Origin: a virus
Lineage: Duplodnaviria > Caudoviricetes
Reading direction: 5' to 3' (one strand)
Virus record (IMG/VR): IMGVR_UViG_3300008110_000717
Coordinates: 1-62,154 of that record
Length of the DNA stretch: 62,154 bases
Numbering within the stretch: the first letter of the stretch is position 1; each line of letters starts with the position of its first letter. The translations under genes and the position numbers were made by a program. Below the pieces are notes generated by a model that did not search any database, was not told the origin of the DNA, and was given only the letters and a program-made list of their open reading frames with translations. Below, piece after piece: positions 1-62,154 of this stretch.

Positions 1-114
1 TGAACGAGGGCAGGGGTTCTTTGTGCCTTGTTTAGATACGGAGGCCGTTAAATTAGACGGCCTCCGTAAGGCGTTGGGTCACAGACTGTTTGATGCCAAA
101 GCCAAGATAGGTAT
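1..114. repeat. Terminal direct repeat, left copy (probably circular-assembly overlap)
   Basis: Identical to 62041-62154; an ORF reads across the junction. Confidence 0.95.
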
Positions 115-3100
115 TAAGTCGGGGCGCTTTGGAGTGTGGTTCTATCGCTAATAGCTAAGAGACGTTTAGCCAGTATGTTTTGTTGCATATCAAGTCGCTT
201 CAACAACTCGTCTTTGCGCTCAGTGGTTAAGTTAGGCGCAGATATTACTTGCCGCTTTAGTTTTGCTAACTCTCCCAGCTTTTGTTGTACTGTGCCCGAC
301 ACCGATGCTGCCGAGATTTTATCTACATACTCATCCCTAAACGCTAAAGCCTCATCACGCTTACCTTGCTGGAGTAGCGCGTCATACGTGCCCTTGGCTT
401 GTTGAATTTCTAGCATGCGCTCATAGGCTGCGTCTAACGTACCACGCCCTTCAACAGGCTGGAACAAGCCACCAATGAATGGCATTTTGCTGGTCTTCAT
501 TGTTGGCGCTTCAACGGCTTCTGTATTCATCAGAGGGTTAGCCAACGACACTAACGCAATACCCAGACCGCCTGTATATCCACGGATAAGATAATCCAGC
601 TTAATTGGAGACAGACCTATATCGCCTGTAATAGAACCAATCATTTTAGAAATTTCACTGGTGCTGGTGCGATACCGTTCAGTAGGCACCATACTGTGTA
701 TCTCACGTTGAGATTCAATGTCACCACCAAAGAAAGACTTACCCAAATAAACTTCTGTTGCAGGCTTAATTGCTTGCGGTAGGCTAAACGGGTTCGACAG
801 CATGACCAGTTTAGTCATGCCCTTGGTGATGTCATTGTTGCGCTCATCCTCTGCCGCCATGTTGTACACAGCTTCAGGCAACGCCTTGAACAAGTAACCC
901 AATTCAAACGGTATAGGTATGCGCAGCGGCTCGTCAGAGAAGGGCGTTGGCAAGAACCAGTTACCTAAACGCTCTTCTGGTTTGGCATTCTTATATGCTT
1001 CGTCGTCTTCCATCATGGCGGCGTAAGCAATGGTGCCGGCAGCTAACAACAAACCACGAGCTACCAGTTTTTTTCTAATTTCAAGCTGTTGGCTATACGG
1101 CATATCCCCCTTGAACGCACGATACAGCACATCCAAACCTTGAATCTGCGCGTTAAAGAATGGAATTAAAACGGAGGCCATCTGCATCGAGGGCGACAGA
1201 CCACGGCGACTAAAGTTCATTGACTCTAGTGTGCGCAACATAGCCTGCATTTCAGACATACCTTTGTTCAAGGAGTCTTTATAGATCACCGCACGGGTAG
1301 CCGCATCACCTTGCAGTGCGAAGGCATCTGCACGAGCCATAATTTTTTGCCAGCCAGAGCGTCCCATAGATATTTCTTTTAAGAACTTATCCATGTCGCC
1401 TTTGTCGCCAGTAAACACGTTACTGGATATGGCTCCCGATGCCATTAACTTTTTCTCAGCTTCGCTGCGTCCGGCCACCATACTAACTAACTCAGTCATC
1501 GAGTTCAGCACAGGTACGCCATCAACGCCTGTCGTCATCCATGCAGTCAGCGGGTCCCGAATTGCTTGTTTAACAGCGTAAGCAGGGTTGCGCGTTACGA
1601 ACTTGCGCAAAATATCGGCAGGCATACCTAGCATGCGAATCGCAGCCGGCATCGTGGTTTTAATACCTTCCATGCCCTTGACAATTAACGACGCAGGGAT
1701 GCCATACAGATCGGTGTCAATAACTACGAAGTGATCTTCGCCCTTGTGTTTAAAGCGTACGGTATCCGAACTTGCGGGACCTGTGCCTTTGCCTAGTGTG
1801 CTTGCCACACCAATTTTGTTTAACATGAACGCGTTCTCTTTAACCATTTGGTTACGTAACGCCATCTCCGTCAACATGAAAGTGTTCTGCACTGCACTGG
1901 TAAAAACAGGAAGAATCTCGGTGCTATCGCCTATAAGTTCTTTTAGCTGCGGCTCGTCCTTAATATTGCCGATACGTACTGGGTGTTCTTTGTCCACCAT
2001 CAACTCGATTTCGCCCGTGCCTTTGTTAACACGGTAGAACGGCACATACGTAATGGCTTTAAGTTCGGCAGCTTTCTTTTCCGTCATCGTGCCAGTTTGC
2101 ACGAGGAAATCTATTAAGCCGTTGTTGTACTCTTTGTATATACCCATCGCCTTATCAAACATCGCCTTGTCTTGTGGGCGGCTGTCCAATAATGCTTTAA
2201 CTTGGTTGTATTCTTGCTCTACCTTGCCGGGGTTCTCAAAGTTCAGCTTGGCCCAGCCCACTTGCTTGGCGCGTTCGCCTGCCAACAACGCAGTTAGGAT
2301 GGCTTCTTTCTCTGTGTCGTTACCAATCTTAGATGGCGCAATAGCGTCTGCCACCTGCATCATGTTGGCACCGGGCTTACTACTGTAGATAAATTCTTTG
2401 CCGCGCTTGGTTTCTTGTTTGACTAAAGACACAGGACCATTGGTTAGGAACTGGCCTGCATATTGGCTGCGCTGTTGACCAAAGCGAAGGTAGTACTCAG
2501 CTTGCTCTGCTTCTAATGCCGCAATCTTTTTACTATCAACACCTTTCTTTAATGCTTCAGACAATGCTGCGTACTGATCTACAAACTGAACCCGACCAGT
2601 TATGCCAAGAAAGTTAGCTTTTAATTTGTCAATGGTGCCTATGTCTTTGGCTACAAATGATGGCGCTATGCTGGCTGGTTCTTGCTTGGAGCGGAACGCC
2701 ATTGTGCCGTCGGCTGCACGGTATGGACCAAGGGTACGATTTTGGAATGCGGTGTCTGATGCTCTGATGGCATTGAATACGTCTGACGCAGACATCTCTG
2801 GCATGTTTTTAAAGCCCATGCTGCGTAGCGCATCGCGCATCATGCCAATCAACTCTTTAATAAAGCGAGATGCTTTAGCGTAGAAACTTTCTGTTACGCG
2901 TTGTTGTGCTGTGTAGGCAATGATCTCGCGCAGTGCGGCTAAATCAGGGTCGCCCTTTTGTTCCTTAGCAAACGTCATAGCATCAAGGGCTTTAACCCAA
3001 AGAGACATGCCGCCCAAGTCTTTAGCTAGTTTTTCTAAGTCCGTATCAAGCGCATACTTTTGCAAACGATCTAAACCAATAACGGTGTCAATACCGTAGT

Positions 3101-3842
3101 GACCAACCATTTCGTGATACAGCGTTTCTTCCAAGTCCGTCATGTTGGTGTGTTGATCCCCAACAACGACAATGGTGCCGTCACCAAGCACTACGCCTTT
3201 AAACGATGTTCCTTCTTTGTAGCCCTCGGCCTTCAGCATATCCAACGTCTCTTGCTTCATATCAGCAAGCGTTGGTTCATAGATCAAGTTCATGCCTTTA
3301 GGTAAGCGCGACTTGATCTCAACAATACGACCTTTGGCTTCTGTAGGATCGACAACCCCTGCCGCACTTCCTTCAGTACGGAACGCTGGACCAGCTTTCT
3401 TTTGCGCTGCCTTAGTAAAGGCAGTTTTCATTGCGTTGCCTTTGGCTTCGGAAGGTTTTTTGTTTACTTCCTTCACGGCCTGCTCAACCCGCGCCTGTGC
3501 TTCAGGCTTAATAGTTTTGTCTTCAAACACAGCTTGCTTTGCTGCTGACCTTGCTTTGCTTTCAGGCGTGCCTGTGGTCATTGTGCCAAGTTTGGCTACC
3601 TTGCGGGTTTCTTGTGCGGTGCGTTTAGATGCAACATTTTCAAGATTAAAGGTAGTCAACGCAGATTGTGCAGCGGCTAAACGTGTGCTTACGCCTTTTT
3701 GTTGTTTTGGCGTTAACGATTCGTCTTTAGCTTTTTCTTCTAGTGCTTTGACCGCTGTTTCCAACTCCGTTCTTTTTTTCTGTAAAGGAGCGGCTACTGT
3801 TTCCTTACGCTTTTCTGTAGCTTTAAGCAATTTACTACGCAT
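114..3842 (-). CDS. Giant internal virion/ejection protein, C-terminal part (zincin-like motif, LPD38-like C-terminus)
   Basis: LYHEMVGHYG metallopeptidase-like motif; RIPIPFELGYLFKALPE typical of LPD38-type domains; frame stays open upstream to about 4100; no SD before the ATG at 3842. Confidence 0.7.
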   Translation of the reverse strand: MRSKLLKATEKRKETVAAPLQKKRTELETAVKALEEKAKDESLTPKQQKGVSTRLAAAQSALTTFNLENVASKRTAQETRKVAKLGTMTTGTPESKARSAAKQAVFEDKTIKPEAQARVEQAVKEVNKKPSEAKGNAMKTAFTKAAQKKAGPAFRTEGSAAGVVDPTEAKGRIVEIKSRLPKGMNLIYEPTLADMKQETLDMLKAEGYKEGTSFKGVVLGDGTIVVVGDQHTNMTDLEETLYHEMVGHYGIDTVIGLDRLQKYALDTDLEKLAKDLGGMSLWVKALDAMTFAKEQKGDPDLAALREIIAYTAQQRVTESFYAKASRFIKELIGMMRDALRSMGFKNMPEMSASDVFNAIRASDTAFQNRTLGPYRAADGTMAFRSKQEPASIAPSFVAKDIGTIDKLKANFLGITGRVQFVDQYAALSEALKKGVDSKKIAALEAEQAEYYLRFGQQRSQYAGQFLTNGPVSLVKQETKRGKEFIYSSKPGANMMQVADAIAPSKIGNDTEKEAILTALLAGERAKQVGWAKLNFENPGKVEQEYNQVKALLDSRPQDKAMFDKAMGIYKEYNNGLIDFLVQTGTMTEKKAAELKAITYVPFYRVNKGTGEIELMVDKEHPVRIGNIKDEPQLKELIGDSTEILPVFTSAVQNTFMLTEMALRNQMVKENAFMLNKIGVASTLGKGTGPASSDTVRFKHKGEDHFVVIDTDLYGIPASLIVKGMEGIKTTMPAAIRMLGMPADILRKFVTRNPAYAVKQAIRDPLTAWMTTGVDGVPVLNSMTELVSMVAGRSEAEKKLMASGAISSNVFTGDKGDMDKFLKEISMGRSGWQKIMARADAFALQGDAATRAVIYKDSLNKGMSEMQAMLRTLESMNFSRRGLSPSMQMASVLIPFFNAQIQGLDVLYRAFKGDMPYSQQLEIRKKLVARGLLLAAGTIAYAAMMEDDEAYKNAKPEERLGNWFLPTPFSDEPLRIPIPFELGYLFKALPEAVYNMAAEDERNNDITKGMTKLVMLSNPFSLPQAIKPATEVYLGKSFFGGDIESQREIHSMVPTERYRTSTSEISKMIGSITGDIGLSPIKLDYLIRGYTGGLGIALVSLANPLMNTEAVEAPTMKTSKMPFIGGLFQPVEGRGTLDAAYERMLEIQQAKGTYDALLQQGKRDEALAFRDEYVDKISAASVSGTVQQKLGELAKLKRQVISAPNLTTERKDELLKRLDMQQNILAKRLLAISDRTTLQSAPT

Positions 3843-4030
3843 CTCAGGCGCAGCGCGGCCTAACGCCTCTGCCTTAGTATCTAAAGCATCAGCAACACTT
3901 TGTTTAAAAGCGTTTAAAGTTTTTAGTCTTTCGTTTGCTTCCTTAACAAACGCAGCTTCTTTGGTTTTGTATGCGTCAGATACATCGCCCTTTTTTTCTT
4001 TTATCTTGGCAAGTTGATCTTTAGCTTTGT

Positions 4031-6796
4031 TTACAAACGCGTTGTACTGGGCAACCCTGTTTCGTAACCAATGTCCCGCGCAACACGGGCAGGCGAAGCT
4101 TTAATGCCTTTGCCTTCTTCCAACTTCTTAGCGCGTTTAACTTCCGTAGAAACTTCGCGCTCTTCACGGCCAGCACGTTCGGTTTCTTTTGCTTTCTCGG
4201 CGGCTATCTCACTAGCTTTGCCTACTTCTTTTTTGGTGTACAACTGACCATATAAAGCATGAATAGCCTCACGCGCAGGAGTTATTTGCCCATTGAGAAT
4301 GGTTTCATATTCTTTAAGTTTGGCATTATATGTACGACGTGCCATTGCACGTTGATGAGGCGTAGCTTCTTTGTTTGTTGAAGCTGCCTTAAATGTTTCC
4401 ATTTCTTTCCAAAGGCGCTCGGCCTTCTGGATATACGATTCTTTAGCGTTGCCTTGTTTGCTGGTGATCTTACGCATTTGCGTTTCGACCTTATCCATAA
4501 TGCTGTCGTATTCTTCTTCATCTACAACACGTTTAACTGTGGTGCCGGGAAGATCAAACCGCTGCTGCATTTTTTCCAAAAGCTTTTCTTGCTCGGGCAA
4601 ACCACGTTGCCCACGCTTATCTGCTTCTTTCTGTGCGCGTTGAAGAATATCTATAGCTTTTTTGTCGTTGTTAACGACAGCGGTGCGTAGCAAATTATCG
4701 CGTTGAAACAACGCCAATGGACTTTCGGTAGGCGCAGGTTTCCCACCACGCAGCGCGTCAATCTCATCGTAGAGTTTGTTTAGCTGCTCTGATTTGGTAT
4801 TAACATCTGTGATGTGACGAGGAACAATGTCGCGCTTACCTACTGTCTGTAGGTTGTCCATTGCTTGCTTTAGCTTAATGTTAGCTGTAGCGATCTCTTC
4901 ATCAAACGTACCTGCTGGTTTGGTTTGAGCGGCTTCTTTTAAATCTGACAAACGTTCACGCGCAGCATTAACTTCAGCCATAGCCGCGTCTTGTCGTTCT
5001 TTACTTACTGCCTGTGGACCTGTTTTAACAAGTTGTACTAACTCCGTTGCCTGCCTTTCAGCTTCGGCTTCTTTAGCAGCGATGGCTTCTTCGTCTACTT
5101 TGCCCGGCAAAAATGTTTTAGCTTCAGCAAGACTTGCTTTTGCTGCGTTTAATTCTTCTTGTTCATTTTGCGATAATTTTTTCTTTGCTTGTAAAGTAGC
5201 AACAATATTTTCAAGATTTGCTACGTATTTATTAAGTGTGCCGTAATCAGCCGCAATACCTGTTTCAGGCGGCAATGGACCAGCGCCGGCTTCTAATACT
5301 TTCGTTGACTTAGGCTGCGCCTCGTCCGCTGCAAAGAGCGACAGTGTTTCACCTTTGGGTGTAGCTTGTATGTTTAATAGTTTGCTTTGTTCTGCAAACG
5401 TATTTTCTAATTTTGCACGTTCCGCTTTTAGCGCATCTAGTCTGTCGGCAAGTTTCGGAATCTTGTCCTCATCACCCAACTCACCAGCGTCCGACAGTGC
5501 TTTTTGCGCTGTCTTAATTTTCTTATCCAACGCACCCATTGTGTCAGCAGACGTTTTAGCAAACTCCTCTGCTGTTTGAGCAACACCACCTAGTTCTTCA
5601 ATCTTATTCTTTAGGCCAGACAACGATTCACGTTCAGACACAACTTGCGCAGACAGCTCTCTAACTTTAGTTGTGTCACCTGCAACAGCAGCTTCTTTCA
5701 TCTGCTCTCGCAATGCGTCAACACGCGGTTGTGCAGCCGCATACTGGTCCATTAGATCAATAACGTTGGGTTCTGGTGCAGCAAGTTCCGTCGGTGCGGG
5801 TTCTTCTACTGCAACTTCTGGCGCAGTCTCTGGCGGGCGATACTTAGCAACACCAATTTCACCGCGCTCTGTTGGGGGGATTGTTGTTATTTCACCGCGT
5901 TCACGTTCAGGCGTTGGAACAACTTCAGTCGCTACTTCAGGAGCAACTGCTTCTTCTCTAGGACGAGGCCGACCTTCTAACATAGTGCCCGGAATAGCTA
6001 ACGTGCCACCTAAGACAGCACCGCCTAAGAAATTCTCAAAGTATTCTTTCTTGGCTTCGGCATCTGTAAGACTAAGTCCGGCTTGTAAGCGTTCAAAGAC
6101 TTGTTGCCCGGCTTCAGTAGCGCCTTCGATACCTGCTGTTTTAGCCGCAGGTAAGATGTAACGTCCAGCAATACCCTTTGCTGCTTCTTCTGTAATAGGT
6201 ATGCCGGCTTTACCAAACAGCGTACGAATACCCGGCACGTATCTAAAACCAATAACGTCCAAGGCAGCTTGAGGTATGGCAGCAGCAATAGCTTTGCCTA
6301 CTTCTAGTTGTTCGCCGGTTTTGCCTGTATCTAGTTGACGCGATAGATCAGAACCAACAAACTGCGTAGCAGACGCAGCGCCTGCTGCTCCCATAGCGGC
6401 AAGTGCTCCCAATGGACTAGCAGCAGCACCCGCAACAACGGGTGCAGCCATATAGGGTAGTGATTGACCTAATAAGCCAGTAACATAATCAACGGGATGT
6501 TCAAGAAACTCAGGTTGTTGATATAGCGCAGCGGCTTTTTCTTTCTGGGCACGAGATTTGGCTTCAGCGCCTTCAACGCCTAAACCAGCAAGCCCTGCAT
6601 AGATGTCGCCTACTAAACTTTCTTTGCCTGACTTTAGCGCAGGCATGAAACCCGTTTTGGGTTTAGCAACAGGAGCTTCTGGAACCGGCGGGGACATTAC
6701 CCTTTGTAGTTCGGCTGCAAGAATCTGTGCAGACTCGGTATCTCCGGCTGCATCAGCGGCAATTAATGCCTGCTCAAGTTGTCTAATTGTCGCCAT
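4031..6796 (-). CDS. Giant internal virion/ejection protein, N-terminal part
   Basis: Ala/Gly-rich hydrophobic N-region (EGATEAGQQVFER, GGAVLGG) followed by long coiled coil; SD AGGTAG upstream; probably one gene with 114-4100. Confidence 0.7.
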   Translation of the reverse strand: MATIRQLEQALIAADAAGDTESAQILAAELQRVMSPPVPEAPVAKPKTGFMPALKSGKESLVGDIYAGLAGLGVEGAEAKSRAQKEKAAALYQQPEFLEHPVDYVTGLLGQSLPYMAAPVVAGAAASPLGALAAMGAAGAASATQFVGSDLSRQLDTGKTGEQLEVGKAIAAAIPQAALDVIGFRYVPGIRTLFGKAGIPITEEAAKGIAGRYILPAAKTAGIEGATEAGQQVFERLQAGLSLTDAEAKKEYFENFLGGAVLGGTLAIPGTMLEGRPRPREEAVAPEVATEVVPTPERERGEITTIPPTERGEIGVAKYRPPETAPEVAVEEPAPTELAAPEPNVIDLMDQYAAAQPRVDALREQMKEAAVAGDTTKVRELSAQVVSERESLSGLKNKIEELGGVAQTAEEFAKTSADTMGALDKKIKTAQKALSDAGELGDEDKIPKLADRLDALKAERAKLENTFAEQSKLLNIQATPKGETLSLFAADEAQPKSTKVLEAGAGPLPPETGIAADYGTLNKYVANLENIVATLQAKKKLSQNEQEELNAAKASLAEAKTFLPGKVDEEAIAAKEAEAERQATELVQLVKTGPQAVSKERQDAAMAEVNAARERLSDLKEAAQTKPAGTFDEEIATANIKLKQAMDNLQTVGKRDIVPRHITDVNTKSEQLNKLYDEIDALRGGKPAPTESPLALFQRDNLLRTAVVNNDKKAIDILQRAQKEADKRGQRGLPEQEKLLEKMQQRFDLPGTTVKRVVDEEEYDSIMDKVETQMRKITSKQGNAKESYIQKAERLWKEMETFKAASTNKEATPHQRAMARRTYNAKLKEYETILNGQITPAREAIHALYGQLYTKKEVGKASEIAAEKAKETERAGREEREVSTEVKRAKKLEEGKGIKASPARVARDIGYETGLPSTTRL

Positions 6797-6802
6797 ACGT
6801 TA

Positions 6803-8896
6803 CTACCTAGGTAGGTACTTATTCAGTAAACCTTCAATTTGTGGGTTTGATGCAACATTACTTACCCCAACCCCATTCGCTGCTAAGTACGATTGTAACG
6901 TAGGATACATTTGTTTAAAACTTTCGCCTGTAAGCGGGTTTTTAATTTCTGTGTCGTATGTACGGGCAAAGGCGGCAACCTGTTTGCCAGTTTGCATTTC
7001 TTGGTATGTATCAAACAATCCGGGTTCTTTTTGAAGTGCCCGCATTACACGTATTTGCTCTGGTTCTTTACCAAGCTGTTCCGTCATACCCCTATAATAA
7101 TTACTGAGTGCTTCTTGCTGTGCTTGCGCAAGTGCGGCTTTTTCACGCTCTCTCTTAGCGCCCATTGTAGCTATGCCTGAACGACCAAGGTTTTGTCCTA
7201 ACTGACTTAACATACCGCCTGCTTGACCGGGTGGGGCTTGTAGCATATTCAAACCCATCATGATCCAATCGTCATCAGTAAACCCACTTGTTTTCTTTTC
7301 GGGTATAGCTGTAGTGCCACGTTCTTCAATAGGCGCTCCAGCGGGCATTTCTTCTGTTTCAGGTTTACTAAAATCAAAGCCGGGTTCTTCACTACCTCGC
7401 ACAAATGGAGGTGCAGATACTTCACCGGGACCACGTGCCGCAGCGCCTGCCGCACCACCAGATAATTGACGGCCTACATCATAACGAGTGTCTACAGCTC
7501 TTCGTGCTTCTAGTGCTTGACGAGTACGAAGGTCCTCAAACCCTAAGTCAGAAGCACGGGCTTGGTCGCCCAGTAATTTTTGTTCTAGTTCGGCAGTACG
7601 CGCTTTGTCTGCTTCCAATCCTTGTTCCGGCGTTAGTCTTTCCGCAGGTTGGCCGGGTACACGTTCATCGGCTGCTTTAGCTCTTAAATCAGCTTGCGCT
7701 TGCTCAACTGTACGGCGACGAGCTAGTGCTTCTTCACCTAATGCTGCGGTTTCAGGAGCAACAGAAAATTCTTTACGTCCTGTTTCTAAAGCACGAGCTT
7801 GTTCAATCTCTTGCATCAACGGAGTTTTTGGTACTCGTGCTCGCGCAGCGGCTGCTACATCCGCAGTAAATTTAGAAGTAGGCGTAACTTCTGGTGCAGG
7901 ACCCGTCAATCGTGGGGCAGCTATTTTTTCTCTTGCTGCTGCCAACTCTGCTTCTGTTGCTAATGCTGCGGCTCGTGCTGATGGGCCTTTAGCTGATGGG
8001 CGTCTGGGTGCACCAATACCGGGTATATAAGCAGGTACTTTAAATTCTTCCAGCGCACGATAGGCTTCACCTAAAGATTCTTTACCTACTTCAGAACGTG
8101 GAGCAAACGTAGCAGCATCCATTGACTCTTCGTAAGTTAAAGGTTTGCCTGTGATTCGTGATAAGCCATAAGGCAGCAACGCGGTAGCAGGCGCAAACGC
8201 ACCTGACACAAGACTAGCCGCAGCTTCCGGCATCCCCGCTACATCGCGTAAAACTTTCGGTGCTTTACCAGCTTCAACTTTTTTACGTTCTGCTGCCTGC
8301 GCTTGCTCACGCCGTATTATTTCTTCAACAGGTAATCTTTGCTCAATTGCCGCTATTTGTTGTGCGCCTGTGGGTTTACCCAGTGGCGCTTCTGCTGCTT
8401 GCGCAGCAGGTAATGGTACGGCTTCAGCAATCTCACGTTTACGTTGAGCTTCTTTTTGACGTGCCAACATCTCTGGTGTACGCGGAGCTTCACGCGTAGC
8501 CATAGGTTCTATAGCACCTGCTGTTGTGAGCTTCTTTAAATAGTTAAACGGCTCTTGCTTGTTTGCCGTCTTAACATTTTCATGCAGTTTGTCAGCCACA
8601 AGCTGGCCGTTGTTTTGCTTTAAGTGCGCGTCTAGTACTGGCTCACCTTGGTTGTAAGCAACTGCAACTTTGGCTTTATCGCCTTTGTACTTTTTGTTTA
8701 AGTAGTCCAAGAACCCAAGCGACGCGTCCATGTTTTTATATGGGTCGCTGCGGTCTTTTGGAGAAATACCAAACTGCTTGGCAATATATTCTGTTAACTG
8801 CCCGATACCTTGAGGGCCTGTTTTAGATTTAGCTTTGGGATCGTAGTTAGACTCGATCTTAAAAATACCATCGACAAAGTCAGGATCAAGCCCCAA
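6803..8896 (-). CDS. Ejection protein with N-terminal lytic transglycosylase (SLT) domain
   Basis: IFKIESNYDPKAKS..GPQGIGQL, AYNQGE SLT motifs; TTG start uncertain. Confidence 0.8.
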   Translation of the reverse strand: MGLDPDFVDGIFKIESNYDPKAKSKTGPQGIGQLTEYIAKQFGISPKDRSDPYKNMDASLGFLDYLNKKYKGDKAKVAVAYNQGEPVLDAHLKQNNGQLVADKLHENVKTANKQEPFNYLKKLTTAGAIEPMATREAPRTPEMLARQKEAQRKREIAEAVPLPAAQAAEAPLGKPTGAQQIAAIEQRLPVEEIIRREQAQAAERKKVEAGKAPKVLRDVAGMPEAAASLVSGAFAPATALLPYGLSRITGKPLTYEESMDAATFAPRSEVGKESLGEAYRALEEFKVPAYIPGIGAPRRPSAKGPSARAAALATEAELAAAREKIAAPRLTGPAPEVTPTSKFTADVAAAARARVPKTPLMQEIEQARALETGRKEFSVAPETAALGEEALARRRTVEQAQADLRAKAADERVPGQPAERLTPEQGLEADKARTAELEQKLLGDQARASDLGFEDLRTRQALEARRAVDTRYDVGRQLSGGAAGAAARGPGEVSAPPFVRGSEEPGFDFSKPETEEMPAGAPIEERGTTAIPEKKTSGFTDDDWIMMGLNMLQAPPGQAGGMLSQLGQNLGRSGIATMGAKREREKAALAQAQQEALSNYYRGMTEQLGKEPEQIRVMRALQKEPGLFDTYQEMQTGKQVAAFARTYDTEIKNPLTGESFKQMYPTLQSYLAANGVGVSNVASNPQIEGLLNKYLPR

Positions 8897-9213
8897 CGCC
8901 GCTGCCTTCTGTCTAGGAGTTGTGGCAAGCCAGCCTGCATCTGCGGCGCAGCTTGCGGGGGCATAGCCTGTGGAGGCATATCTTGTTGCGGCATTTCTGG
9001 TTCACCAATCGCTGCAAGCGTTTGATCTACTACCGCAGGTTGCGGTTGTCCCGCAGCTCGCATAGCTTGCTCACGTTGCAAAGCTTTACGATCATTATCA
9101 ATATTTAGTGCCATCGACACTATAAACGGATCGTCTTTATGCAGCGTAGCAAATTCTTTTAACTGCTGTGGCGACATCCCCGCCATGCGTGTCTTTACAC
9201 TTTTATCGTACAT
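8794..9213 (-). CDS. Internal virion protein, probably the N-terminal part of the SLT protein
   Basis: Gln/Pro-rich; SD GGAG; overlaps the SLT ORF in another frame. Confidence 0.55.
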   Translation of the reverse strand: MYDKSVKTRMAGMSPQQLKEFATLHKDDPFIVSMALNIDNDRKALQREQAMRAAGQPQPAVVDQTLAAIGEPEMPQQDMPPQAMPPQAAPQMQAGLPQLLDRRQRRWGLILTLSMVFLRSSLTTIPKLNLKQALKVSGS

Positions 9214-9214
9214 A

Positions 9215-10495
9215 TTAGTCTCCGCTCATTCTCATGAGTGCTAACTCGGCTAACCCCGCAGGTCGATTGGAAACTTCTCCACCCTCTGCAAAGTACCCCA
9301 TACCTTTACCTAAGAAACCTAGTCCTGCTGCTTGTGACAACATGGATGGTGGCGCTTGGTATCCTGTTTGTACTCCTTGGGATAAAGGCAGTCCTCGGAA
9401 CATATCAGACATAAAGCCCAACTGCGAATACGGATACTGCTGTTGCTTCAAGAATTCTTGGTAGTCCGTATCAAGCCCTTGCTGTTCTAAACCTTGACGT
9501 TGCGAACCTGCTGCATTTAATGCGTTGATGATGTCTTTTTCTTGACCAAACTGAGTTTGCCCTAATTGCCCTAATTGCCCCGCAGCTTGCAGTTGTGTCT
9601 GTAAACCCTGCATACTAAGTCCTGCGCCATACTGGCGTGACTGTTCTTGTGCTTTTTGTGCTTCCAGATTGGCTTGCTGATTGAGCTGTTGTGCAGTAAG
9701 CCCTTGTTGTGCGGCCAGATTTTGCACACCCATAAGTGCTTGTAGGTTTTGTTGCCCTGTCTGGAAACCCATCTGCTGATTAGCCAACGCTGCTTGCATA
9801 GCGCGGCCTTGCTCTGTTCCGTATAAGTTTTGAGCTTGCTCGAATGCAGTTTGATACCCACGTCCAGTGATGTCACCTAACTGTTGCTGTAAATTTCTTT
9901 GGCGCTCTGCTTCAACAATAGCTTGACGTGACCCACCATAAGCCCCAGCGCCTACTGCTTGAGCCTGTTGCTGTTGTGCGGCAATATCAGACTGCCTACG
10001 AGCTTCACGAAGCTGTGGCTGCAACGCCTGTTGAACATAAGGCGACATATAACGCGATGCTTCACCCGGCTCAGTAAACGATCCTGTGTAAACGGCCTCG
10101 GGACCTTGCATTTGATACTGCTGCAAGAACGCATTTTTAGCGCGTTGTTCAGCAATGTTAGACGTATCGTATTGAACGTTACCTGCTCTAAGTCCTGCCA
10201 AGCCCGCCATTTGCGTAGCTTGCCCAAGCTGCTGAGACGGTCCAAGGTTAGCTACGTTCTGCTGTGCTTGAAGCTGCATAGGGTCGAAACCCGCAATTCT
10301 TTGCCCTTGGTATGGTTTGTATGGTTGGTCAGATAAAGCCTGCGCCTTACCCAACATTTTTTCGACATAAGGTTTAGCGTATTCAGGAATGGACGTTTGC
10401 GTAACCGTTTGGCTGGTTGGCTGACCACCGCCACCTTCATCCATATTGAATGTGTACCAGTGAACGTTAAACAAAAACTTTAAAAAATTAACCAT
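9215..10495 (-). CDS. DNA ejection/pilot-like internal virion protein
   Basis: GGGGQPTSQTVTQTSIPEYAKPY, YMSPY, GAYGGSRQA, Gln-rich; SD AAGGAG 7 nt before the ATG at 10495. Confidence 0.7.
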   Translation of the reverse strand: MVNFLKFLFNVHWYTFNMDEGGGGQPTSQTVTQTSIPEYAKPYVEKMLGKAQALSDQPYKPYQGQRIAGFDPMQLQAQQNVANLGPSQQLGQATQMAGLAGLRAGNVQYDTSNIAEQRAKNAFLQQYQMQGPEAVYTGSFTEPGEASRYMSPYVQQALQPQLREARRQSDIAAQQQQAQAVGAGAYGGSRQAIVEAERQRNLQQQLGDITGRGYQTAFEQAQNLYGTEQGRAMQAALANQQMGFQTGQQNLQALMGVQNLAAQQGLTAQQLNQQANLEAQKAQEQSRQYGAGLSMQGLQTQLQAAGQLGQLGQTQFGQEKDIINALNAAGSQRQGLEQQGLDTDYQEFLKQQQYPYSQLGFMSDMFRGLPLSQGVQTGYQAPPSMLSQAAGLGFLGKGMGYFAEGGEVSNRPAGLAELALMRMSGD

Positions 10496-10934
10496 TTAAA
10501 TGCTCCTTGCGGTAATCGTCATACCGTTCAATCATTATATGTTTCCATACTTCCGGCATTATTTCTGTTGCCTTTTGCGGCCCAACACAAACATGCACAG
10601 CATACGCAATAATATTACCAACCGCATACCGTAAACCGTGAGCAATTTCTATTCCGTGTTCATCTTTATTTTTTTCATAGTGATTAGCCGTTTGATAGGC
10701 AGACACTACAGAAATCCACATAGGTAAAACTGAGTACTGTATGTTTTGATAAAATTTATTTAAGGGGAGATACACTAAACAAATCATAAACGCATTATTT
10801 ATATTTTCTTCAGGTATTTCTTTATCTTTATCTACCAAATCATCCCAAGCATGTGCTAAATCCACAAACATGCGGTACATGGAAAGCGCGTCTTCATTGC
10901 CCCCAAACCACTCAAGTTTTCCTATTTCTTTCAT
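10488..10934 (-). CDS. Hypothetical protein with DDxxD motif (isoprenoid synthase/prenyltransferase-like)
   Basis: HAWDDLVDKD in a predicted all-helical 148-aa protein; AT-rich; overlaps both neighbours. Confidence 0.45.
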   Translation of the reverse strand: MKEIGKLEWFGGNEDALSMYRMFVDLAHAWDDLVDKDKEIPEENINNAFMICLVYLPLNKFYQNIQYSVLPMWISVVSAYQTANHYEKNKDEHGIEIAHGLRYAVGNIIAYAVHVCVGPQKATEIMPEVWKHIMIERYDDYRKEHLNG

Positions 10935-13513
10935 GCAGGTAAATACTTATCGGCTTTACTGTTAACCGCTACTTTATTTTTACCAACGCTTTTCTTTCTG
11001 GCTTTTTGTACACGATCCATCATTGCATACAGCTTACGAGCACCAGCTTCGGTAGAGCCATTACCAATTTCTGACACAATCCGGGCGGGTACAACGAATT
11101 CACCATCAGCAAGACGAGCGGGCTGACGATCACCAATAGAAGCAGGGATAGAATCACTGACCCCATCACCCGGACCACGCAGTAGACGACCTCCATCAGA
11201 GTACCCTCCTAAATGCGAAATTCCCCCCGACGCCATTGGTTTTACAGGCGGTGGAGGCAGCGCCATAGATGGCGCACCAAAAGCCGCAGGTTGTGTAGCA
11301 GAACCGTATTCAGGAGAATAAAAACCAGCAGAATAAATATTCCCAGAGCTAGTAAACCTTGGTGCATTTATTCCCGGTGCTCCAGCACGGGCTACTGTTG
11401 GGCCAATACCATACGCTTGTGCTTGCCGCGCTACGTTTTGAGAAGCTAATAAAGATGCCAGTTGTGCTTGCTCTGCGCTACCTTGAGAAATGTTGGTACC
11501 TTTTGGCGCATACATCTGTTCAAGCGCAGATAAATTAGTTTGCTTTGCAGGGGCTGTAAACTGCATACCTTGTGCAGCTTTACTCATTTGATCGGCTAAT
11601 ATTTTATTTGAATCTGTATAGTAATTAGTCAGACCAAGTTGTTCCGTGGCGCTTTTAGGAGCCGCTAATGCTCCAGCCAATTGTTGTTGACCAGCAGCAC
11701 CTAACGTAAATTTAGGCGTACCAACACCCGACGTTTGTCCTGTTAGTTTTTGCGTATACAAGTCCGTCCCCATCATTGCTTCTTTAACTTTTTCAGGGGT
11801 TGTTTTCATGCTTGTATATTTATTTAGTTCTTCTGACGTTGGCGCACGTCCAAATGTCTGCCTAAATATATTAGCTACATCCGTGGGTTTAGCTTGGTTT
11901 TTGGGGTCGGCTGCAAATGCTGCTTGTTTAGCAGTTTCGGCGGATTCAGTAGCTGTTTTACCGCGTTGCTCAAAAGCTTTTTGCTGATACGCTGCGACCT
12001 CACCTTTAGCGTTTTTCCCAAAGTAATCACGTACGCCAGCTAAAGTAAAATCTGATTTCATCAAGCTAGCTATCTCTTCGGGTGTAGCGTTACGACCTAA
12101 CATCGCATTTGCTACGCCATTAATACGTTCTGCTGCAATTTTATCTACTACCGCCTTGTTTTCTGGCGTCATTGCTATTTGTTTTTTGTACTGAAATTTA
12201 TTAGTAAAGTAAGGCAAAGATTTAATACTTTTAGCAATGTCCTCTTCAGACCGTTTGTTTCCAGCAACTTTTTGCATATAGTCTGCCGGTACTTCTCCAG
12301 TACCACCCATTCGCTGCCAAATACTTGTTATGTCTTCTGGAGACATAATCTTTTTAGTTTTACCCCAACCTGCGTATTTGGCAGATGTTGTATCTTCCGC
12401 TGGATTTGCACTAGCTTTGCTGGCGTCCATTTGACCGGTGGAGTTGTTATATCCGACTCCACCTGTCGCAAACGAAACAGTTCCACCATCGGCAAATCTT
12501 TGAGCGCCAGTATAGGGGTCAGTTGGGAGATAGCCCGGTGGGTTAATTAAGTTCTCGGATATAGGGCGCTCTGCCGGAGTGGCATAACTTGGCGTTGTTT
12601 GGTTAGCCATTGGGTAGCGCGTGTTTGCCCCAATTGCCGCATTACGCGACATCTCTTCAACGGGAAGACCACCATTACTTAGTGCTAGTAAACCGCCCGT
12701 AGCTGCACGGTATTCAGACCCCGGCGCTTTGTAGGGAGTTCCTGCTGTGTACACGTCTTGGAAGTACCGACCGTAAGCGTCGGGTGTGGAGCTTACATCG
12801 CGCTCTAACGTGTATGGACGAATAAGTCCGGCATTTTTTGCACCGCCGCCTAGTTCTGACATCTTTTCAAGTTGGTCGTAATAACTACCCATAGCAGTGC
12901 TACCTAGCGAAGCCACGCCAGAATAAGGCGTTTGCCCCATACCTGCCATAAATGCTGAACGACCACCTTCTGTACCTAGTGCTTTAAAGCCTTCAAATGC
13001 TGTGCTTAACGGATTTGCTGCTGCGGCAGCAGCAGGAGCAGCGGTAGCGGCATTACTTGCAATAATTGGAGCATATCCAGCAGCACCAGCCGCAGCAGGA
13101 GCGGCAGCAGCACCAGCAGCACCAGCAGCACCAGCAGCACCCGCACCGGCAGCACCCGCACCGGCAGCAGTCAACCCACCCATTAGTCCAGCGCCGCCAT
13201 AAGCACCCAAGCCCATCATTAGACCTTTACCCAAACTGCCGGTGGCTAATGTTCCAGCTCCACCCACCATCAAAGCTGCCATAGGGGCACCAACGCCTGT
13301 TGCAGTCAAAGCCGCACCGGCTATCATAGGAAGAATAGACGATAGGAACCCGGCTTCAGGCAAACCTGTTTGTGGGTTTATAGTCAGGGAGCCACCGTGC
13401 GCCATAGCAAGTGCTTGCAAACCATGCACCTCTTTTGGGGTCATGTGAACGAGCATTTTGTCGTCGCCGCGTCCAGCGGTTTGCATTTGTTGGGCTAAGG
13501 TATGAAGGCTCAT
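10931..13513 (-). CDS. Internal virion/ejection protein
   Basis: N-terminal GRGDDKMLVHMTPKEV..NPQTGLPE, Gly/Ala hydrophobic tract, C-terminal GPGDGVSDSIPA..RLADGEFVVPA domain. Confidence 0.7.
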   Translation of the reverse strand: MSLHTLAQQMQTAGRGDDKMLVHMTPKEVHGLQALAMAHGGSLTINPQTGLPEAGFLSSILPMIAGAALTATGVGAPMAALMVGGAGTLATGSLGKGLMMGLGAYGGAGLMGGLTAAGAGAAGAGAAGAAGAAGAAAAPAAAGAAGYAPIIASNAATAAPAAAAAANPLSTAFEGFKALGTEGGRSAFMAGMGQTPYSGVASLGSTAMGSYYDQLEKMSELGGGAKNAGLIRPYTLERDVSSTPDAYGRYFQDVYTAGTPYKAPGSEYRAATGGLLALSNGGLPVEEMSRNAAIGANTRYPMANQTTPSYATPAERPISENLINPPGYLPTDPYTGAQRFADGGTVSFATGGVGYNNSTGQMDASKASANPAEDTTSAKYAGWGKTKKIMSPEDITSIWQRMGGTGEVPADYMQKVAGNKRSEEDIAKSIKSLPYFTNKFQYKKQIAMTPENKAVVDKIAAERINGVANAMLGRNATPEEIASLMKSDFTLAGVRDYFGKNAKGEVAAYQQKAFEQRGKTATESAETAKQAAFAADPKNQAKPTDVANIFRQTFGRAPTSEELNKYTSMKTTPEKVKEAMMGTDLYTQKLTGQTSGVGTPKFTLGAAGQQQLAGALAAPKSATEQLGLTNYYTDSNKILADQMSKAAQGMQFTAPAKQTNLSALEQMYAPKGTNISQGSAEQAQLASLLASQNVARQAQAYGIGPTVARAGAPGINAPRFTSSGNIYSAGFYSPEYGSATQPAAFGAPSMALPPPPVKPMASGGISHLGGYSDGGRLLRGPGDGVSDSIPASIGDRQPARLADGEFVVPARIVSEIGNGSTEAGARKLYAMMDRVQKARKKSVGKNKVAVNSKADKYLPA

Positions 13514-13549
13514 GGCGCACCTTTAGAAAATTCTGTCAATGGTATCACG

Positions 13550-14287
13550 CTAGGTTGCGGATACAAACGTCATTGTGGCTACCACCGAAGCGGTAGAGGG
13601 TTTAGTTGGAAGCGGAGTGGCTACATAACTAGGTATTGTCACATTTACACCATCTGTAGACCACCAAATTTCAATATAATCTCCAGCGTTCATAGATAAA
13701 AAATAGTTCCATCCTTTGATGTCATGCGATGGGTCATTGACCGCTTTTCGTGCTGGCATACCTACTTTACCTGTTGACCCTGTAATGTCCGTTCCATTTT
13801 GTCGCAACCAAATATAAACATCGTCCGGCGCATTATCTTCATTTTCAATTTGAACACTAAACTGCAAGTTATATATGCCGGGATACGTCACCAACATTTT
13901 GGTTGTATCAACTACTGAAACTTCGTTAGAAAAATCAGTAGTGTTAAAAAATAACGCATAAGCAGTTGCGGGTACTAACGCAGCTTGTTTACCTACTGCC
14001 GCATCCCCAGATAAATGTGAAGCAGCCGTAGTACCTAAAGCCCCACGCACACACCCGGTAAACGATGTTGGTGTTGTACCCGTGTAGGTTATCGTTTCAT
14101 TATTAATGTAAAAAGCTTTGGGTGCACCAACTGTAGCTGTTGGAAACGATGCAGTAGAAACTACAGGTATGGTTGTTACGGCATTATTAATACCCGCAGT
14201 TAACGTTGTTGCTGAAAAACAAGAAAACGCGCCATAGGGCACGATTAACCCTGCGCTTATATTCTGCGGGAAAAACGTTATCGTCAT
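13550..14287 (-). CDS. Virion structural protein (C1q-like beta C-terminal domain plus inserted beta domain)
   Basis: YGAF...GIYNLQFSVQ...AGDYIEIWW pattern. Confidence 0.55.
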   Translation of the reverse strand: MTITFFPQNISAGLIVPYGAFSCFSATTLTAGINNAVTTIPVVSTASFPTATVGAPKAFYINNETITYTGTTPTSFTGCVRGALGTTAASHLSGDAAVGKQAALVPATAYALFFNTTDFSNEVSVVDTTKMLVTYPGIYNLQFSVQIENEDNAPDDVYIWLRQNGTDITGSTGKVGMPARKAVNDPSHDIKGWNYFLSMNAGDYIEIWWSTDGVNVTIPSYVATPLPTKPSTASVVATMTFVSAT

Positions 14288-14622
14288 ACTGCTTCACCAC
14301 CACATGCAATGATTGTGCATCCAGTAGCACTAGCTTTAACCTGCATCGTATCTCCCGGATTTAAAACTATTGATCCTGTCCACTGCATAGTCGTAAATGC
14401 GGGTATTGCGTTGGAGTAAAGCAGCGCGTTGGCTGTGCCTGCTGTTCCACCAGTAGGTACTAAACTTACATAGATATTAACAACAGCCGCAGTCGTATTA
14501 ATTACATCAAAGTCTTTTAAATACGTGCGCGTATCTGCTGGCACCGTGTAGAGCGTAGTGTATCCAGTAGTAATTGCAGTCTGGCCTAGCTTGACAGGAG
14601 TTATGGATTGGTAGTTAGCCAC
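14284..14622 (-). CDS. Small virion structural protein
   Basis: TTLYTVPA...VLNPGDTMQV beta-sandwich pattern common in phage tail modules. Confidence 0.6.
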   Translation of the reverse strand: MANYQSITPVKLGQTAITTGYTTLYTVPADTRTYLKDFDVINTTAAVVNIYVSLVPTGGTAGTANALLYSNAIPAFTTMQWTGSIVLNPGDTMQVKASATGCTIIACGGEAV

Positions 14623-14866
14623 TAAAGAATCCCCCGCTATTGTTCAACCAAATCATCGTTTGATTGCGATCAATTTGGTCTTGGTATGGGTCTACCGTAG
14701 CCTCAAGCTGCAACACAAAATTATCTAGTGTGTTGAAGTACAACCGCAAAATATTATTAAGTTGATCTTGATACTGTCGGCTGTATTCTGTCGGCGCAAC
14801 AGGGAGCGCAGGGGTTTTTGTCCGAGTAAGTACAAGCGATTCTGTAGTAACAATTTGTGTTGTCAT
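14615..14866 (-). CDS. Small tail-associated protein
   Basis: PALPVAPTEYSRQYQDQLNNILRLYFNTLD; coupled to neighbours. Confidence 0.6.
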   Translation of the reverse strand: MTTQIVTTESLVLTRTKTPALPVAPTEYSRQYQDQLNNILRLYFNTLDNFVLQLEATVDPYQDQIDRNQTMIWLNNSGGFFSG

Positions 14867-17152
14867 CTATCTTCTACCGTCAGGACGAACATCAAGTCGC
14901 GGTACACCCAACTGCCATTGAGTTCCCAGCGTATCCGAACTTATCTTCAACGCCATCTGCCGACCTCGGATTCTTGTATACACAATCTGCGTAAACTGCT
15001 GCACGTTGTATGTCTTTTGATTTGCGTAAGACTGGGTTGACTCTACCGTTGGGCTTGCACTAGCACCGTAATTTGCGCCGGGGTTTTGCCGTGGCCTAAC
15101 AGTGAATGTAACTTCAGGAAACGCGTTAGGCAACCCAGACATATCTGACCCATCAAACGTAATATCTGGGATAACACGCCACACAAACCCGTAGTTATGT
15201 CCGTCACCAATATCAAAATCAGACGATTGTATGTATGAATTAATTGGCACTACCTGTCCCGTAATTTCTTCATCGTCGGTACCGTTCTCATGGTACACAA
15301 CTGTGTTGTTGTATGTCGCCCCCATAGGGTAATCGCGCAGAGGGGAATCTAGCCAAGCACTACGATCTAATGTGCCGTAATACCAAACTTTGTCCAAGTA
15401 ATTGTAAATAACGTAGCGGTCAGGGCGAGTTGAATTAGCGGAGCAGTAGAACCACCATACTTCACTGTAGCCTTCGTTTGATCCAGCAAAGCACTGAAAC
15501 TGTTGCGACGTATTAATATCATCAAACACATACTGACGAAGCGCGCATGGTAATGTTTCTACGCGACCTGAGTACGCATAGAATTTGTCTTTACCCATCC
15601 AGTACACAATATTGTTAGCCGCTGCAATAGCGTTAGGGCCAATAATAGAAATATTGTTTGATAGAATATTAAAGCCCCAAACAAATGGTGGCCCTAAGTA
15701 CTGCATAGAATACGCAGCAGCATCTGTCAGAATAAATATTTCTTGTCGTGTTTGGATCGCTGTAATGATTTGCGAACCACTACTTAATCTAAAACTACCC
15801 GCTTGATTGGTAGCTGCCGGTGTCCATACTAAATAGTTTTCTTGGTCTGACCAACGAACAAGTAAAGGATCAGATTCCGAAGAACCGTAGTCGTTAGCAC
15901 CAAAAGAAATTACAAACCGCGATGAATCCGACACCATTACAAAAAGTGATGACGATGGGCAGTTTTCGTCTGTTTGGTATGGGCTTTCTTCTAGTATGTA
16001 GGAATCGTCTTCTTGCAATATAGCGAAGTTATTTTCTTGCGCTAATATGGTTAGGTTTGTAGACGAAAGAACTTGCGATCTGTTGTATATTAAATCATTA
16101 CTTGTGGTGTACTCAGGAAGCCACAAATACAAAGCCCCACCGCGAGGGTTGGATATTAAATAGTCGCCATAGTTTGCTTGGCTCCACAAACGTGGGATTT
16201 GTATATCCTGTGACTGTCCCCATCCACGGAAAGTCAATGTGGAGTAAACAACCGTTCCTGCGCTATGGGATTGCTCTGACAAGATAAGTGAACCATCTTC
16301 TTGCAGGATGTCGTAATTATTTTCTTGTGCAAGCGCAAGTGCCGTAGCGTCAGTATTTTCGTACCCTCGGATACACCCTAAAAACTGAGTTGAGTTTTTA
16401 GACGAATAGAAAATTAACTCGCCATCAATTTGAATTATGCCGCTTGCTGGGAACAAGTTTGTTGTGACTACGTTTATTGTGGTTTGTACAGAGTTAACTG
16501 AGCTGGTTAAGTAGGTGTTGTTTGCACCGTATGTTTGCCCACCCCAAAGCCCCGCACCCCATCCAGTTTGCGAACCAAAAATCTCAAAGCCAACATTAAT
16601 TTGGTACTCAGCGTACGTGTTAGGGCCGCCGTCTCCAGTGTCTGAGCCATCAGCTAATACACCCACATCAATGGTGTAGGTGTTTGGGTCTAAATAAGTA
16701 ACAACGTATTCTTGATTTAATACCGCAGCAGTTATGTTGCCACCCAAAGACTGCGCATCAAAGAAAGTTACCGAGTCGCCGGGCCTTACGCCATTGGCTA
16801 CGTTAGTAACGGTTATGATGCTTGACCCCGGCGTTGCTGCAAATGTTACCGTCCCCGGTATCGTATCTTCACGAAGTGGTGTAACGTCGTTGTACACCCC
16901 GCCGTTCTCAATGTAGTACTTGGTGTTTGTGCCTACGGCTACTAAGTTGTAACCCTCGGTGGTAATCCAGTTCCAAAGTGAACGCGCAACACCGTCATAG
17001 GTATATGGTGCAATTGGAACCCAGCCGCCTAACTTTTGTGGGTAGCCTGAACGAAAACGAATCTTGTCGCACTCAAACCAACCACCCTCATTAGCAAGGG
17101 TAGTGCCTTCGCGGTTAACACCGGGGCGAAATTGGAGTAGCTGTAATGGCAT
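14867..17152 (-). CDS. Tail nozzle / DNA-stabilisation protein (P22 gp10 / tubular protein B-like)
   Basis: 761 aa, beta-rich with WSDQE and WYYGTLDRSAW repeats, C-terminal RIRGRQ..WQLGVPRLDVRPDGRR; position before ejection genes. Confidence 0.7.
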   Translation of the reverse strand: MPLQLLQFRPGVNREGTTLANEGGWFECDKIRFRSGYPQKLGGWVPIAPYTYDGVARSLWNWITTEGYNLVAVGTNTKYYIENGGVYNDVTPLREDTIPGTVTFAATPGSSIITVTNVANGVRPGDSVTFFDAQSLGGNITAAVLNQEYVVTYLDPNTYTIDVGVLADGSDTGDGGPNTYAEYQINVGFEIFGSQTGWGAGLWGGQTYGANNTYLTSSVNSVQTTINVVTTNLFPASGIIQIDGELIFYSSKNSTQFLGCIRGYENTDATALALAQENNYDILQEDGSLILSEQSHSAGTVVYSTLTFRGWGQSQDIQIPRLWSQANYGDYLISNPRGGALYLWLPEYTTSNDLIYNRSQVLSSTNLTILAQENNFAILQEDDSYILEESPYQTDENCPSSSLFVMVSDSSRFVISFGANDYGSSESDPLLVRWSDQENYLVWTPAATNQAGSFRLSSGSQIITAIQTRQEIFILTDAAAYSMQYLGPPFVWGFNILSNNISIIGPNAIAAANNIVYWMGKDKFYAYSGRVETLPCALRQYVFDDINTSQQFQCFAGSNEGYSEVWWFYCSANSTRPDRYVIYNYLDKVWYYGTLDRSAWLDSPLRDYPMGATYNNTVVYHENGTDDEEITGQVVPINSYIQSSDFDIGDGHNYGFVWRVIPDITFDGSDMSGLPNAFPEVTFTVRPRQNPGANYGASASPTVESTQSYANQKTYNVQQFTQIVYTRIRGRQMALKISSDTLGTQWQLGVPRLDVRPDGRR

Positions 17153-17154
17153 TT

Positions 17155-17634
17155 TTACCCACCTAAGTACAAAGCACGTTCATCCTTGCGGCGGTTCTCT
17201 AATCCTCTTAGGACTTTGCCCCCGGCTTTGCAATACTTTAAAAATTCGTCTGCTGCACCCGCGTAATCGCCTCGGTTATGCTTTTGTCTGAGAGTACTAC
17301 GCTGTAAAGTGCCTAACCCTAAGTTAAAGCTGAAGCTAACCAAAGCATCCATATAGCTTTGACGAGCGTTAGCAGCAGGACAATATTTAAGTACCCCACG
17401 TTCAAACCTCTCAAGGTCTTTTGCAAGTATCGCATTCACTTCTTCCATTGTAAACACACGGTTCCAGCCTTCTGGGCAGGGCAAACTTAGTCTGTCTTCA
17501 AACTTTACCTTGGCATGGTTAGGATCAATTACATGACCCACGCCGATTGTCCAAAGTCGGGCAGGGCAACGGTATGGCTTTAATCGCAAACCTTCATGGT
17601 GCGAAATCATCTTTAAAGCCTTTGGGCTTATCAT
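17155..17634 (-). CDS. Endolysin, GH24 lysozyme
   Basis: E-x8-C-x5-T triad (HEGLRLKPYRCPARLWT), DALVSFSFNLG, GLENRRKDE. Confidence 0.9.
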   Translation of the reverse strand: MISPKALKMISHHEGLRLKPYRCPARLWTIGVGHVIDPNHAKVKFEDRLSLPCPEGWNRVFTMEEVNAILAKDLERFERGVLKYCPAANARQSYMDALVSFSFNLGLGTLQRSTLRQKHNRGDYAGAADEFLKYCKAGGKVLRGLENRRKDERALYLGG

Positions 17635-18146
17635 TTGCCAAACGCCCTGCCGCCAAAATGAAACGCAATAATCGAAGCGAACAATGCCTGAGTCTCATTA
17701 TCCCAAAGCTGATCAGCCAATACAGTAAACTCTACTCCGCTTGTAATCCCTTTGTAAGCCAAGGTTGCGTCAATAGCCACTAACAAGAAGAAGAATCCAT
17801 AGGTAATAACAGGGCGCACACTCGCACGGAGGTCTTTCATCCACTGGGACGTACCCTCAGAAAGTGCCGCATCATGGGCGTAGATGGCCTGCATCTCAGC
17901 CTTTTGGGCGTCGATTAGAGAAACCTTTTCCTCAGATTGTGTCTGGGTTTTAATCTCATCTAGTTTGATAGCCTCGATCTGCTGCTGTGCCACGTACCCT
18001 GCGGCTGCTAGTTGCAGCTCACGCTCGGTCTGCATCTGGGCTAGTTTTAGCTCATGGGACTTGTCTGCCCTGTCTTGAAATAGATCAAGTATCTTGGGTA
18101 GACCACCCATCAAGAACGACACCAATGTTGAAAAGATTGTCAGCAT
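17631..18146 (-). CDS. Holin-like membrane protein (3TM type)
   Basis: LRASVRPVITY, hydrophobic segments, FHFGGR end; adjacent to endolysin. Confidence 0.7.
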   Translation of the reverse strand: MLTIFSTLVSFLMGGLPKILDLFQDRADKSHELKLAQMQTERELQLAAAGYVAQQQIEAIKLDEIKTQTQSEEKVSLIDAQKAEMQAIYAHDAALSEGTSQWMKDLRASVRPVITYGFFFLLVAIDATLAYKGITSGVEFTVLADQLWDNETQALFASIIAFHFGGRAFGK

Positions 18147-18439
18147 TACTCACCCCGTAGTTCAATTAATATCTTGGCGCGTAACTCACGCATCTTTTTT
18201 ATCTCTTGCATGGCGGCATTCGTTGCGTTATTCATGTCCATATACATGATCCCCATGACAGGCAGCGCAACTATCAACACAAGACACATGACCAGAAGGG
18301 CAATGAGTAAAGCCCACGGTACGTGTGGCTCGTCCTTATCAGAATCATTACGCATAGGAACCACACTAGTATGAAAACTACCGCGAGAATTGACGTCATC
18401 TGCTCCGCGATTTTTCTTTTTATATTTTCCCGTCGCCAT
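18146..18439 (-). CDS. Single-TM membrane protein in the lysis region
   Basis: Long hydrophobic stretch followed by a coiled coil; start uncertain. Confidence 0.5.
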   Translation of the reverse strand: MATGKYKKKNRGADDVNSRGSFHTSVVPMRNDSDKDEPHVPWALLIALLVMCLVLIVALPVMGIMYMDMNNATNAAMQEIKKMRELRAKILIELRGE

Positions 18440-18879
18440 CTGGTTGCCTGTTGTTTCTTCAGTTCTTGGCGTTGGATTTCAGCACGTTCTTCCTTGATCC
18501 TTTCACGCATCACTTCAAACTCAGACCATACAGCACCTAATTCTGGCGGGGCTTGATATACCAGCATCTCACGTAACTCTGTCTCTAACCGCAGCATTTC
18601 CTTTTGAGCCAATACTCGGTTAAACGCTTCTTGGTTTAACGATGTGTCCGATGCTTTACTACTCTTTAGTTCTTGCTCATGTACATGTTTCTCAAGCGTC
18701 TCATGCGCGTTAAAGAAGTTTCCAAGGTGTTTACTTAGGTCTGCAACAACATCCTTGGCTTGACCGTAAGCATCGACCAACTCCATACCCTGCGCTTTGT
18801 ACTCTTGGTAAAGCTCGCAGCCTTTACGTACAGCAGCGGCAGCAGTTTTAGCAGCAGCAAGCAGGGTAAGGGGGTCAAT
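18274..18879 (-). CDS. Coiled-coil protein with C-terminal TM segment, probable ATT start
   Basis: Frame open from ATT at 18879 (IDPLTLLAAAKTAAAAVRKG...), GGAG 6 nt upstream; the track starts it at 18786. Confidence 0.6.
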   Translation of the reverse strand: MDPLTLLAAAKTAAAAVRKGCELYQEYKAQGMELVDAYGQAKDVVADLSKHLGNFFNAHETLEKHVHEQELKSSKASDTSLNQEAFNRVLAQKEMLRLETELREMLVYQAPPELGAVWSEFEVMRERIKEERAEIQRQELKKQQATRWRRENIKRKIAEQMTSILAVVFILVWFLCVMILIRTSHTYRGLYSLPFWSCVLC

Positions 18880-18882
18880 GGT

Positions 18883-19155
18883 TTACTCCGGTACTGGAAG
18901 CGTAGGTGCTACGGGTGGGACAAATTCAACGTAGTTAGGGTCAACTGACCAGTCTGTACCATTAAATAAATACTTGCACCCAAACCAATCACTAGGCGGC
19001 GTTACATTCTCAAATAACGTGGTGTTTGAAATATTGCAGTCAGAAATAAAAAATTTAGGTGGGTATCCAACTTGGATAAAGCTGTCCTCCATTTTTACAT
19101 ATTCGTTATCTTCAAACACATACAAAGAAACGCCGTTTTTTATTAAAGTTTTCAC
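18883..19155 (-). CDS. Tail fibre assembly/chaperone-like protein
   Basis: Follows a fibre gene; ENVTPPSDWFGCKYLFNGTDW motif. Confidence 0.55.
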   Translation of the reverse strand: MKTLIKNGVSLYVFEDNEYVKMEDSFIQVGYPPKFFISDCNISNTTLFENVTPPSDWFGCKYLFNGTDWSVDPNYVEFVPPVAPTLPVPE

Positions 19156-20822
19156 GCTGCATTTCCTTCCGTAATAAGTAATGATGTGGCTGATAAAGCT
19201 TTACCTAGCTTATAACCTGTTGCCGATGAAGATGTAGTTAATGCGCCAGTTGACGTTAAGTAATATGTTGTACCTGTAGTTAAACCCGTTTGGTTAGTTA
19301 CTACAGAACCTTGCATAGCAACGTTTACCGACGCACCATTAAGTGCGCTATTAGTAGCAACACCTACCCAATTTGTTACTGTTGTGTATCCCGGTTCAAA
19401 CACTTGGGAGGCTCCATAGCCTGCGAAAGCAACTTTATAACTTGTACTGTCATAAGCGACAGCGCCGCCCATATTATTAGTACTTACTACTGGCGATTGA
19501 AAGCTTAGTGTTGTTCCTGACAAACTTGCGCTAATTGAAAAACCTTGCCAAATAATTGCAATACGTTTTTGAAACGAACAGTACACAGCACCAATGTACA
19601 GCGTTGATGCAGAATTAAAAGTTTGTGCAGTACCAAAAGAAATAGCGGTGCTAGTTGCAGTTCCAACAATAGCCGTTCCGTACCCGGTTGAATTTTGATA
19701 GCAGATAACGGATTTATTATTTACTGGGTCAAAACAACCAGATATGTAGTTAGTAGCCGCCGAATTAAAAACAGTTTTTGCTCCTACTACTGGGCTTGAT
19801 GGCTGACAATTTACTACCTGAGCGGTTCCATAGCCGTTATTAGTCCTGTCGGAATACATTATAATCATTCTTGCAACACTACTGTCGTAAACCATATTTA
19901 ACATTGAAGAAGTAGTGACAGGCGAAGTTGTTGCAGCAAGAATAACAACGCCTCCTTTTTGCGTTAATGTAGTTCCGCTATAAGTAAATGTTTGTAGATA
20001 GACTTGTTGCGCACCACTACTTGCAGTTAAAACTACTACGTTATCATTCCCAGCATCGTAACGAACACGCATACCTGTTACGTTAGCTATACCCGGAGAA
20101 AAAACAGGCCCCCAATTAATACTTGTTCCGCTAATTGTCCCAACCCTTACTTGAGACGAAATATTGCCATCATTATACGTATAGGTAACTGCGACTTTCC
20201 CATTCCCAAGTGAACAGCATGATATAGCGTCATTACCGATGATAAAACCTGAGAAATTTTCCTGTGCTCCCCATGTAATAGTTGTTCCGCTAACAGTACC
20301 CACAAGAGATGATGCGGTTAATACGCCATAGCTATAGTTATTACTACGGAACACAACTACTACTTTGTTTGTTGTTGGATCATAGCAGCCGTCATTATTT
20401 ACTTCCATTCCATACGGATAAGTAACAACGGCTCCGACTGCCGGAACTGTTCCTGAAACAATACTAACCGTACCGTCTGTATTTAAAACAACCACATCCC
20501 CGTTACTTAAAGCACCCGATGCAACAAATGATCTTGTTGGGTACCCTGTAGCTGCTGATGTCCACGCGGTTCCATTTGATATAAGCACGTTGCCCGCTGC
20601 GCCGGGTGAAGTGATACCTGTCCCGCCATTTGCCGCAGGTAGGGTGCCTGTAACATTAGTTGCAAGATTGATGTTCGACCCTACTAACGTTGGGATGCTT
20701 ACCCCAGCAGAACTAACGGTAAGTTTAGTAACGCCAGCGGCCTGTAGTGCAAGCTGCCCCGAAGCATCACCAGTTATAACCGCGCCGCCAGTTACGGTAT
20801 CGGCATTAAGAATTGTTGGCAT
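19152..20822 (-). CDS. Tail fibre / receptor-binding protein
   Basis: GTLPAANGGTG anchor, repeated GTVSGTTITWG units, GLTTGTTYYL C-terminus. Confidence 0.7.
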   Translation of the reverse strand: MPTILNADTVTGGAVITGDASGQLALQAAGVTKLTVSSAGVSIPTLVGSNINLATNVTGTLPAANGGTGITSPGAAGNVLISNGTAWTSAATGYPTRSFVASGALSNGDVVVLNTDGTVSIVSGTVPAVGAVVTYPYGMEVNNDGCYDPTTNKVVVVFRSNNYSYGVLTASSLVGTVSGTTITWGAQENFSGFIIGNDAISCCSLGNGKVAVTYTYNDGNISSQVRVGTISGTSINWGPVFSPGIANVTGMRVRYDAGNDNVVVLTASSGAQQVYLQTFTYSGTTLTQKGGVVILAATTSPVTTSSMLNMVYDSSVARMIIMYSDRTNNGYGTAQVVNCQPSSPVVGAKTVFNSAATNYISGCFDPVNNKSVICYQNSTGYGTAIVGTATSTAISFGTAQTFNSASTLYIGAVYCSFQKRIAIIWQGFSISASLSGTTLSFQSPVVSTNNMGGAVAYDSTSYKVAFAGYGASQVFEPGYTTVTNWVGVATNSALNGASVNVAMQGSVVTNQTGLTTGTTYYLTSTGALTTSSSATGYKLGKALSATSLLITEGNAA

Positions 20823-20825
20823 GTC

Positions 20826-21071
20826 TTACTCCAGTGCTTGTATTTGTGCAGATAACGCAGCAAGTTGCGCCATCAGTTGTTCTTTGGTTGGGGCTGGGAT
20901 TGGTTCAGGTTCTGGAAGTGGATCGGGTTCGGTAAAGTTTGTACCGTCATACTTCCAACCGGGGCCAGCCTTTTCGCAAGCAACCCATCCGTTTTGCGCA
21001 GCGTATTCAGCATCAGCCACCACGACATTGACTGCTATACCGTTTTCTATTATTGCGTATCTGTTAGTCAT
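20826..21071 (-). CDS. Fibre-associated small protein, paralog 1
   Basis: YAIIENG..VVA, GWKYDGTNF, PTKEQLMAQL. Confidence 0.65.
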   Translation of the reverse strand: MTNRYAIIENGIAVNVVVADAEYAAQNGWVACEKAGPGWKYDGTNFTEPDPLPEPEPIPAPTKEQLMAQLAALSAQIQALE

Positions 21072-21080
21072 ATTTGCCTC

Positions 21081-22133
21081 TTACCAAGAATAGACGCGGA
21101 TCAGTCCTGCACCGCCAACACCGCCAGCACCGGAGTTAAATCCATTAGTGGAACCACCGCCACCACCACCGCCTCCAGCAGGTTGAGCACCAGCACCACC
21201 AGCACCAGCGGCTGCCGTATTACCCCAAGCACCACCACCACCGCCAAATCTTGCACTACCAGTTGTTCCAGCAGTTCCTTGTGTAGTGCCACCTACACCA
21301 CCGCCGCCAGTAAACCCAGCAATAGCCCCCCCATCTGAACCCGCTTTTGTGGTTCCTCCGGAGCTTATACCACCTCCAGAACCACCTCCGGCTCCACCTT
21401 GGTACGAGCAACCACCAGCATAACTATCGGCATCGCCTGACATTCCCCCTCCAGACCCGCCGCCAAAACCAGAATTTCTTCCAAAACTTGAAGATACGCC
21501 CTGTGCGCCACCTAGATGACCATAAGATGAAGCACCTCCAGATACGTTTGAATAAGGTTGCCCAGCAGTCCCGCCGCTTGCTGCTCCTAAAACACCTCCG
21601 CCAGCACCTCCCGGGTATGCGTTTCCAGCACCACCACCTGTCCCATTGCCGCCACCATAAGAAGTTAAATATGCGCCAAATGTGGTATTCCCGCCAACAA
21701 CTCCATCAACGCCTACGGTACCGTTTGTTGTTATCGCCGCACCACCTGTACCTCCAGCACCGACAGTTGCAGTTACTGTGCTTGTTAAATCTGAGGCTTT
21801 AAAAAGGCGGTAGGCATACGCGCCTCCACCACCTGCTGTGCCACCATCTCTTACGCCGCCAGAAGTATTGCGGCAACCACTGCCCCCACCACCTCCACCA
21901 CCCCATACTTCAACCATCACAAACGTAGCGCCGGAAGGTTTTGTCCAAGTACCTGAAGATGTGAACTCTTGAAAACTAGCACCGGGAGCAGCGCCCCACG
22001 TAGGCGCACTAGAACCTGCTGATAACAATACCTGCCCAGCCGTACCTGCCGCAGTAGAAGCATAGTTAGCGCCGTCACCATAGACGACACCGCCAGCGGT
22101 GGGTGTGTTATTTCCTACAATCGTTACTGGCAT
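21081..22133 (-). CDS. Glycine-rich tail fibre protein
   Basis: FTSSGTWTKP..VEVWGGGGGG glycine-rich domain. Confidence 0.7.
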   Translation of the reverse strand: MPVTIVGNNTPTAGGVVYGDGANYASTAAGTAGQVLLSAGSSAPTWGAAPGASFQEFTSSGTWTKPSGATFVMVEVWGGGGGGGSGCRNTSGGVRDGGTAGGGGAYAYRLFKASDLTSTVTATVGAGGTGGAAITTNGTVGVDGVVGGNTTFGAYLTSYGGGNGTGGGAGNAYPGGAGGGVLGAASGGTAGQPYSNVSGGASSYGHLGGAQGVSSSFGRNSGFGGGSGGGMSGDADSYAGGCSYQGGAGGGSGGGISSGGTTKAGSDGGAIAGFTGGGGVGGTTQGTAGTTGSARFGGGGGAWGNTAAAGAGGAGAQPAGGGGGGGGSTNGFNSGAGGVGGAGLIRVYSW

Positions 22134-22136
22134 GAT

Positions 22137-22379
22137 TTACTCCATTGCGTTAATTTTAGCCGTCAGAGCCTGTAGCTCTGCAAGCAGTTGTTCTTTGGTT
22201 GGGGCTGGTGGTGTTACCACTACAGGCACAGGGCGGTTGTCAACAAACTGACCATTAACGTAATCCCAGTCAATGCCTCCGCTTGTGAGTTCTACCCAGC
22301 CTTTTGTGGCAGCGTAGTCTGCTTCGGCTACTACTGTATTGATTACTTTACCGTTTTCTATGATTGCGTAGTTTGGCAT
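22137..22379 (-). CDS. Fibre-associated small protein, paralog 2
   Basis: MPNYAIIENG..PTKEQLLAEL; SD AAGGTGA supports a start at 22379. Confidence 0.65.
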   Translation of the reverse strand: MPNYAIIENGKVINTVVAEADYAATKGWVELTSGGIDWDYVNGQFVDNRPVPVVVTPPAPTKEQLLAELQALTAKINAME

Positions 22380-22389
22380 TAGCTTCACC

Positions 22390-23211
22390 TTAATATTCAA
22401 AAATCACTACACCAGCGGCACCAGCCCCGCCAGTTACACCACCAGAACTAGCTCCAGTACCACCTGCGCCGATAGTTACCGTCAAAGTATTGCCGGGAGT
22501 AAGACCCGTTAGATATTTAATAGACGCACCACCAGCGCCACCGCCACCAGCGCCTAAACCATCATTGACACCGCCGCCGCCGCCACCGCCATAAACATTT
22601 CCATTAGAGCCATTTTGATTAGCGCCTATAGCACTACCTTGAGCGCCTTTACCCCCGCCGCCTAAGAATGACGCGCCGCCATTTCCTGCGAGAACGCCAC
22701 TAGGCGATCCAGTTTGACCCGCTGACCCATAAAAATTTATATCCCCACCAGAGCCAACACCGCCAGCACCGCCCGGATAAATTGCTGAAACAGCACCGCC
22801 TGTAGCTGAGATTGTAGAAATTGTCTGTGTGCCAGAAGCAACACTAGAAGTGCCTCCACCTGTGCCGCCAGTGAAGTTACCTATCGTAGCGCCACCACCA
22901 CCACCAACAACAGTTATTTTTAACACTGTCTTTCCGGATGGAATAGTAAATGTACCTGACGCAGTTGAAACAGACATAGCAGAAAAACCACCCGCAGGAG
23001 TTGTCCAACTCGGCGCAGAGCCTGTACCCGCACTTGTCAGCACCTGCCCGCTAGTACCGTAGCCCGGCGTAGAGCCAACACCTATTGAGCCGTTTGCGGC
23101 TAAAGTAACAGAAGGCGTTGTGCCGTTTACTTGTAGTTGCAGTGTGCCGTCTGTATTGCCAGTGCTAACTAGCGCGGTTCCTGATGATGTGCCTGCTGAA
23201 ATAGTACTCAT
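22390..23211 (-). CDS. Glycine-rich tail fibre protein
   Basis: GTSGQVLTSAG, SGTFTIPSG..VVGGGGG, GAAGVVIFEY. Confidence 0.7.
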   Translation of the reverse strand: MSTISAGTSSGTALVSTGNTDGTLQLQVNGTTPSVTLAANGSIGVGSTPGYGTSGQVLTSAGTGSAPSWTTPAGGFSAMSVSTASGTFTIPSGKTVLKITVVGGGGGATIGNFTGGTGGGTSSVASGTQTISTISATGGAVSAIYPGGAGGVGSGGDINFYGSAGQTGSPSGVLAGNGGASFLGGGGKGAQGSAIGANQNGSNGNVYGGGGGGGVNDGLGAGGGGAGGASIKYLTGLTPGNTLTVTIGAGGTGASSGGVTGGAGAAGVVIFEY

Positions 23212-23220
23212 TGTCGTTCC

Positions 23221-24156
23221 TTATAAAACAATCCAACGTTGCCCAGAACTCACTGTCACACTTTGCCCCGAAGCAACTGTAATCGGGCCAACGCACATCG
23301 CATTAGTGCCTGTGGCTATCGTATAGCTAGACGTTATCTGATCTGAATTTACTACTAAGCCGTTACTAGCTACAACCTGCGAAGCTTGGAAGTCTCCCGT
23401 GCTTGGCTTATACAATAGCTTGGAGTTGCTGGTAAATAAGTTAGCTACCGTACCGGATGTTGCGTTTGCAAATGCTGGGAATAAATTAGTCGCTGTCGCC
23501 GTGTCATTTACTAAAGTAACCGCACCCCCCGCTGCCGATGGTGACCACTTCAAACCCGTAGCAGTTGTAGAATCTGTAGTTAGGACGTAGTTATTATTTG
23601 GATCAGCAGCAAACCGTACATTGTCTGTACCGTTGTTGACAATCAAATCGCCTTTGGTTGTCGTAGGCGCTAACGCATTAAATGCGTCTGTCTGCGTTGT
23701 CTCACCTGTACCACCATCAGCAATTGCTAACGGGATATTTAAGCTCAACGAGTCAAGATTATTAATGGCATCAACTACATCCGTGCCATCGTTATAGACT
23801 ACCGTGCTCTTACCTGCGGCAACGGTAACAGCTCCGCCTGTGGCGTTCCTAACAAGAACTTCATCAGCCAGATTATTGTTGATGATGTAGAACTTTTGAA
23901 TCGCTGGAACATACAAGTTACGTACGCCACCGGAAGTTCCAATCAAGTTTAGCCGTAAGTTTCTAGCAGTTTGACTAAGATTAGAATTTGTAAGCGTTAG
24001 GGTTACATCCGCGCTGGTAAACGTCACATTAGCGGAACCAACAATAGCTTGTTCTAAAGCAAACTGTAGATTGTTATTTGTTGTAAAGCCCCAAGCACCG
24101 GCTTGGTCGCCCGTACCAATTAGCTCTATTTTTAGGTTACTGTACGTACTCGCCAT
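23221..24156 (-). CDS. Tail fibre proximal/anchor protein
   Basis: MASTYSNLKIELIGTGDQAGAWG N-terminus, IADGGTG, C-terminal SSYTIATGTNA..SGQRWIVL. Confidence 0.7.
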   Translation of the reverse strand: MASTYSNLKIELIGTGDQAGAWGFTTNNNLQFALEQAIVGSANVTFTSADVTLTLTNSNLSQTARNLRLNLIGTSGGVRNLYVPAIQKFYIINNNLADEVLVRNATGGAVTVAAGKSTVVYNDGTDVVDAINNLDSLSLNIPLAIADGGTGETTQTDAFNALAPTTTKGDLIVNNGTDNVRFAADPNNNYVLTTDSTTATGLKWSPSAAGGAVTLVNDTATATNLFPAFANATSGTVANLFTSNSKLLYKPSTGDFQASQVVASNGLVVNSDQITSSYTIATGTNAMCVGPITVASGQSVTVSSGQRWIVL

Positions 24157-24165
24157 AGTTAGTCC

Positions 24166-24570
24166 TTAGAGCACCACCCACCGTTGCCCAGATGATACTG
24201 TAATTGATACCCCAGATGCTATAGTTACCGGCCCTATAGACTGCCCATTTGTTCCTGTAGCTATCGTGTAACTTGAGGATATTGCCGTATTATTAACGTA
24301 TATCCCGTTAGTAGCTTGAAACACTGGAGCTAAAACAGCATTATCAGTATCCTGATAAACAGCTTTTCCAGCAGGATAATCAACCCAAACTTCTTTTGTT
24401 CCTGCGCTAAATGTTGTTTTGGTTGGTGCGCCTGCGCTAGAAGACAACACCGTATCACGCGATAAAGTAGTGCCTGAAGAAGTATAGGTACCGATCCCAA
24501 CTTCCCACTCGTTCGTGCCTTGTCCAGCGATTACATAGTACGTAGTATTTGCGTTACCAACGACTTGCAA
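24166..24570 (-). CDS. Tail protein, apparently 5'-truncated
   Basis: NTTYYVIAGQGTNEWEVGIGTY..LSRDTVLSSS; TTG start lacks an SD; shares its C-terminal domain with 23221-24156. Confidence 0.55.
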   Translation of the reverse strand: MQVVGNANTTYYVIAGQGTNEWEVGIGTYTSSGTTLSRDTVLSSSAGAPTKTTFSAGTKEVWVDYPAGKAVYQDTDNAVLAPVFQATNGIYVNNTAISSSYTIATGTNGQSIGPVTIASGVSITVSSGQRWVVL

Positions 24571-25513
24571 AACTGCTTGATAAATTATTTTGTTCTAATA
24601 TAAACACAACAAAATTTACATTAGTGCTACTTACCCCTGCAACCGATACGTTTTCTGACAGAGCGGCTACGAAATCTACTTGCCCTAAAACTTGTTCTAT
24701 ACCACGCACCGTTTCCGCAATATTTACTTGGAAATCAACTTGCGCTGCATTTGCATCCGAAGCAGAAGCAGACTCACTTAGCACTGCATCCGTAAAATAC
24801 TGCCTATCAAATGCGGCTGAAACATTTACCAACTCAGACTGCGTAGCTACAAATACTGTTTGCGTCTGCCACGCACCAACAAACTGTGCAATCTCGCTTA
24901 TGTTTGTTACAAAGTCTGCTTGTGCTGCATTTACAGCTAACGTATTCACCGCTTCATTTACGTTTTGACTGGTTGTATAAACCGCTGCATTTGTGTCTGT
25001 TGCGCTTACTGTCTCATCTCGTGACGCTAGTATGGTTGCAGTACTGCCTATTTCCAAATCTACTAGGCTTACAGATTCATTTACTGCGTATGCAAATTGA
25101 GCTGCAACTTCTTCTATACTTGATCCACGTGCCGTTTCAGCTACATCTGAATCAAAAGCAAAAACTGCGTAGTTATCATCCAGCAAGTTTACTGTTTCAT
25201 TTTGCGACGAAATAAAATTAGCTTGTGCTGCTTGGTTAGCAATTGCTTGTACAGTTTCACTGACGTTTTGATCCGTCTGATACACCGCACTTTGATTTGC
25301 ATCTGCATTTACTGTTTCATTAGCTATCGCCTGAAAAGCAATCTGCGTAACCCAAGCACCAACAAACTGACCAATCTCTGACACAGAAACTGCGTAATCA
25401 ACACTTCCTGCATTTTCTGCAAAAACGTTAATTGATTCTGCTACGCTTACAGGAAAGACGGAACTACCTAAAGAAGCAAAAGGCGCTTGTGAGAATGTAG
25501 TGATACCAAACAT
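24554..25513 (-). CDS. Repetitive virion protein (beta-rich repeats), possibly 3'-truncated
   Basis: MFGITTFSQAPFASLG start, recurring E-T-V/E-S-V units. Confidence 0.6.
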   Translation of the reverse strand: MFGITTFSQAPFASLGSSVFPVSVAESINVFAENAGSVDYAVSVSEIGQFVGAWVTQIAFQAIANETVNADANQSAVYQTDQNVSETVQAIANQAAQANFISSQNETVNLLDDNYAVFAFDSDVAETARGSSIEEVAAQFAYAVNESVSLVDLEIGSTATILASRDETVSATDTNAAVYTTSQNVNEAVNTLAVNAAQADFVTNISEIAQFVGAWQTQTVFVATQSELVNVSAAFDRQYFTDAVLSESASASDANAAQVDFQVNIAETVRGIEQVLGQVDFVAALSENVSVAGVSSTNVNFVVFILEQNNLSSSFASRW

Positions 25514-25525
25514 GCGCCTTAGCCT

Positions 25526-25705
25526 TTACTTGACAGTAACAAGCTGATCTTCATCAAACCAACGGTTGTGTGTCACACCATTTGAATCAGTCCAAGAAAC
25601 CAAATACTGAACGACACCATCTTCGTCCATACGTAAGGATTCTATTGGACCCTGTGGCACAGCCATTACTAATTTGACGGTATCGCCTTTTTTAAAAGTA
25701 GCCAT
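25526..25705 (-). CDS. Small hypothetical protein, 59 aa (YodC/DUF2158-like)
   Basis: MATFKKGDTVKL...WFDEDQLVTVK with SD GGAGG; below the track cutoff. Confidence 0.65.
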   Translation of the reverse strand: MATFKKGDTVKLVMAVPQGPIESLRMDEDGVVQYLVSWTDSNGVTHNRWFDEDQLVTVK

Positions 25706-25715
25706 AATTCCTCCG

Positions 25716-26288
25716 TTATACCGCGTCGGCGTTAAAAGTGTAAGTCACATTCAGCGTATCACCTGATGCAACAATCTTGTCGCCGCCAGTGAAGTTACCT
25801 TCTGAGAACAATACGCCAGACGTACCAGAAGCTACGGTAGTCAAAAATGCTCCAGCAACTGTGCCGCCAGCACCAGATATTGCGAAAGGTGAAGGTGAAG
25901 CTGAGTTTGAAATGACCGATGGGTCTGCTGTGGTAGCCGTACCAAACGTCACTGCTTTACGAGTGCCCACATAATTTGTGAACTCTGTCCAAGCTTTAGA
26001 TGCCAATGTGTCAGCAGCGGCGTATGTAACACCAGAGCCGGGGCCGGTTACCAAACCAAGGTACCAAGCTGCAACGTAACCAGAACCTTTAAAGAACTCT
26101 GTGTTTAAGTTTTGCAGACCCTGATTAACTACTAAATTATGGAAAGAATCTTCCCACTTTTTATTGCCATCAGAATCAAAGCAAGTAACTGTAAATACAC
26201 CACCAAAACTGCCGCTCTCTTGCTCTTGCGAGGACTTGCCTACGCCAGCATGAACAGTTTCACCCAATGTTGATTTTGCAATAGGCAT
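25716..26288 (-). CDS. Virion structural/tail protein
   Basis: KWEDSFHNLVVNQG..WYLGL..SGDTLNVTY pattern. Confidence 0.6.
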   Translation of the reverse strand: MPIAKSTLGETVHAGVGKSSQEQESGSFGGVFTVTCFDSDGNKKWEDSFHNLVVNQGLQNLNTEFFKGSGYVAAWYLGLVTGPGSGVTYAAADTLASKAWTEFTNYVGTRKAVTFGTATTADPSVISNSASPSPFAISGAGGTVAGAFLTTVASGTSGVLFSEGNFTGGDKIVASGDTLNVTYTFNADAV

Positions 26289-26297
26289 AATGACCTC

Positions 26298-26723
26298 TCA
26301 AGGAAAACGAATTAGTGCCGTAGTAGCCGTATTAACGGGCATAACGACAGTATTACTGGTTGAAGAAAAAATTTTATCTGAGCCAAAATCAAGCACGGCC
26401 ACAGATACATTACCACGCGTAACATTGTAAATCAAAGCACCTCGGGCAACAAAGCTTGCACCGGGGAAAGACACATTATTAAAGTTAACGTAGACCGTTC
26501 CGGTATTGGTATTCGTACTTAAAGTAGCTCCGGTTACTGCAACTCCACCCGGTGGGTATCCTGTACCAGACACTTCATTACTTGTTGTATACGCCGTAGT
26601 CGTGGGACCAATAGTAGAAAGTCCCGTATATAAAGACATGTACAACGTGTCTGTTAACAAGTTCTGCCCAGCTTGGAGCATCTCTTGTTTGAAGCTGTTT
26701 GTCAGGCCCTGTTGAATACTCAC
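26298..26723 (-). CDS. Virion structural/tail protein
   Basis: NSFKQEML, NEVSGTGY, ARGALIYN, AVLDFGSDK. Confidence 0.6.
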   Translation of the reverse strand: MSIQQGLTNSFKQEMLQAGQNLLTDTLYMSLYTGLSTIGPTTTAYTTSNEVSGTGYPPGGVAVTGATLSTNTNTGTVYVNFNNVSFPGASFVARGALIYNVTRGNVSVAVLDFGSDKIFSSTSNTVVMPVNTATTALIRFP

Positions 26724-27394
26724 GGCATTACCTTAATTTTTGCCTGCCCATCACGGTAAGCATCACCGCGCTCCAGACCTGTACCCAGACGATTCAGTTG
26801 TCCCATAGCTTCTTGGTACTTAGCTTCTACGTTAGCTATTAAATCTGCTTCGCCCTTCATAAACAGATAAGCCTCACGCAATGATCCGTAAAGAAGAACA
26901 GGATCATAATTATCACCAAGCCATGTACGGCCATCTGTAGCTGTAGTTATTGACTCAGGGTAATAGTAATAATGCAACTCAACATCGTAGTTTGCATCTG
27001 GCATGGGGCCAAGAATAAAACTCAGCTCGTCAGTAATTATGTTGCTCGATACCGTAGGACCAAACAACGCGTAGTACTTGGGTAAGCCCACGTCACTTGC
27101 TGACGGGTACGCCGCACGAATAAAGTTAACGTCTTTATTAAGCAGATACTCGTAGTTATCGTCTGCATCAATTACCGCAAGTGAGAACACAGATAAGAAA
27201 TCAGCCGGAGCGGATAAATACTTATTGTTGTTTGTAAGGATTCCCGTTACGTTTTTACGTAACGCCGGAATCTGCACTGAGTTGTACGTACGTGTTTCTG
27301 TCTGCGTAATGAACGTGTCAATATACGCTTCAAAATCCGTATCGTAGTTCTCAGTGTAGGCTTTAATAGCCGATACAAGTTCTGTGTAGGTCAC
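26720..27394 (-). CDS. Head-tail adaptor-like protein
   Basis: MTYTELVSAIKAY, P-D-x-x-Y-x-V-E-L-H-Y, PVLLYGSL.EAY pattern. Confidence 0.65.
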   Translation of the reverse strand: MTYTELVSAIKAYTENYDTDFEAYIDTFITQTETRTYNSVQIPALRKNVTGILTNNNKYLSAPADFLSVFSLAVIDADDNYEYLLNKDVNFIRAAYPSASDVGLPKYYALFGPTVSSNIITDELSFILGPMPDANYDVELHYYYYPESITTATDGRTWLGDNYDPVLLYGSLREAYLFMKGEADLIANVEAKYQEAMGQLNRLGTGLERGDAYRDGQAKIKVMP

Positions 27395-27403
27395 AGCTAT
27401 CCC

Positions 27404-27688
27404 TTAACCCATTGGGCCACGGCACATAAAACCTTTAGTTGCGGCACCTGCACCGCGCATCTTGATCTCACCGTTTTTATTAACTTGGTCAGATGCAGGA
27501 TTACCGCCGCTAACGCGACGTGCAGGCATACCGGGCGCAGACTCTATGGCAGACATAGAATTTGGGTCTGTCTGATACTTACCCATCTTATTTATGTTTG
27601 TTTTCTCGCCACTCATCGTATGGGGTTCGGCATAAACACTAGCATCGCCCACTTCTTTACCCATTAGTTTTTCGCTGTACTTAGCCAT
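27404..27688 (-). CDS. Small basic virion protein
   Basis: Ends IKMRGAGAATKGFMCRGPMG; SD GGAG. Confidence 0.6.
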   Translation of the reverse strand: MAKYSEKLMGKEVGDASVYAEPHTMSGEKTNINKMGKYQTDPNSMSAIESAPGMPARRVSGGNPASDQVNKNGEIKMRGAGAATKGFMCRGPMG

Positions 27689-27698
27689 GCCGTACTCC

Positions 27699-27884
27699 TT
27701 AACCTGTTTTTTGGTTAGCTACACGTGCCATATTACGGCCTAGTGTTTTCATTTGTTCTGTAGTTACGCCGCCTTTAGCCATTTTCTTGGCACCGTGCAT
27801 TTTTTTCTCATGCGCTTTGACTTCCGTTTTTGCAATTTTTTTCATTAACGGTTTGTCTTGCGCTACGTCTTCATGTTTTGCCAT
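27699..27884 (-). CDS. Small basic virion protein
   Basis: Lys-rich, KMAKGG motif; SD AGGAG. Confidence 0.6.
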   Translation of the reverse strand: MAKHEDVAQDKPLMKKIAKTEVKAHEKKMHGAKKMAKGGVTTEQMKTLGRNMARVANQKTG

Positions 27885-27893
27885 GTTTTACTC

Positions 27894-28316
27894 CTACGAA
27901 ATTGTTACGTTGCCCACTATGCCTGCTGATGTCAGGTAGTTGGGCGTTAACCCTGCATCATTTGCGCTCGCACCGCCAACAGGTGCCCAACCCCACTGAA
28001 ACACCCGACTACCCCCGCTAGGCTCACCATTTTGATCTAAAGTATCGCCTACTGTATCGGTTATTTGCAAGCCCGTATATCCCGCTTGGTAATAACTCAA
28101 ATCTGGCCGTGGATCACGAATACCCTGCGGATCATCTACTGGGTACATACCCAACTGCAACTGCGGCTGATCTGGGTCCCAGCATGTCGGACAGACCAAA
28201 AGGTTATATGTCTTGGTCTTAATTACTTCTTTTTTCAGTTGCGTCAGTTTATAGCGCATCCCACAGCGATCACACTCCGCAATCGCATTCTTGCCTGACG
28301 CAAACCTATTACCCAT
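27894..28316 (-). CDS. Zinc-finger virion-module protein
   Basis: CDRC...CPTC, DPDQPQLQLG. Confidence 0.6.
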   Translation of the reverse strand: MGNRFASGKNAIAECDRCGMRYKLTQLKKEVIKTKTYNLLVCPTCWDPDQPQLQLGMYPVDDPQGIRDPRPDLSYYQAGYTGLQITDTVGDTLDQNGEPSGGSRVFQWGWAPVGGASANDAGLTPNYLTSAGIVGNVTIS

Positions 28317-29266
28317 TACGTACCGCCCCCTATGAACATCTGACGCGGCACGAATCTAACCGCTGCACGTTCTTGATCCTCATTGGCTGCTGTCTGCCAA
28401 GCTTCGTCGTACTGTTGTTTCAGTATTTCTAACCGCGAGATACCTTCTGGAATTTTAAGTGCTATGTAATACGCCAAGCCTGCTACCAAGCAAGGCATAA
28501 ACCTAAACGGCACATCCATAGTCTTGGTACCACCCGCGCCTGCATCCTGAATACGGCGCATGCGCCAGTAAACAAACTGATACGTATACGCAGAATCTGG
28601 CGTAGGCCAGACAGTTATGCTTTGTTTCTGTACGTACTTAATAGTGTCGCCTGCCGAATGCCCTGCTGCCGTAGTGCCGTCTTGTGCTCGAACGCAGTTT
28701 AAAAGGTAGGCTGGAGTAGCTCCGCTGGCTGCTTGCACTTCGTTAAACACAATTAATTCGGCACCAATTTGCACAAAGCCTGCGTTGGGGACGCCTGCCA
28801 AACTAGAAATTGGAATGCTTGTGGCCGCAGAAGTTATATTAGCCGCTACTGTTCCTGCTAGTGTTGAAACCCCGCCTGTCAATCGCTGCACCCAAACTTG
28901 GATTGGACGGCCTTGAGTTAACTTATTTGGGATCGTGGCATACGTAGGCATGCTGATCCGGGTAATCGTTAAATCCGCTTGGTTATTGGGGACGTTGGCA
29001 TTAGTACGAATAACATGATCGAGTAAATCAACAGTATCGTCAGGAAGTGCATAAGTTGGTTGCCCCTGTACTAAAGTAATGGTGTTCTGTTCGAACGTCC
29101 ACATGTTGACGCCACGATTAGCCCAATCCGCAAACAGCAAGTTCATCGACCTACGGGCTGTACGCAAATGGTAGCCAGTGCGCAGCTCTCCCCCAGCACG
29201 TTCGAAAGCTTCTTCTACGTACTCGTTGAGGTCAAGATTAAACGAAGCTGTTCCTGATGTGGTCAT
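28316..29266 (-). CDS. Tail tubular A / adaptor-like protein with an inserted beta domain
   Basis: VEEAFERAG..ARRSMNLLFADWANRG, WPTPD, PCLVAGLAYY. Confidence 0.65.
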   Translation of the reverse strand: MTTSGTASFNLDLNEYVEEAFERAGGELRTGYHLRTARRSMNLLFADWANRGVNMWTFEQNTITLVQGQPTYALPDDTVDLLDHVIRTNANVPNNQADLTITRISMPTYATIPNKLTQGRPIQVWVQRLTGGVSTLAGTVAANITSAATSIPISSLAGVPNAGFVQIGAELIVFNEVQAASGATPAYLLNCVRAQDGTTAAGHSAGDTIKYVQKQSITVWPTPDSAYTYQFVYWRMRRIQDAGAGGTKTMDVPFRFMPCLVAGLAYYIALKIPEGISRLEILKQQYDEAWQTAANEDQERAAVRFVPRQMFIGGGT

Positions 29267-29269
29267 CTG

Positions 29270-29503
29270 TTATCTAAACCCTGCGGTTTTCTTAGCTATG
29301 GTTTTAGGTTGTGCTACAAACTGCTTTCCTGCTGCTTTCCCTGCCCGCTTTGCCTTCGTAGTGGCAGCATACTCGGCTGGGCTTAACGCCTTGATCGCCT
29401 TTTCTGGGAGATACCGCTCTCCTGTCTTTGACGATGGCTTTCCGCTTTTGGTTCGCCATTTCTGATCCCCCCAAGCTTTCAAGCTTTGCTGTGGCGCTTT
29501 CAA
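29270..29503 (-). CDS. Small basic protein (DUF5872-like)
   Basis: WGDQKWRTKSGKPS..GERYLP. Confidence 0.6.
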   Translation of the reverse strand: MKAPQQSLKAWGDQKWRTKSGKPSSKTGERYLPEKAIKALSPAEYAATTKAKRAGKAAGKQFVAQPKTIAKKTAGFR

Positions 29504-29775
29504 TCTTTGTAGCCCCCGCCTGCTGCTTTGTACTTCTTAGCCACAAGCTGTGCTTTACGCGCTGACCATTGACCTGCACCGGTGCCATGAGTTGCTGCGG
29601 CTTTTACCTGAGAAACAATCTTCTTACGAAGACTAGGTTTCGTGTAATTACCTGCTGCATTAACCTTCCCACCTTCTTTATACTGAGTAAAGTCGGTGTC
29701 ATCCCGACGGGCTTTCTTCTTCCCGCCGGGCATTTTGGAAGGGTTAATTGCCCCCATACCACGCGAGGCTCTCAT
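29500..29775 (-). CDS. Small basic protein (DUF5872-like N-part)
   Basis: NYTKPSLRK..GQWSARKAQL..YKAAGGGY. Confidence 0.6.
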   Translation of the reverse strand: MRASRGMGAINPSKMPGGKKKARRDDTDFTQYKEGGKVNAAGNYTKPSLRKKIVSQVKAAATHGTGAGQWSARKAQLVAKKYKAAGGGYKD

Positions 29776-30005
29776 GCTCTAGTTTTCCCACGTTGGGCGA
29801 CACCGTCTGCACGTTGCGAAGCAGAACGTACCTTACCGCCTTTTTTTAAATGCGGAGGAGCTTTTGGAGTTACTCTACCCCCCGAAGTAACCGGTTCTGA
29901 TTTTGAGTACCTTTTTTCTTCTTTCTCGCGTTGGGTATCTTTAGGCTTACCCATATAAGGTAATTGTTCGATCTCAACCACTGGGTCTTTATTTCTATCC
30001 CCCAT
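29772..30005 (-). CDS. Small basic protein
   Basis: KKGGKVRSASQRADGVAQRGKTRA C-terminus; SD AGGAG. Confidence 0.55.
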   Translation of the reverse strand: MGDRNKDPVVEIEQLPYMGKPKDTQREKEEKRYSKSEPVTSGGRVTPKAPPHLKKGGKVRSASQRADGVAQRGKTRA

Positions 30006-30017
30006 AACAATCTCCTA

Positions 30018-30359
30018 TTAGCACTTACCGCCGTACTTCATGCCTTTGCTTGATCCAGCCATAGTAATCATCTTACCTTTGGTTTTGCCTTTTTCTGCAA
30101 TACCGTCACGGCTAGGAGCAGCAGTTTTAACTTTGCCCATTGCGGTCATGCCGCCAGCAGCCATTTTTTTCATAGGCTTGTCGCCTGCTTTTTTCTTCAT
30201 CATTGCCATGAAGCCGGGATTCATTTTCGAAGCCATACCACCTCCTGATTTAGTAAATTCTTTACCTACACTTGTAGGCACACCTACTTTTTTTGCAAAT
30301 TTAGGATTGTTAGCCACGGCTTGCATAAACCGTTCTTGCTTTGCACTAACTGTTGGCAT
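30018..30359 (-). CDS. Small basic protein
   Basis: MPTVSAKQERFMQAVA, MAAGG, RDGIAEKGKTKG, MKYGG. Confidence 0.6.
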   Translation of the reverse strand: MPTVSAKQERFMQAVANNPKFAKKVGVPTSVGKEFTKSGGGMASKMNPGFMAMMKKKAGDKPMKKMAAGGMTAMGKVKTAAPSRDGIAEKGKTKGKMITMAGSSKGMKYGGKC

Positions 30360-30598
30360 TAGCTAGTCATCTTTCCTGTAAAGAAACCAACGATAGCCGT
30401 GATAGCACTTATAGCTCCGCCTGCCATCATCAAGACTTTCCAACCGCCTTTAGCTTCAGAGAGTGTTTTGTTTATGCTTTCCAAAGACGCACGAATAGCT
30501 GCAATATCTTCCTTCATTGCATCCATATCATCTTGCAAATGCTTTATGTCGTTAGCATGCGTTGCAAGCTCTCTAGCAGTTTGTATCTCGTCTACCAT
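30359..30598 (-). CDS. Coiled-coil plus TM small protein (XhlA-like)
   Basis: Heptad region followed by GGWKVLMMAGG hydrophobic tail. Confidence 0.55.
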   Translation of the reverse strand: MVDEIQTARELATHANDIKHLQDDMDAMKEDIAAIRASLESINKTLSEAKGGWKVLMMAGGAISAITAIVGFFTGKMTS

Positions 30599-30599
30599 G

Positions 30600-30854
30600 T
30601 CAGCACTTCCACGCTCTCAATGATTTGTTAATGCGGCTGTTTGGGTCACTTGCGGTCTTTGACGAAGTTAACTTCTTCTTCACCCCTTCCATTCGGGCAC
30701 AGAATGATTTCTTCCGTGAACCACCTTCTGGTTGAGGGGCTTTCAAACCGGGTTTCCCCGGATTGGCTGCGTTGTAAGACGCCCGTCCTTTGGCGTTTAA
30801 GCCACCCTTTGGGTTCTTGCCTTCTTTCCTCTGCCATGCTGGTGATTTAGCCAT
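30600..30854 (-). CDS. Small basic protein (DUF6321-like)
   Basis: GKNPKGGLNAKGR..SFCARM..DPNSRINKSLRAWKC. Confidence 0.6.
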   Translation of the reverse strand: MAKSPAWQRKEGKNPKGGLNAKGRASYNAANPGKPGLKAPQPEGGSRKKSFCARMEGVKKKLTSSKTASDPNSRINKSLRAWKC

Positions 30855-30859
30855 AGTTA

Positions 30860-31528
30860 TTAAGGAGTAATAGTTGCACCATTAACAGCCAAAATTGCCC
30901 AAGCAGCGCCTGTGTATTGCAATGTCGCCGTGTCACCAATCGCGTTAAACGTAATTGATGCGTACCCCAAACGATTGGTTGGCGTTAATACCCCTGTATC
31001 TCCGCCAGCAGCTTCAGCTATATAAATGACTGTTTTAACTTGCCCCGTAGAACCATTAGCCAGTGTTAATGCGTTACCCGTAGCAGTACTCGTAAAGTTT
31101 GTTGTCAGCGTTGTTATATTAACTGCGCCGGGGCCGGATAAAGATTGAATACCTCCTGCCAAACCACCAGTCAACGTTGTTAGTCCTGTTACGCCAAACG
31201 TACCGGCAGCCGTAGTATCTCCAGTGGCTGCCGCGACATTAAACTTATTAGTTGATACCGAAAAGTCATCATCACAATCAAAAGTGCCTGCTGTAGCCGT
31301 ATCGCCTGTAGATGCAATAATTGCAAATTTGTTAGTTGCAACTACAAAATTTCCGCTTACGTTAGCGGTACCCGTAACAATAAGATTGCCAGTATCTACC
31401 GTACGCCCAAGGGTTAAATTGGCTACAGAAACTTTATCTGTAACCCCGCTTTGAACAATAGGAAGTACTTCGGTTCCGGCTAGTGGGGTAGCCGCTGCTG
31501 GTAAAGCAGAGATTTTTGCATTAGCCAT
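30860..31528 (-). CDS. Head/tail fibre-like structural protein
   Basis: KISALPAA..GTEVLPIVQSG N-terminal anchor, duplicated TNKF..A.TGDT..AGTF unit. Confidence 0.6.
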   Translation of the reverse strand: MANAKISALPAAATPLAGTEVLPIVQSGVTDKVSVANLTLGRTVDTGNLIVTGTANVSGNFVVATNKFAIIASTGDTATAGTFDCDDDFSVSTNKFNVAAATGDTTAAGTFGVTGLTTLTGGLAGGIQSLSGPGAVNITTLTTNFTSTATGNALTLANGSTGQVKTVIYIAEAAGGDTGVLTPTNRLGYASITFNAIGDTATLQYTGAAWAILAVNGATITP

Positions 31529-31805
31529 AGAACACCGTTATGCCAGTAATGTTAGTTAATGTTTTAACGTACACACTTGTACTAAAGCGAATACCTTCTC
31601 CGGGGATTGGCACATATACAGGGTTTTGTGTTGGTGTAGCTGCGGTAGTTAACTTCAAGAGCACAGCTCCAGAAGCGCCATCCGACAGCTCAAGAACGCC
31701 TGCACCGGACAAGTCCATGTAGACGCCCTTAACCCGCGTAGGAGCAGCATACGCATTGGCTGCTGCCCCTGTAGCATAAACACTCTTAACGTCTGTTTGC
31801 ATCAT
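31521..31805 (-). CDS. Small structural protein
   Basis: MQTDVKS, IPGEGIRF, ITVFYG; SD AGGAGG. Confidence 0.6.
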   Translation of the reverse strand: MMQTDVKSVYATGAAANAYAAPTRVKGVYMDLSGAGVLELSDGASGAVLLKLTTAATPTQNPVYVPIPGEGIRFSTSVYVKTLTNITGITVFYG

Positions 31806-31820
31806 GGTGATGCCTCCTTA

Positions 31821-32321
31821 TTAGACGTTTTGCTGACCAACCAGCGGATCGGTAACGTAGTACAGAACACGACCAGAAACAGTACCGCCAGTAGGCGCAT
31901 CGCCAGTATTAGCGCCGCCAGTGATATAGACCAACTCAGTAGCTGACATAATAGTGCCCAACGAAGTACCAGCACCACTGTCGCCCCATACAACTTGTTT
32001 CTTGCCAGCATCGGCAGCGTAGTTATCAATCAGTGCGGTTGGAGATGCTGTGCCAGTGGTATAGAGCGTAAAGCCCATGTCCATTGTTGGGGTTGTCCCA
32101 CCAGTGCCTAAAGCATTAAATTGGATAGCTGTAATTACCGCTCCAGCAGGAAGAATAAGCGCAGGTGCGCCAGCAGCCGAAGAAACTTTTGCGGTTGTGG
32201 TATTTACAAGTGTTGGGTCAAAATAAAATTCAGCAGCCATGACGCCAGAACCACAATAAGCAGTGCGAGTGTTGTCGCCGCCGCCCGAGCGCCAGATGCT
32301 TTGGGTAGTTGATAATGCCAT
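31821..32321 (-). CDS. Capsid-associated/decoration protein
   Basis: ILPAGAVI pattern; SD GAGGA supports the ATG at 32321. Confidence 0.55.
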   Translation of the reverse strand: MALSTTQSIWRSGGGDNTRTAYCGSGVMAAEFYFDPTLVNTTTAKVSSAAGAPALILPAGAVITAIQFNALGTGGTTPTMDMGFTLYTTGTASPTALIDNYAADAGKKQVVWGDSGAGTSLGTIMSATELVYITGGANTGDAPTGGTVSGRVLYYVTDPLVGQQNV

Positions 32322-32412
32322 TTGAGTTGTCCTCACATGCGAGTTAAGCGCAAACGATCTGCATGTCGTCAGGCGGGGGGCCTGTTCGTAAGCGCCGGGA
32401 AACCCCCGGATT
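32322..32412 (-). ncRNA. Putative structured (pseudoknotted) cis-regulatory leader
   Basis: Interleaved pairings 32348-57/32386-95 and 32335-40/32361-66, plus hairpins, abutting the SD. Confidence 0.4.
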
Positions 32413-32426
32413 TAATACTTTATATA

Positions 32427-32456
32427 GTAAAAAAGAGGGGCTGTAAAGCCCCTCTT
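32427..32456 (-). terminator. Intrinsic terminator after the major capsid gene
   Basis: AAGAGGGGCT-TTAC-AGCCCCTCTT followed by TTTT on the minus strand. Confidence 0.85.
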
Positions 32457-32460
32457 CTTA

Positions 32461-33375
32461 TTACGCGCCTTGTGAGCCGTACATGCCCAAAGGATCAGAC
32501 CAACCAAACGAATAACGCTCACGAGCCTTGTAACGTACGTTACCGGTATCGAAGTCGCCATCCATTGATTGCCCTAAAGGTGAACGGATAAAGTGCTTCA
32601 TGCCGTTTGGAACGTCAGTGGTCAGGAACCATGCGTTTGTGTCGGTCAAGAAGTGGTTAATCGCGTAGCCTTCTGGGATCGAGCCATTGTTCTTAATGGC
32701 GTTGATGTCATTGTCGTTAGTGCCGACACGCAGGCTGGTTTCCAACAGACGGGTTGCAACGAATTGCAGTGCTGGTGGGATAATCAGTTTACGTGGACGA
32801 GCAGCAATCAACAGACCGCGTTCATCAGTCCAAGCTGCAATTTGAATAACTGCGTTTTCCAACGAAGTTTCATTCAAGTCAGCAGGAGTTGATGGGATGT
32901 TGCTGTTGGTGCCACCAGAAACCAAAGGATGGCTAGCCGAGAACAGAGGTACACCGTCGCCGCCGTAGTATGCAGCGGAATTAGTGAAGCCGTTGTTCAG
33001 GATAGACGCACCTTTAACTTGCTTGGTGTAAGCCATCGAACGAGCCAGACCCTTGGTATAACGCTGTGACAGTGAGTCGTACAGGTTATCTTCAATCGCT
33101 TCTTCAGTGATTGAAAAGCCTTGGGCAATAGTCTCGTGGTTGTATCGTGCAGTCCAAGCTTCTTGCGCGTTGTCATAAGCAATTGCGCTACCCTCGTTTT
33201 TAACGGGAGCGGCACTAAAGCCAGACAGCTTGGTTTCTTCTTCAAACGAACGCTCGGAAGTCTCTGTTTCGTAGATTTCCTTGTGCTCTTCGCCGTAACG
33301 GGCATACTCCAGACCGAACAAGGCGTTCAGGCCGGGGAGCAGCTCTTTCAGTAGTTGTGCGCGTGAAATAGCCAT
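32461..33375 (-). CDS. Major capsid protein (Mu gpT-like family)
   Basis: MAISRAQLLKELLPGLNALFG, DGVPLFSASHP, PRKLIIPPAL, ERYSFGWSD; strong codon bias; followed by a terminator. Confidence 0.85.
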   Translation of the reverse strand: MAISRAQLLKELLPGLNALFGLEYARYGEEHKEIYETETSERSFEEETKLSGFSAAPVKNEGSAIAYDNAQEAWTARYNHETIAQGFSITEEAIEDNLYDSLSQRYTKGLARSMAYTKQVKGASILNNGFTNSAAYYGGDGVPLFSASHPLVSGGTNSNIPSTPADLNETSLENAVIQIAAWTDERGLLIAARPRKLIIPPALQFVATRLLETSLRVGTNDNDINAIKNNGSIPEGYAINHFLTDTNAWFLTTDVPNGMKHFIRSPLGQSMDGDFDTGNVRYKARERYSFGWSDPLGMYGSQGA

Positions 33376-33387
33376 TATTTAACTCCA

Positions 33388-34068
33388 TTAAACATTGAAC
33401 TGACCGTTCGGGTTTAGATACGAATGACCACCGTTATACGACACGACGTTCGGAGTGCCCGCAGCCAAAGTGATGTATGGCATATTCCATTTAACAATAA
33501 CTTCGCTGTAGTTACCAGACGAATTAGTTGTTTCATAAACGAGGCTAACGACACGCAAAGGCAGTGTAAATACAGTGCTGTCTGCTGCGTTGAACGCACC
33601 AATATTCGAATTACCCGAAATAGAGGTGTTTGTAGAAGGTTGCGAAATACCCATGTTGCTGCCAAGAATCGTGCCCGCAATCGGAGTAATGGTGGACGAA
33701 GTCGAACCACCAGTTACAGCAACCTTGAACAATTGGTCAGGATCATCAGCTACATAAGCCTCAATATCCGAAGCCACTACGCCGCCCGATGGGTACGATT
33801 GAGCGAACAGCTTCTGACCAGTCGAAGGATTGGTGTAAGTACAGCCAAGAAACACACCAACAACACCATTTGCGGAAACAGTAGACGTACCTGTTTCTTT
33901 AACAATAGTGCCGTCAGTGGTATTAAATTTGACTATGTCACCGTAAAAAATAGCGGTGCTGTAGCCACTTGCAATCGGGAGGTGCCGGTTTGCGCCAGCA
34001 AACACCTGACCGCCGATCAAATTGATCGGTATTAGCCCGTAGGGGGCGTTTACAGTCGGATAAGCCAT
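33388..34068 (-). CDS. Capsid stabilising/minor head protein
   Basis: APYGLIP, AIFYGDIV, GVFLGCTY, AYVADDP; immediately upstream of MCP. Confidence 0.6.
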   Translation of the reverse strand: MAYPTVNAPYGLIPINLIGGQVFAGANRHLPIASGYSTAIFYGDIVKFNTTDGTIVKETGTSTVSANGVVGVFLGCTYTNPSTGQKLFAQSYPSGGVVASDIEAYVADDPDQLFKVAVTGGSTSSTITPIAGTILGSNMGISQPSTNTSISGNSNIGAFNAADSTVFTLPLRVVSLVYETTNSSGNYSEVIVKWNMPYITLAAGTPNVVSYNGGHSYLNPNGQFNV

Positions 34069-34092
34069 GTTTACTCCTAGTTAATAAAGATA

Positions 34093-34527
34093 CTACTTGT
34101 TACCTTTACCAAACGATGTTGTAGACTTTCGTTCATTAAACAAAGGCATACGAGCATCACTTTGGCGCATTAAAGTATTGTCAACGGCTTCAATGTTGCT
34201 TTCTGACTGCCGCTGATAATGCTCATTACGTACAACAACTTTTTCTTCGGGCATTTTGCAAAGCATCAGCCCGCCATGTTCGACATTACCGTTAGCATTA
34301 GCCGGGAGCATTAGCTCCGGGTGATCTTCTGCCTTAACTGGCACCCAACCTTCACGCATACGCAGTGAATAATGTGGATTCGGATGTCCGTTAATGTGTG
34401 TTGCTACCCAACGGTACGACCAGCCCGGCTCAGGAGTCGGATCAGGTAATGCTGACGGTGGAACATATACAGCGCGTGAGAGGGTATCCCGTGATGCTAA
34501 ATCACGAGGGGTACGATTATTAGCCAT
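34093..34527 (-). CDS. Conserved head-module protein
   Basis: PGWSYRWV..REGWVPV..GGLMLCKMP; SD GGAG before ATG 34527. Confidence 0.6.
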   Translation of the reverse strand: MANNRTPRDLASRDTLSRAVYVPPSALPDPTPEPGWSYRWVATHINGHPNPHYSLRMREGWVPVKAEDHPELMLPANANGNVEHGGLMLCKMPEEKVVVRNEHYQRQSESNIEAVDNTLMRQSDARMPLFNERKSTTSFGKGNK

Positions 34528-35485
34528 TTTGTTTCTCCAATTTAGCAACTTCGGCAGCATACTGCTGCAAGGTCAATCCATACTTACGAGCTAGCTCCAT
34601 TTGTCTAGGCGTAAGCTGAATCTTCTTTGTTCCAGTCGAACGAGTCGCTGGCGCAACAATAGATGCAGGTTTGCTTCTCGAAGGTTCTGACGAAGAATCA
34701 CCGCTCGCGCCGAATAGTTCGGGGAACGTCTTTTTTAGGCGAGCGTCTATTTGCTCGAAATATGTGCCTGTGCGCGGGTCAACCCCTGCGTTGACTAGTT
34801 TGTGGTGCAGCCCTAGTGCGTAGCTGGTGTACTCTTCAAAACCCGGTTGCCCATACCACTGGTTTTTTGCCTGCCAGCGCAGGGTTCTTTCGTCGGCAAC
34901 TGGTTCGGGTTGTTGGTATTGCTGTAATTGTTGTCTTTGTACCGGTTCCTCATCTTCTTGTAAAGGGGTAGGCCGGTAGTTATGGACTTGTTGCAGCCGC
35001 ATTTTTGCATCAGTAAGGGCTTCTTGGGCAGCAATAATGGCATCAGTGTCAAATGACTCCTGCGCATCCTTTAATTGCCTCCGTGCAGCTTGAAGCTGTG
35101 CATCGGCGGAGTCTTTTGCCGAAGAAATAACGTATTCTTGGCCTGTATTGACGGTCTGCTTGAGCTTTTTGTTCTCATCCGCCATGTATTGGAGCAGTCG
35201 CTCCATCTCTTGTCTTTCCCGCAACAAGTTTTCTTTAGCTCTGCGCTCATCATGCCGCGCATGCGTCAGTTCTTTGATGCGAGCCTGTACTTTATCCGAG
35301 TAATTCTCGATCTCGTCGTCAGTTGGGTCAGCAATATCCTTGTCCAAAGGCTTACGGCCTCTGTCTTTTTCAGGGGTATCGTCAACTATTTCAACTTCAA
35401 CATCATCTGAAACGGCTATGACGCCATCGTCCTGTGAAGCTTTGACATCATCGTCTTGTTCATCAGGAAATTTATAATCACTCAT
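34520..35485 (-). CDS. Scaffolding-like protein
   Basis: Acidic N-terminus, coiled coil, C-terminal LTPRQMELARKYGLTLQQYA; lies between portal and MCP. Confidence 0.65.
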   Translation of the reverse strand: MSDYKFPDEQDDDVKASQDDGVIAVSDDVEVEIVDDTPEKDRGRKPLDKDIADPTDDEIENYSDKVQARIKELTHARHDERRAKENLLRERQEMERLLQYMADENKKLKQTVNTGQEYVISSAKDSADAQLQAARRQLKDAQESFDTDAIIAAQEALTDAKMRLQQVHNYRPTPLQEDEEPVQRQQLQQYQQPEPVADERTLRWQAKNQWYGQPGFEEYTSYALGLHHKLVNAGVDPRTGTYFEQIDARLKKTFPELFGASGDSSSEPSRSKPASIVAPATRSTGTKKIQLTPRQMELARKYGLTLQQYAAEVAKLEKQNG

Positions 35486-35497
35486 GTATATCTCCTA

Positions 35498-35926
35498 TTA
35501 AGCGCGGGTAATTCCGCGTGGGTCATCTACGACGGCATCAATCTGATCGTCGTTTAGCAGTCGGAACTCCCGACCGTAAATTTTGAACCTTGTGCCAGAA
35601 TATGCACGAGTCAAAACAAAATCGCCTTCTTTGCACCAAGGCACCCCATTAAATTTGGCTTCGTCTTTATATGCCAAAGGGCCAACTTTCAGCACAAACA
35701 GCACCGTTGTGGTGTGTTCTTCTGCCCTAATAAGTGCTTGTGCTTTGATAAGCTCGGAATTTTCAAACTTATCCGATACTTCAGGAACGCCGCAAAGAAT
35801 TTTCCACCCAGTAGGGTGTGGGAGCATGCGGCCACGTTCTTCAATAGAGATTTCCTCGTTGGGTTCGTCGAGCTGCTGAATTGGTTCCGGCATTTGAACC
35901 CCCGGAGGTAAAAGTAGATCGCTCAT
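35498..35926 (-). CDS. GroES-like co-chaperonin
   Basis: PTGWKIL..VLKVGP..KEGDFV..YSGT..FRLLNDDQIDAVV matches the Cpn10 pattern. Confidence 0.8.
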   Translation of the reverse strand: MSDLLLPPGVQMPEPIQQLDEPNEEISIEERGRMLPHPTGWKILCGVPEVSDKFENSELIKAQALIRAEEHTTTVLFVLKVGPLAYKDEAKFNGVPWCKEGDFVLTRAYSGTRFKIYGREFRLLNDDQIDAVVDDPRGITRA

Positions 35927-36122
35927 CGTCTTCGTCGCCTTTCTGTTGTGCTTCTACAAGGTCAAGTAAATGTCGCTCTGCAAGGGCAAGACCTTGTATA
36001 ACCCCACAGAGTTTTTGATACGTGGCGTAGTCACTACAGATGCCGCCTGCCATGTCATCTGTGTACTCGTTCATGTCTTTGCGTATTTTGTCGCGCAGTA
36101 CGCTTGCGAAGTTGTCCGTCAT
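35841..36122 (-). CDS. Small head-module hypothetical protein
   Basis: DYATYQKLCGVIQGL; overlaps the portal stop. Confidence 0.6.
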   Translation of the reverse strand: MTDNFASVLRDKIRKDMNEYTDDMAGGICSDYATYQKLCGVIQGLALAERHLLDLVEAQQKGDEDDERSTFTSGGSNAGTNSAARRTQRGNLY

Positions 36123-38608
36123 TTTTCAGGGTTTCCCTTCGGTTGATTTTTTCCGCTTGATTGGCGAATACTCTGGATGTGTTGTACCGATGCTTGTCTG
36201 CGTTGTAGTTCAATTCGTTCTTTTTCCCGCATTAGCTCAATACCCATACGAGCGCCTTCACGCTCATCTTGCGCTTCCAATTTGGCTTTGGATTCTTGCG
36301 CTTGTAGTTGCAGACGTTGTTTCTCCAAGTCCAATCTGTCGGCTTGGGCTGTTGCATCAACAGCGAGCTTCTTCTCTTTAATAGCAAGTTCAGCTTGTTT
36401 CAACTGCATCTCTTGTTGCTGCAACTGTACTAACGGGTCTTGTGCTTGTTGTTGTGCTTGTTGCTGCGCAACTTGTGCTTGATTCTGCTGTAGTACTTGT
36501 TGTGCGGCTTGAGCCATCATGCCTGATAAGGCTGTTTCCATTTCTGGAGATAGCTCTTCTGCTTCAGGAGGTAATGGCATACCCAACTGCTGCTCGATCT
36601 TCTGACGATACGCATACGCTACGTGTTCTGAAACGTGCGCTGCTAATGCCGCCATAATTTGCTGTGCTTTGGGGTTTTGTCCTACCAACTGTTGAATTAC
36701 TGGGTCTTGTGCTGCGGTCATGTGCACCTTAATGTGCGATTCATGATCTTGATAAAAGAACGCTTTCACTGGCTCACAGCGCAAAAGCGACATGTTCTCA
36801 GACACAGGGTCTTTTGGTTTCATATCATCTTCTAGCGGTACAAGCTTTTCTGCGTTCTTAATACCCAGCACATTTAACATCGAGCGGTGTAGTTCTGGCA
36901 GGTTGTAGATGTCTGGTGCCATCTGTGCCATTTGAATGACTGCCTGATACTGAACAACACGCTGCGACATCGTGGCCGCATTCGGGTCCGACACGGGGAT
37001 TAAATCAACCTTGTCGTAATCCTCCTGCTTGGCTTTCTTTGTGCCGTACTCTGGATCGTATTCGTACTTAGGGTCTGTGTAATCACGAATAATTTCTTTA
37101 ATTAATTTGAACTCACGCTTTAGCGTGTAGTGCATACGTGCTTGCACTGCCGTCATTACTTTAAGCTGACGTTCAAGAATAGCTAGTGTAGAACCCACAG
37201 GCGCATTTGCCGACATATCGGATACTTTCATATCCGCAGTCGCTGCAAACCGACGGCCTTCGTCAACAATTGTATTGAGTAAGTTATATAGCGTGGTGCT
37301 TGGTTCTTTGTATGGCAGCGGAAGTATAGAGTCCCGTATGCTGCCTGACGCTACATCAACGTCTCGCCATTCACCCGGAGCAATCGGAGTATCGTCGCCT
37401 TTGATCCTAAGTCCGCGTGATTTAAGACCGCCGGGTAGATTGGACAGTGTGCCTGCATCAACGAGTTGCCTCATCAGGCTCGTCGCATTTTTTGCAAAAC
37501 CGCCTATTAAGTGAAACAAACCAAAGCCATACGCACCAAAGCCGGGGATGTACTGGTAGTGCACGAAGTGATGACGCTTGAGTTTTAACTTGTCGTCTTC
37601 TCTCCAGTTTCTACGGATAGACAGTATGGTGTTTGTGCCTTTAATTAAAGTCACCACGTACGGCAGCGCAATCCCTGTAGGCTCGCCATCGTCATCTTTA
37701 TCGCAGTACTTATCTTCTTCAATGACCAAGTCAGCGTGGCACTCATATAACGTGTAACGGTCGTCGTTTAAGTCCGAGAACCCACTTTCTTTATCTTTGG
37801 CTTTCTGAATTTCTTCGGTTGCTTTGGATGGGTCTGGCAACTCCATGTCGATATAAAACCCACCCTGCTGCAACTTAATAATGTCGTTCTTGGTTTTGCG
37901 CATGACGTGCGTTAAGCGGTAGCACGTATCTAAGTCCGTAGTGCCATAAGGCAAAATCACATCTTCTGCTGGCACGAACATCGCCACTTGACGGCCAATG
38001 TTTGGATCAAAATACACTTTCTTAAAGGCTGAACCTGTAGCTGGCAAACTCCACAACATGCGCTCATGTTCTGGGCGATACTCCGTCATGACTTCAGTAA
38101 GCTCAAAGTTCATGTCTTCTTCTACGCGTATCGCGGCTTCTTTTACCTCTGGCGTTTCTTTACCAATAATTTTGGTACGCACCGGCCCTTGGGCTGGGAA
38201 TGTCTCAGTTATCGACTCAGATTGAAAGCGCACAACTGCTTCGGTTAACATCGGATGGAACACGCCACACGCACCAGACCACGGCTCGGTTCGTTCCTCA
38301 ATCTGCAAACCTAAAAGCTTTAAGCCATTAACATAGGCTTTCTCCCATTCTTTACGGGAGCCTTTGTCGTTAGTAATATCAAAATCCAACTCGCCAGCAA
38401 GCTCCGACAAAAAGCCATCTTCAAGCGTTTCTGCCAAATTTTCGTTAAATTCTTCCGAAGCTTCGGTTTTGGCAAGTTCTATTTCAAACCCCGGACCCGA
38501 GATGCTTACCGCTTCGGGATCAACAATCTCGATCTCAATTGCTTCTTCCCCGTCTGGTATTGATGCTAATCCTTGGGGGGCTTGATATAGCCCTTTGTCG
38601 ATAGCCAT
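36119..38608 (-). CDS. Portal protein
   Basis: 829 aa after terL; GSAFKKVYFD, Gln-rich C-terminal barrel as in P22-type portals. Confidence 0.85.
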   Translation of the reverse strand: MAIDKGLYQAPQGLASIPDGEEAIEIEIVDPEAVSISGPGFEIELAKTEASEEFNENLAETLEDGFLSELAGELDFDITNDKGSRKEWEKAYVNGLKLLGLQIEERTEPWSGACGVFHPMLTEAVVRFQSESITETFPAQGPVRTKIIGKETPEVKEAAIRVEEDMNFELTEVMTEYRPEHERMLWSLPATGSAFKKVYFDPNIGRQVAMFVPAEDVILPYGTTDLDTCYRLTHVMRKTKNDIIKLQQGGFYIDMELPDPSKATEEIQKAKDKESGFSDLNDDRYTLYECHADLVIEEDKYCDKDDDGEPTGIALPYVVTLIKGTNTILSIRRNWREDDKLKLKRHHFVHYQYIPGFGAYGFGLFHLIGGFAKNATSLMRQLVDAGTLSNLPGGLKSRGLRIKGDDTPIAPGEWRDVDVASGSIRDSILPLPYKEPSTTLYNLLNTIVDEGRRFAATADMKVSDMSANAPVGSTLAILERQLKVMTAVQARMHYTLKREFKLIKEIIRDYTDPKYEYDPEYGTKKAKQEDYDKVDLIPVSDPNAATMSQRVVQYQAVIQMAQMAPDIYNLPELHRSMLNVLGIKNAEKLVPLEDDMKPKDPVSENMSLLRCEPVKAFFYQDHESHIKVHMTAAQDPVIQQLVGQNPKAQQIMAALAAHVSEHVAYAYRQKIEQQLGMPLPPEAEELSPEMETALSGMMAQAAQQVLQQNQAQVAQQQAQQQAQDPLVQLQQQEMQLKQAELAIKEKKLAVDATAQADRLDLEKQRLQLQAQESKAKLEAQDEREGARMGIELMREKERIELQRRQASVQHIQSIRQSSGKNQPKGNPEK

Positions 38609-38617
38609 GTTGGCTCC

Positions 38618-40144
38618 TTAATAGTAAGCCGCTCTGCGCGGTGAATAAATTTTGTCGTCCCGATCATCTGATTCAAGCGAAATAAAGCCCCCTTGCCTAA
38701 AGCGCAGGAGTGCTTGAGAAGTCGTGTCTACGTAATCGTCGTGTTCGCCAACCGGGAAGGCTGCTACTTCCTCAATTACTTCTCGTGCCCATCGGGTGTC
38801 TGGTGCCCAGACTTTACCAGAAGTAAATAGGTCTGCAATAGCGTTGACTCGGACGATTTTGTCGTTTCCTCTACTGGGGGAGAACTCTTGGACGGGGATG
38901 CCCATTGCTCTGATTTCTTGGATGAGGGGTGCGCCTGCGGCCTTTTTCTCCACAACGAAGGCATCCGGTTCCCACTCCTTATAGTGTCGTAGCGCAACTT
39001 GTTTTAATTCTGGAAAGTCCATACGGTCTTTAAACGCGTCCAGCAGAATCACTTGCGGCTCGTCCCGTTCTTCCTCATTGTAAAACACTCCCCACGTTGT
39101 GCAAGCAGAATAGTCAGCGGTAGTCTTAGCCTCAAACGCCGTATCCCAACTCTGGATGATGTACTCACATTTCGGTGGATCGTCTTTCTCCCAGATGCGC
39201 CAGTGCCGTCTGGCAATAATTGCCGAGGCTTCCGAGGTAGGCTGCTGCATGTACTGGGCGTTCCAGTACCTAGGGTCAATCGACGCTTTGGTTTTCTTTA
39301 AGGCTTCCAACGGCCACTGCTCCGGCCAGAGCGACTTCTCGTTCTCTTCGTCCTGATTAAGGATGGCTGGCAGTTCAACGATTTCCCACGGTATAGCTTC
39401 GGGGTTTCGCGTTTGGTAATCTACTAAGCGCCCCGTTAGGTCGAGCAACGACCACCTAGTCATAATAACTATGATTGCCCCGCCGGGCATGAGACGCTGC
39501 AATGGGCCGGTTTGAAACCAAGACCACGCTGTATCGAAGGCCAATCGTGAATTTGACTTAACGTCCTGCTCAGAGTGAGGATCATCAATAACAAAAAGAT
39601 CAGCACCACGACCGGCAAGAGCACCGCCAACACCTGCGGCATAATATTGCCCCCCTGCGCCCGTAGACCATTTACCTGCTGCCTTCTGATCGTCGGCAAT
39701 GCGTGTGTGGGGAAATAAATCGTGGTACTCATCGGACTCAATTAAGTTACGGACTCGTCGTCCAAAATCTTCGGAAAGGCTGGCCGTGTGCGTTCCCATG
39801 ATGATCTTCTTGTCTGGAAACTTGCCAAGGAAATACGCTGGGAACAGGTAAGAGGAAAACTCCGACTTACCCATACGCGGTGCAATATTAATAATTACCC
39901 GCTTCTTCTCTCCCGCAATCACCGACTCAAATATCTTGGAGAGCTTCTTGTGGTGGGGGCCAATTTTAAATCCCGGATACACATGCGTTGCAAACCCAAG
40001 CATGGAATCTTGCCCAATGATCTTACTGGCTCTGGCTGCGCGTTCTTCCAAATCGGCCAGTAGTTCGGCTTTCTCTCTAGGGTTTAGGCTAGGCAATACG
40101 CGTTGAAGGGCTTTGATTTCTTCAGGACTCAGGACTGCTTTCAT
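38618..40144 (-). CDS. terL: Terminase large subunit
   Basis: Walker A APRMGKS, Walker B LFVIDD, nuclease QSWDTA and HDDYVD. Confidence 0.95.
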   Translation of the reverse strand: MKAVLSPEEIKALQRVLPSLNPREKAELLADLEERAARASKIIGQDSMLGFATHVYPGFKIGPHHKKLSKIFESVIAGEKKRVIINIAPRMGKSEFSSYLFPAYFLGKFPDKKIIMGTHTASLSEDFGRRVRNLIESDEYHDLFPHTRIADDQKAAGKWSTGAGGQYYAAGVGGALAGRGADLFVIDDPHSEQDVKSNSRLAFDTAWSWFQTGPLQRLMPGGAIIVIMTRWSLLDLTGRLVDYQTRNPEAIPWEIVELPAILNQDEENEKSLWPEQWPLEALKKTKASIDPRYWNAQYMQQPTSEASAIIARRHWRIWEKDDPPKCEYIIQSWDTAFEAKTTADYSACTTWGVFYNEEERDEPQVILLDAFKDRMDFPELKQVALRHYKEWEPDAFVVEKKAAGAPLIQEIRAMGIPVQEFSPSRGNDKIVRVNAIADLFTSGKVWAPDTRWAREVIEEVAAFPVGEHDDYVDTTSQALLRFRQGGFISLESDDRDDKIYSPRRAAYY

Positions 40145-40751
40145 GCTCCTCCTGATCCATGTCTAAAGTTTGACCAGTGTCTTTTACATTCTCAATAATG
40201 TCTGTGACATCAGTAATCTCCACGATCTTAGCCATTTTCCCCAGCTTCTCTTTGATCCTAGCGTCCAGTTCTGAATCGGACAGCTCTGTCTTTTTGATCT
40301 CGATCTTCTCGGTGAACAAGCCAACCTCTGTGACCTTACCCAAAAGGGCCAAGGCTTTTAGTCTGACGGACGCGGTGGGATGCGTTGTCTCTTCCAAAAT
40401 TTTAGCTACCGTGTAACCACGGAGTTCTTTAGCGCGTTCTACGAATTCCCAATCGTACGCGGTTAACATGCCTACCAGATGTTGTACTGCTGCCGGAGTT
40501 TTTACTTGGGCAAGCGCAGCATGGGTATGATCTGGGTTTTGTGCAGTTATTAAACTGCTAAATGTTTCACGTGAAGCTTTAGCGTCTAGCTCGGTTGCTA
40601 CTTCGTCGCCTACAGCGCCGAGTTCTTTAAGCCAGTCGGTCGTACTTATCTTAGCGTCCACGGCAGTAGCCGGGTCGGATTTTTCAAGCGAGACAAAGCC
40701 CGAGGATGTGCCCTCGACTTCGGGTTCAAAATCAATCAGGTGTTCTAACAT
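40122..40751 (-). CDS. terS: Terminase small subunit (putative)
   Basis: Directly upstream of terL; RLKALALLGK..GLFTEK motif; ATG 40751 preferred. Confidence 0.65.
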   Translation of the reverse strand: MLEHLIDFEPEVEGTSSGFVSLEKSDPATAVDAKISTTDWLKELGAVGDEVATELDAKASRETFSSLITAQNPDHTHAALAQVKTPAAVQHLVGMLTAYDWEFVERAKELRGYTVAKILEETTHPTASVRLKALALLGKVTEVGLFTEKIEIKKTELSDSELDARIKEKLGKMAKIVEITDVTDIIENVKDTGQTLDMDQEEHESSPES

Positions 40752-40762
40752 CGCGTTGGCCC

Positions 40763-40791
40763 TTGCAACCACGTTGGACGCAGTGTATATT
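40763..40791 (+). promoter_or_regulatory. Sigma70-like promoter for the sRNA
   Basis: TTGCAA-17 nt-TATATT. Confidence 0.6.
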
Positions 40792-40810
40792 TAACTTTGC
40801 AAGTGTGCAA
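40782..40810 (-). promoter_or_regulatory. Sigma70-like promoter for the late (terS) operon
   Basis: TTGCAC-17 nt-TACACT on the minus strand; -10 overlaps that of the sRNA promoter. Confidence 0.55.
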
Positions 40811-40884
40811 GCGGCAACGCTTACATTTGCTTCTCCTTCGCGTCAGCGAACTTTGTCCCTCAGTCACGGCTGGGGGATTTTTTT
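40798..40884 (+). ncRNA. Putative anti-RBS small RNA
   Basis: Promoter, GCAA-tetraloop hairpin, CATTTGCTTCTCCTT, short hairpin, then terminator stem plus T7. Confidence 0.65.
40856..40884 (+). terminator. Intrinsic terminator of the sRNA
   Basis: TCCCTCAGT-CACG-GCTGGGGGA (9 bp, 2 G:U) then TTTTTTT. Confidence 0.75.
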
Positions 40885-40893
40885 GTCTGTGTA

Positions 40894-40909
40894 TGTCTAA
40901 GTTTAGACA
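40894..40909. promoter_or_regulatory. Operator-like palindrome TGTCWA-N4-TWGACA
   Basis: TGTCTA-AGTT-TAGACA; related sites at 48418 and 56838. Confidence 0.55.
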
Positions 40910-41031
40910 AGGTGTTTGAGATTTTGTAGAAAATAATGTGGGGTAGGGCATATTGTATAAGTGATAACTGAAGTATTGAGCATGGTTGTGAAACAGTGTT
41001 CAGTATGGACGACCCCCCCTGTCTTCTATTT

Positions 41032-41062
41032 GGGTGGGTGGGGGTAGGGTGGGGGTCAGGGG
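41032..41062 (+). other. G-tract cluster (G-quadruplex potential) between the two arms
   Basis: GGG-T-GGG-T-GGGGG-TA-GGG-T-GGGGG-TCA-GGGG. Confidence 0.6.
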
Positions 41063-41146
41063 ATAGCCAAATCAGGTCAGAAATAGGGTCGAAATGACCC
41101 GAATATGGCTTAGATACTAGGGTTTAAGCCGATCAAAAAGGGGTAA

Positions 41147-41155
41147 TGCTATAGT
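41147..41155 (+). promoter_or_regulatory. Extended -10 early promoter
   Basis: TGcTATAGT followed by a 5' hairpin (41161-41177) upstream of the first early gene. Confidence 0.45.
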
Positions 41156-41210
41156 GAAATTGTGCTGATTCGGCACATAACTAACCCAAAGGACCCAAAG
41201 GAGCTACACC

Positions 41211-41594
41211 ATGACTACATCAACACAATCCAAAGTTAATACCATCGTTGCTGCATATCTCAAGCAATCAGACACGTTAGTCATCGAGCTACACTCGCTC
41301 GGATTAGATACGGCAGAGCTACAGCGCCCCTACGTCATTAAAGCGGTATGCCAAGCCACCACGAACGGCAAAGGATGGTCGGATGAATGGCGCGGCGTTG
41401 TTGCGCTTGACTCGAAGCATCCACAGTACGAACTACTGAAAACCAAAGTGCGCCGAGTAATGGCTGCATTGAAGGGCGACGAACCGGCAGCGTCGAGCGG
41501 CAAGAAGGAAGTCGATGCCGTTGCGAAGCTATTGGCTGCATTCAACAAAATGTCGAAAGCCGAGCAAAAGAAGTTTTTGAAAGCTGTAGCGTAA
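41211..41594 (+). CDS. First early protein, hypothetical
   Basis: SD AAAGGAG; 127 aa. Confidence 0.75.
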   Translation: MTTSTQSKVNTIVAAYLKQSDTLVIELHSLGLDTAELQRPYVIKAVCQATTNGKGWSDEWRGVVALDSKHPQYELLKTKVRRVMAALKGDEPAASSGKKEVDAVAKLLAAFNKMSKAEQKKFLKAVA

Positions 41595-41690
41595 TCATCG
41601 GGTCACGTTGACCCGATGGAATTTCAAGGCGGTGCAAGCGGGGAGCCGAGCCGTTGTTTCATTCCATGTCTAACCAAAGGAGATTTATCC

Positions 41691-41873
41691 ATGAATAGCC
41701 AAAAAATCATAGAGTTACTGCTAAACGGCGCGTATCACGAAGGAAACAAGTTCTTTCACCCAAGTTTTCGCAGAGGCTACCGAACAATGCGCGTCTCTGA
41801 CATTTCATTCCAAGCGGCACTAAAGAAACTCGGAGCGCAAGTAAAACTCAACAACGGCAAGTACTCAATCTAA
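41691..41873 (+). CDS. Early hypothetical protein
   Basis: TAACCAAAGGAG SD before ATG 41691 (MNSQKIIELL). Confidence 0.7.
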   Translation: MNSQKIIELLLNGAYHEGNKFFHPSFRRGYRTMRVSDISFQAALKKLGAQVKLNNGKYSI

Positions 41874-41889
41874 CCAAAGGAAAATCACC

Positions 41890-42159
41890 ATGCAAAACAC
41901 AAAATCAATCTTCTTTGTTGAAGTAACCGACACCTACGCAGGTGAAGCAAACTACTGCTGGGTGAAACGCTTCAAAGTTCATGCGTCTAGCTTCAAAGGC
42001 GCAATACGAAAAGTCAGTAGCGAAATGGGCTTATCCGCCCGCATCAACGGTGACTACGGTGACATGGCGCGTTATGACTTCAAAGGAACCGCGATCTGCG
42101 CTTTCGTTATGCCCTACGAAGATCAAGCCGAGCACTACTTAAACGTCAAATCAATCTAA
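41890..42159 (+). CDS. Early hypothetical protein
   Basis: TAACCAAAGGA SD; VTDTYAGEANYCWVKR motif. Confidence 0.75.
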   Translation: MQNTKSIFFVEVTDTYAGEANYCWVKRFKVHASSFKGAIRKVSSEMGLSARINGDYGDMARYDFKGTAICAFVMPYEDQAEHYLNVKSI

Positions 42160-42175
42160 CCAAAGGAGAATCATC

Positions 42176-42355
42176 ATGACCGAAAACCAAAAGCAATACA
42201 TAGCCGATATCGTTGGCTCAATAGTGGCAGGCATACTGCTAACCATCGCCCTAATCCATCTCATACCCGAAGGGATGTGGCTGTATCTCATCTGCCTTGT
42301 GTTCGGAACCGTCATCATCACCAACAAAATCAACCGCGCATTGAGAGGGAACTAA
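42176..42355 (+). CDS. Early two-TM membrane protein, 59 aa
   Basis: MTENQKQYIADIVGSIVAGILL...; TAACCAAAGGAG SD; not in the track. Confidence 0.7.
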   Translation: MTENQKQYIADIVGSIVAGILLTIALIHLIPEGMWLYLICLVFGTVIITNKINRALRGN

Positions 42356-42357
42356 TC

Positions 42358-42576
42358 ATGCTCAAACTAATCAGCAAAACCACAGGCAAAGAACTGCGCG
42401 TAGGTGAGGTAGTGCATGACTTCAGAAACGATGCGCACATACTGGTCGATGCCAGACCGCCGCACAAGCCAAGCAGCGAAGGCTTTGTAACCTTGCGTTC
42501 AATGAACGAACACGCCTTCACACATGAGTACTACGCAGGGGTGATCGACGCGAAGTGGGAAAGCGGGTCAAGCTGA
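42358..42576 (+). CDS. Early hypothetical protein
   Basis: MLKLISKTTG..RPPHKPSSEGFV; SD GAGGG. Confidence 0.65.
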   Translation: MLKLISKTTGKELRVGEVVHDFRNDAHILVDARPPHKPSSEGFVTLRSMNEHAFTHEYYAGVIDAKWESGSS

Positions 42577-42599
42577 CCCGTTTTTTACAAAATCTCGAG

Positions 42600-42887
42600 G
42601 TATCCAAGACTACACGCCTTGGCCCGTTTTTTGGACAGTCGAAACCCGCGCCAGTCCTAGAATCCAGCACTGGTATCCGTTTTATATATCTTTTTAAATA
42701 AATATATATATAGGGAAATATTTATATATAAGGGTGGGCAGTCGGCTGTCCGTAAGACAAGGTTGGCAGGTTTGTGCTTTAGTATTTTTTAAAAAAGATA
42801 TATAAACCGGATACCACCCCTAAAACCTATGCTATGCTTGGCTTTTAGCTGTCCAAAAAACTGCCCGAAACGTGTAGTCATGGATAC
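42600..42887. other. Putative replication origin: nested inverted repeats around an AT-rich core
   Basis: Three arm pairs with symmetric 9- and 32-nt spacers; TATATA-rich centre; non-coding. Confidence 0.6.
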
Positions 42888-42922
42888 TTACAAGATAGTT
42901 AACAGCAGAAAGGCGTGTAATC

Positions 42923-43642
42923 ATGTACAAATATTTAGCCACCGCACGAGTGAGCAAACTTGACAGTGTATTGAAACAAAAGTTCCCTAATAAAAAGCTG
43001 CGTGATTCTGAGCGCGACCGCATCATGGCTGCAAAAAAATCTAATCGCTCAGAAAAAATAAGGCGTACGCACCACAAAAAATTGTGGCAAGCGTTAGTGC
43101 GTGACTTGGTTTACGAAAAGAACAACGTGCGCATGGGTATGCGGTATCAATCCGTACAAAATCTCGAGTCCAGACAGTTTGCCTTTGAAGCGTACCTCGC
43201 AGTGATCGAGAAGGTAGAGACGTTAATCAAAGATCACGCCGAGAGTGGCGTCACACCCAGCGAGTACGCCCGAAAGAAAGACCTGCCCAACAACGGGCTG
43301 CATTGGACGGATTGGGTTCCTGCCCATATCAAAACCAAGATCATTACCCTATTCAACGCCATCCCACATACGCCGAGGGCTAAACGCAAGCTACCTTTCC
43401 CACGAACGAGGCGACCGGACAAAGGCAACCCGTTAGTCAACCGCTTACGCCAGCGCACCGAGAAGGAGTTAGCGTTTGAAGTGCGTGACCTACGGGCAGA
43501 CCCAGCCAACCCCGTGAGATTGAAACGGGTAGCCCAGATGCGCGAGGCACTGCGAATCATGGAGACAATGAAACCGAACGACGTCATACCGCACACATGG
43601 CACGGGTTATTTATACAAGGGGCAATTACACGAGTTACTTAA
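42923..43642 (+). CDS. Basic hypothetical protein next to the putative ori
   Basis: 239 aa, Arg/Lys-rich, HWTDWVP and PHTWHGL motifs. Confidence 0.65.
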   Translation: MYKYLATARVSKLDSVLKQKFPNKKLRDSERDRIMAAKKSNRSEKIRRTHHKKLWQALVRDLVYEKNNVRMGMRYQSVQNLESRQFAFEAYLAVIEKVETLIKDHAESGVTPSEYARKKDLPNNGLHWTDWVPAHIKTKIITLFNAIPHTPRAKRKLPFPRTRRPDKGNPLVNRLRQRTEKELAFEVRDLRADPANPVRLKRVAQMREALRIMETMKPNDVIPHTWHGLFIQGAITRVT

Positions 43643-43694
43643 AAACGGGTCAGCCTGACCCGCTAATCAGGCACAACAACCAAAGGAGAAGTAA

Positions 43695-43880
43695 ATGAAC
43701 CAAGACCAACAACACGCAGCAGCAATACACATGAAGAAAGTAGGCGGCGGGTTTGCAAGCCGTCTAGCCGAAGCGTACCTGTACGCTGACTCATGGAACC
43801 AGCGCCGTATCTATGAGGCGTTCGAGGATTTGTTTGAGAGGCACTTACCAACCAAAGGAGAAGCAAATGAAGTCATGTAG
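43695..43880 (+). CDS. Early hypothetical protein
   Basis: GGGFASRLAEAYLYADSWN; AAGGAGAAGTAAATG start. Confidence 0.7.
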   Translation: MNQDQQHAAAIHMKKVGGGFASRLAEAYLYADSWNQRRIYEAFEDLFERHLPTKGEANEVM

Positions 43881-44061
43881 AAATTGCGAACGGTCTGTGC
43901 ATGATGGGTATTTCCATGTGCGTTTGCTATGCAACGCCAAAAGCATGGTAGTCGTGCCGTTTCAATCTGGGGTAGCAGAAGAAAACAAAACGCATGACAG
44001 GCAAGCCCAGATGTATGCGGCAACGTGTGAATACTATGAACGGGTCAGCCTGACCCGATAA
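43867..44061 (+). CDS. Early Cys-containing hypothetical protein
   Basis: MKSCRNC...C...C; AAGGAGAAGCAAATG start. Confidence 0.65.
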   Translation: MKSCRNCERSVHDGYFHVRLLCNAKSMVVVPFQSGVAEENKTHDRQAQMYAATCEYYERVSLTR

Positions 44062-44077
44062 CCAAAGGAGAAAAAGA

Positions 44078-44329
44078 ATGAAATATTACATAGGCAAGAT
44101 CGAGGAATTCAACGACGGTTTTGAGTACTCGACAGAGTACGTATTCAAAACCGAAGGCGACCCACATGAGTACGCCGACGAGACAGCAAGGGGATGGCGT
44201 GGTGAGGGTAATTGGGACGCTGACCAAGAAGGTTGGTGGTGTGAGCACACGCTGATCTTTAACGATGGGTATGAAGAAGTATCAGAAGAAGAGTTTGAAG
44301 TGTTGTCCAAGTACATAGTCGTTCTATAA
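44078..44329 (+). CDS. Early highly acidic protein
   Basis: Glu/Asp- and aromatic-rich; strong SD. Confidence 0.7.
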   Translation: MKYYIGKIEEFNDGFEYSTEYVFKTEGDPHEYADETARGWRGEGNWDADQEGWWCEHTLIFNDGYEEVSEEEFEVLSKYIVVL

Positions 44330-44343
44330 CTAAGGAGAAGCAA

Positions 44344-44739
44344 ATGAAAACCAATGAACTAACAGGCGCTGCCCTTGACTGGGCAGTCGCGCAATGCGAG
44401 GGGTTAAACCCAATACTAGGCAGTTCGTTTGAGCGTGGTCATGCAGACGGGCTTGATCGGTATCCGTTCGTGTACTTACATGAGCCAATGAAACACAACA
44501 TCGCAGCACCTGCGTTTTATACAGGGTACACGCCATCAGTAAGTTGGTGGATAGGCGGGGAGATCATCGAGCGCGAACGCATAGAGCTTGTGCCTGATGA
44601 GATATGGAACGCATACAAACAAGATCAACACATACCCAACACCGGCATGACCCCATTGATTGCAGCCATGCGCTGCTACGTGGCAAGCAAACTAGGTGAC
44701 GATGTGGAAGTACCAGAAGAAGTAGTACTTGATAAATAA
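44344..44739 (+). CDS. NinX/DUF2591-like phage protein
   Basis: LTGAALDWAVA...PLIAAMRCYVASKLG. Confidence 0.75.
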   Translation: MKTNELTGAALDWAVAQCEGLNPILGSSFERGHADGLDRYPFVYLHEPMKHNIAAPAFYTGYTPSVSWWIGGEIIERERIELVPDEIWNAYKQDQHIPNTGMTPLIAAMRCYVASKLGDDVEVPEEVVLDK

Positions 44740-44776
44740 ACGGGTCAGCCTGACCCGATAACCAAAGGAGAAGCAC

Positions 44777-46186
44777 ATGAACACATACGAATACAACGGC
44801 GTTGACCGTTGGGATTGGATGATGGCAGCAGCCCAAGCGATACAGCGTGTGTACTACACCCATCTATCAGAAAAGCATCATCGCAGTTGGCACGTCAGGG
44901 AACAGGAACGCTACAGCATGCACCCCGTCATTCAGAAAGCAGTCATGCTTGCACCGCCAGCCGACTGGCATCAGTTAGTTCTTGAGTGGCCGCATGTCAG
45001 CGTATCAAACGACACAAGCAAGATCGCCTACACCCGCAACGAGCAGCATGGCATCGACAACAGGCAGACGGCAACGTCAGTCGGTAAGTACATAACGCGA
45101 CACTTCCCTACCCTTAAAGACCATGAGGTACGTGACTTGTGCGGTATGTACGGCGCGTCAACGTTCAAGATCACACATGACATGGAGCAGATGATCGACC
45201 TGCTACAGCGCGGCCCGAAGTCGTGCATGGTGTTTGACGAGAATGATTCCGACGATAGATGCGACGAGGGACATCCGTATCGGGTCTATGCGCCAGGTCT
45301 GGGCTGGGGTCTGGCAGTGCGCATGGTAGGCAATGGCGTCGATGGTCGGGCATTGGTCAACGAGAATGACAAGTCGTTCGTGCGTAGCTATCGGCGTAAT
45401 GAGAACGGCTACTCAGGGGCAGACGAGGACTTGCAGTCATGGCTCAACGATCAGGGGTACAGGCACGTCAGGGGTTGGCAGTTAGGCACACGCTTGCGCT
45501 ACATACCGTTCAGAAAGTACGGGCAAGACATACCCACCGCACCATATATCGACGGACAGAATCGCAGCGTCAGGGTTGACGAGTACACCAAGACGCTAAT
45601 CATTGACGACGATGGTGAGTGGTTGTGTGACATGACCAACGGCGAGGCGCAAGAACAAAACGCATGTGTATGTCCTGACTGTAATGATCGTGTCCATGAG
45701 GATGAGATGAACTCTACGTATGACGGCAACGGCGAGTCGGTATGTAACTCATGCCTTGAGAACGACTACTACTACGTGCATGGGCGTAATGAATACGAGT
45801 ATTACGTACACCGCGATGATATGGTCGAGGTCAATGGCAACTACTACCACGATGAGTTCTTAGCAGACAACGACATCGTTGAGCTGTATGACGGTGAGTA
45901 TGAGGAGCGTGACAACACCGTGTGTATTGACGGCGACTACTACATGCACGACGACGAGCGGATTGTGCATTGCGAGGACACCGATGATTACGCGTTGATC
46001 GATGACTGCTGGCAATGCTTTGTGTCTGACAAGTGGTATGCAAGTGACGATCCGATACGCTTGTGCTGCATCGACAGCCAAGACGAGATCACCGTACACG
46101 AGGATGAGATACACCGCTACGAGTCCGACATTGCTTCATACGACCCCATCATTGACGCTTGCCTTTTCCAAACTGAAGGAGAATAA
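44777..46186 (+). CDS. Hypothetical protein with CxxC and Asp/Glu/Tyr-rich repeats
   Basis: GPKSCM, GRALV, PYID, CPDC..CNSC, acidic repeat tail. Confidence 0.7.
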   Translation: MNTYEYNGVDRWDWMMAAAQAIQRVYYTHLSEKHHRSWHVREQERYSMHPVIQKAVMLAPPADWHQLVLEWPHVSVSNDTSKIAYTRNEQHGIDNRQTATSVGKYITRHFPTLKDHEVRDLCGMYGASTFKITHDMEQMIDLLQRGPKSCMVFDENDSDDRCDEGHPYRVYAPGLGWGLAVRMVGNGVDGRALVNENDKSFVRSYRRNENGYSGADEDLQSWLNDQGYRHVRGWQLGTRLRYIPFRKYGQDIPTAPYIDGQNRSVRVDEYTKTLIIDDDGEWLCDMTNGEAQEQNACVCPDCNDRVHEDEMNSTYDGNGESVCNSCLENDYYYVHGRNEYEYYVHRDDMVEVNGNYYHDEFLADNDIVELYDGEYEERDNTVCIDGDYYMHDDERIVHCEDTDDYALIDDCWQCFVSDKWYASDDPIRLCCIDSQDEITVHEDEIHRYESDIASYDPIIDACLFQTEGE

Positions 46187-46189
46187 ACC

Positions 46190-47293
46190 ATGACTAACCA
46201 ACCAGTACTCATGCACGTATTACACACCGCCCTATCAGTCAAGCGCCCACACAAGGGCAAGGGCGTGTGTGACTTCATGCTGTTTTTGATCGACACACTA
46301 CCTAAACCCCTGCTACACACCACACACTTGGATGAGTGCGGCAACCTGCACGTTGATGCGCGTGGCAAGGGGAGTAAGACTTTGTTCGTAGCCCACATAG
46401 ATACGGTACACAGACAAGACGGCAAGAACAAGATACGCAAAACCAAACATATGTGGTACGCCAAGGGCGACGTGCTGGGTGCGGATGACGGTGCGGGTGT
46501 TGCGTTGCTCATGCACATGATCTGCGCAGGGGTGGCGGGGTACTACGTGTTCACGCAGGGCGAGGAGAAGGGCGGCATCGGGGCTAAACACTTGCGCGAT
46601 AAGCACCAAGACCTATTGAAACAGTTTGATCGGGCGATAGCGTTCGATAGGCGTGGGCTTGACAGCGTCATCACGCATCAGGGGTGGGGTAGGTGCTGCT
46701 CTGATGCGTTCGGTGAAGCGTTATGTCTGGAGTTGGGCAAAGCCAACGACAACCTGATGCACTTAAATGATGACACAGGCGTGTACACCGACACCGCTGA
46801 GTTCGTTGACTATATCCCTGAGTGTACCAACATCAGCGTAGGGTATGACCACGAGCACAGTCAGCAGGAGAGTCTCAACATCTCTCACTATCAACAGCTT
46901 TCTTCGGCGGTTTTGTTGGTGGATTGGGAGTCCCTGCCAGTGTCGCGTGACCCCACGCAGCCTGACCCGAAAGATAGGTACGCAGGGTTCGGGTTTGATT
47001 GGAAACCCACGACAACCAAAAAGAAAAGCTACGGTGCATACGTCTACGACATCGAGCGCGAGGCACTGTACGACGACCTGCTGGACTTCAGATACGGACA
47101 CACCGAGCCACTACTACGCCGCGTCGCTGCCGTAGCCTACCCTGACGACCCTGAGTTAGCTATGCGGCATATGAACCCGCGCATGATTGACGACGAAACG
47201 CTGGACGAATTGTTACTTGATATTGATGGGATAGATTCACAAGACTTCGATGATGTCATGCTGGACTTGTTTGATTTGATGCACGTAGCGTAA
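46190..47293 (+). CDS. M28/M20-type zinc peptidase
   Basis: AHIDTV, LGADDGAG, GEEKG, AFDRRG, YDHEH metal ligands. Confidence 0.85.
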   Translation: MTNQPVLMHVLHTALSVKRPHKGKGVCDFMLFLIDTLPKPLLHTTHLDECGNLHVDARGKGSKTLFVAHIDTVHRQDGKNKIRKTKHMWYAKGDVLGADDGAGVALLMHMICAGVAGYYVFTQGEEKGGIGAKHLRDKHQDLLKQFDRAIAFDRRGLDSVITHQGWGRCCSDAFGEALCLELGKANDNLMHLNDDTGVYTDTAEFVDYIPECTNISVGYDHEHSQQESLNISHYQQLSSAVLLVDWESLPVSRDPTQPDPKDRYAGFGFDWKPTTTKKKSYGAYVYDIEREALYDDLLDFRYGHTEPLLRRVAAVAYPDDPELAMRHMNPRMIDDETLDELLLDIDGIDSQDFDDVMLDLFDLMHVA

Positions 47294-47335
47294 ACAATAA
47301 TGGGGTCAGGTTGACCCCTTTTTAAGGAGAAGCAA

Positions 47336-47572
47336 ATGACTAGAAAGAAATCACGTTACACAGAAGCAGCCATAACCAAACGTCGGCTTGAGGATATACG
47401 AGCAGGCGAGGTACATGAGGCACTACACGCAGCGTTTTTTAATAGGTCGCCCGTGAACGTGAGAGAGGTACGCGACCGCTTAGACCCCGCGTTGAAAGCA
47501 ATGGAGATACGGGAGATATTAAAAGTAGACTTAACCAACGGCGGAGACGGTGATGACCCCACTTATAACTGA
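47336..47572 (+). CDS. Hypothetical protein
   Basis: AAGGAGAAGCAAATG start. Confidence 0.65.
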   Translation: MTRKKSRYTEAAITKRRLEDIRAGEVHEALHAAFFNRSPVNVREVRDRLDPALKAMEIREILKVDLTNGGDGDDPTYN

Positions 47573-48329
47573 GATGTCCGGTGCGATAAAAGAAGATGCG
47601 TTGAACTATAAATGGTTTGATGTATCTGAAGCAAAAAGAGAGGAACTAGTAGAAGACACCGCGCTTGATTTATTGCGACAACCTTTTCCGTTCGAGCAGT
47701 GTGCTGTTGTGGGGTTGGATGTAGATGGAAATAAGTATGCGTTCTTTGTGCACAAAGCAATGGCAGAGGTGGAGAACGGCACTACGCAAGAGTGCATTCG
47801 CATGAGAAGTTTTTGTAAATTTATGAATGACCACTTATTTCAACTCAACCCCTCACTAACGATTGACATATCAGGAGGGCACCTAAACAAAAGCGAAGCA
47901 ACCATTGATGATGTGCGGGTAGCCATTGATGGGAAGTTTCTTAGTGAGCACCCAGAGTTTCTTAATAACCAAGAGATGATGAACGAAGCTGTTACCGTCT
48001 CTATGAACCTATTAGTTGAATGGTTGCAGGTATTGGATAAGAAAAATATAGAGGTGCACACGCCTATTAAACGATCTAACCATGCCAAGCGTATAAGGCA
48101 GGGAAAGAAACCGTTCTATGATTGGCACACGGTAACTATTGAACCATCTAAGCCAGCAGCACCACACAAGGGCGGTACACACGCAAGCCCCAGACTACAT
48201 GAGGTACGTGGGCATTGGGTAGTCAACCGCAACGGCAAACGCTTTTGGAGACGACCGCATGAACGCGGGGATGCGGCACTAGGTATTTCGTTCCACGACT
48301 ATAAAATTAAAGGAGAAGCACATGGATGA
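47550..48329 (+). CDS. Conserved phage protein
   Basis: C-terminal HASPRLHEVRGHW..FWRRPHERGD motif. Confidence 0.65.
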   Translation: MMTPLITEMSGAIKEDALNYKWFDVSEAKREELVEDTALDLLRQPFPFEQCAVVGLDVDGNKYAFFVHKAMAEVENGTTQECIRMRSFCKFMNDHLFQLNPSLTIDISGGHLNKSEATIDDVRVAIDGKFLSEHPEFLNNQEMMNEAVTVSMNLLVEWLQVLDKKNIEVHTPIKRSNHAKRIRQGKKPFYDWHTVTIEPSKPAAPHKGGTHASPRLHEVRGHWVVNRNGKRFWRRPHERGDAALGISFHDYKIKGEAHG

Positions 48330-48414
48330 CTGGGATGTTGACGAGGCATTGGGCATATTCTGTGCGCTAGTGTTAGCTGCGTTGTTGGTATTGTTGTATC
48401 TTGAACTCTTGTGA
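48322..48414 (+). CDS. Small membrane peptide, 30 aa
   Basis: MDDWDVDEALGIFCALVLAALLVLLYLELL; AAGGAGAAGCACATG start. Confidence 0.55.
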   Translation: MDDWDVDEALGIFCALVLAALLVLLYLELL

Positions 48415-48417
48415 GTT

Positions 48418-48456
48418 TGTCAAGAGCTTGACAATCTAGCTGGTCTGTTTTACTGT
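48418..48456 (+). promoter_or_regulatory. Promoter TTGACA-17-TACTGT overlapped by operator TGTCAA-GAGC-TTGACA
   Basis: Consensus -35 is the right half of the palindrome. Confidence 0.65.
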
Positions 48457-48478
48457 CTAATTTAAAGGAGGGAATACT

Positions 48479-48679
48479 ATGGATGGAACAGTCATATCCA
48501 AGGCATCAATGCGTCCTACGCCGTACGATACAGGCAAGGTAAAGATTGGTAGGTTTTATGAACCACCTAAACCACCATTAGAACCCGATGAACTAGCACT
48601 ACAACACGCACTATTAGGTATCGCACCACCCAAAGAAACATTTTTTCAACGTCTAATCTCTCGCTTAATAAGGGGGTAG
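48479..48679 (+). CDS. Hypothetical protein
   Basis: TPYDTGKVKIG..Y.PP, LQHALL; SD AAGGAGG. Confidence 0.65.
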   Translation: MDGTVISKASMRPTPYDTGKVKIGRFYEPPKPPLEPDELALQHALLGIAPPKETFFQRLISRLIRG

Positions 48680-48681
48680 TC

Positions 48682-49281
48682 ATGAGTGATTTGCGCACAG
48701 CAATAGTAAACGCACTAAACAAAATAGAAACGGAGAAGCAGATGCAGAACAACGAATTGAAAGACACCATCACCGAGTGGGCGAACGACGATAAACAAGA
48801 ACCAGATGTACGCTCCACTACATTCAAGCCAACCAACAACGTAACACGCGAAACGTTTAACGCAGTGCGAGACAATCCGGGTAAAACAAACGGGCAGCTA
48901 GTACGCTTAATGCAAGCTAGAGGATTCAACCCGTCATCCGTTGGCTCACTACTAACGCAGATGGTACGGCAAGGATTGATACGTCGTGATGACGAAGGGA
49001 AGTTCTCAGCGCAGGTAGCAGAGTACGCCCCATTAAAAAGTCCAGCAGCTATAGCAAAGCAGAAGAAAATCGTACACCTTAATCGGTCCAAGCGCCCCTA
49101 CGTGAAAGCAGCTAGGCAGAGCACCAAGGAAGGCATCGCAGCGTTGGGTACGCATACTACCGCGCCTGTGGCTACCCCTGTCGCTGCCTTTGACCCAGAG
49201 CAAGTGCTGTCAACACTTTCTTTCCCGCAGGTGTTGACGTTGTATAAAAAAATTAAAACTCTTTTGGGAGAAGCCGCATGA
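48682..49281 (+). CDS. Putative winged-helix DNA-binding protein
   Basis: VRDNPG...SVGSLLTQMVRQGLI. Confidence 0.55.
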   Translation: MSDLRTAIVNALNKIETEKQMQNNELKDTITEWANDDKQEPDVRSTTFKPTNNVTRETFNAVRDNPGKTNGQLVRLMQARGFNPSSVGSLLTQMVRQGLIRRDDEGKFSAQVAEYAPLKSPAAIAKQKKIVHLNRSKRPYVKAARQSTKEGIAALGTHTTAPVATPVAAFDPEQVLSTLSFPQVLTLYKKIKTLLGEAA

Positions 49282-49484
49282 TTGTTGATGAAGCAAACAA
49301 ACTCGCAGACTATTTGTCTGGTATGCCACGTCACCAAAAAGATTTAGACGCGGCCATTATGTTGCGCTTACTTGCGCGTGTGTATCAGGTAGCCAAAGAA
49401 ATGCTGGATGCCAAGACGATAGACACCAGCATGGCAGCGCATGATGAACTGATTGACTTAATCAAAGGGAAGCCAGACTCATGA
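49278..49484 (+). CDS. Hypothetical protein
   Basis: ATGA coupling; GGAGAAG SD. Confidence 0.6.
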   Translation: MIVDEANKLADYLSGMPRHQKDLDAAIMLRLLARVYQVAKEMLDAKTIDTSMAAHDELIDLIKGKPDS

Positions 49485-49714
49485 ATTTCGTGCGCAACAT
49501 AGCTAAAGAACTAAAAATGTTTCAGTACTTGACGGATAACTACAAATTAAAAACAGACGCTGACTTAGCTGATTTTATGTTGTGTTCCAAGACAGTAGTG
49601 AGCATGACGCGACGAGGCCAACGAGCACTGAGTGCTCGATTAATTTTAACCATCTACGACAGAACCCCGCTATCTATTGAAGAGATCAGGGATATGTTAA
49701 AGGAGTATGTGTAA
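49481..49714 (+). CDS. HTH (CI/XRE-like) protein
   Basis: LKTDADLADFM.CSKTVVSMTRRG. Confidence 0.6.
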   Translation: MNFVRNIAKELKMFQYLTDNYKLKTDADLADFMLCSKTVVSMTRRGQRALSARLILTIYDRTPLSIEEIRDMLKEYV

Positions 49715-49827
49715 TGGAGACGTATGCGTTTCTTACGTTTATAGGGGGCGTCCTTGTAGGTATGGGCACGGCAATACTACTAATTTGTTTAGCTATGATT
49801 ATATGGAGCAAGCGTGGCAACTCCTGA
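49714..49827 (+). CDS. Small membrane peptide, 37 aa
   Basis: METYAFLTFIGGVLVGMGTAILLICLAMIIW...; SD AAGGAG. Confidence 0.5.
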   Translation: METYAFLTFIGGVLVGMGTAILLICLAMIIWSKRGNS

Positions 49828-50125
49828 AGCTAAAGTAAAATTGAAGGTTAGAAAATTACTTGATGAACTGCACGTTTATTATTTCTTTCCCCCAGCTAAC
49901 GGTTACGGGCGTGCCGGTATCCCTGATGTCGTTGGCTGTGTTCATGGTTGTTTCGTAGCTATTGAATGTAAGGCAGGTCGCGGTGTACTCACTGCGCTAC
50001 AAGAACGAGAGCTTGCAAAAATCAACGACGCGGGAGGATTTACTTTTGTCGCCAGAGAAACCAACATCGACGAACTAAAGGAGAAACTTGTATGTCTGAT
50101 CCAAAAGAATTTGCCAAGCGTATAG
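49814..50125 (+). CDS. VRR-NUC nuclease / resolvase
   Basis: TPEAKVK, AGIPDV, AIECK, TALQ. Confidence 0.85.
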   Translation: MATPEAKVKLKVRKLLDELHVYYFFPPANGYGRAGIPDVVGCVHGCFVAIECKAGRGVLTALQERELAKINDAGGFTFVARETNIDELKEKLVCLIQKNLPSV

Positions 50126-50364
50126 AAGAGATGGATGAAGATGACCGCAATAACTTCCGCGACATCATTGAAAAACTTTCGCACTGCTATGTTAAAGATG
50201 CAGCGCAAGCTGTGATTTTGTACGCGCACATTGACGCACCCATGACAGAAGCACTGACTATTAATTGCAATGACATGGAGACGTACGACATTATTCAAGG
50301 AGCGTTAGGGTACTTTGAGTTTTTAAACATGCGCGATGCACCACCAAAGGAGAACTTTAATTGA
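50092..50364 (+). CDS. Hypothetical protein
   Basis: SD AAGGAG; acidic 90 aa. Confidence 0.6.
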   Translation: MSDPKEFAKRIEEMDEDDRNNFRDIIEKLSHCYVKDAAQAVILYAHIDAPMTEALTINCNDMETYDIIQGALGYFEFLNMRDAPPKENFN

Positions 50365-50564
50365 TGATTGAGACGATAGACCATAAGAAAATCTTTGCTT
50401 GGATTAATGCAGTATGGGCAAAGTCATTAGCCGCAGTAGTTATGTTTGTACTAGGAATATGGATAGGACAAGTACAAACAGAGAGCCGCGTAATTGGTGA
50501 CTGTAAATACTCAGGAGCCTTTCGCGTAGATCATCAAGCGTTCATGTGCCAGAGGAGAATATGA
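50361..50564 (+). CDS. Small single-TM protein
   Basis: Hydrophobic segment followed by DCK..F.C. Confidence 0.55.
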   Translation: MMIETIDHKKIFAWINAVWAKSLAAVVMFVLGIWIGQVQTESRVIGDCKYSGAFRVDHQAFMCQRRI

Positions 50565-50770
50565 TGAGAGCATTTCCAAATTTTAGAAGCGACGGTATGG
50601 AGTTACGTGATTACTTTGCGGCGAAAGCTATGACAGGCGCGCAAATTTGGGACGCGGTTTTAAACGGCACACATCCAGTTTTTGAAGGTAGTGATGGCCC
50701 AACAAAATTAGCGGAAGTGGCGTATGCAGTAGCAGACGCAATGATGAAGGCGAGAGAGGTGAAGGGATGA
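50561..50770 (+). CDS. Conserved small phage protein (LRDYFAAKAM family)
   Basis: GMELRDYFAAKAM..AYAVADAMMKAR. Confidence 0.7.
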   Translation: MMRAFPNFRSDGMELRDYFAAKAMTGAQIWDAVLNGTHPVFEGSDGPTKLAEVAYAVADAMMKAREVKG

Positions 50771-51063
50771 CTAGAGATGACATTATCCGCATGGCGCATG
50801 AGGCTGGATGGTCTGGCATTTATTCGCAGTGGGTCAGCCCTATTGAGCGTGAGCACCTGACTGTGCCTGTGACGATGGGGCAAATTGAACGTTTTGCCAC
50901 CTTAGTCGCAGCAGCAGAGCGCGAGGCGTGTATCAAACTGATAGAAGACTTTTCAAAGACTACGATGGTTCCTGTTAGAGATACATGGGTCATGGGTTTG
51001 ATTGCAGGAGCTAACGCGCTACGCGCAAGGGGGCAGCATTTTATGGGATGGCGAGGGGATTAG
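50767..51063 (+). CDS. Conserved small phage protein
   Basis: DDIIRMAHEAG..ERFATLVAAAEREAC. Confidence 0.65.
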   Translation: MTRDDIIRMAHEAGWSGIYSQWVSPIEREHLTVPVTMGQIERFATLVAAAEREACIKLIEDFSKTTMVPVRDTWVMGLIAGANALRARGQHFMGWRGD

Positions 51064-51090
51064 GTTTCATCTTGAGAAGCGGGGGCAGGG

Positions 51091-51324
51091 ATGACTGAAC
51101 CGGAGCCGCAGGAAACAATAGCTAAATGGATAAAAGCAAACACTGAACACAGGCAGTGGTACATCTGCCCCAAGTGTAGCTACCAAGCGCCGCGATTTAA
51201 AGATGAATGGGTTGGGCTGACGGATGATGAGATATACGAAGCTGTTGAAAATTCAAACAGTGTACTTGTTAAGGATATGGCTCGTGCCATCGAAGCCAAG
51301 CTAAAGGAGAAGAACGGTGGATAA
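51091..51324 (+). CDS. Conserved small phage protein
   Basis: CPKC, EWVGLTDDEI..ARAIEAKLKEKN. Confidence 0.65.
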   Translation: MTEPEPQETIAKWIKANTEHRQWYICPKCSYQAPRFKDEWVGLTDDEIYEAVENSNSVLVKDMARAIEAKLKEKNGG

Positions 51325-51526
51325 GTTTCAACAGGCCACCACCGATCAACTGTACTTCCGCGATCCGGACATCGATCCACCGCCACGGGGTACAAGCATG
51401 TTGTTATTGAATCCGGGTGGGGTATGTGTGATTGGTGTATGGGATGACACGTGTATAGGTTGGTGCCCAAAGCCAAAGGTTCCTAAAGAGTTGAAAGCTA
51501 AACATGCCCAAACAAAAGAAAGCTGA
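51317..51526 (+). CDS. Small phage protein (DUF551-like)
   Basis: PPRGTSMLLL..G.W..W.P.P. Confidence 0.6.
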   Translation: MDKFQQATTDQLYFRDPDIDPPPRGTSMLLLNPGGVCVIGVWDDTCIGWCPKPKVPKELKAKHAQTKES

Positions 51527-51740
51527 CTTCGATTGGGAAGCAGTCATTAACGGCAACCGCATTGGTATAGGCCAAGTGTTTGACAGCATTACCAAAGGTG
51601 AGGTTGATGAGGTTGAGCTTGAGAAGTTATATAACTTTGTGCAGTTTTCGCTGGCACTGATGCAACTATGTGGTCCACAGAAGTGGGCGCAGGCGAAGAT
51701 GAACGCGGAGATGATGAGTTACTTAAAGGAGAAGAAGTGA
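51504..51740 (+). CDS. Hypothetical protein
   Basis: Stop overlaps the polymerase GTG. Confidence 0.55.
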   Translation: MPKQKKADFDWEAVINGNRIGIGQVFDSITKGEVDEVELEKLYNFVQFSLALMQLCGPQKWAQAKMNAEMMSYLKEKK

Positions 51741-53716
51741 GTAAGCCGTTTGAAAAAATCTTGACCATTGATTTCGAGACGCGATGGTCGAGCAAGGAGT
51801 ACACGCTCTCGCGTATGACAACTGAGGAATATATCCGTGACCCACGATTCAAAGCATTTGGTGCCTGTATACATGAGTACGGCACAGACGAACCAACCCA
51901 ATGGTTCAATCATGAAGACCTACCTGCGGTTCTCGCTGAGTATGATTGGTGTCGTGTTGCCGTACTTGCTCATAACGCTCAGTTTGATGTATCTATCTTG
52001 GACTGGATTTACGGTGCTCGTCCTAGCTTTATTTTTGATTCTCTCAGTATGGCCCGTGCTCTACGAGGTGTGGAAGTTGGAAATAGCCTTGCTAAACTCG
52101 CAGCAGACTTCGGATTACCAGAGAAGGGTCGAGCCGTACATTCCACGGACGGACTGTCCGAGATTTCTAAAGAAGTCGAAGCAGAACTTGCGGCGTACTG
52201 TAAGCACGACGTCTTCCTCTGCGAAGAAATATTCACGCGTCTATCGGTAGGCTACCCCAAGTCAGAGCTGCGCCTAATTGATATGACGTTAAGGATGTAC
52301 ACCGAACCCACACTGATCTTAGATCAGGAATTATTAACGCAGGCTATTGATGAAGAGAGGATTATTCGTGAGGATTTATTGGAGCGCCTTGGTGTGGATG
52401 ATTCAACGCTGGCAAGTAACCCTAAGTTTGCGGATTTATTGGTGGCGATGGGTTGCCCTGCACCATACAAGACAAGTAAGACGACAGGCAAGCAAACACT
52501 GGCACTGGCTAAGAATGACGCGCTCTTCCAAGCACTACTCAACGGCTCCAACGACGACGTTAAACTGCTTTGTGAAGCACGACTGCGAGTCAAGTCTACA
52601 ACTGAGCGAACACGAGCGCAGCGTTTTCTTGACATCGCAAAGCGAGGCACACTTCCAGTACCACTCAGCTACTACGGCGCAGGCACAGGGCGGTGGACGG
52701 CCTCCAAGGGGAGTGCCATCAATATGCAGAACCTCAAACGCGCAAGTGCATCACGCCGATCACTACTAAGAGAAGCGATCATGGCTCCCGAAGGGCACGT
52801 CGTGGTGGCTGGTGACTTGTCTCAGATCGAGCCGAGAGTGTTGGCGTGGCTGTCTGACTATGAGGACTTGTTAAATATCTTTCGCTCCGGTGAGGATGCC
52901 TACGCACAGTTCGGGTCCCAGATGTTTAACATCCCCGGCATGACTAAGAACAGCCACCCAGACCTACGACAGAGTGCCAAGTCGGCGTTGCTGGGGGCAG
53001 GCTATGGGTTGGGTTGGGCATCGTTTGCCAGCCAGTTGTTGACAGGCTTTCTGGGGGCACCTCCTGTGCGGTACGACATAGCGTTTGCTAAGAAGTTGGG
53101 TGTCACTAAAGAGTACATCGAGAAGTTTCTGGAGTGGGATGACAACGTTATTAAGCTAGAAGAAATCCCCCACACCTGCACAAAAAAGGAACTCTTGATA
53201 CATGCAGCAGCATCCAAGAAGATCATCGACATCTACCGAGCCACTGCGCATCCGGTTGTTTCCTTTTGGGAAATGTGTTCTGACCTGATTGGCCGTAGTC
53301 TTTACGGTGGTGAGGAGTTCGTGTATAAATGTCTAATCTTCCGTAAGGGCGAAATAGAATTGCCTAACGGGATGAAGCTACTTTATCCAGACTTACGCGT
53401 TGTAAAAGACGATAGAGGTAGGAGCCAGTGGGTATACGGGCCAGACGCTACCAAGTTATACGCAGGGAAAGTAACAAACAACGTGACACAAGGTGTTGCG
53501 CGTATCGTCATGACTGATGGAATGCTACGGGTAGCTAAAAAGTACCCTGTGGTAGGCACAGTGCACGATGAATTATGGGCGATAGCTTTAGATGAAGAAG
53601 CAGAAGACGCACAGAAGTGGGTGTGGGAGCAGATGGTTATGGAGCCAAAGTATATGCCGGGCATTCCATTGAACTCAGAAGTTGGGTATCACCGCCGTTA
53701 CGGTTTGGCTAAATAA
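51737..53716 (+). CDS. DNA polymerase, family A, with 3'-5' exonuclease
   Basis: Exo I DFET, Exo II HNAQFD, Exo III YCKHD; motif A DLSQIE, B KSALLGAGYG, C VHDE; GTG 51737 with SD. Confidence 0.95.
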   Translation: MSKPFEKILTIDFETRWSSKEYTLSRMTTEEYIRDPRFKAFGACIHEYGTDEPTQWFNHEDLPAVLAEYDWCRVAVLAHNAQFDVSILDWIYGARPSFIFDSLSMARALRGVEVGNSLAKLAADFGLPEKGRAVHSTDGLSEISKEVEAELAAYCKHDVFLCEEIFTRLSVGYPKSELRLIDMTLRMYTEPTLILDQELLTQAIDEERIIREDLLERLGVDDSTLASNPKFADLLVAMGCPAPYKTSKTTGKQTLALAKNDALFQALLNGSNDDVKLLCEARLRVKSTTERTRAQRFLDIAKRGTLPVPLSYYGAGTGRWTASKGSAINMQNLKRASASRRSLLREAIMAPEGHVVVAGDLSQIEPRVLAWLSDYEDLLNIFRSGEDAYAQFGSQMFNIPGMTKNSHPDLRQSAKSALLGAGYGLGWASFASQLLTGFLGAPPVRYDIAFAKKLGVTKEYIEKFLEWDDNVIKLEEIPHTCTKKELLIHAAASKKIIDIYRATAHPVVSFWEMCSDLIGRSLYGGEEFVYKCLIFRKGEIELPNGMKLLYPDLRVVKDDRGRSQWVYGPDATKLYAGKVTNNVTQGVARIVMTDGMLRVAKKYPVVGTVHDELWAIALDEEAEDAQKWVWEQMVMEPKYMPGIPLNSEVGYHRRYGLAK

Positions 53717-53729
53717 TAAGGAGAGGCAA

Positions 53730-54059
53730 ATGGAAAACATTAAAAAGAAACAAACAGAATTCCCACGCAGTATTCGTGTGGGAAAGAAACGCTACTCAAT
53801 TGACGTAGTGGAATCAATGATTCAGCGTGGCGATATGGCACGTGTGCACTACGATAAAAACTCAATAGAGATAGGCAAGCGCAGTAACAAAACAGGACGT
53901 AAGTTTGGCAGGAAACAAATGCACGATTCGTTCTGGCATGAGCTGGTACACGCAATACTCTATGACATGGATGCCCATGCACTAAACAAGAACGAGAAGT
54001 TTGTAACTGAGTTTGCTTCCCGTCTATCAGAAGCAATTGACTCTGCGAGGTTTGAATAA
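53730..54059 (+). CDS. Small HExxH metallopeptidase-like protein
   Basis: FWHELVHAIL..NEKFV; AAGGAGAGGCAAATG start. Confidence 0.65.
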   Translation: MENIKKKQTEFPRSIRVGKKRYSIDVVESMIQRGDMARVHYDKNSIEIGKRSNKTGRKFGRKQMHDSFWHELVHAILYDMDAHALNKNEKFVTEFASRLSEAIDSARFE

Positions 54060-54631
54060 TGGGAGCGGACACTCTGTACTACGTAAAAGTTCCGATCGTT
54101 AGTTATCGGTGGGAAAAGGTGTACGCGGGTACACCATTGCCAGCACAGTTTTCTTTTATACAGGACACGCTCGATGCGCTAAACAGCAAGCCCGGACGTA
54201 AGCTATGTGAGCATCAGATGGCGTTGACGATAGACCTTAACCCGTGCGGCTGGAAAGATGAGGCTGTATGGGTAAGAGGTATCGCTGATTTATTAATTGT
54301 GGATGATGACAACCTTACTGCGTGGGTTGTTGACTACAAGACAGGTAACAACAAGTACCCAGACCGTGAGCAACTAAAGCTGATGGCCTTGATGGTGTTT
54401 GCGCACTTCCCGCACATTAGAAAAGTTAATGCTGCGCTGTTGTTTGTGGTGAAGAATGATTTAGTTAAGTTCTCCATGACGGTGGATGAGAAAGACCCGG
54501 CATGGTGGGACTACAGAGAACGCATTGCACGTATCGAGCAAGCGTATGACACAGGCGTGTGGAACCCAAGACCTTCTCCACTATGCCCGTGGTGTCCAGT
54601 AACTACGTGCGAATTTCAATCCAGAAAATAG
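54059..54631 (+). CDS. Cas4-like PD-(D/E)XK exonuclease with an atypical N-terminus
   Basis: RGIADLL, VDYKTG, QLKLMA, C-terminal CPWC..C. Confidence 0.8.
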   Translation: MGADTLYYVKVPIVSYRWEKVYAGTPLPAQFSFIQDTLDALNSKPGRKLCEHQMALTIDLNPCGWKDEAVWVRGIADLLIVDDDNLTAWVVDYKTGNNKYPDREQLKLMALMVFAHFPHIRKVNAALLFVVKNDLVKFSMTVDEKDPAWWDYRERIARIEQAYDTGVWNPRPSPLCPWCPVTTCEFQSRK

Positions 54632-54640
54632 GAGAGGTGC

Positions 54641-54856
54641 ATGGACTGGAAACCTGAAGAGAGCGATTGGTTGTGCATTCACGCACCGCGTAAGGAATGG
54701 CGTAACCGTTTGCCAATAAAAATAACCGTTGTTCGCGCATTTGGGCGCAAAGCAGCGCTTGCAAAATTTATTCCGTTTCACCCTAACGATCCAGAAACAA
54801 AGCACTACAACAAACCGTACGCATTGTTGCACCACGGAACCCACTTTATAGGATAA
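54641..54856 (+). CDS. Hypothetical protein
   Basis: SD AGGAG. Confidence 0.55.
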   Translation: MDWKPEESDWLCIHAPRKEWRNRLPIKITVVRAFGRKAALAKFIPFHPNDPETKHYNKPYALLHHGTHFIG

Positions 54857-54861
54857 CTACT

Positions 54862-55092
54862 ATGCCACGAGACTACAAAGCTGAGTATCAGAATTTTCAT
54901 GGTAAGCCAGAAGAAATTAAGAAACGAGGCGAGCGTGTAAAAGCACGACGCATGATGGAGAAGACAGGCGCAGTAACAAAAGGCGACGGTAAAGATGTAG
55001 ATCACAAGACACCGCTGCGTTCAGGCGGCACAACAACGAAGTCCAACTTACGAGTGCGTAGCGTCAAGGCCAATAGGGGTGATAACAAATGA
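54862..55092 (+). CDS. HNH endonuclease, small
   Basis: DVDHKTPL..GG...NLRV....NR. Confidence 0.8.
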   Translation: MPRDYKAEYQNFHGKPEEIKKRGERVKARRMMEKTGAVTKGDGKDVDHKTPLRSGGTTTKSNLRVRSVKANRGDNK

Positions 55093-55253
55093 CATTTGAA
55101 CAGTGGTGGGAGTCCCTCAGTGAGTCAGAGAAAAAGTTTTTAGGTATCCACAACGCTCGCTATTGTTGGTTAGAGGGGCACAAGTGTGGATACAGTAAAG
55201 GATATAAAGATGCGAAAGACATCATAACTGGAGAAGTAGATGCAAATAATTGA
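55089..55253 (+). CDS. Small hypothetical protein, 54 aa
   Basis: MTFEQWWES...; ATGA-coupled to the HNH gene. Confidence 0.55.
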   Translation: MTFEQWWESLSESEKKFLGIHNARYCWLEGHKCGYSKGYKDAKDIITGEVDANN

Positions 55254-56802
55254 AAACAAAGCGTTGCTGTTTCGCACTCGCAACCCAGATAAGTATCGCG
55301 TAATTCCTAAACATAAGGTGGTGAACAGACATGACGATGGCTCGACAGAGATTGCTGTCTATTGGGGACTCGACGAAGCTAGGGTTCTTAAAAATCTCGG
55401 TGTTAAAAACGTTCCTTCACCTATCACGAAGAGGTACAACTGGCCGGGCAAATACAAACCGATGGCGCATCAGATTGAGACAGCGGCTTTTCTCACTCTC
55501 AATAAGAAGGCTTTCGTTTTTTCGGAGCCGGGTACTGGTAAGACCCTCTCGGCGCTTTGGGCAGCAGACTACTTGATGACACGCGGCGATGTGCGCCGCT
55601 GTTTAATTCTTTGTCCGTTGTCGATCATGCAGTCAGCATGGATGGGTGACTTGAACAGCAGCATCATTCATCGCTCTGCCGTTGTAGCGCACCACTCTCA
55701 AGCTAGTCGCCGCATCGAGATGGTTCAGCAAAGTTATGAGTTCGTCATTACCAACTACGACGGGTTGAACTTAATTGCGGACGAAGTAGTCAATGACGGT
55801 AGGTTTGATCTCATCATTGTTGACGAAGCCAATGCGTACAAAACCATCACAACGAAACGATGGAAGGCATTGAAGTCGTTAATAACACCAACGACACATC
55901 TGTGGATGATGACGGGTACGCCTGCATCACAGTCACCAGCAGACGCGTATGGCTTGGCGCGTTTAGTTAATCCTGAAGGCATACCGAAGTTCTTCACAGG
56001 CTGGCGTGACAAGGTGATGCAGAAGCTCACGCAATTTAAATGGGTTGCCAAAGCATCAGCAGCAGACGAAGTACATCGCGCCTTACAGCCAGCGATACGG
56101 TTTACTAAAGCGCAGTGCCTTGATTTACCGCCCGTGCTGACAATGACGCGTGAGGTTCCGCTAACACCACAGCAAGCCAAGTACTACAACTTGTTGAAAG
56201 AACGCATGATGGTCAAGGCCGCAGGCGAAACAATCACTGCGGTGAATGCCGCTGCTGGAGTATCTAAACTGTTGCAAATATCGTGCGGCGCAGCATACAC
56301 AGACGATAAAGAAATTGTGACGTTTGATTCAGCCCCACGACTAGCGGTGCTGGAAGAAATCCTTGAAGAAACTAGCCGCAAAGTTATTATCTTTGCTTTA
56401 TTTAGAAGCACCATTGACAGCATACACACGCACTTACTAAAGAAAAATGTGACTGCCGAATGTATCCACGGAGATGTACCGCCTAGTAAACGCGCAGATA
56501 TTATTCGTCGCTTCCAAGTAGAGAAAGACCCACGCGTATTAGTTATGCAACCACAAGCGAGTGCGCATGGAATCACACTGACGGCGGCTGATACGGTTGT
56601 CTTCTATGGTCCATTGATGTCCGTTGAGCAGTACACACAGTGCATAGCCCGTGCAGATAGGAAGGGTCAAGACTCCGACAAAGTAACGGTTGTGCACATA
56701 GAAGGCTCACCGATTGAGAAGAAAATGTTTAAAGCTTTGCAACTAAAAGTGACCGACCACGCATTGCTTACGCAATTATTCAACACTGAAATAAATTCTT
56801 GA
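55240..56802 (+). CDS. SNF2-like superfamily 2 helicase
   Basis: PGTGKT, VDEA, MTGTP, GITLTAA, QCIARADRKGQ. Confidence 0.9.
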   Translation: MQIIENKALLFRTRNPDKYRVIPKHKVVNRHDDGSTEIAVYWGLDEARVLKNLGVKNVPSPITKRYNWPGKYKPMAHQIETAAFLTLNKKAFVFSEPGTGKTLSALWAADYLMTRGDVRRCLILCPLSIMQSAWMGDLNSSIIHRSAVVAHHSQASRRIEMVQQSYEFVITNYDGLNLIADEVVNDGRFDLIIVDEANAYKTITTKRWKALKSLITPTTHLWMMTGTPASQSPADAYGLARLVNPEGIPKFFTGWRDKVMQKLTQFKWVAKASAADEVHRALQPAIRFTKAQCLDLPPVLTMTREVPLTPQQAKYYNLLKERMMVKAAGETITAVNAAAGVSKLLQISCGAAYTDDKEIVTFDSAPRLAVLEEILEETSRKVIIFALFRSTIDSIHTHLLKKNVTAECIHGDVPPSKRADIIRRFQVEKDPRVLVMQPQASAHGITLTAADTVVFYGPLMSVEQYTQCIARADRKGQDSDKVTVVHIEGSPIEKKMFKALQLKVTDHALLTQLFNTEINS

Positions 56803-56809
56803 AAGGGGG

Positions 56810-56853
56810 TTGCATTCAAATCCAAACCGCAGTAATCTGTCAAACGCTAGACA
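56810..56853 (+). promoter_or_regulatory. Promoter TTGCAT-17-TAATCT with operator TGTCAA-ACGC-TAGACA over the start site
   Basis: Intergenic; same palindrome family as 40894 and 48418. Confidence 0.6.
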
Positions 56854-56873
56854 AACAATAATAGGAGAAGCAG

Positions 56874-57287
56874 ATGTCCGATACAGTCACAGAGCTTATT
56901 CCAATGGATAAGCTCGCAAAGATTTATCGCAAGATCAAGGAAGAAATTGATGTGCTGACAAAGGAGTACGACACCAAAGTCGAACTGCTCAAAGCACAGC
57001 AAGACGAACTTCGTTTTGCAATGAAAGACCAGATGAAAGCCCTCGGGGTCAAGTCTGTTAACACCACCTTCGGCACCGTGTCTATGATTAACAAGACGCG
57101 TTACAGCACAGATGATTGGGACTCGTTCAAGAAGTTTGTTGTTATGAACGACGTTGTTGATCTTCTGGAAAAGCGTATTGCTCAAACCAATATGGCTCGG
57201 TTCCTCGAAGAAAATCCCGGCAGTGTACCGCCCGGATTAAATGCCTTTTCTGATTTTGAAATCAGAGTTACTAAACCCTCTAAGTGA
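56874..57287 (+). CDS. Conserved replication-module protein
   Basis: Coiled coil followed by SVNTTFGTV..DWDSF..LLEKRI..PPGLN. Confidence 0.7.
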   Translation: MSDTVTELIPMDKLAKIYRKIKEEIDVLTKEYDTKVELLKAQQDELRFAMKDQMKALGVKSVNTTFGTVSMINKTRYSTDDWDSFKKFVVMNDVVDLLEKRIAQTNMARFLEENPGSVPPGLNAFSDFEIRVTKPSK

Positions 57288-57296
57288 GATTACGAT

Positions 57297-58241
57297 ATGT
57301 CAAATATAACGCTTTTTTCTTCCTCAAACGCTCCCGCATTTGCCCGCAATAACGCACTGTCTGAAACCGCTTTAGCTTTAACTGGCGGTGGTACTGGCAC
57401 CAGCACCAAGCGCATCTCCATTAAAGGCGGTGTGTTTCGTTTAGTAGCTGGCGGTAAAGAAGTTGCTGCGATTGATGATCGCCATCTGGACGTCATCATT
57501 GTTAAAGCTGCTCCCAAGGTCAGCCGTATTTTCTACGCTAAAGCGTACGACTCCGAGAACATCACAGGACCAGACTGCTGGTCTAACGATGGCGAGAAGC
57601 CTGATGCTACAGCACAGAACAAACAGTCGCAGACGTGCATTTCATGCCCACAGAATCAAGCAGGTTCGGGTCAGGGTAATAGCCGTGCATGTCGTTATCA
57701 GCAGCGTTTGGCAGTCGTGTTGGAGAGTAATCCTAATGGGGATGTATTGCAGTTGACGCTGCCAGCAACATCGGTGTTCGGTAAAGAAGACGGTGACAAG
57801 CGTCCTCTGCAAGCCTATGCACGTCATCTGGCACTTTCAAACCCGCCTGTTAATCCTGAACAGATCGTAACCCGTATGCGCTTTGATACGAAGGCCGAGT
57901 CGCCTAAGTTATTTTTCCAACCCCTGCGTTGGTTGACTGAAGACGAGTACGCCGTTGTGCAAGAGCAAGCTACCTCAACTGATGCGAGTCGTGCAGTGGT
58001 CATGACGGTTGCACAAACGGATGGCGTTAAGCAGTCTGCGCCTCTGTCGCTGCCCGGCAAGGCTCCTGTTGTTGAGGAAGAAGAGGAAGCACCGAAACCT
58101 AAAGCTGCGAAGAAGCCGAAGGTTGAAGTAGCCGACGCGGATGACGAGCCTGAAGTTCGCAAGGATTCAGCCAAGCCCACAGCCGTGCCAGAGAAGAAGT
58201 CGAAGCTGGCAGACATCGTGTCTGATTGGGACGACGAGTAA
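57297..58241 (+). CDS. Putative single-stranded DNA-binding/annealing protein
   Basis: RISIKGGVF, Cys cluster, flexible tail ending acidic-aromatic SDWDDE. Confidence 0.65.
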   Translation: MSNITLFSSSNAPAFARNNALSETALALTGGGTGTSTKRISIKGGVFRLVAGGKEVAAIDDRHLDVIIVKAAPKVSRIFYAKAYDSENITGPDCWSNDGEKPDATAQNKQSQTCISCPQNQAGSGQGNSRACRYQQRLAVVLESNPNGDVLQLTLPATSVFGKEDGDKRPLQAYARHLALSNPPVNPEQIVTRMRFDTKAESPKLFFQPLRWLTEDEYAVVQEQATSTDASRAVVMTVAQTDGVKQSAPLSLPGKAPVVEEEEEAPKPKAAKKPKVEVADADDEPEVRKDSAKPTAVPEKKSKLADIVSDWDDE

Positions 58242-58247
58242 AGCTAC

Positions 58248-58408
58248 GGGGGAAAGCGGATGCTGACCAGTTAGCTGAAATGCAAAGGCAGTGCAGCGAG
58301 TACCCCACCAAACAGCCCAGCCGGAGGTGGCGCATATAACACCGGCAGCGGGGGCTAGAGTTTCCTTTGGTTGTAGCTACACCTACTTTAGTGACCCCGC
58401 ACCTTTTT
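58248..58408 (+). ncRNA. Putative multi-domain structured RNA in the ssb 3' intergenic region
   Basis: Three consecutive stems; the first ends CCCC-ACCA, the third displays TTCCTTTGGTTG and is followed by a T-run. Confidence 0.55.
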
Positions 58409-58421
58409 ATAGGAGAAGCAA

Positions 58422-58682
58422 ATGTTTGATGGAAAAACATACAACGCAGAACGCGACAAAGATCGCTTAAAGACACAACTGTTTAATGTCTGGCGGCTAA
58501 TGAAAGACAGCCGTTGGAGAACGTTGGAGCAGATTTCAGAGAAGGTTGGTTGTCCTGAAGCAAGTGTAAGTGCAAGGCTTCGGGATTTCCGTAAACGCCA
58601 GTTCGGTAGCCATACAGTTGAACGCGAGTATGTGCGCCGAGGTTTATTCAAGTATCGACTTATACCCAATGAAGAACACTAA
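58422..58682 (+). CDS. Winged-HTH protein
   Basis: WRTLEQI...EASVSARLRDFRK..G. Confidence 0.7.
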   Translation: MFDGKTYNAERDKDRLKTQLFNVWRLMKDSRWRTLEQISEKVGCPEASVSARLRDFRKRQFGSHTVEREYVRRGLFKYRLIPNEEH

Positions 58683-58963
58683 TGGCCTATTCACAAAAAA
58701 TAATTGATTCAATTGCCGCCGCGCCTAAATCGTTGGGAAACCAGCTTGGGCGATGGGCAGTGCATTTAGATTTCCCAGTGACGAAGATTGCTTACGCACT
58801 TGGGGTCACAAGGCAGACAGTTTACAACTGGTTCATAGGCAAGACCGATGTGTTTATTGCTTACGAAGAGCGTGTGGACTTTCTATTAAAAATAATGAAG
58901 GCATCTAAAAGTGCCGATGAAGCATGGAGAAAAATATGTCAAGCGTACGGCCTGAAACCCTAA
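58682..58963 (+). CDS. Cro/XRE-type HTH regulator
   Basis: IAYALGVTRQTVYNWF. Confidence 0.8.
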   Translation: MAYSQKIIDSIAAAPKSLGNQLGRWAVHLDFPVTKIAYALGVTRQTVYNWFIGKTDVFIAYEERVDFLLKIMKASKSADEAWRKICQAYGLKP

Positions 58964-59136
58964 CCGATAAAGAACTATTAAAAGCAGGCTACATACTGTG
59001 GAGTGATGAAGCAGGGATGCCCGTTTTGTTTCAGAAAGAATTGTTAAAACGTTGCGCGGGGCTGCTGGATAAACTTGAGTTTAGTGGACTTAACAAGCAA
59101 CAAGAAGACCCCAAACAACTCCGCCTGTTCGATTAA
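58936..59136 (+). CDS. Hypothetical protein
   Basis: MSSVRPETLTDKELL...DPKQLRLFD; the QLxLF end resembles a sliding-clamp-binding motif. Confidence 0.6.
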   Translation: MSSVRPETLTDKELLKAGYILWSDEAGMPVLFQKELLKRCAGLLDKLEFSGLNKQQEDPKQLRLFD

Positions 59137-59151
59137 ATCCAAAGGAAGTAT

Positions 59152-62043
59152 ATGACTCCGCTTGAATTTCTAGCGGTTGTCTTGCCGTCTCCAGAGCACG
59201 GGTTGTATTGCGCTTGCGAATTGACGGACAAGAAAGAGCATATCTTTGTTGAAGACACCGCTGAGTTTTATCCCAAGGTTAATGCGTGGGTGGAGAATAA
59301 ATGCAATGTGTACTTTGCATTGGCTACGTTTGACGAAAAAGTTGCGCAGATTAAAGGCAATAAGGACAGACGCACGATTCCTAACTCGCGCTTTATCAAG
59401 GCATTGTTTCTTGATCTGGATGGGTATGAGTCAAAGAAAGCTGCGGCACAAGCGTTAAATCAATTCATGGCAAAGACGGGGCTTGACTTGCTCGGTACGC
59501 CTTGGATCGTTGCGTCTGGTGGCGGCTTGCATTGCTATTGGCCTTTGGAAGAAACCATCGAGGTCGCGGTGTGGAAGCCTGTTGCTGAAAACTTTAAGCG
59601 CCTGTGTGCGCAAGAAGAACTGCGCATTGATAATACCGTTACCGCAGACTCTGCAAGGGTGCTTCGTCTTCCTGAAACGTTTAACTTTAAAGAAAAGTAT
59701 GGTGCGCCGCGTGAGGTGCGCATACTAACCGAAGGAGACATATTTGATTTTGAAACGCTGGCCGAACACATCCGCAGTCAGTTAACAACACTACCACCAG
59801 TAACAACGAGCAACGTCATTGAGCTACCCGGAACGCGACCCGCTGCACCGTCGGCTACTAGCGTCAAACTGTTTGAGAATTCAGTGACGAAGTTTCGCAC
59901 CATCGTCGAAAAGACCAAGGCAGGTACAGGCTGCGGTCAACTTGCATACTACATAGAGAATGCACAAGAAGATGGTATGGAGCCGCTCTGGCGGGGGATG
60001 CTGTCGATTGCACAGAAGTGTGAAGAATCAGAGAAGGCGGTTGTGTGGCTGTCTCAGATGCACCCATACGATGAAGAGCGTATGCACACTAAGCTGCGGG
60101 AAATTAGAGGCCCTTACCCTTGCACTAAGTTCGACAGTGAGAATCCCGGCGTATGTACTAGCTGTCCTCACTGGGGCAAGATAACAAATCCGTTAGCGTT
60201 GGGCAGAGAGTACGCAGTCGAGACGCAAGAGAAGCACGTCGAGGTGCAGCTTGATAAGGAAATTAAAAAGATTCTGCGCCCTGAACCGCCACGGGGCTAT
60301 GCCTATGGTCAGAACGGTGGAGTGTTTATTGAGCGTGATGATGAGGATGCAGACGGCAATAAGATTAAGCGCCAGATAATGCTCTTGCCTTACGACTTGT
60401 TTCCTGTGGACATCTTAAATCAGAACGGCGAACACACTGTACACATGTTAGCTACTAGGAGAGAGGGTGCTCAGACCATAACGTTTCCACAGAAATGTGC
60501 AGTCAGTAAAGAAGAAACGTTGAAGCACTTAGCTACGCAGAACGTCATTGCATCTTTTGGGTCAGGCAACGATAAGAACTTGTTTGATTTTATTCGCGCT
60601 TGTGTAGAGAAGTTGTCGATGGATAAGGCCCCGATCAAAGTGCCGTCTAACTATGGTTGGCAGACTGATGATACGTATGTGTTTGCAGGCAAGATATTTT
60701 TCAAAGGCGGCAGCGTTGAAGTGCCTATGCCGGGGCTTGAGAATATTGTTATGCACACGAAGCCTACAGGTTCGTTGGATATATGGCGGCAGTTCGTCAA
60801 CATGATGATCCGAAAGAAAATGTGGGATCACTTAACCGTCACGATGATGAGTATGGCTTCACCTTTGATGCGCTTTACAGGCATCTATGGCTTAACGGTG
60901 CACTTGGGTTCTACTGAGTCAGGCACAGGTAAGACACTGGCGTTAGAAGCTGCGGCTTCTGTATGGGGGCATCCTGTTCACTACCGCACAGGTAAGGGCA
61001 CATCGCCTGTAGCTATGCAGCAGCGCATGGGTTTGTTAAACAGTCATCCGTTGGTAACAGACGAGATCACTGCTAAGAACCGTAAAGACTTTGAATGGTT
61101 CCCTGAGTTCTTGTTGGATAACACAGAGGGTCGTGGCAAGGAACGTATGGAGTCTGGGTCAAACAAAGAACGTTTGAACTTATCCACGTGGGCGTCCATG
61201 ACGTTCATGTCATCCAACACCCATGCCGTAGACTACCTGACAGGGGGACGTAAGCACTCCTCTGAGGGCGAACTTAGACGTTTGCTTGAGTTCATCATGG
61301 ATCAAGAACTTTCTTGGGAGCCACATGAGATTGAAATCATTAAGTCGTTGGCGAATAATTACGCGGTGGCAGGAGAAGCGTTCGTCAAGTTTATGGTTGA
61401 GAATGTCGAACTTCTGTCGCGTCTTGTCCCAGAAGTGGTAGCTGAGATGTACAAGGAGTTCAACGCTACCAATGACGAACGTTTCTGGATGGCAGGTATT
61501 GGATGCACAGCAGCCGCGTGTGTTCTAACTTCGGATAAGCATGCAGGTATTGTGAATGTACCGATTGACCCTATCCTCAAGTCACTAAAGAAAGTCGTTG
61601 CATTCATGCGCTCTAGTATAAAAGCCGGAAGCCGCACAGCTGAGGATGTACTAAACAGCTTTACACGTGAGTACTACGGTAGTTTGATCGTGGTGAAGTT
61701 CAATGCTGCTGATGGCGTTTTAGCTGAGTTAGGTAATGGCGGTGCGATTGATGCGTCAACTACTCGGTCACACGTTATGGGGCGCATCGAGCACGGCATA
61801 ACTCCGGGGTTCACTGATTACTTTATTGAGGAGCGTTTGCTAAAAGCATTCTGTTCTTCCATGAGTTTTGGTTACTCCGACTTTAAACGCCAGCTTGAGC
61901 TTATGTGTGCAGTTACGCATATGCCCAAGAAAGACATGATGGCAAAAACCAAAGGCCCGCAGATGCGTGTTCCCGTGCTGAAAATAACCCGCCGTATAGA
62001 TGAAGACGATCCTGAAAATCCGCTATCCTTGGTCGCAGCTTGA
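59152..62043 (+). CDS. Primase-helicase (AEP/RepB'-like primase, Cys cluster, DUF927-type helicase)
   Basis: LDLD, SGGGLHCYW, DSARVLRLP, C..CPH, Walker A ESGTGKT, Walker B VTDE. Confidence 0.85.
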   Translation: MTPLEFLAVVLPSPEHGLYCACELTDKKEHIFVEDTAEFYPKVNAWVENKCNVYFALATFDEKVAQIKGNKDRRTIPNSRFIKALFLDLDGYESKKAAAQALNQFMAKTGLDLLGTPWIVASGGGLHCYWPLEETIEVAVWKPVAENFKRLCAQEELRIDNTVTADSARVLRLPETFNFKEKYGAPREVRILTEGDIFDFETLAEHIRSQLTTLPPVTTSNVIELPGTRPAAPSATSVKLFENSVTKFRTIVEKTKAGTGCGQLAYYIENAQEDGMEPLWRGMLSIAQKCEESEKAVVWLSQMHPYDEERMHTKLREIRGPYPCTKFDSENPGVCTSCPHWGKITNPLALGREYAVETQEKHVEVQLDKEIKKILRPEPPRGYAYGQNGGVFIERDDEDADGNKIKRQIMLLPYDLFPVDILNQNGEHTVHMLATRREGAQTITFPQKCAVSKEETLKHLATQNVIASFGSGNDKNLFDFIRACVEKLSMDKAPIKVPSNYGWQTDDTYVFAGKIFFKGGSVEVPMPGLENIVMHTKPTGSLDIWRQFVNMMIRKKMWDHLTVTMMSMASPLMRFTGIYGLTVHLGSTESGTGKTLALEAAASVWGHPVHYRTGKGTSPVAMQQRMGLLNSHPLVTDEITAKNRKDFEWFPEFLLDNTEGRGKERMESGSNKERLNLSTWASMTFMSSNTHAVDYLTGGRKHSSEGELRRLLEFIMDQELSWEPHEIEIIKSLANNYAVAGEAFVKFMVENVELLSRLVPEVVAEMYKEFNATNDERFWMAGIGCTAAACVLTSDKHAGIVNVPIDPILKSLKKVVAFMRSSIKAGSRTAEDVLNSFTREYYGSLIVVKFNAADGVLAELGNGGAIDASTTRSHVMGRIEHGITPGFTDYFIEERLLKAFCSSMSFGYSDFKRQLELMCAVTHMPKKDMMAKTKGPQMRVPVLKITRRIDEDDPENPLSLVAA

Positions 62044-62154
62044 ACGAGGGCAGGGGTTCTTTGTGCCTTGTTTAGATACGGAGGCCGTTAAATTAGACGG
62101 CCTCCGTAAGGCGTTGGGTCACAGACTGTTTGATGCCAAAGCCAAGATAGGTAT
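62000..62154 (+). CDS. Small hypothetical protein, 63 aa, wraps the junction and ends at position 151
   Basis: ATG at 62000 gives MKTILKIRYPWSQLERGQGFFVPCLDTEAV...GRFGVWFYR, TAA at 149-151 after circularisation; absent from the ORF track. Confidence 0.7.
   Translation, partial: MKTILKIRYPWSQLERGQGFFVPCLDTEAVKLDGLRKALGHRLFDAKAKIG
62041..62154. repeat. Terminal direct repeat, right copy
   Basis: Identical to 1-114. Confidence 0.95.

What the first reader, a model, noticed from the sequence alone, without database searches (positions are those of the whole stretch)
40798..40884. Candidate phage sRNA antisense to the SD-plus-start motif of many of its own early and replication genes
Seen: a self-contained plus-strand unit. 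Promoter TTGCAA-17-TATATT; hairpin 1 (40799-40830) with a GCAA tetraloop; unpaired TTCTCC; small hairpin 40837-40850; terminator stem plus T7. Bases 40824-40838 (CATTTGCTTCTCCTT) are the exact reverse complement of AAGGAGAAGCAAATG, found perfectly at gene starts 43867, 44344 and 47336. On the minus strand the same bases read SD-ATG-TAA, so they do not begin a real protein. The anti-SD part is exposed while the anti-AUG part is held in stem 1, which resembles a toehold for strand displacement. Inference: one trans-acting RNA silences translation of a whole regulon through a standardised RBS, acting as an early-to-late or dormancy switch. Known phage antisense RNAs (P1 C4, P4 CI, P22 sar, lambda OOP) act on one or a few targets.
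Basis: partly seen in the sequence, partly recalled or inferred. Interest (0 to 1): 0.92.

Follow-up and report, generated by a model that had tools for sequence, protein, structure and literature searches.

The report
Conserved phage anti-ribosome-site small RNA
An uncultured lake phage and hundreds of its relatives keep a gene for a small folded RNA whose open stretch mirrors the ribosome-binding sites of the phage's own early genes, so it probably turns their translation down, although the RNA itself has never been observed.

Summary
At 40763-40884 (+) there is a sigma70-type promoter, an RNA of about 86 nt with three hairpins, and a terminator with a T7 run. The unit sits directly upstream of terS in every relative that has enough DNA there. 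I looked at 121 unique versions with terS identity of 58-100%, plus a variant at 44%.

Structure and strand are supported. 24 of 26 pairs show compensatory changes. The + strand folds better than the - strand in 74 of 77 sequences.

The exposed UCUCC linker together with the stem-held CAUUUGC is complementary to early-arm start regions and not to late ones. Counts with at least 12 contiguous pairs are 38 of 677 early and 0 of 367 late. In a second clade, at least 10 pairs occur in 85 of 302 early and 0 of 180 late. Seeds fit their own genome best (permutation p <= 3.5e-4).

The RNA shares a bidirectional promoter with the late operon (77 of 80).

The best reading is a trans-acting anti-RBS riboregulator of the phage's own early and replication genes. 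Expression and repression are not shown. The closest known family is Rfam RF02278, but the match is far below its cut-off. The scan has already noted this same family on other genomes.

The parts
40763..40768 (+). -35 hexamer TTGCAA of the sRNA promoter
   Evidence: A TTGnnn hexamer lies 17-18 bp from the -10 in 75 of 78 unique relatives.
40786..40791 (+). -10 hexamer TATATT of the sRNA promoter
   Evidence: TA[TC]ANT is present in 78 of 79 unique relatives.
40782..40787 (-). -10 hexamer TACACT of the divergent (late, terS) promoter. It overlaps the sRNA -10 by 2 bp.
   Evidence: TAnnnT is offset by 4 bp from the + strand -10, with a TTG -35 at 17-18 bp, in 77 of 80 relatives. The implied starts lie 23 bp apart, a class named in PMC12825309.
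40805..40810 (-). -35 hexamer TTGCAC of the late promoter. It lies inside the sRNA's conserved GYGCAA block.
   Evidence: TTGCAC 48, TTGCGC 23, TTGCAT 4, other 2.
40798..40884 (+). Candidate small RNA, about 86 nt. The start is inferred from the -10 hexamer; the end is the T-run.
   Evidence: model R2: 82 bits, E 5e-14, the only hit in the window.
40799..40830 (+). Hairpin P1. The outer stem is 40799-807 with 40822-830. The inner stem is 40810-13 with 40818-21 and has a GCAA loop. The 3' strand of P1 is the CAUUUGC part of the seed.
   Evidence: Helix 1 is 94.8% paired and varies mostly through G-U pairs.
40824..40838 (+). Seed CAUUUGCUUCUCCUU, the reverse complement of AAGGAGAAGCAAAUG
   Evidence: The exact 13-mer CATTTGCTTCTCC is present in 39 of 79 unique relatives; the others differ by 1-4 changes.
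40831..40836 (+). Single-stranded UUCUCC linker, the exposed anti-Shine-Dalgarno part
   Evidence: mean unpaired probability is 0.86-0.99 for UCUCC across 77 sequences.
40837..40850 (+). Hairpin P2
   Evidence: All 5 pairs show changes on both sides across relatives.
40855..40884 (+). Intrinsic terminator: a 10-bp stem with three G-U pairs, then T7
   Evidence: The T-run is 5-10 long in 76 of 76 sequences and 7-8 long in 69.
40122..40751 (-). terS (small terminase-like, named for its position before terL; no Pfam family). Its true ATG is at 40751.
   Evidence: The ATG is conserved in 80 of 80 loci.
43683..43697 (+). Predicted target start region (61-aa gene), 1 mismatch to the 15-mer
   Evidence: ddG -12.2.
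43855..43869 (+). Predicted target start region (64-aa gene), perfect 15-mer
44332..44346 (+). Predicted target start region (NinX-like 131-aa gene), perfect 15-mer
   Evidence: ddG -13.9.
44765..44779 (+). Predicted target start region (469-aa gene), 1 mismatch
   Evidence: ddG -11.6.
47324..47338 (+). Predicted target start region (78-aa gene), perfect 15-mer, preceded by a T-run
   Evidence: ddG -14.1, the best of 84.
48310..48324 (+). Motif copy with 1 mismatch. I did not confirm a gene start here.
48730..48744 (+). Predicted target start region (179-aa gene), 2 mismatches
53718..53732 (+). Predicted target start region (109-aa gene), 1 mismatch
   Evidence: ddG -8.6.
55228..55242 (+). Predicted target start region of the SNF2-type helicase (GGAGAAGUAGAUG)
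   Evidence: ddG -11.2.
56862..56876 (+). Predicted target start region (137-aa gene, weak Gam-like hits), 2 mismatches
   Evidence: ddG -12.5.
58410..58424 (+). Predicted target start region (86-aa gene), 1 mismatch
   Evidence: ddG -10.8.

Best explanation
Positions 40798-40884 (+) encode a trans-acting small RNA.

Inferred from sequence, not seen as RNA: host sigma70 RNA polymerase starts it at one face of a bidirectional promoter whose other face starts the terS/late operon 23 bp away. It ends at an intrinsic terminator just before the early promoter.

Shown by folding and covariation: the RNA folds into three hairpins. Between hairpins 1 and 2 it exposes UUCUCCU, an anti-Shine-Dalgarno stretch. 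The adjoining CAUUUGC, which would pair with the spacer and the AUG, is held in hairpin 1 by a partly G-U-paired stem.

Inferred mechanism: the exposed stretch docks on GGAGAA of early and replication mRNAs that carry the standard start region AAGGAGAAGCAAAUG. Pairing then spreads into hairpin 1, because the Watson-Crick duplex with the mRNA is stronger than the wobble-rich stem.

Inferred timing: because the RNA shares its -10 region with the late promoter, its output is tied to late transcription, either co-activated with it or competing with it. That would make it a translational brake on the early/replication class as the late phase sets in.
For: Gene reality
- The promoter, fold and terminator are present.
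- The unit is in the same place in every relative with enough upstream DNA: 66 unique sequences, 76, 43 more in the second clade, 121 unique in all.
- Model R1 finds it once, at the expected place, in 75 of 77 family sources.
- Covariation on A5: 91.9% of cells are paired against 72.5% in shuffles and 42-53% when slid. 24 of 26 pairs have changes on both sides, and 0 of 500 shuffles reach this.

Strand
- The + strand is more stable in 74 of 77 sequences (-35.1 against -28.8 kcal/mol, p 5e-14).
- Helix 1 varies mainly through G-U pairs.
- The T-run is always on the + strand.

Seed exposure
- CAUUUGC has an unpaired probability of 0.02-0.22 and UCUCC of 0.86-0.99 in 77 sequences.

Targets in the window
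- The top 8 of 84 duplex energies are all early genes. At least 9 nt of contiguous complement occurs in 9 of 37 early and 0 of 47 late genes.
- Co-folding of the whole RNA gives ddG <= -8 in 12 of 37 early and 0 of 47 late genes (p 3.8e-4).

Targets across the family
- At least 10 contiguous pairs with the genome's own seed: 65 of 677 early against 5 of 367 late. At least 12 pairs: 38 against 0.
- Second clade: 85 of 302 against 0 of 180.
- Complete relative G003: 14 of 51 against 2 of 45.

Co-variation
- With 15 representative genomes, the own seed gives -21.3 against -19.2 kcal/mol for others (0 of 20000 permutations). For the best target, p = 3.5e-4.
- Examples: L131 seed CGUUUACUUUUCUCC with GGAGAAAAGUAAAUG; L139 seed CGCUUGCUUUCUCC with GGAGAAAGCAAG.
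- L080 clade: seed ...CUCCUUGA with UCAAGGAGAA. L145: CUCCUGU with ACAGGAGA.
- CAU to CGU changes keep pairing with AUG through G-U but destroy a minus-strand ATG.

Bidirectional promoter
- Present in 77 of 80 relatives. The 23-bp class is described in PMC12825309 (passages read).
Against: - No RNA evidence at all. No RNA run holds the phage, and the contigs I laid do not cover the element.
- Repression is inferred from geometry only.
- The targeted genes are not stable by orthology (6 of 20 distinct orthologue start regions of the 469-aa gene bind at -17.8 kcal/mol or better).
- 8 of 31 relatives with at least 8 called early start regions have no match of 10 or more pairs in the DNA held.
- The own seed ranks first in only 6 of 15 genomes.
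- Four single-genome seed-flank classes show no matching flank.
- In complete relative G001 the co-folding contrast fails (11 of 35 against 8 of 60, p 0.39).
- Counts over relatives are not independent events.
- Alignment A5 was fitted to the model.
- Gene starts were called with a rule that prefers an SD, though the same rule was used in both arms.
- If the promoter is constitutive, the RNA would also be present early, which does not fit a simple switch.
Confidence: 0.55

Rival explanations
1. Host-directed anti-SD RNA. The exposed UCUCCU is a generic copy of the ribosome's mRNA-docking sequence. Its main job is to block strong Shine-Dalgarno sites of host mRNAs (host shut-off), as proposed for the 'toxic' CU-rich sRNAs of Betaproteobacteria. 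The match to phage early genes is secondary.
For: - Only the generic anti-SD part is exposed.
- The best Rfam resemblance is RF02278, the Betaproteobacteria toxic sRNA. Its consensus starts with a single-stranded UGUCUCCUCC followed by a hairpin and a terminator.
- RF02278's single best hit in 5 of 5 relatives' genomes is this locus.
- One relative's contig is binned in a Limnohabitans (Burkholderiales) MAG.
Against: - The stem-held CAUUUGC and the flanks are conserved and change together with the phage's own start regions. A generic anti-SD does not need this.
- Late phage genes also have GGAG but lack the extended match.
- The host is unknown, so no host target could be tested.
Confidence: 0.15
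2. Promoter by-product. The + face of the bidirectional promoter exists to set the strength or noise of the late promoter by competing for RNA polymerase. The short RNA is merely stopped quickly by a terminator so that it does not disturb the early promoter.
For: - The two -10 hexamers overlap and each -35 lies in the other's transcribed leader, in 77 of 80 relatives.
- Competition at such promoters is described in PMC12825309 (abstract and passages).
- The conserved GYGCAA block of the RNA doubles as the late promoter's -35.
Against: - It does not explain a near-invariant seed 4-48 nt away from that block.
- It does not explain a hairpin 2 kept by compensatory changes.
- It does not explain the seed's exposure or its match to early start regions.
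Confidence: 0.1
3. Leader or attenuator of the early operon. Transcripts from this promoter normally stop at the terminator and read through into the early genes when a phage or host factor suppresses termination, as at lambda pR'-tR'.
For: - It has the same orientation as the early arm.
- The terminator ends about 10 bp before the early promoter region.
Against: - A separate, well-conserved sigma70 early promoter (TTGACA-17-TATAAT in relatives) with its own palindromic operator follows the terminator at once.
- The terminator is strong (10 bp plus T7-8).
- Seed conservation is left unexplained.
Confidence: 0.05
4. Minus-strand coding or DNA signal. The motif is a real RBS for a leader mini-ORF or an N-terminal extension of terS. 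Alternatively, it is a DNA site for terminase (pac) or for a late activator.
For: - On the minus strand the window reads a perfect SD-ATG-TAA.
- The element lies next to terS.
Against: - The ATG is absent in 27 of 121 unique elements.
- Where it is present, the ORF is 1 to 28 codons long. It is in frame and open to terS in only 9 of 95.
- The conserved late promoter would start the mRNA downstream of the motif, at about 40775.
- The distance from the late -35 to the seed varies from 4 to 48 nt. That does not suit a phased protein site.
- G-U asymmetry favours the + strand RNA.
Confidence: 0.04

Closest known systems
Betaproteobacteria 'toxic' small RNA (Rfam RF02278; ncS03, ncS05, ncS27 and ncS62 of Burkholderia cenocepacia, PMC4603805, passages read)
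   Same: It has a single-stranded CU-rich anti-SD stretch (model consensus UGUCUCCUCC), then a hairpin, a U-rich linker and an intrinsic terminator. It is a short independent transcript. The model aligns end to end with 40830-40884. Its best hit in 5 of 5 relatives' genomes is this locus.
   Different: Scores are 18.5-26.7 bits against a cut-off of 50, so this is not a member. Here there is an extra 5' hairpin that holds an anti-spacer/anti-AUG extension. The gene is phage-borne and tied to the late promoter. Its seed co-varies with the phage's own start regions. According to PMC4603805, the function of the Burkholderia RNAs is unknown.
Multi-target phage-encoded sRNAs: lambda PreS (LPR1) and vibriophage VP882 VpdS (bioRxiv 10.1101/2024.10.31.621285, abstract and passages)
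   Same: They are phage-encoded, trans-acting, seed-based RNAs with many targets that support the lytic programme.
   Different: As described in the passages I read, those act mainly on host mRNAs (PreS) or on host and phage mRNAs (VpdS). No shared sequence was found (no Rfam match). Here the predicted regulon is a class of the phage's own genes marked by a standardised start region.
Phage immunity antisense RNAs: P1/P7 c4, P4 CI, P22 sar, lambda OOP (from my own knowledge; c4 = Rfam RF01695)
   Same: These are small phage RNAs that pair with ribosome-binding regions or leaders of phage genes.
   Different: They act on one operon, often in cis or after processing from the target's own transcript. 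No Rfam match to them appeared at E <= 10. Here there are about 10 dispersed targets and an independent gene.
T4 RegA translational repressor (from my own knowledge)
   Same: A single phage factor shuts off translation of many early mRNAs by occupying their start regions.
   Different: RegA is a protein, whereas here the factor would be an RNA. No relation by descent is implied.
C/U-rich anti-SD sRNAs of bacteria (S. aureus RsaE and RNAIII, B. subtilis RoxS; from my own knowledge)
   Same: An unpaired C/U-rich motif pairs with SD sequences of several mRNAs.
   Different: Those are chromosomal and have no sequence relation to this RNA. They also lack a standardised target motif that extends through the start codon.

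Membership tests
Rfam RF02278 Betaproteobacteria toxic sRNA | Covariance-model score at or above the gathering cut-off (50 bits) | tested here: not met
   19.7 bits (E 0.037) on 40780-40900. It was not listed in the wider 1.7-kb search. Scores are 18.5-26.7 bits in 5 relatives' genomes.
Rfam RF02278 Betaproteobacteria toxic sRNA | Architecture: 5' single-stranded CU-rich stretch, hairpin, U-rich linker, terminator | tested here: met
   The alignment runs end to end (model positions 1-64) over the seed, P2 and the terminator. The additional 5' hairpin P1 is not part of that family.
Rfam RF02278 Betaproteobacteria toxic sRNA | Encoded in betaproteobacterial chromosomes | tested here: not met
   The gene lies in phage genomes. 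There is only a weak host hint: one short contig binned in a Limnohabitans MAG.
Phage c4 / CI-type immunity RNAs (Rfam RF01695 and kin) | Match to the family model | tested here: not met
   No such family was listed at E <= 10.
Phage c4 / CI-type immunity RNAs (Rfam RF01695 and kin) | Processed from the transcript of the operon it controls; targets lie in that operon | tested here: not met
   It has its own promoter and terminator. Predicted targets are spread over 43.7-58.4 kb. Processing itself cannot be tested here.
Trans-acting base-pairing sRNA that blocks translation initiation | Independent transcription unit with a conserved promoter and intrinsic terminator | tested here: met
   78 of 79; 75 of 78; 76 of 76 with a T-run.
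Trans-acting base-pairing sRNA that blocks translation initiation | Conserved, accessible seed complementary to the SD/start of several mRNAs | tested here: met
Trans-acting base-pairing sRNA that blocks translation initiation | Seed and targets co-vary | tested here: inconclusive
   The overall signal is positive (p <= 3.5e-4) and there are several clear cases. However, targets are not orthologous, some lineages have no match, and the events are few and related.
Trans-acting base-pairing sRNA that blocks translation initiation | The RNA exists and represses its targets | not testable with these tools
   No RNA holder was listed, and the laid contigs do not cover the element.
Hfq-type sRNA (from my own knowledge of the module) | Terminator hairpin with a long U tail and a U-rich stretch just upstream | tested here: met
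   The T-run is 7-8 long in 69 of 76 sequences. A U-rich linker precedes the terminator in the consensus. Hfq binding itself and the host are unknown.
Bidirectional sigma70 promoter, 23-bp class (PMC12825309) | Two -10 hexamers on opposite strands placed so that starts lie 23 bp apart, each with its own -35 | tested here: met
   77 of 80 relatives have an offset of 4 bp and a -35 TTG at 17-18 bp. One search gives the + face. The starts are inferred, not mapped.

The most novel reading that the evidence does not exclude
The late promoter of a very abundant lineage of freshwater phages fires backwards as well as forwards. The backward product is an RNA counterpart of T4 RegA: a single riboregulator with a built-in toehold (open anti-SD, stem-locked anti-AUG). 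It shuts off a whole class of early and replication genes, which the phage has marked with a standardised, co-evolving ribosome-binding site. The early-to-late switch is thus made at the level of translation and is hard-wired to late transcription.
Probability: 0.35. Interest if true: 0.85.

Novelty: new variant of a known kind. Interest (0 to 1): 0.72.

Why it matters
Temporal control in phages is usually explained by transcription factors, sigma factors, antiterminators or protein translational repressors. A conserved RNA that addresses a set of the phage's own genes through a shared, co-evolving start region would be a different and very compact solution.

It would also be a natural example of a toehold-gated anti-RBS regulator. 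It is present in at least several hundred contigs of an uncultured lake and marine phage lineage (584 of 596 and 305 of 317 candidate stretches encode the neighbouring terS).

It gives a directly testable model with defined parts: an 86-nt RNA, 15-nt targets and a 48-bp bidirectional promoter. It may also throw light on the unexplained 'toxic' CU-rich sRNAs of Betaproteobacteria.

No description of this family was found in Rfam 15 or in my four paper searches that ran.

Tried and rejected
RNA evidence. The look-up of sequencing runs listed no RNA holder. It gave four runs of one study with small word shares, guessed to be RNA. Their contigs, laid on 39500-43500, do not cover 40438-42045. Nothing can be concluded about expression.

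Close cultured relatives.
- blastn of 40300-41300 against GenBank phages gave no match.
- tblastn of terS gave no match.
- TerL is at most 53% identical to Pelagibacter phages HTVC027P/023P and phage DSL-LC04.
- Model R2 finds nothing in HTVC027P. In DSL-LC04 it finds only a 24-bit hit that is a plain terminator after the polymerase gene. I rejected that hit as a member.

Family size by pattern. Only 5 or 6 of the 80 listed loci scored with R2, so the pattern is too loose to count members.

Sequence-only alignments (A1, A2, A3) put hairpin 2 and the terminator out of register. I replaced them with a model built from three sequences that are in register (A4, R1) and its model-guided alignment (A5).

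The orthologous-target approach showed that targets are not kept by orthology. Small proteins had no detectable orthologues.

The minus-strand mini-ORF, a terS extension, and a DNA protein-binding site were each considered and rejected.

The hairpin looks like a terminator. I did not follow it further.

Host: two short MAG contigs only, which are no basis for naming a host.
Full report
WHAT THE WINDOW IS

The window is a complete virus record of 62,154 bp with terminal repeats. Genes on the minus strand from 114 to 40751 are structural and packaging genes. They include terL at 38618-40144 (Pfam Terminase_6N/6C) and a portal-sized ORF at 36119-38608.

Genes on the plus strand from 41211 to 62043 are early and replication genes. 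They include family A DNA polymerase, an SNF2-type helicase, a DUF927 primase-helicase and a NinX-like gene.

TerL is at most 53% identical to Pelagibacter phages HTVC027P/023P and to lake phage DSL-LC04. Neither the DNA nor terS has a match among GenBank phages. The finding lies in the 460-bp divergent gap between the two arms.

THE OBSERVATION

- The 87-nt stretch folds at -37.2 kcal/mol, 4.8 SD below its shuffles (0 of 200 fold as well).
- The 15-mer AAGGAGAAGCAAATG and its near copies occur 12 times against 0.16 expected. Ten lie at or near gene starts of the plus arm, one is in the late arm, and one is the element itself.

IT IS A CONSERVED GENE

terS has many relatives in IMG/VR. 583 of 596 candidate stretches encode a relative in one scan, 584 of 596 in another, and 305 of 317 in a scan started from a distant member.

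I saw only the best 80 loci of each scan. In every one with enough upstream DNA, the same unit sits just before terS on the opposite strand. That makes 121 unique versions.
- The exact 13-mer CATTTGCTTCTCC is in 39 of 79 unique loci of the first two scans. The rest differ by 1-4 changes. In two loci, L071 and L075, my regular expression picked the wrong place.
- A -10 hexamer TA[TC]ANT is present in 78 of 79. A TTG -35 lies at 17-18 bp in 75 of 78.
- All 76 extracted RNAs end in a GC stem and a T-run of 5-10, which is 7-8 long in 69.
- A relative with only 44% terS identity keeps the layout with a different CU-rich stretch, UCCCUUC.

STRUCTURE AND STRAND

Sequence-only alignments put the variable hairpins out of register. 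I therefore built a model from three sequences that are in register (A4, R1). It finds one hit at the expected place in 75 of 77 family sources. It missed L125 and L139, where the unit is visible by eye. It gave one stray weak hit.

On the resulting alignment of 76 sequences:
- 91.9% of cells are paired, against 72.5% in shuffles and 42-53% with partners slid.
- 24 of 26 pairs show changes on both sides.
- No shuffle out of 500 reaches the observed values.

That alignment was fitted to the model, which favours it. Independent single-sequence folding gives the same three-hairpin layout in very different sequences.

The plus strand folds better than its complement in 74 of 77 sequences. Helix 1 varies chiefly by G-U pairs. 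These would be A-C mismatches on the other strand.

Across 77 sequences, CAUUUGC is paired and UCUCC is open.

THE PROMOTER IS BIDIRECTIONAL

A minus-strand TAnnnT hexamer lies 4 bp from the plus-strand one, with a TTG -35 at 17-18 bp, in 77 of 80 relatives.

The implied starts are about 40798 (+) and 40775 (-), 23 bp apart. That is one of the common spacings of bacterial bidirectional promoters (PMC12825309, passages read).

Three things follow.
- The late mRNA probably starts downstream of the motif. The RNA is therefore not antisense to the terS leader, and the minus-strand 'SD-ATG-TAA' is not in that mRNA.
- The conserved GYGCAA block of the RNA doubles as the late -35.
- RNA output is coupled to late transcription.

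TARGETS

In the window:
- The eight best duplexes of 84 called genes are all early.
- At least 9 nt of contiguous complement occurs in 9 of 37 early and 0 of 47 late genes.
- Co-folding the whole RNA with -35 to +20 of each gene, which charges for opening hairpin 1, gives ddG <= -8 kcal/mol in 12 of 37 early and 0 of 47 late genes.

Across the first set of relatives, 65 of 677 early and 5 of 367 late start regions have at least 10 contiguous pairs with their own genome's seed. With at least 12 pairs the counts are 38 and 0. In the second clade the counts for at least 10 pairs are 85 of 302 and 0 of 180.

With co-folding, complete relative G003 reproduces the contrast (14 of 51 against 2 of 45). 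Complete relative G001 does not (11 of 35 against 8 of 60, p 0.39).

The first five early genes use another start-region class, AACCAAAGGAG. The predicted regulon is therefore the middle and replication part of the plus arm.

CO-VARIATION

A matrix of seeds against genomes for 15 representative genomes shows that the own seed binds own start regions better. The values are -21.3 against -19.2 kcal/mol (0 of 20000 permutations), and for the best target p = 3.5e-4. Even so, the own seed ranks first in only 6 of 15 genomes.

Clear cases:
- L131: CGUUUACUUUUCUCC with GGAGAAAAGUAAAUG.
- L139: CGCUUGCUUUCUCC with GGAGAAAGCAAG.
- L124/L125: a 1-nt insertion on both sides, leaving one C-A mismatch.
- L145: CUCCUGU with ACAGGAGA.
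- The L080 clade: CUCCUUGA with UCAAGGAGAA.

Counter-cases:
- Four single-genome flank classes have no matching flank.
- L096, L102, L114, L117, L118, L125, L133 and L145 have no match of 10 or more pairs in the DNA held.
- Orthologues of the 469-aa gene carry a good site in only 6 of 20 distinct cases.

The regulon is real as a pattern, but its membership is fluid.

RIVALS

A minus-strand mini-ORF or terS extension is rejected.
- The ATG is missing in 27 of 121 elements.
- ORF length runs from 1 to 28 codons.
- Only 9 of 95 are in frame and open to terS.

A phased DNA site is unlikely, because the seed lies 4-48 nt from the late -35.

An early-operon leader is unlikely, because a separate conserved early promoter with a palindromic operator follows the terminator.

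Two rivals remain open: a host-directed generic anti-SD RNA, and a promoter by-product. Neither explains the conserved, co-varying, stem-held extension.

COMPARISON WITH KNOWN FAMILIES

No Rfam family reaches its cut-off.

The best match is RF02278, the Betaproteobacteria toxic sRNA. It scores 19.7 bits against a cut-off of 50. Its consensus (single-stranded UGUCUCCUCC, hairpin, terminator) aligns end to end with the seed, hairpin 2 and the terminator. In 5 of 5 relatives' genomes its single best hit is this locus, at 18.5-26.7 bits. So this RNA works like that family and may be distantly related, but it is not a member by the family's own test.

Earlier follow-ups of this scan on other genomes of the same phage family reached the same comparison (e1-6240881, e1-6237450). 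I tested it here independently.

Multi-target phage sRNAs are now known: PreS of lambda and VpdS of VP882. The new points here are:
- a regulon made of the phage's own genes, marked by a standardised start region;
- the stem-locked seed extension;
- the wiring to the late promoter.

VERDICT

A real, conserved, undescribed phage small-RNA gene is very likely (about 0.9). That it represses the early/replication class by pairing over the SD and AUG is the best-supported mechanism (about 0.55). This remains inference until the RNA and its effect are seen.

Noticed in passing
window 40894-40909: Palindrome TGTCTAAGTTTAGACA lies right after the sRNA terminator. In relatives it reads TGTCYAAnnTTrGACA and overlaps the -35 of a near-consensus early promoter (TTGACA-17-TATAAT). 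It is a likely operator of the early promoter.
   Followed up: partly
window 41030-41057: A highly conserved G-rich block, GGGTGGGTGGGGGTAGGGTGGGGGTC, is nearly invariant in relatives down to 44% terS identity. It may be a packaging site, an origin element or a late-control site. It is unexplained.
   Followed up: no
window 41086-41100 and 41147-41155: A conserved GGGTCnnnnnGACCC hairpin is followed by an extended -10-like TGCTATAGT, just before the first early gene. This may be a second early promoter.
   Followed up: no
window 41670-44790: The first early genes use a second standard start region, AACCAAAGGAG(A), seen before the starts at 41691, 41890, 42176, 43695, 44078 and 44777. It is distinct from the AAGGAGAAGCAAATG class.
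   Followed up: partly
The whole 179-nt gap is not unusually structured (z 0.46). It looks like a terminator.
   Followed up: partly
L094 (relative), between the sRNA terminator and the early promoter: One relative carries an insertion of about 170 nt with a second GC hairpin and T-run between the sRNA and the early promoter.
   Followed up: no
L360:300-650 (-): A distant relative (44% terS, contig binned in an actinobacterial MAG) keeps the promoter, the GCAA-GCAG-UUGC hairpin, the terminator, the palindrome and the G-rich block. Its open stretch reads UCCCUUC instead of UUCUCCUU.
   Followed up: partly
window 46190-47293: A 367-aa early gene gives a weak Peptidase_M28 match (E 9.7e-5, just over the cut-off). 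That is unusual in a replication module.
   Followed up: no

Follow-up and report, generated by a model that had tools for sequence, protein, structure and literature searches.

The hairpin at positions 58348-58400 of the window (the whole stretch of 62,154 nucleotides analysed here, IMG/VR virus record IMGVR_UViG_3300008110_000717) belongs, as its variable arm, to a conserved RNA about 95 nt long, which we name E2. Its structure and conservation, the complementarity of its loop to the ribosome sites of the first rightward genes, and the co-variation of loop and sites in related phages are documented below. With modest confidence, we lean towards reading E2 as an anti-ribosome-site RNA similar to c4, located in the 3' untranslated region (3'UTR) of a replication-block gene. 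E2 probably works as an RNA switch that turns off the synthesis of early proteins.

E2 and its genomic setting

Re-reading of the letters confirmed the hairpin described in the initial annotation (58348-58400, followed by ACC and T5). That description treated the hairpin as a free-standing element; it is instead one arm of an RNA with an invariant 5' module. The entire E2 RNA (58314-58408, + strand) consists of this module, the variable-loop hairpin and a U-run. A covariance model, R1, built from 73 distinct E2 sequences, finds a single copy in the window, scoring 101.3 bits over 58305-58409. All parts lie on the + strand. The 5' module (58314-58347) begins with AGCCCA and continues as a hairpin, GCCGG (58320-58324)/CCGGC (58342-58346), with the loop AGGUGGCGCAUAUAACA. 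The variable-loop hairpin comprises a 5' arm, GCGGGGGCTAGAGT (58348-58361; assigned from letters and fold), a loop of 23 nt (58362-58384) and a 3' arm, ACTTTAGT-GA-CCCCGC (58385-58400), in which the 2-nt GA bulge (58393-58394) is conserved and AGUGACCC is invariant across the 73 sequences. The anti-ribosome-site seed TTTCCTTTGGTTGT (= UUUCCUUUGGUUGU; 58361-58374) is the reverse complement of ACAACCAAAGGAAA. The tail, ACC (58401-58403) and TTTTT (58404-58408), is terminator-like in the window genome.

The comparative data indicate that E2 is a real RNA structure of the + strand. Over the whole structure, 98.8% of alignment cells are paired, versus 90.6% in shuffled alignments, with 0/500 shuffles reaching 98.8% and slid-alignment controls giving 28-51%. 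Helix 2 (13 pairs) is paired in 98.4% of cells across the 73 distinct sequences, and five of its pairs have changed on both sides (e.g. GC 46/AU 27; GC 40/AU 30/UG 2/CG 1). The stem contains one invariant G:U pair and many further G:U pairs; these are impossible on the opposite strand, and the fold is therefore that of the + strand. The folding energy of the hairpin is -23.1 kcal/mol (z = -2.07; 3/200 shuffles are equally good). Helix 1, in the 5' module, is paired in 99.6% of cells and, because it never varies, is unproven by covariation. Most of the 37 invariant columns fall within the module, which is more conserved than the nearby proteins (identity across the adjoining ORF is 70-100% in those relatives), and pairing by itself leaves this invariance unexplained.

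E2 is an RNA family absent from catalogues. No Rfam family reached its gathering threshold in the entire window or in the E2 loci of 12 relatives, and a search at E values up to 10 gave only sub-threshold local matches at the window's E2 locus; among 20 E2 loci scanned with Rfam, the sole hit was a tRNA. The RNA occurs in about 93 IMG/VR stretches as well as in cultured Ralstonia phages. The environmental phages of this group are abundant, at freshwater sites in particular.

The site of E2 is the 3'UTR of ORF 57297-58241 (stop codon 58239-58241), within a replication block that includes a family A polymerase, an SNF2 helicase and a primase/helicase. The initial annotation had placed the hairpin 3' of ssb in the replication transcript. 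The location holds, in that E2 lies in the 3'UTR of a replication-block gene; the ssb identity found no confirmation, the ORF having no Pfam family, no PDB sequence match and only PHROGs without an assigned function. Megablast of 57297-59200 against phage records gave no match, and tblastn with the primase recovered only relatives of about 25% identity. In 14/77 distinct loci, E2 starts 9-10 nt past the stop codon, a gap into which a promoter of its own cannot fit, so that E2 is borne by the 3'UTR. Only one sigma-70-like site ahead of E2, at 57088, was found within 56500-60000.

A second conserved structured element, E1 (58248-58309, + strand), lies between the stop codon and E2 and has a GGGGG...CCCC stem followed by ACC. 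It is found after the homologous ORF in many relatives, E2-less ones included, and its 3' end is 4-5 nt ahead of E2 in at least 33/77 distinct loci. In one relative (G007), a tRNA-Gly(UCC) gene takes its place. Neither ARAGORN nor the Rfam tRNA/tmRNA models recognised any tRNA or tmRNA within the window, and ARAGORN likewise found none in L057 and L051, whose E1 variants carry T-arm-like words. The idea, formed by eye, that E1 might be a hammerhead-like three-way junction, SRP RNA or tmRNA was unsupported and was dropped.

Public sequencing runs with matches number ten, with shares of at most 0.26; the matches are contigs only, and one run is recorded as RNA. In that run, a 152-nt contig covers 58231-58375 with 0 differences at a depth of 5.9 and is the sole contig in a 1.6-kb stretch; it is possibly DNA, and we regard it as a weak hint of E2 expression. 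Gaps in this coverage carry no meaning.

The loop and the ribosome sites of early genes

The initial annotation had recognised 58361-58374 as the reverse complement of the ribosome-site class of the earliest genes. The matches that it listed are present at their positions, together with additional ones. The box AACCAAAGGA occurs nine times in the window versus 0.14 expected, and 0/100 shuffles reach nine. Seven copies lie 7-9 nt ahead of start codons (41.67-44.77 kb), one is at 32920 and the only one on the minus strand is the E2 loop itself. The seven early boxes, all on the + strand, are at 41672-41681 (AACCAAAGGA, 10 nt; start codon 41690; predicted duplex -20.7 kcal/mol), 41872-41883 (12-nt perfect complement; start 41890; -19.3 kcal/mol), 42158-42167 (10 nt; start 42176; -19.4 kcal/mol), 43676-43689 (12 nt perfect, to 43687, or 14 nt with one G:U; start 43695; -23.5 kcal/mol), 43849-43859 (11 nt, hybrid with the AGGAGAAGCAAAUG class; start 43868; -22.0 kcal/mol), 44060-44069 (10 nt; start 44078; -19.2 kcal/mol) and 44760-44769 (10 nt; start 44777, of a 469-aa ORF; -20.4 kcal/mol). 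Further loop matches are found at 50343-50351 (9 nt) and twice at 41186-41202 (8 nt each); the first gene (41211), with its CCAAAGGA pair, gives a duplex of -15.4 kcal/mol. Seven of eight unboxed genes give -8.9 to -13.6 kcal/mol; specificity is imperfect, the unboxed gene at 44344 giving -20.9 kcal/mol. The loop-box match is also in part trivial, since AAAGGA pairs with any anti-Shine-Dalgarno-like loop.

Downstream of E2, the primase/helicase ribosome site CCAAAGGAA (59139-59147, + strand; start 59152) is a 9-nt complement of the loop (duplex -14.1 kcal/mol). This complementarity makes the site, which lies some 0.75 kb beyond E2 and probably on the same transcript, a possible further target. 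The match extends over 9-10 nt in the window and in L004-L007, the four relatives closest to it, and over 4-8 nt in other clades, with one of 10 nt.

In the accessibility check that the initial annotation had proposed, UUCCUU (58362-58367) came out as unpaired (P at least 0.92). The UGGU of the loop sits in a weak 4-bp inner helix in the same computation, and opening the 12-14-nt seed costs 4.8-5.2 kcal/mol.

The initial annotation had made its reading depend on the loop being kept as a complement of early ribosome sites. It is so kept in relatives, and it changes with them. Three loop states, UCCUUU-GGU, -CGG and -CAG, each match the commonest NNN-AAAGG box in the first rightward genes of the same genomes, and the predicted triplet ahead of AAAGG ranks 1/64 for each loop type when ribosome-site contexts are pooled: ACC at 9/24 sites for type A, CCG at 15/84 for type B (CTG 7, ACC 4) and CTG at 11/64 for type C (CCG 1, ACC 3). 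When genomes are taken singly, the predicted triplet is among the top three in eight of nine. It ranks 1/64 in the window (ACC, 11 times), G001 (CCG, 5 times), G002 (4 times), G008 (5 times) and G017 (CTG, 5 times), is tied for rank 1 in G016 (twice) and ranks second in G011, these last two based on two sites each, and ranks 3/64 in G007. In G009, a complete genome of the close clade, it occurs once (rank 14), and ACCCAAAGG boxes are found instead. The longest matches of a genome's own loop directly ahead of start codons are TACCTGAAAGGA (12 nt, G017) and ACCTGAAAGGA (11 nt, G016); in G007, TACGGAGCAAA (11 nt), directly before a start codon, pairs with the second half of the loop. The boxes lie about 0.4-4 kb downstream of a conserved element of the 40.8-kb type in 9/9 genomes, and this position assigns them to the first rightward genes. 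The pattern CC-N0-2-AAAGGR..ATG occurs at 6-10 sites in complete close-clade genomes with E2 and at 1-2 in complete relatives without it (n = 3; R1 at most 11 bits).

Several observations bound this pattern. Loop type follows phylogeny, so that the genomes amount to about three independent lineages, not nine. Other loop types (GGAA, GGGU, UAGG and CAGA) are found in L004-L006, L068 and L180. The co-variation is not exclusive: genomes of types B and C mix box types, and the window's loop also matches 1-4 ribosome-context 9-mers in other genomes. A second E2 copy as the source of the mixed boxes was rejected because each genome has a single R1 hit (10/10). Four fragments (G003, G004, G005 and G025) carry E2 and 0 predicted boxes; lacking the early region, they are uninformative. 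In 12 E2 genomes of other clades (G006, G010, G012-G015, G018-G024), no convincing complementary ribosome sites were found, the nearest being a 9-nt match preceding an ATG in G018 and, in G015, an 11-mer that no start codon follows. The Ralstonia phage DU_RP_II has an E2 homologue (51.6 bits) with the loop GCCUCCUUUCA and likewise no convincing box, its matches being limited to two 9-mers (CCGTGAAAG) close to where the leftward operon begins. As far as these genomes indicate, the loop/box co-variation is limited to one clade, and given the negative results in other clades and DU_RP_II, the ancestral role of E2 may be more general.

The second complementary RNA of the initial annotation, at 40.8 kb, is likewise present and conserved, and it co-varies with the other class of ribosome sites; the correspondence between two such classes and two complementary RNAs is for that reason a real pattern. 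Boxes combining the two classes were located as proposed, as AACCAAAGGAGAAG(C/T)A at 43678, 43850 and 44760. The two RNAs may act in the order of the suggested two-tier cascade, E2 on the first genes and the 40.8-kb RNA on early and middle genes.

Proposed function and alternatives

We propose that the transcript of gene 57297-58241 carries E2 as its untranslated 3' end, and that E2 is possibly cut out beside the tRNA-like E1. The invariant 5' module and the covarying stem would form a scaffold that keeps a loop of 20-35 nt open, with the hairpin as the arm that recognises targets. The 5' half of the loop (UUUCCUUUGGUUGU in the window) would serve as an extended anti-Shine-Dalgarno sequence. 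Its main partner would be AACCAAAGGA(G), the box private to the genes that open the rightward operon (41.2-44.8 kb), to which it would pair over 10-14 nt; pairing with the primase ribosome site would be weaker. Such pairing would cover the Shine-Dalgarno sequence and switch off translation of the early genes once RNA polymerase has reached the replication genes. We infer that E2 accumulates, pairs with these sites in the cell and represses them.

The invariance of the 5' module and the results from other clades bear on a different account, which we consider doubtful though deserving of weight: the main job of E2 may lie elsewhere, its loop, resembling the 16S 3' end, acting as a general Shine-Dalgarno sponge or anti-Shine-Dalgarno mimic and its 5' module binding a host or phage protein, with the box match a clade-specific refinement or by-product. 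Many loops do read like the 16S tail as it is usually given (CCUCC in 10/73, CACCU in 8/73, CUCC in 33/73), private targets were not found in other clades or the Ralstonia phage homologue, and the module is conserved beyond any nearby protein. Against this, the 3-4 loop letters past UCCUUU track the phage's own boxes in three lineages, and the boxes are largely missing in E2-less relatives. Pairing of the mature 16S tail would end short of those letters. It is unlikely, by our estimate, that E2 instead acts mainly in cis, tuning read-through and translation of downstream genes, chiefly the primase/helicase, as c4 does in its own operon. That would suit the 9-nt complement at 59139-59147 with its 9-10 nt in the window and four closest relatives, a letter beside GGA that tracks the loop in several others (AUCC/GGAU, GUCC/GGAC, CCCC loops/GGGGG site), a distance of 0.5-0.9 kb between E2 and the primase/helicase gene throughout (except 1.55 kb in G010), and the window's U-run, which suggests partial termination. 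The complement nevertheless shrinks to a generic 6 nt in G007, G011, G016 and G017, its duplex is weak at -14.1 kcal/mol, the matches to early boxes are longer and far more numerous, and the next gene downstream has no complementary site. Masking in cis of the Shine-Dalgarno sequence of that next gene was rejected, since several relatives lack one at that place.

In the window, the G+C-rich stem followed by ACC and U5 has the stem and U-run of an intrinsic terminator, and a given 10-mer is expected about 0.06-0.14 times genome-wide, so that a lone loop match would be only mildly surprising. We nonetheless think it very improbable that the hairpin is only the terminator of the upstream gene and the complementarity chance. 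The T-run is not a conserved feature: a T4 run follows within 9 nt of the stem in 26/73 sequences, a T3 run in 13/73 and neither in 34/73, with stem and loop motif retained. As CCUU(U) is retained in 65/73 loops against 26/73 for the T4 run, the hairpin is not kept as a terminator. Furthermore, its 23-nt loop is far above those of terminators (a simple scan did not call the full hairpin because this loop exceeds the scan's 3-8 nt limit), an invariant module of 34 nt is attached and the loop co-varies with the box. Least credible is that the conserved sequence is protein-coding or a minus-strand ribosome site. A 59-codon frame (58291-58470) does span E2, and in DU_RP_II the homologous stretch lies inside an annotated hypothetical CDS of 170 codons, with the peptide QPEVAH shared. 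The module, however, shows no synonymous variation in 73 sequences, the loops vary in length by numbers of nucleotides not divisible by three, one clade has a 2-nt deletion that shifts the frame, and covariation with G:U pairs indicates RNA. As for a minus-strand ribosome site, which the initial annotation had named as the competing reading, no start codon is in reach: no ATG, GTG or TTG lies 4-13 nt past the box on that strand.

Comparison with known regulatory systems

Shut-off of early phage genes as a class is known from proteins (T4 RegA and RegB), and examples of ribosome sites repressed by RNA (c4 and sar) come from single operons of temperate phages. For E2, comparative data alone point to an RNA that would read a private ribosome-site tag common to a block of early genes and co-evolve with that tag. 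E2 suggests a naturally occurring scaffold that could be re-targeted to control translation.

The c4 RNA is cut out of its target's own transcript by RNase P, and such a release would fit the tRNA or tRNA-like element (E1 or tRNA-Gly) located 4-5 nt upstream of E2. In phages P1 and P7, according to an excerpt of a review, c4, a structured RNA, has exposed loops that complement the ribosome-binding region of a phage mRNA and block its translation, and the c4 loop and its target differ together between these heteroimmune relatives (PMC12197685). E2 is similar in offering 10-14-nt complements to seven early boxes and in having three loop states that track three box states. The two differ in setting, since c4 acts from upstream on one operon (icd-ant) of a temperate phage and E2 is separated by 14-17 kb from the early genes upstream of it, at least seven in number, and in the invariant 5' module, which c4 lacks. 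The C4 family of Rfam, a comparison proposed in the initial annotation, did not match at the gathering threshold in the entire window or at E values up to 10 within 58150-58500.

Base-pairing small RNAs derived from bacterial 3'UTRs include CpxQ and SroC. CisR is another, as reported in an excerpt of its source (PMC13250501). Like these RNAs, E2 follows a stop codon without a promoter of its own, ends at a terminator-like hairpin and is predicted to pair with ribosome sites; unlike them, it carries the seed within the loop of the terminal hairpin rather than upstream of it, and its candidate targets are early genes of its own phage. RsaE/RoxS and the ‘cuckoo’ RNAs are anti-Shine-Dalgarno small RNAs with C/U-rich loops. 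E2 resembles these RNAs in that an unpaired, pyrimidine-rich loop would pair with the purine-rich ribosome sites of several mRNAs. Their loops are, however, constant and read a generic Shine-Dalgarno sequence, whereas that of E2 reaches 3-6 nt further and drifts with the private box.

Two catalogued motifs show partial likeness. The stretch AGCCGG...AACACCGGCAGC of the E2 5' module aligns with the 3' end of Proteo-phage-1 (RF03044), at 14.3 bits (E = 4.6) against a threshold of 42, and the E2 hairpin GCCGG-AGGUGGCGCAUAUAACA-CCGGC aligns with the last hairpin of IMES-2 (RF02035; model positions 111-137 of 141), at 12 bits against a threshold of 54.7; E2 is a member of neither. The variable-loop hairpin is in neither model, neither motif scored at E values up to 1 in 20 further E2 loci, and no relevant paper on Proteo-phage-1 or IMES-2 was found.

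In T4, RegA is a translational repressor and RegB a nuclease that cuts GGAG in early mRNAs. The logic proposed for E2 is alike, in that a product made after the first genes reads a feature shared by early ribosome sites and shuts off the whole class; the T4 products are proteins, whereas E2 is an RNA that would read a private 10-14-nt box by base pairing. We tentatively raise the possibility, bolder than our preferred reading and less likely to prove correct, that this clade of uncultured phages of approximately 60-67 kb runs its early-to-middle switch by RNA alone, through two scaffolded small RNAs, each mirroring one private ribosome-site class and each with a seed that drifts with its regulon. 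The 40.8-kb RNA would mirror AGGAGAAGCAA and the 3'UTR-borne E2, released by the tRNA-like element, would mirror AACCAAAGGA, with the timing of E2 set by the 14-17 kb that RNA polymerase travels from the early genes. Such a switch, if true, would be the RNA equivalent of RegA/RegB in T4, its loop being programmable.

The hairpin and the early ribosome sites of the window

The window, 62,154 bp long, is a complete phage genome from IMG/VR that carries direct terminal repeats. The hairpin sits in a 180-nt gap between an upstream ORF (57297-58241) and an 86-codon ORF starting at 58422. It has the form described in the initial annotation: arms at 58348-58361 and 58385-58400, a GA bulge, a 23-nt loop, ACC, and T5 (folding energy -23.1 kcal/mol, z = -2.07). 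Its neighbours are replication genes, encoding a family A polymerase (51668), an SNF2 helicase (55240), and a DUF927 primase/helicase (59152). The upstream ORF is ‘ssb’ by the label of that annotation only; it matches no Pfam family and no PDB sequence, and the PHROGs that it matches are of unknown function only.

Two ribosome-site classes are in use among the rightward genes. The class AACCAAAGGA(G) precedes the first genes (starts 41690, 41890, 42176, 43695, 43868, 44078, and 44777), and the CCAAAGGA pair before start 41211 is grouped with it; the class AGGAGAAGCA serves many later rightward genes (44344 through 58422). The box AACCAAAGGA occurs nine times in the window versus 0.14 expected, with seven copies standing 7-9 nt before small-ORF start codons (41.67-44.77 kb), and the hairpin loop is its sole minus-strand copy. 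Since the minus strand has no start codon after the box, the loop is not the ribosome site of a leftward gene. The claimed complementarity was confirmed, with perfect complements of 10-12 nt and one of 14 nt with a single G:U (43676-43689). Predicted loop duplexes reach -19.2 to -23.5 kcal/mol with the seven AACCAAAGGA boxes, -15.4 kcal/mol with the CCAAAGGA pair of gene 41211, and -8.9 to -13.6 kcal/mol with seven of the eight unboxed genes, the exception being gene 44344 (-20.9 kcal/mol). In the proposed calculation of loop accessibility, the loop seed (58361-58374) costs ~5 kcal/mol to open. The ribosome site of the primase gene, 0.5-0.9 kb downstream of the hairpin-bearing element, is also complementary to the loop: the match spans 9-10 nt in the window and in the four relatives closest to it, and 4-8 nt (once 10 nt) in other clades, where it follows the loop only partly.

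Two further features of the early region were observed. Short perfect hairpins of the form (C)GGGTCA-NNN(N)-TGACCC(G) lie at 41598-41613, 44041-44057, 44741-44757, and 47302-47318 (+) and directly precede several boxed ribosome sites (e.g. acGGGTCAGCCTGACCCgatAACCAAAGGAG at 44040 and 44740); such hairpins could serve for processing or as weak terminators separating early genes. Additionally, a G-run-rich tract (ccccccc...gggtgggtgggggtagggtgggggtcagggg) occupies 41000-41070 (+) in the divergent leftward/rightward region.

Of the 40.8 kb sRNA that the initial annotation proposed, the element itself was found at 40763-40885 (+), comprising a promoter-like site (40763-40791), the tract CATTTGCTTCTCCTT, complement of AAGGAGAAGCAAATG (40823-40837), and a terminator (40855-40885), all on the plus strand. 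In 12 of the 14 genomes checked, a homologue lies at the start of the rightward operon, and the seed of these homologues tracks whichever ribosome-site class dominates (GCUUUCUCCUUGG with class CCAAGGAGAAAGC in G027; GCUUUCUCCUUGA with class UCAAGGAGAAAGC in G028). On the minus strand after the tract, an ATG is present only in the window (ATG-TAA).

Conservation and origin of the RNA element

Hundreds of IMG/VR sequences are related to the upstream ORF, and 80 loci were retained for comparison. Two structured elements recur downstream of this ORF, E1 (58248-58309) and E2 (58314-58408); in E2, a nearly invariant module, AGCCCAGCCGGAGGUGGCGCAUAUAACACCGGCA, precedes the hairpin. A scan with the E2 core returned 99 stretches, including six chance matches lacking the 3' arm. 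In an alignment of 73 distinct E2 sequences, 37 columns are invariant, and the structure is paired in 98.8% of cells versus 90.6% in shuffles (0 of 500 reach 98.8%) and 28-51% in slid controls. The hairpin stem is strongly supported by five pairs with changes on both sides; it also has one invariant G:U and frequent other G:U pairs, which assign the fold to the plus strand as RNA. Because the small 5' hairpin is constant across the 73 sequences, covariation has no bearing on it. The U-run is not the conserved feature, as T4 follows the stem in 26, T3 in 13, and no run in 34 of the 73; the loop keeps CCUU(U) in 65 and also CUCC in 33. When the alignment was turned into a covariance model, the model recognised a single E2 in the window (101 bits) and a single one in each of ten related genomes.

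The suggested comparison with Rfam yielded no matching family for E2. Its 5' module has local likeness only to Proteo-phage-1 (14.3 bits, threshold 42) and IMES-2 (12 bits, threshold 54.7), on neither of which our literature search found a publication. The invariant hairpin loop AGGUGGCGCAUAUAACA (58320-58346, +) is very similar both to the terminal hairpin of the marine IMES-2 motif (consensus GGUAGCGCaUAcAAC) and to the 3' end of Proteo-phage-1; it may be a protein-binding or tertiary module shared by environmental phage RNAs.

In 14 of 77 distinct loci, the start of E2 is 9-10 nt past a stop codon, and in at least 33 it is 4-5 nt past E1; G007 has a tRNA-Gly(UCC) gene with encoded CCA in place of E1. 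With a stop codon, E1, or a tRNA gene so close before it, E2 has no promoter of its own, and it may be released by tRNA-type processing. RNA data on E2 are thin: the sole run recorded as RNA gave one 152-nt contig identical to 58231-58375 (depth 5.9). E1 (+) forms a GGGGG-AAAGC...GCGAGUA-CCCC stem followed by ACC, also after the homologous ORF in L002-L081; its insert (20-70 nt) and basal stem (CCCC, GGCUC, AGAUC, AGGCC) vary, and ACC always follows. It is found even where E2 is absent, matches no Rfam family, carries T-arm-like words in variants L051, L056, and L057, and may be a tRNA-like element for processing or stabilisation.

Loop and box across related genomes

Twenty-five E2-bearing contigs were fetched by length and room upstream of E2, not by outcome. 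For each, the loop 9-mer NCCUUUNNN was read, and the predicted NNNAAAGGN was counted on the E2 strand and ranked among the 64 NNN. The predicted triplet ranks first in the window (ACC, count 11), in G001, G002, and G008 (CCG; 5, 4, and 5), and in G017 (CTG, 5); CTG ties for first in G016 (2) and ranks second in G011 (2) and third in G007 (3). G009 is a miss (CCG, count 1, rank 14), and its boxes are of the form ACCCAAAGG. When only sites with an ATG 3-11 nt after them are pooled, each of the three loop types has its predicted triplet as the most frequent: ACC in 9 of 24 sites in type A, the window (CCG 0, CTG 0); CCG in 15 of 84 in the four type B genomes (CTG 7, ACC 4); and CTG in 11 of 64 in the four type C genomes (CCG 1, ACC 3). 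The variable part is the spacer of CC-(none/G/UG)-AAAGGA, mirrored in the loop as UCCUUU-(none/C/CA)-GG. Own loop-box matches extend to 11-12 nt directly before start codons (e.g. TACCTGAAAGGA in G017 and ACCTGAAAGGA in G016; TACGGAGCAAA in G007 pairs with the second half of the loop), and the boxes lie within the first 0.4-4 kb of the rightward operon in nine of nine genomes. Loop and box do not correspond exclusively: box types are mixed in type B and C genomes, and the cross-matrix has off-diagonal matches. Because loop type follows phylogeny, we count about three independent lineages rather than nine.

As an absence control, three complete relatives were used in which the upstream ORF is present and E2 is lacking (G026-G028; best E2-model match 11 bits or less). 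They have one or two CC-N0-2-AAAGGR..ATG sites versus 6-10 in complete close-clade E2 genomes, and only words of the other class are enriched among their ribosome sites. Four fragments without the early region (G003, G004, G005, and G025) are uninformative for the box test. Twelve E2 genomes of other clades (G006, G012, and G018, with CCCCUUUC loops; the 36-kb phages G014, G015, and G019-G024; G010 and G013) yielded no convincing private targets, and their loops resemble generic anti-Shine-Dalgarno or 16S-tail-like sequences. E2 is also present in cultured Ralstonia phages. The DU_RP_II homologue (MF150911.1, 34375-34461, minus strand; 51.6 bits; L259/L260) has the same GA-bulged architecture with loop GCCUCCUUUCA and falls within R2B_p031, annotated as a hypothetical CDS, downstream of the helicase gene; this CDS is either miscalled or has the RNA embedded in its coding sequence. 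Similar matches occur in phages C22 and RpY1. A search of DU_RP_II for loop targets gave no clear ones. The anticipated co-variation holds in the window's clade across its three loop types, except in G009, and no convincing counterpart appeared in the other E2 clades; the early-box reading is therefore supported for that clade rather than the whole family.

Proposed role and comparison with known systems

E2 is most likely a 3'UTR-borne riboregulator of early ribosome sites. The comparative data show its structure, conservation, complementarity, and co-variation, whereas its accumulation, its pairing in the cell, and the direction and timing of its effect are inferred: the scaffold would present an extended anti-Shine-Dalgarno loop, which would pair with the box private to the earliest genes and block 30S binding once the replication block is transcribed, with the primase site as a weaker second target. 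The main competing explanation gives E2 a more general role, in which a protein-binding module holds a 16S-tail-like loop. Such a role accounts better for the other clades and for the invariant module, but leaves unexplained both the lock-and-key drift of the extra letters and the absence control.

No equivalent of E2 appeared among the titles listed for phage-encoded sRNAs in connection with early genes and ribosome sites. The c4 RNA of P1 and P7 has loops complementary to the ribosome site of its target and underlies the heteroimmunity of these phages, according to a review (PMC12197685). In function, c4 RNA is the closest case; by sequence, E2 is not a c4 member. E2 also resembles 3'UTR-derived sRNAs. 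In its logic, E2 can be likened to RegA and RegB of T4.
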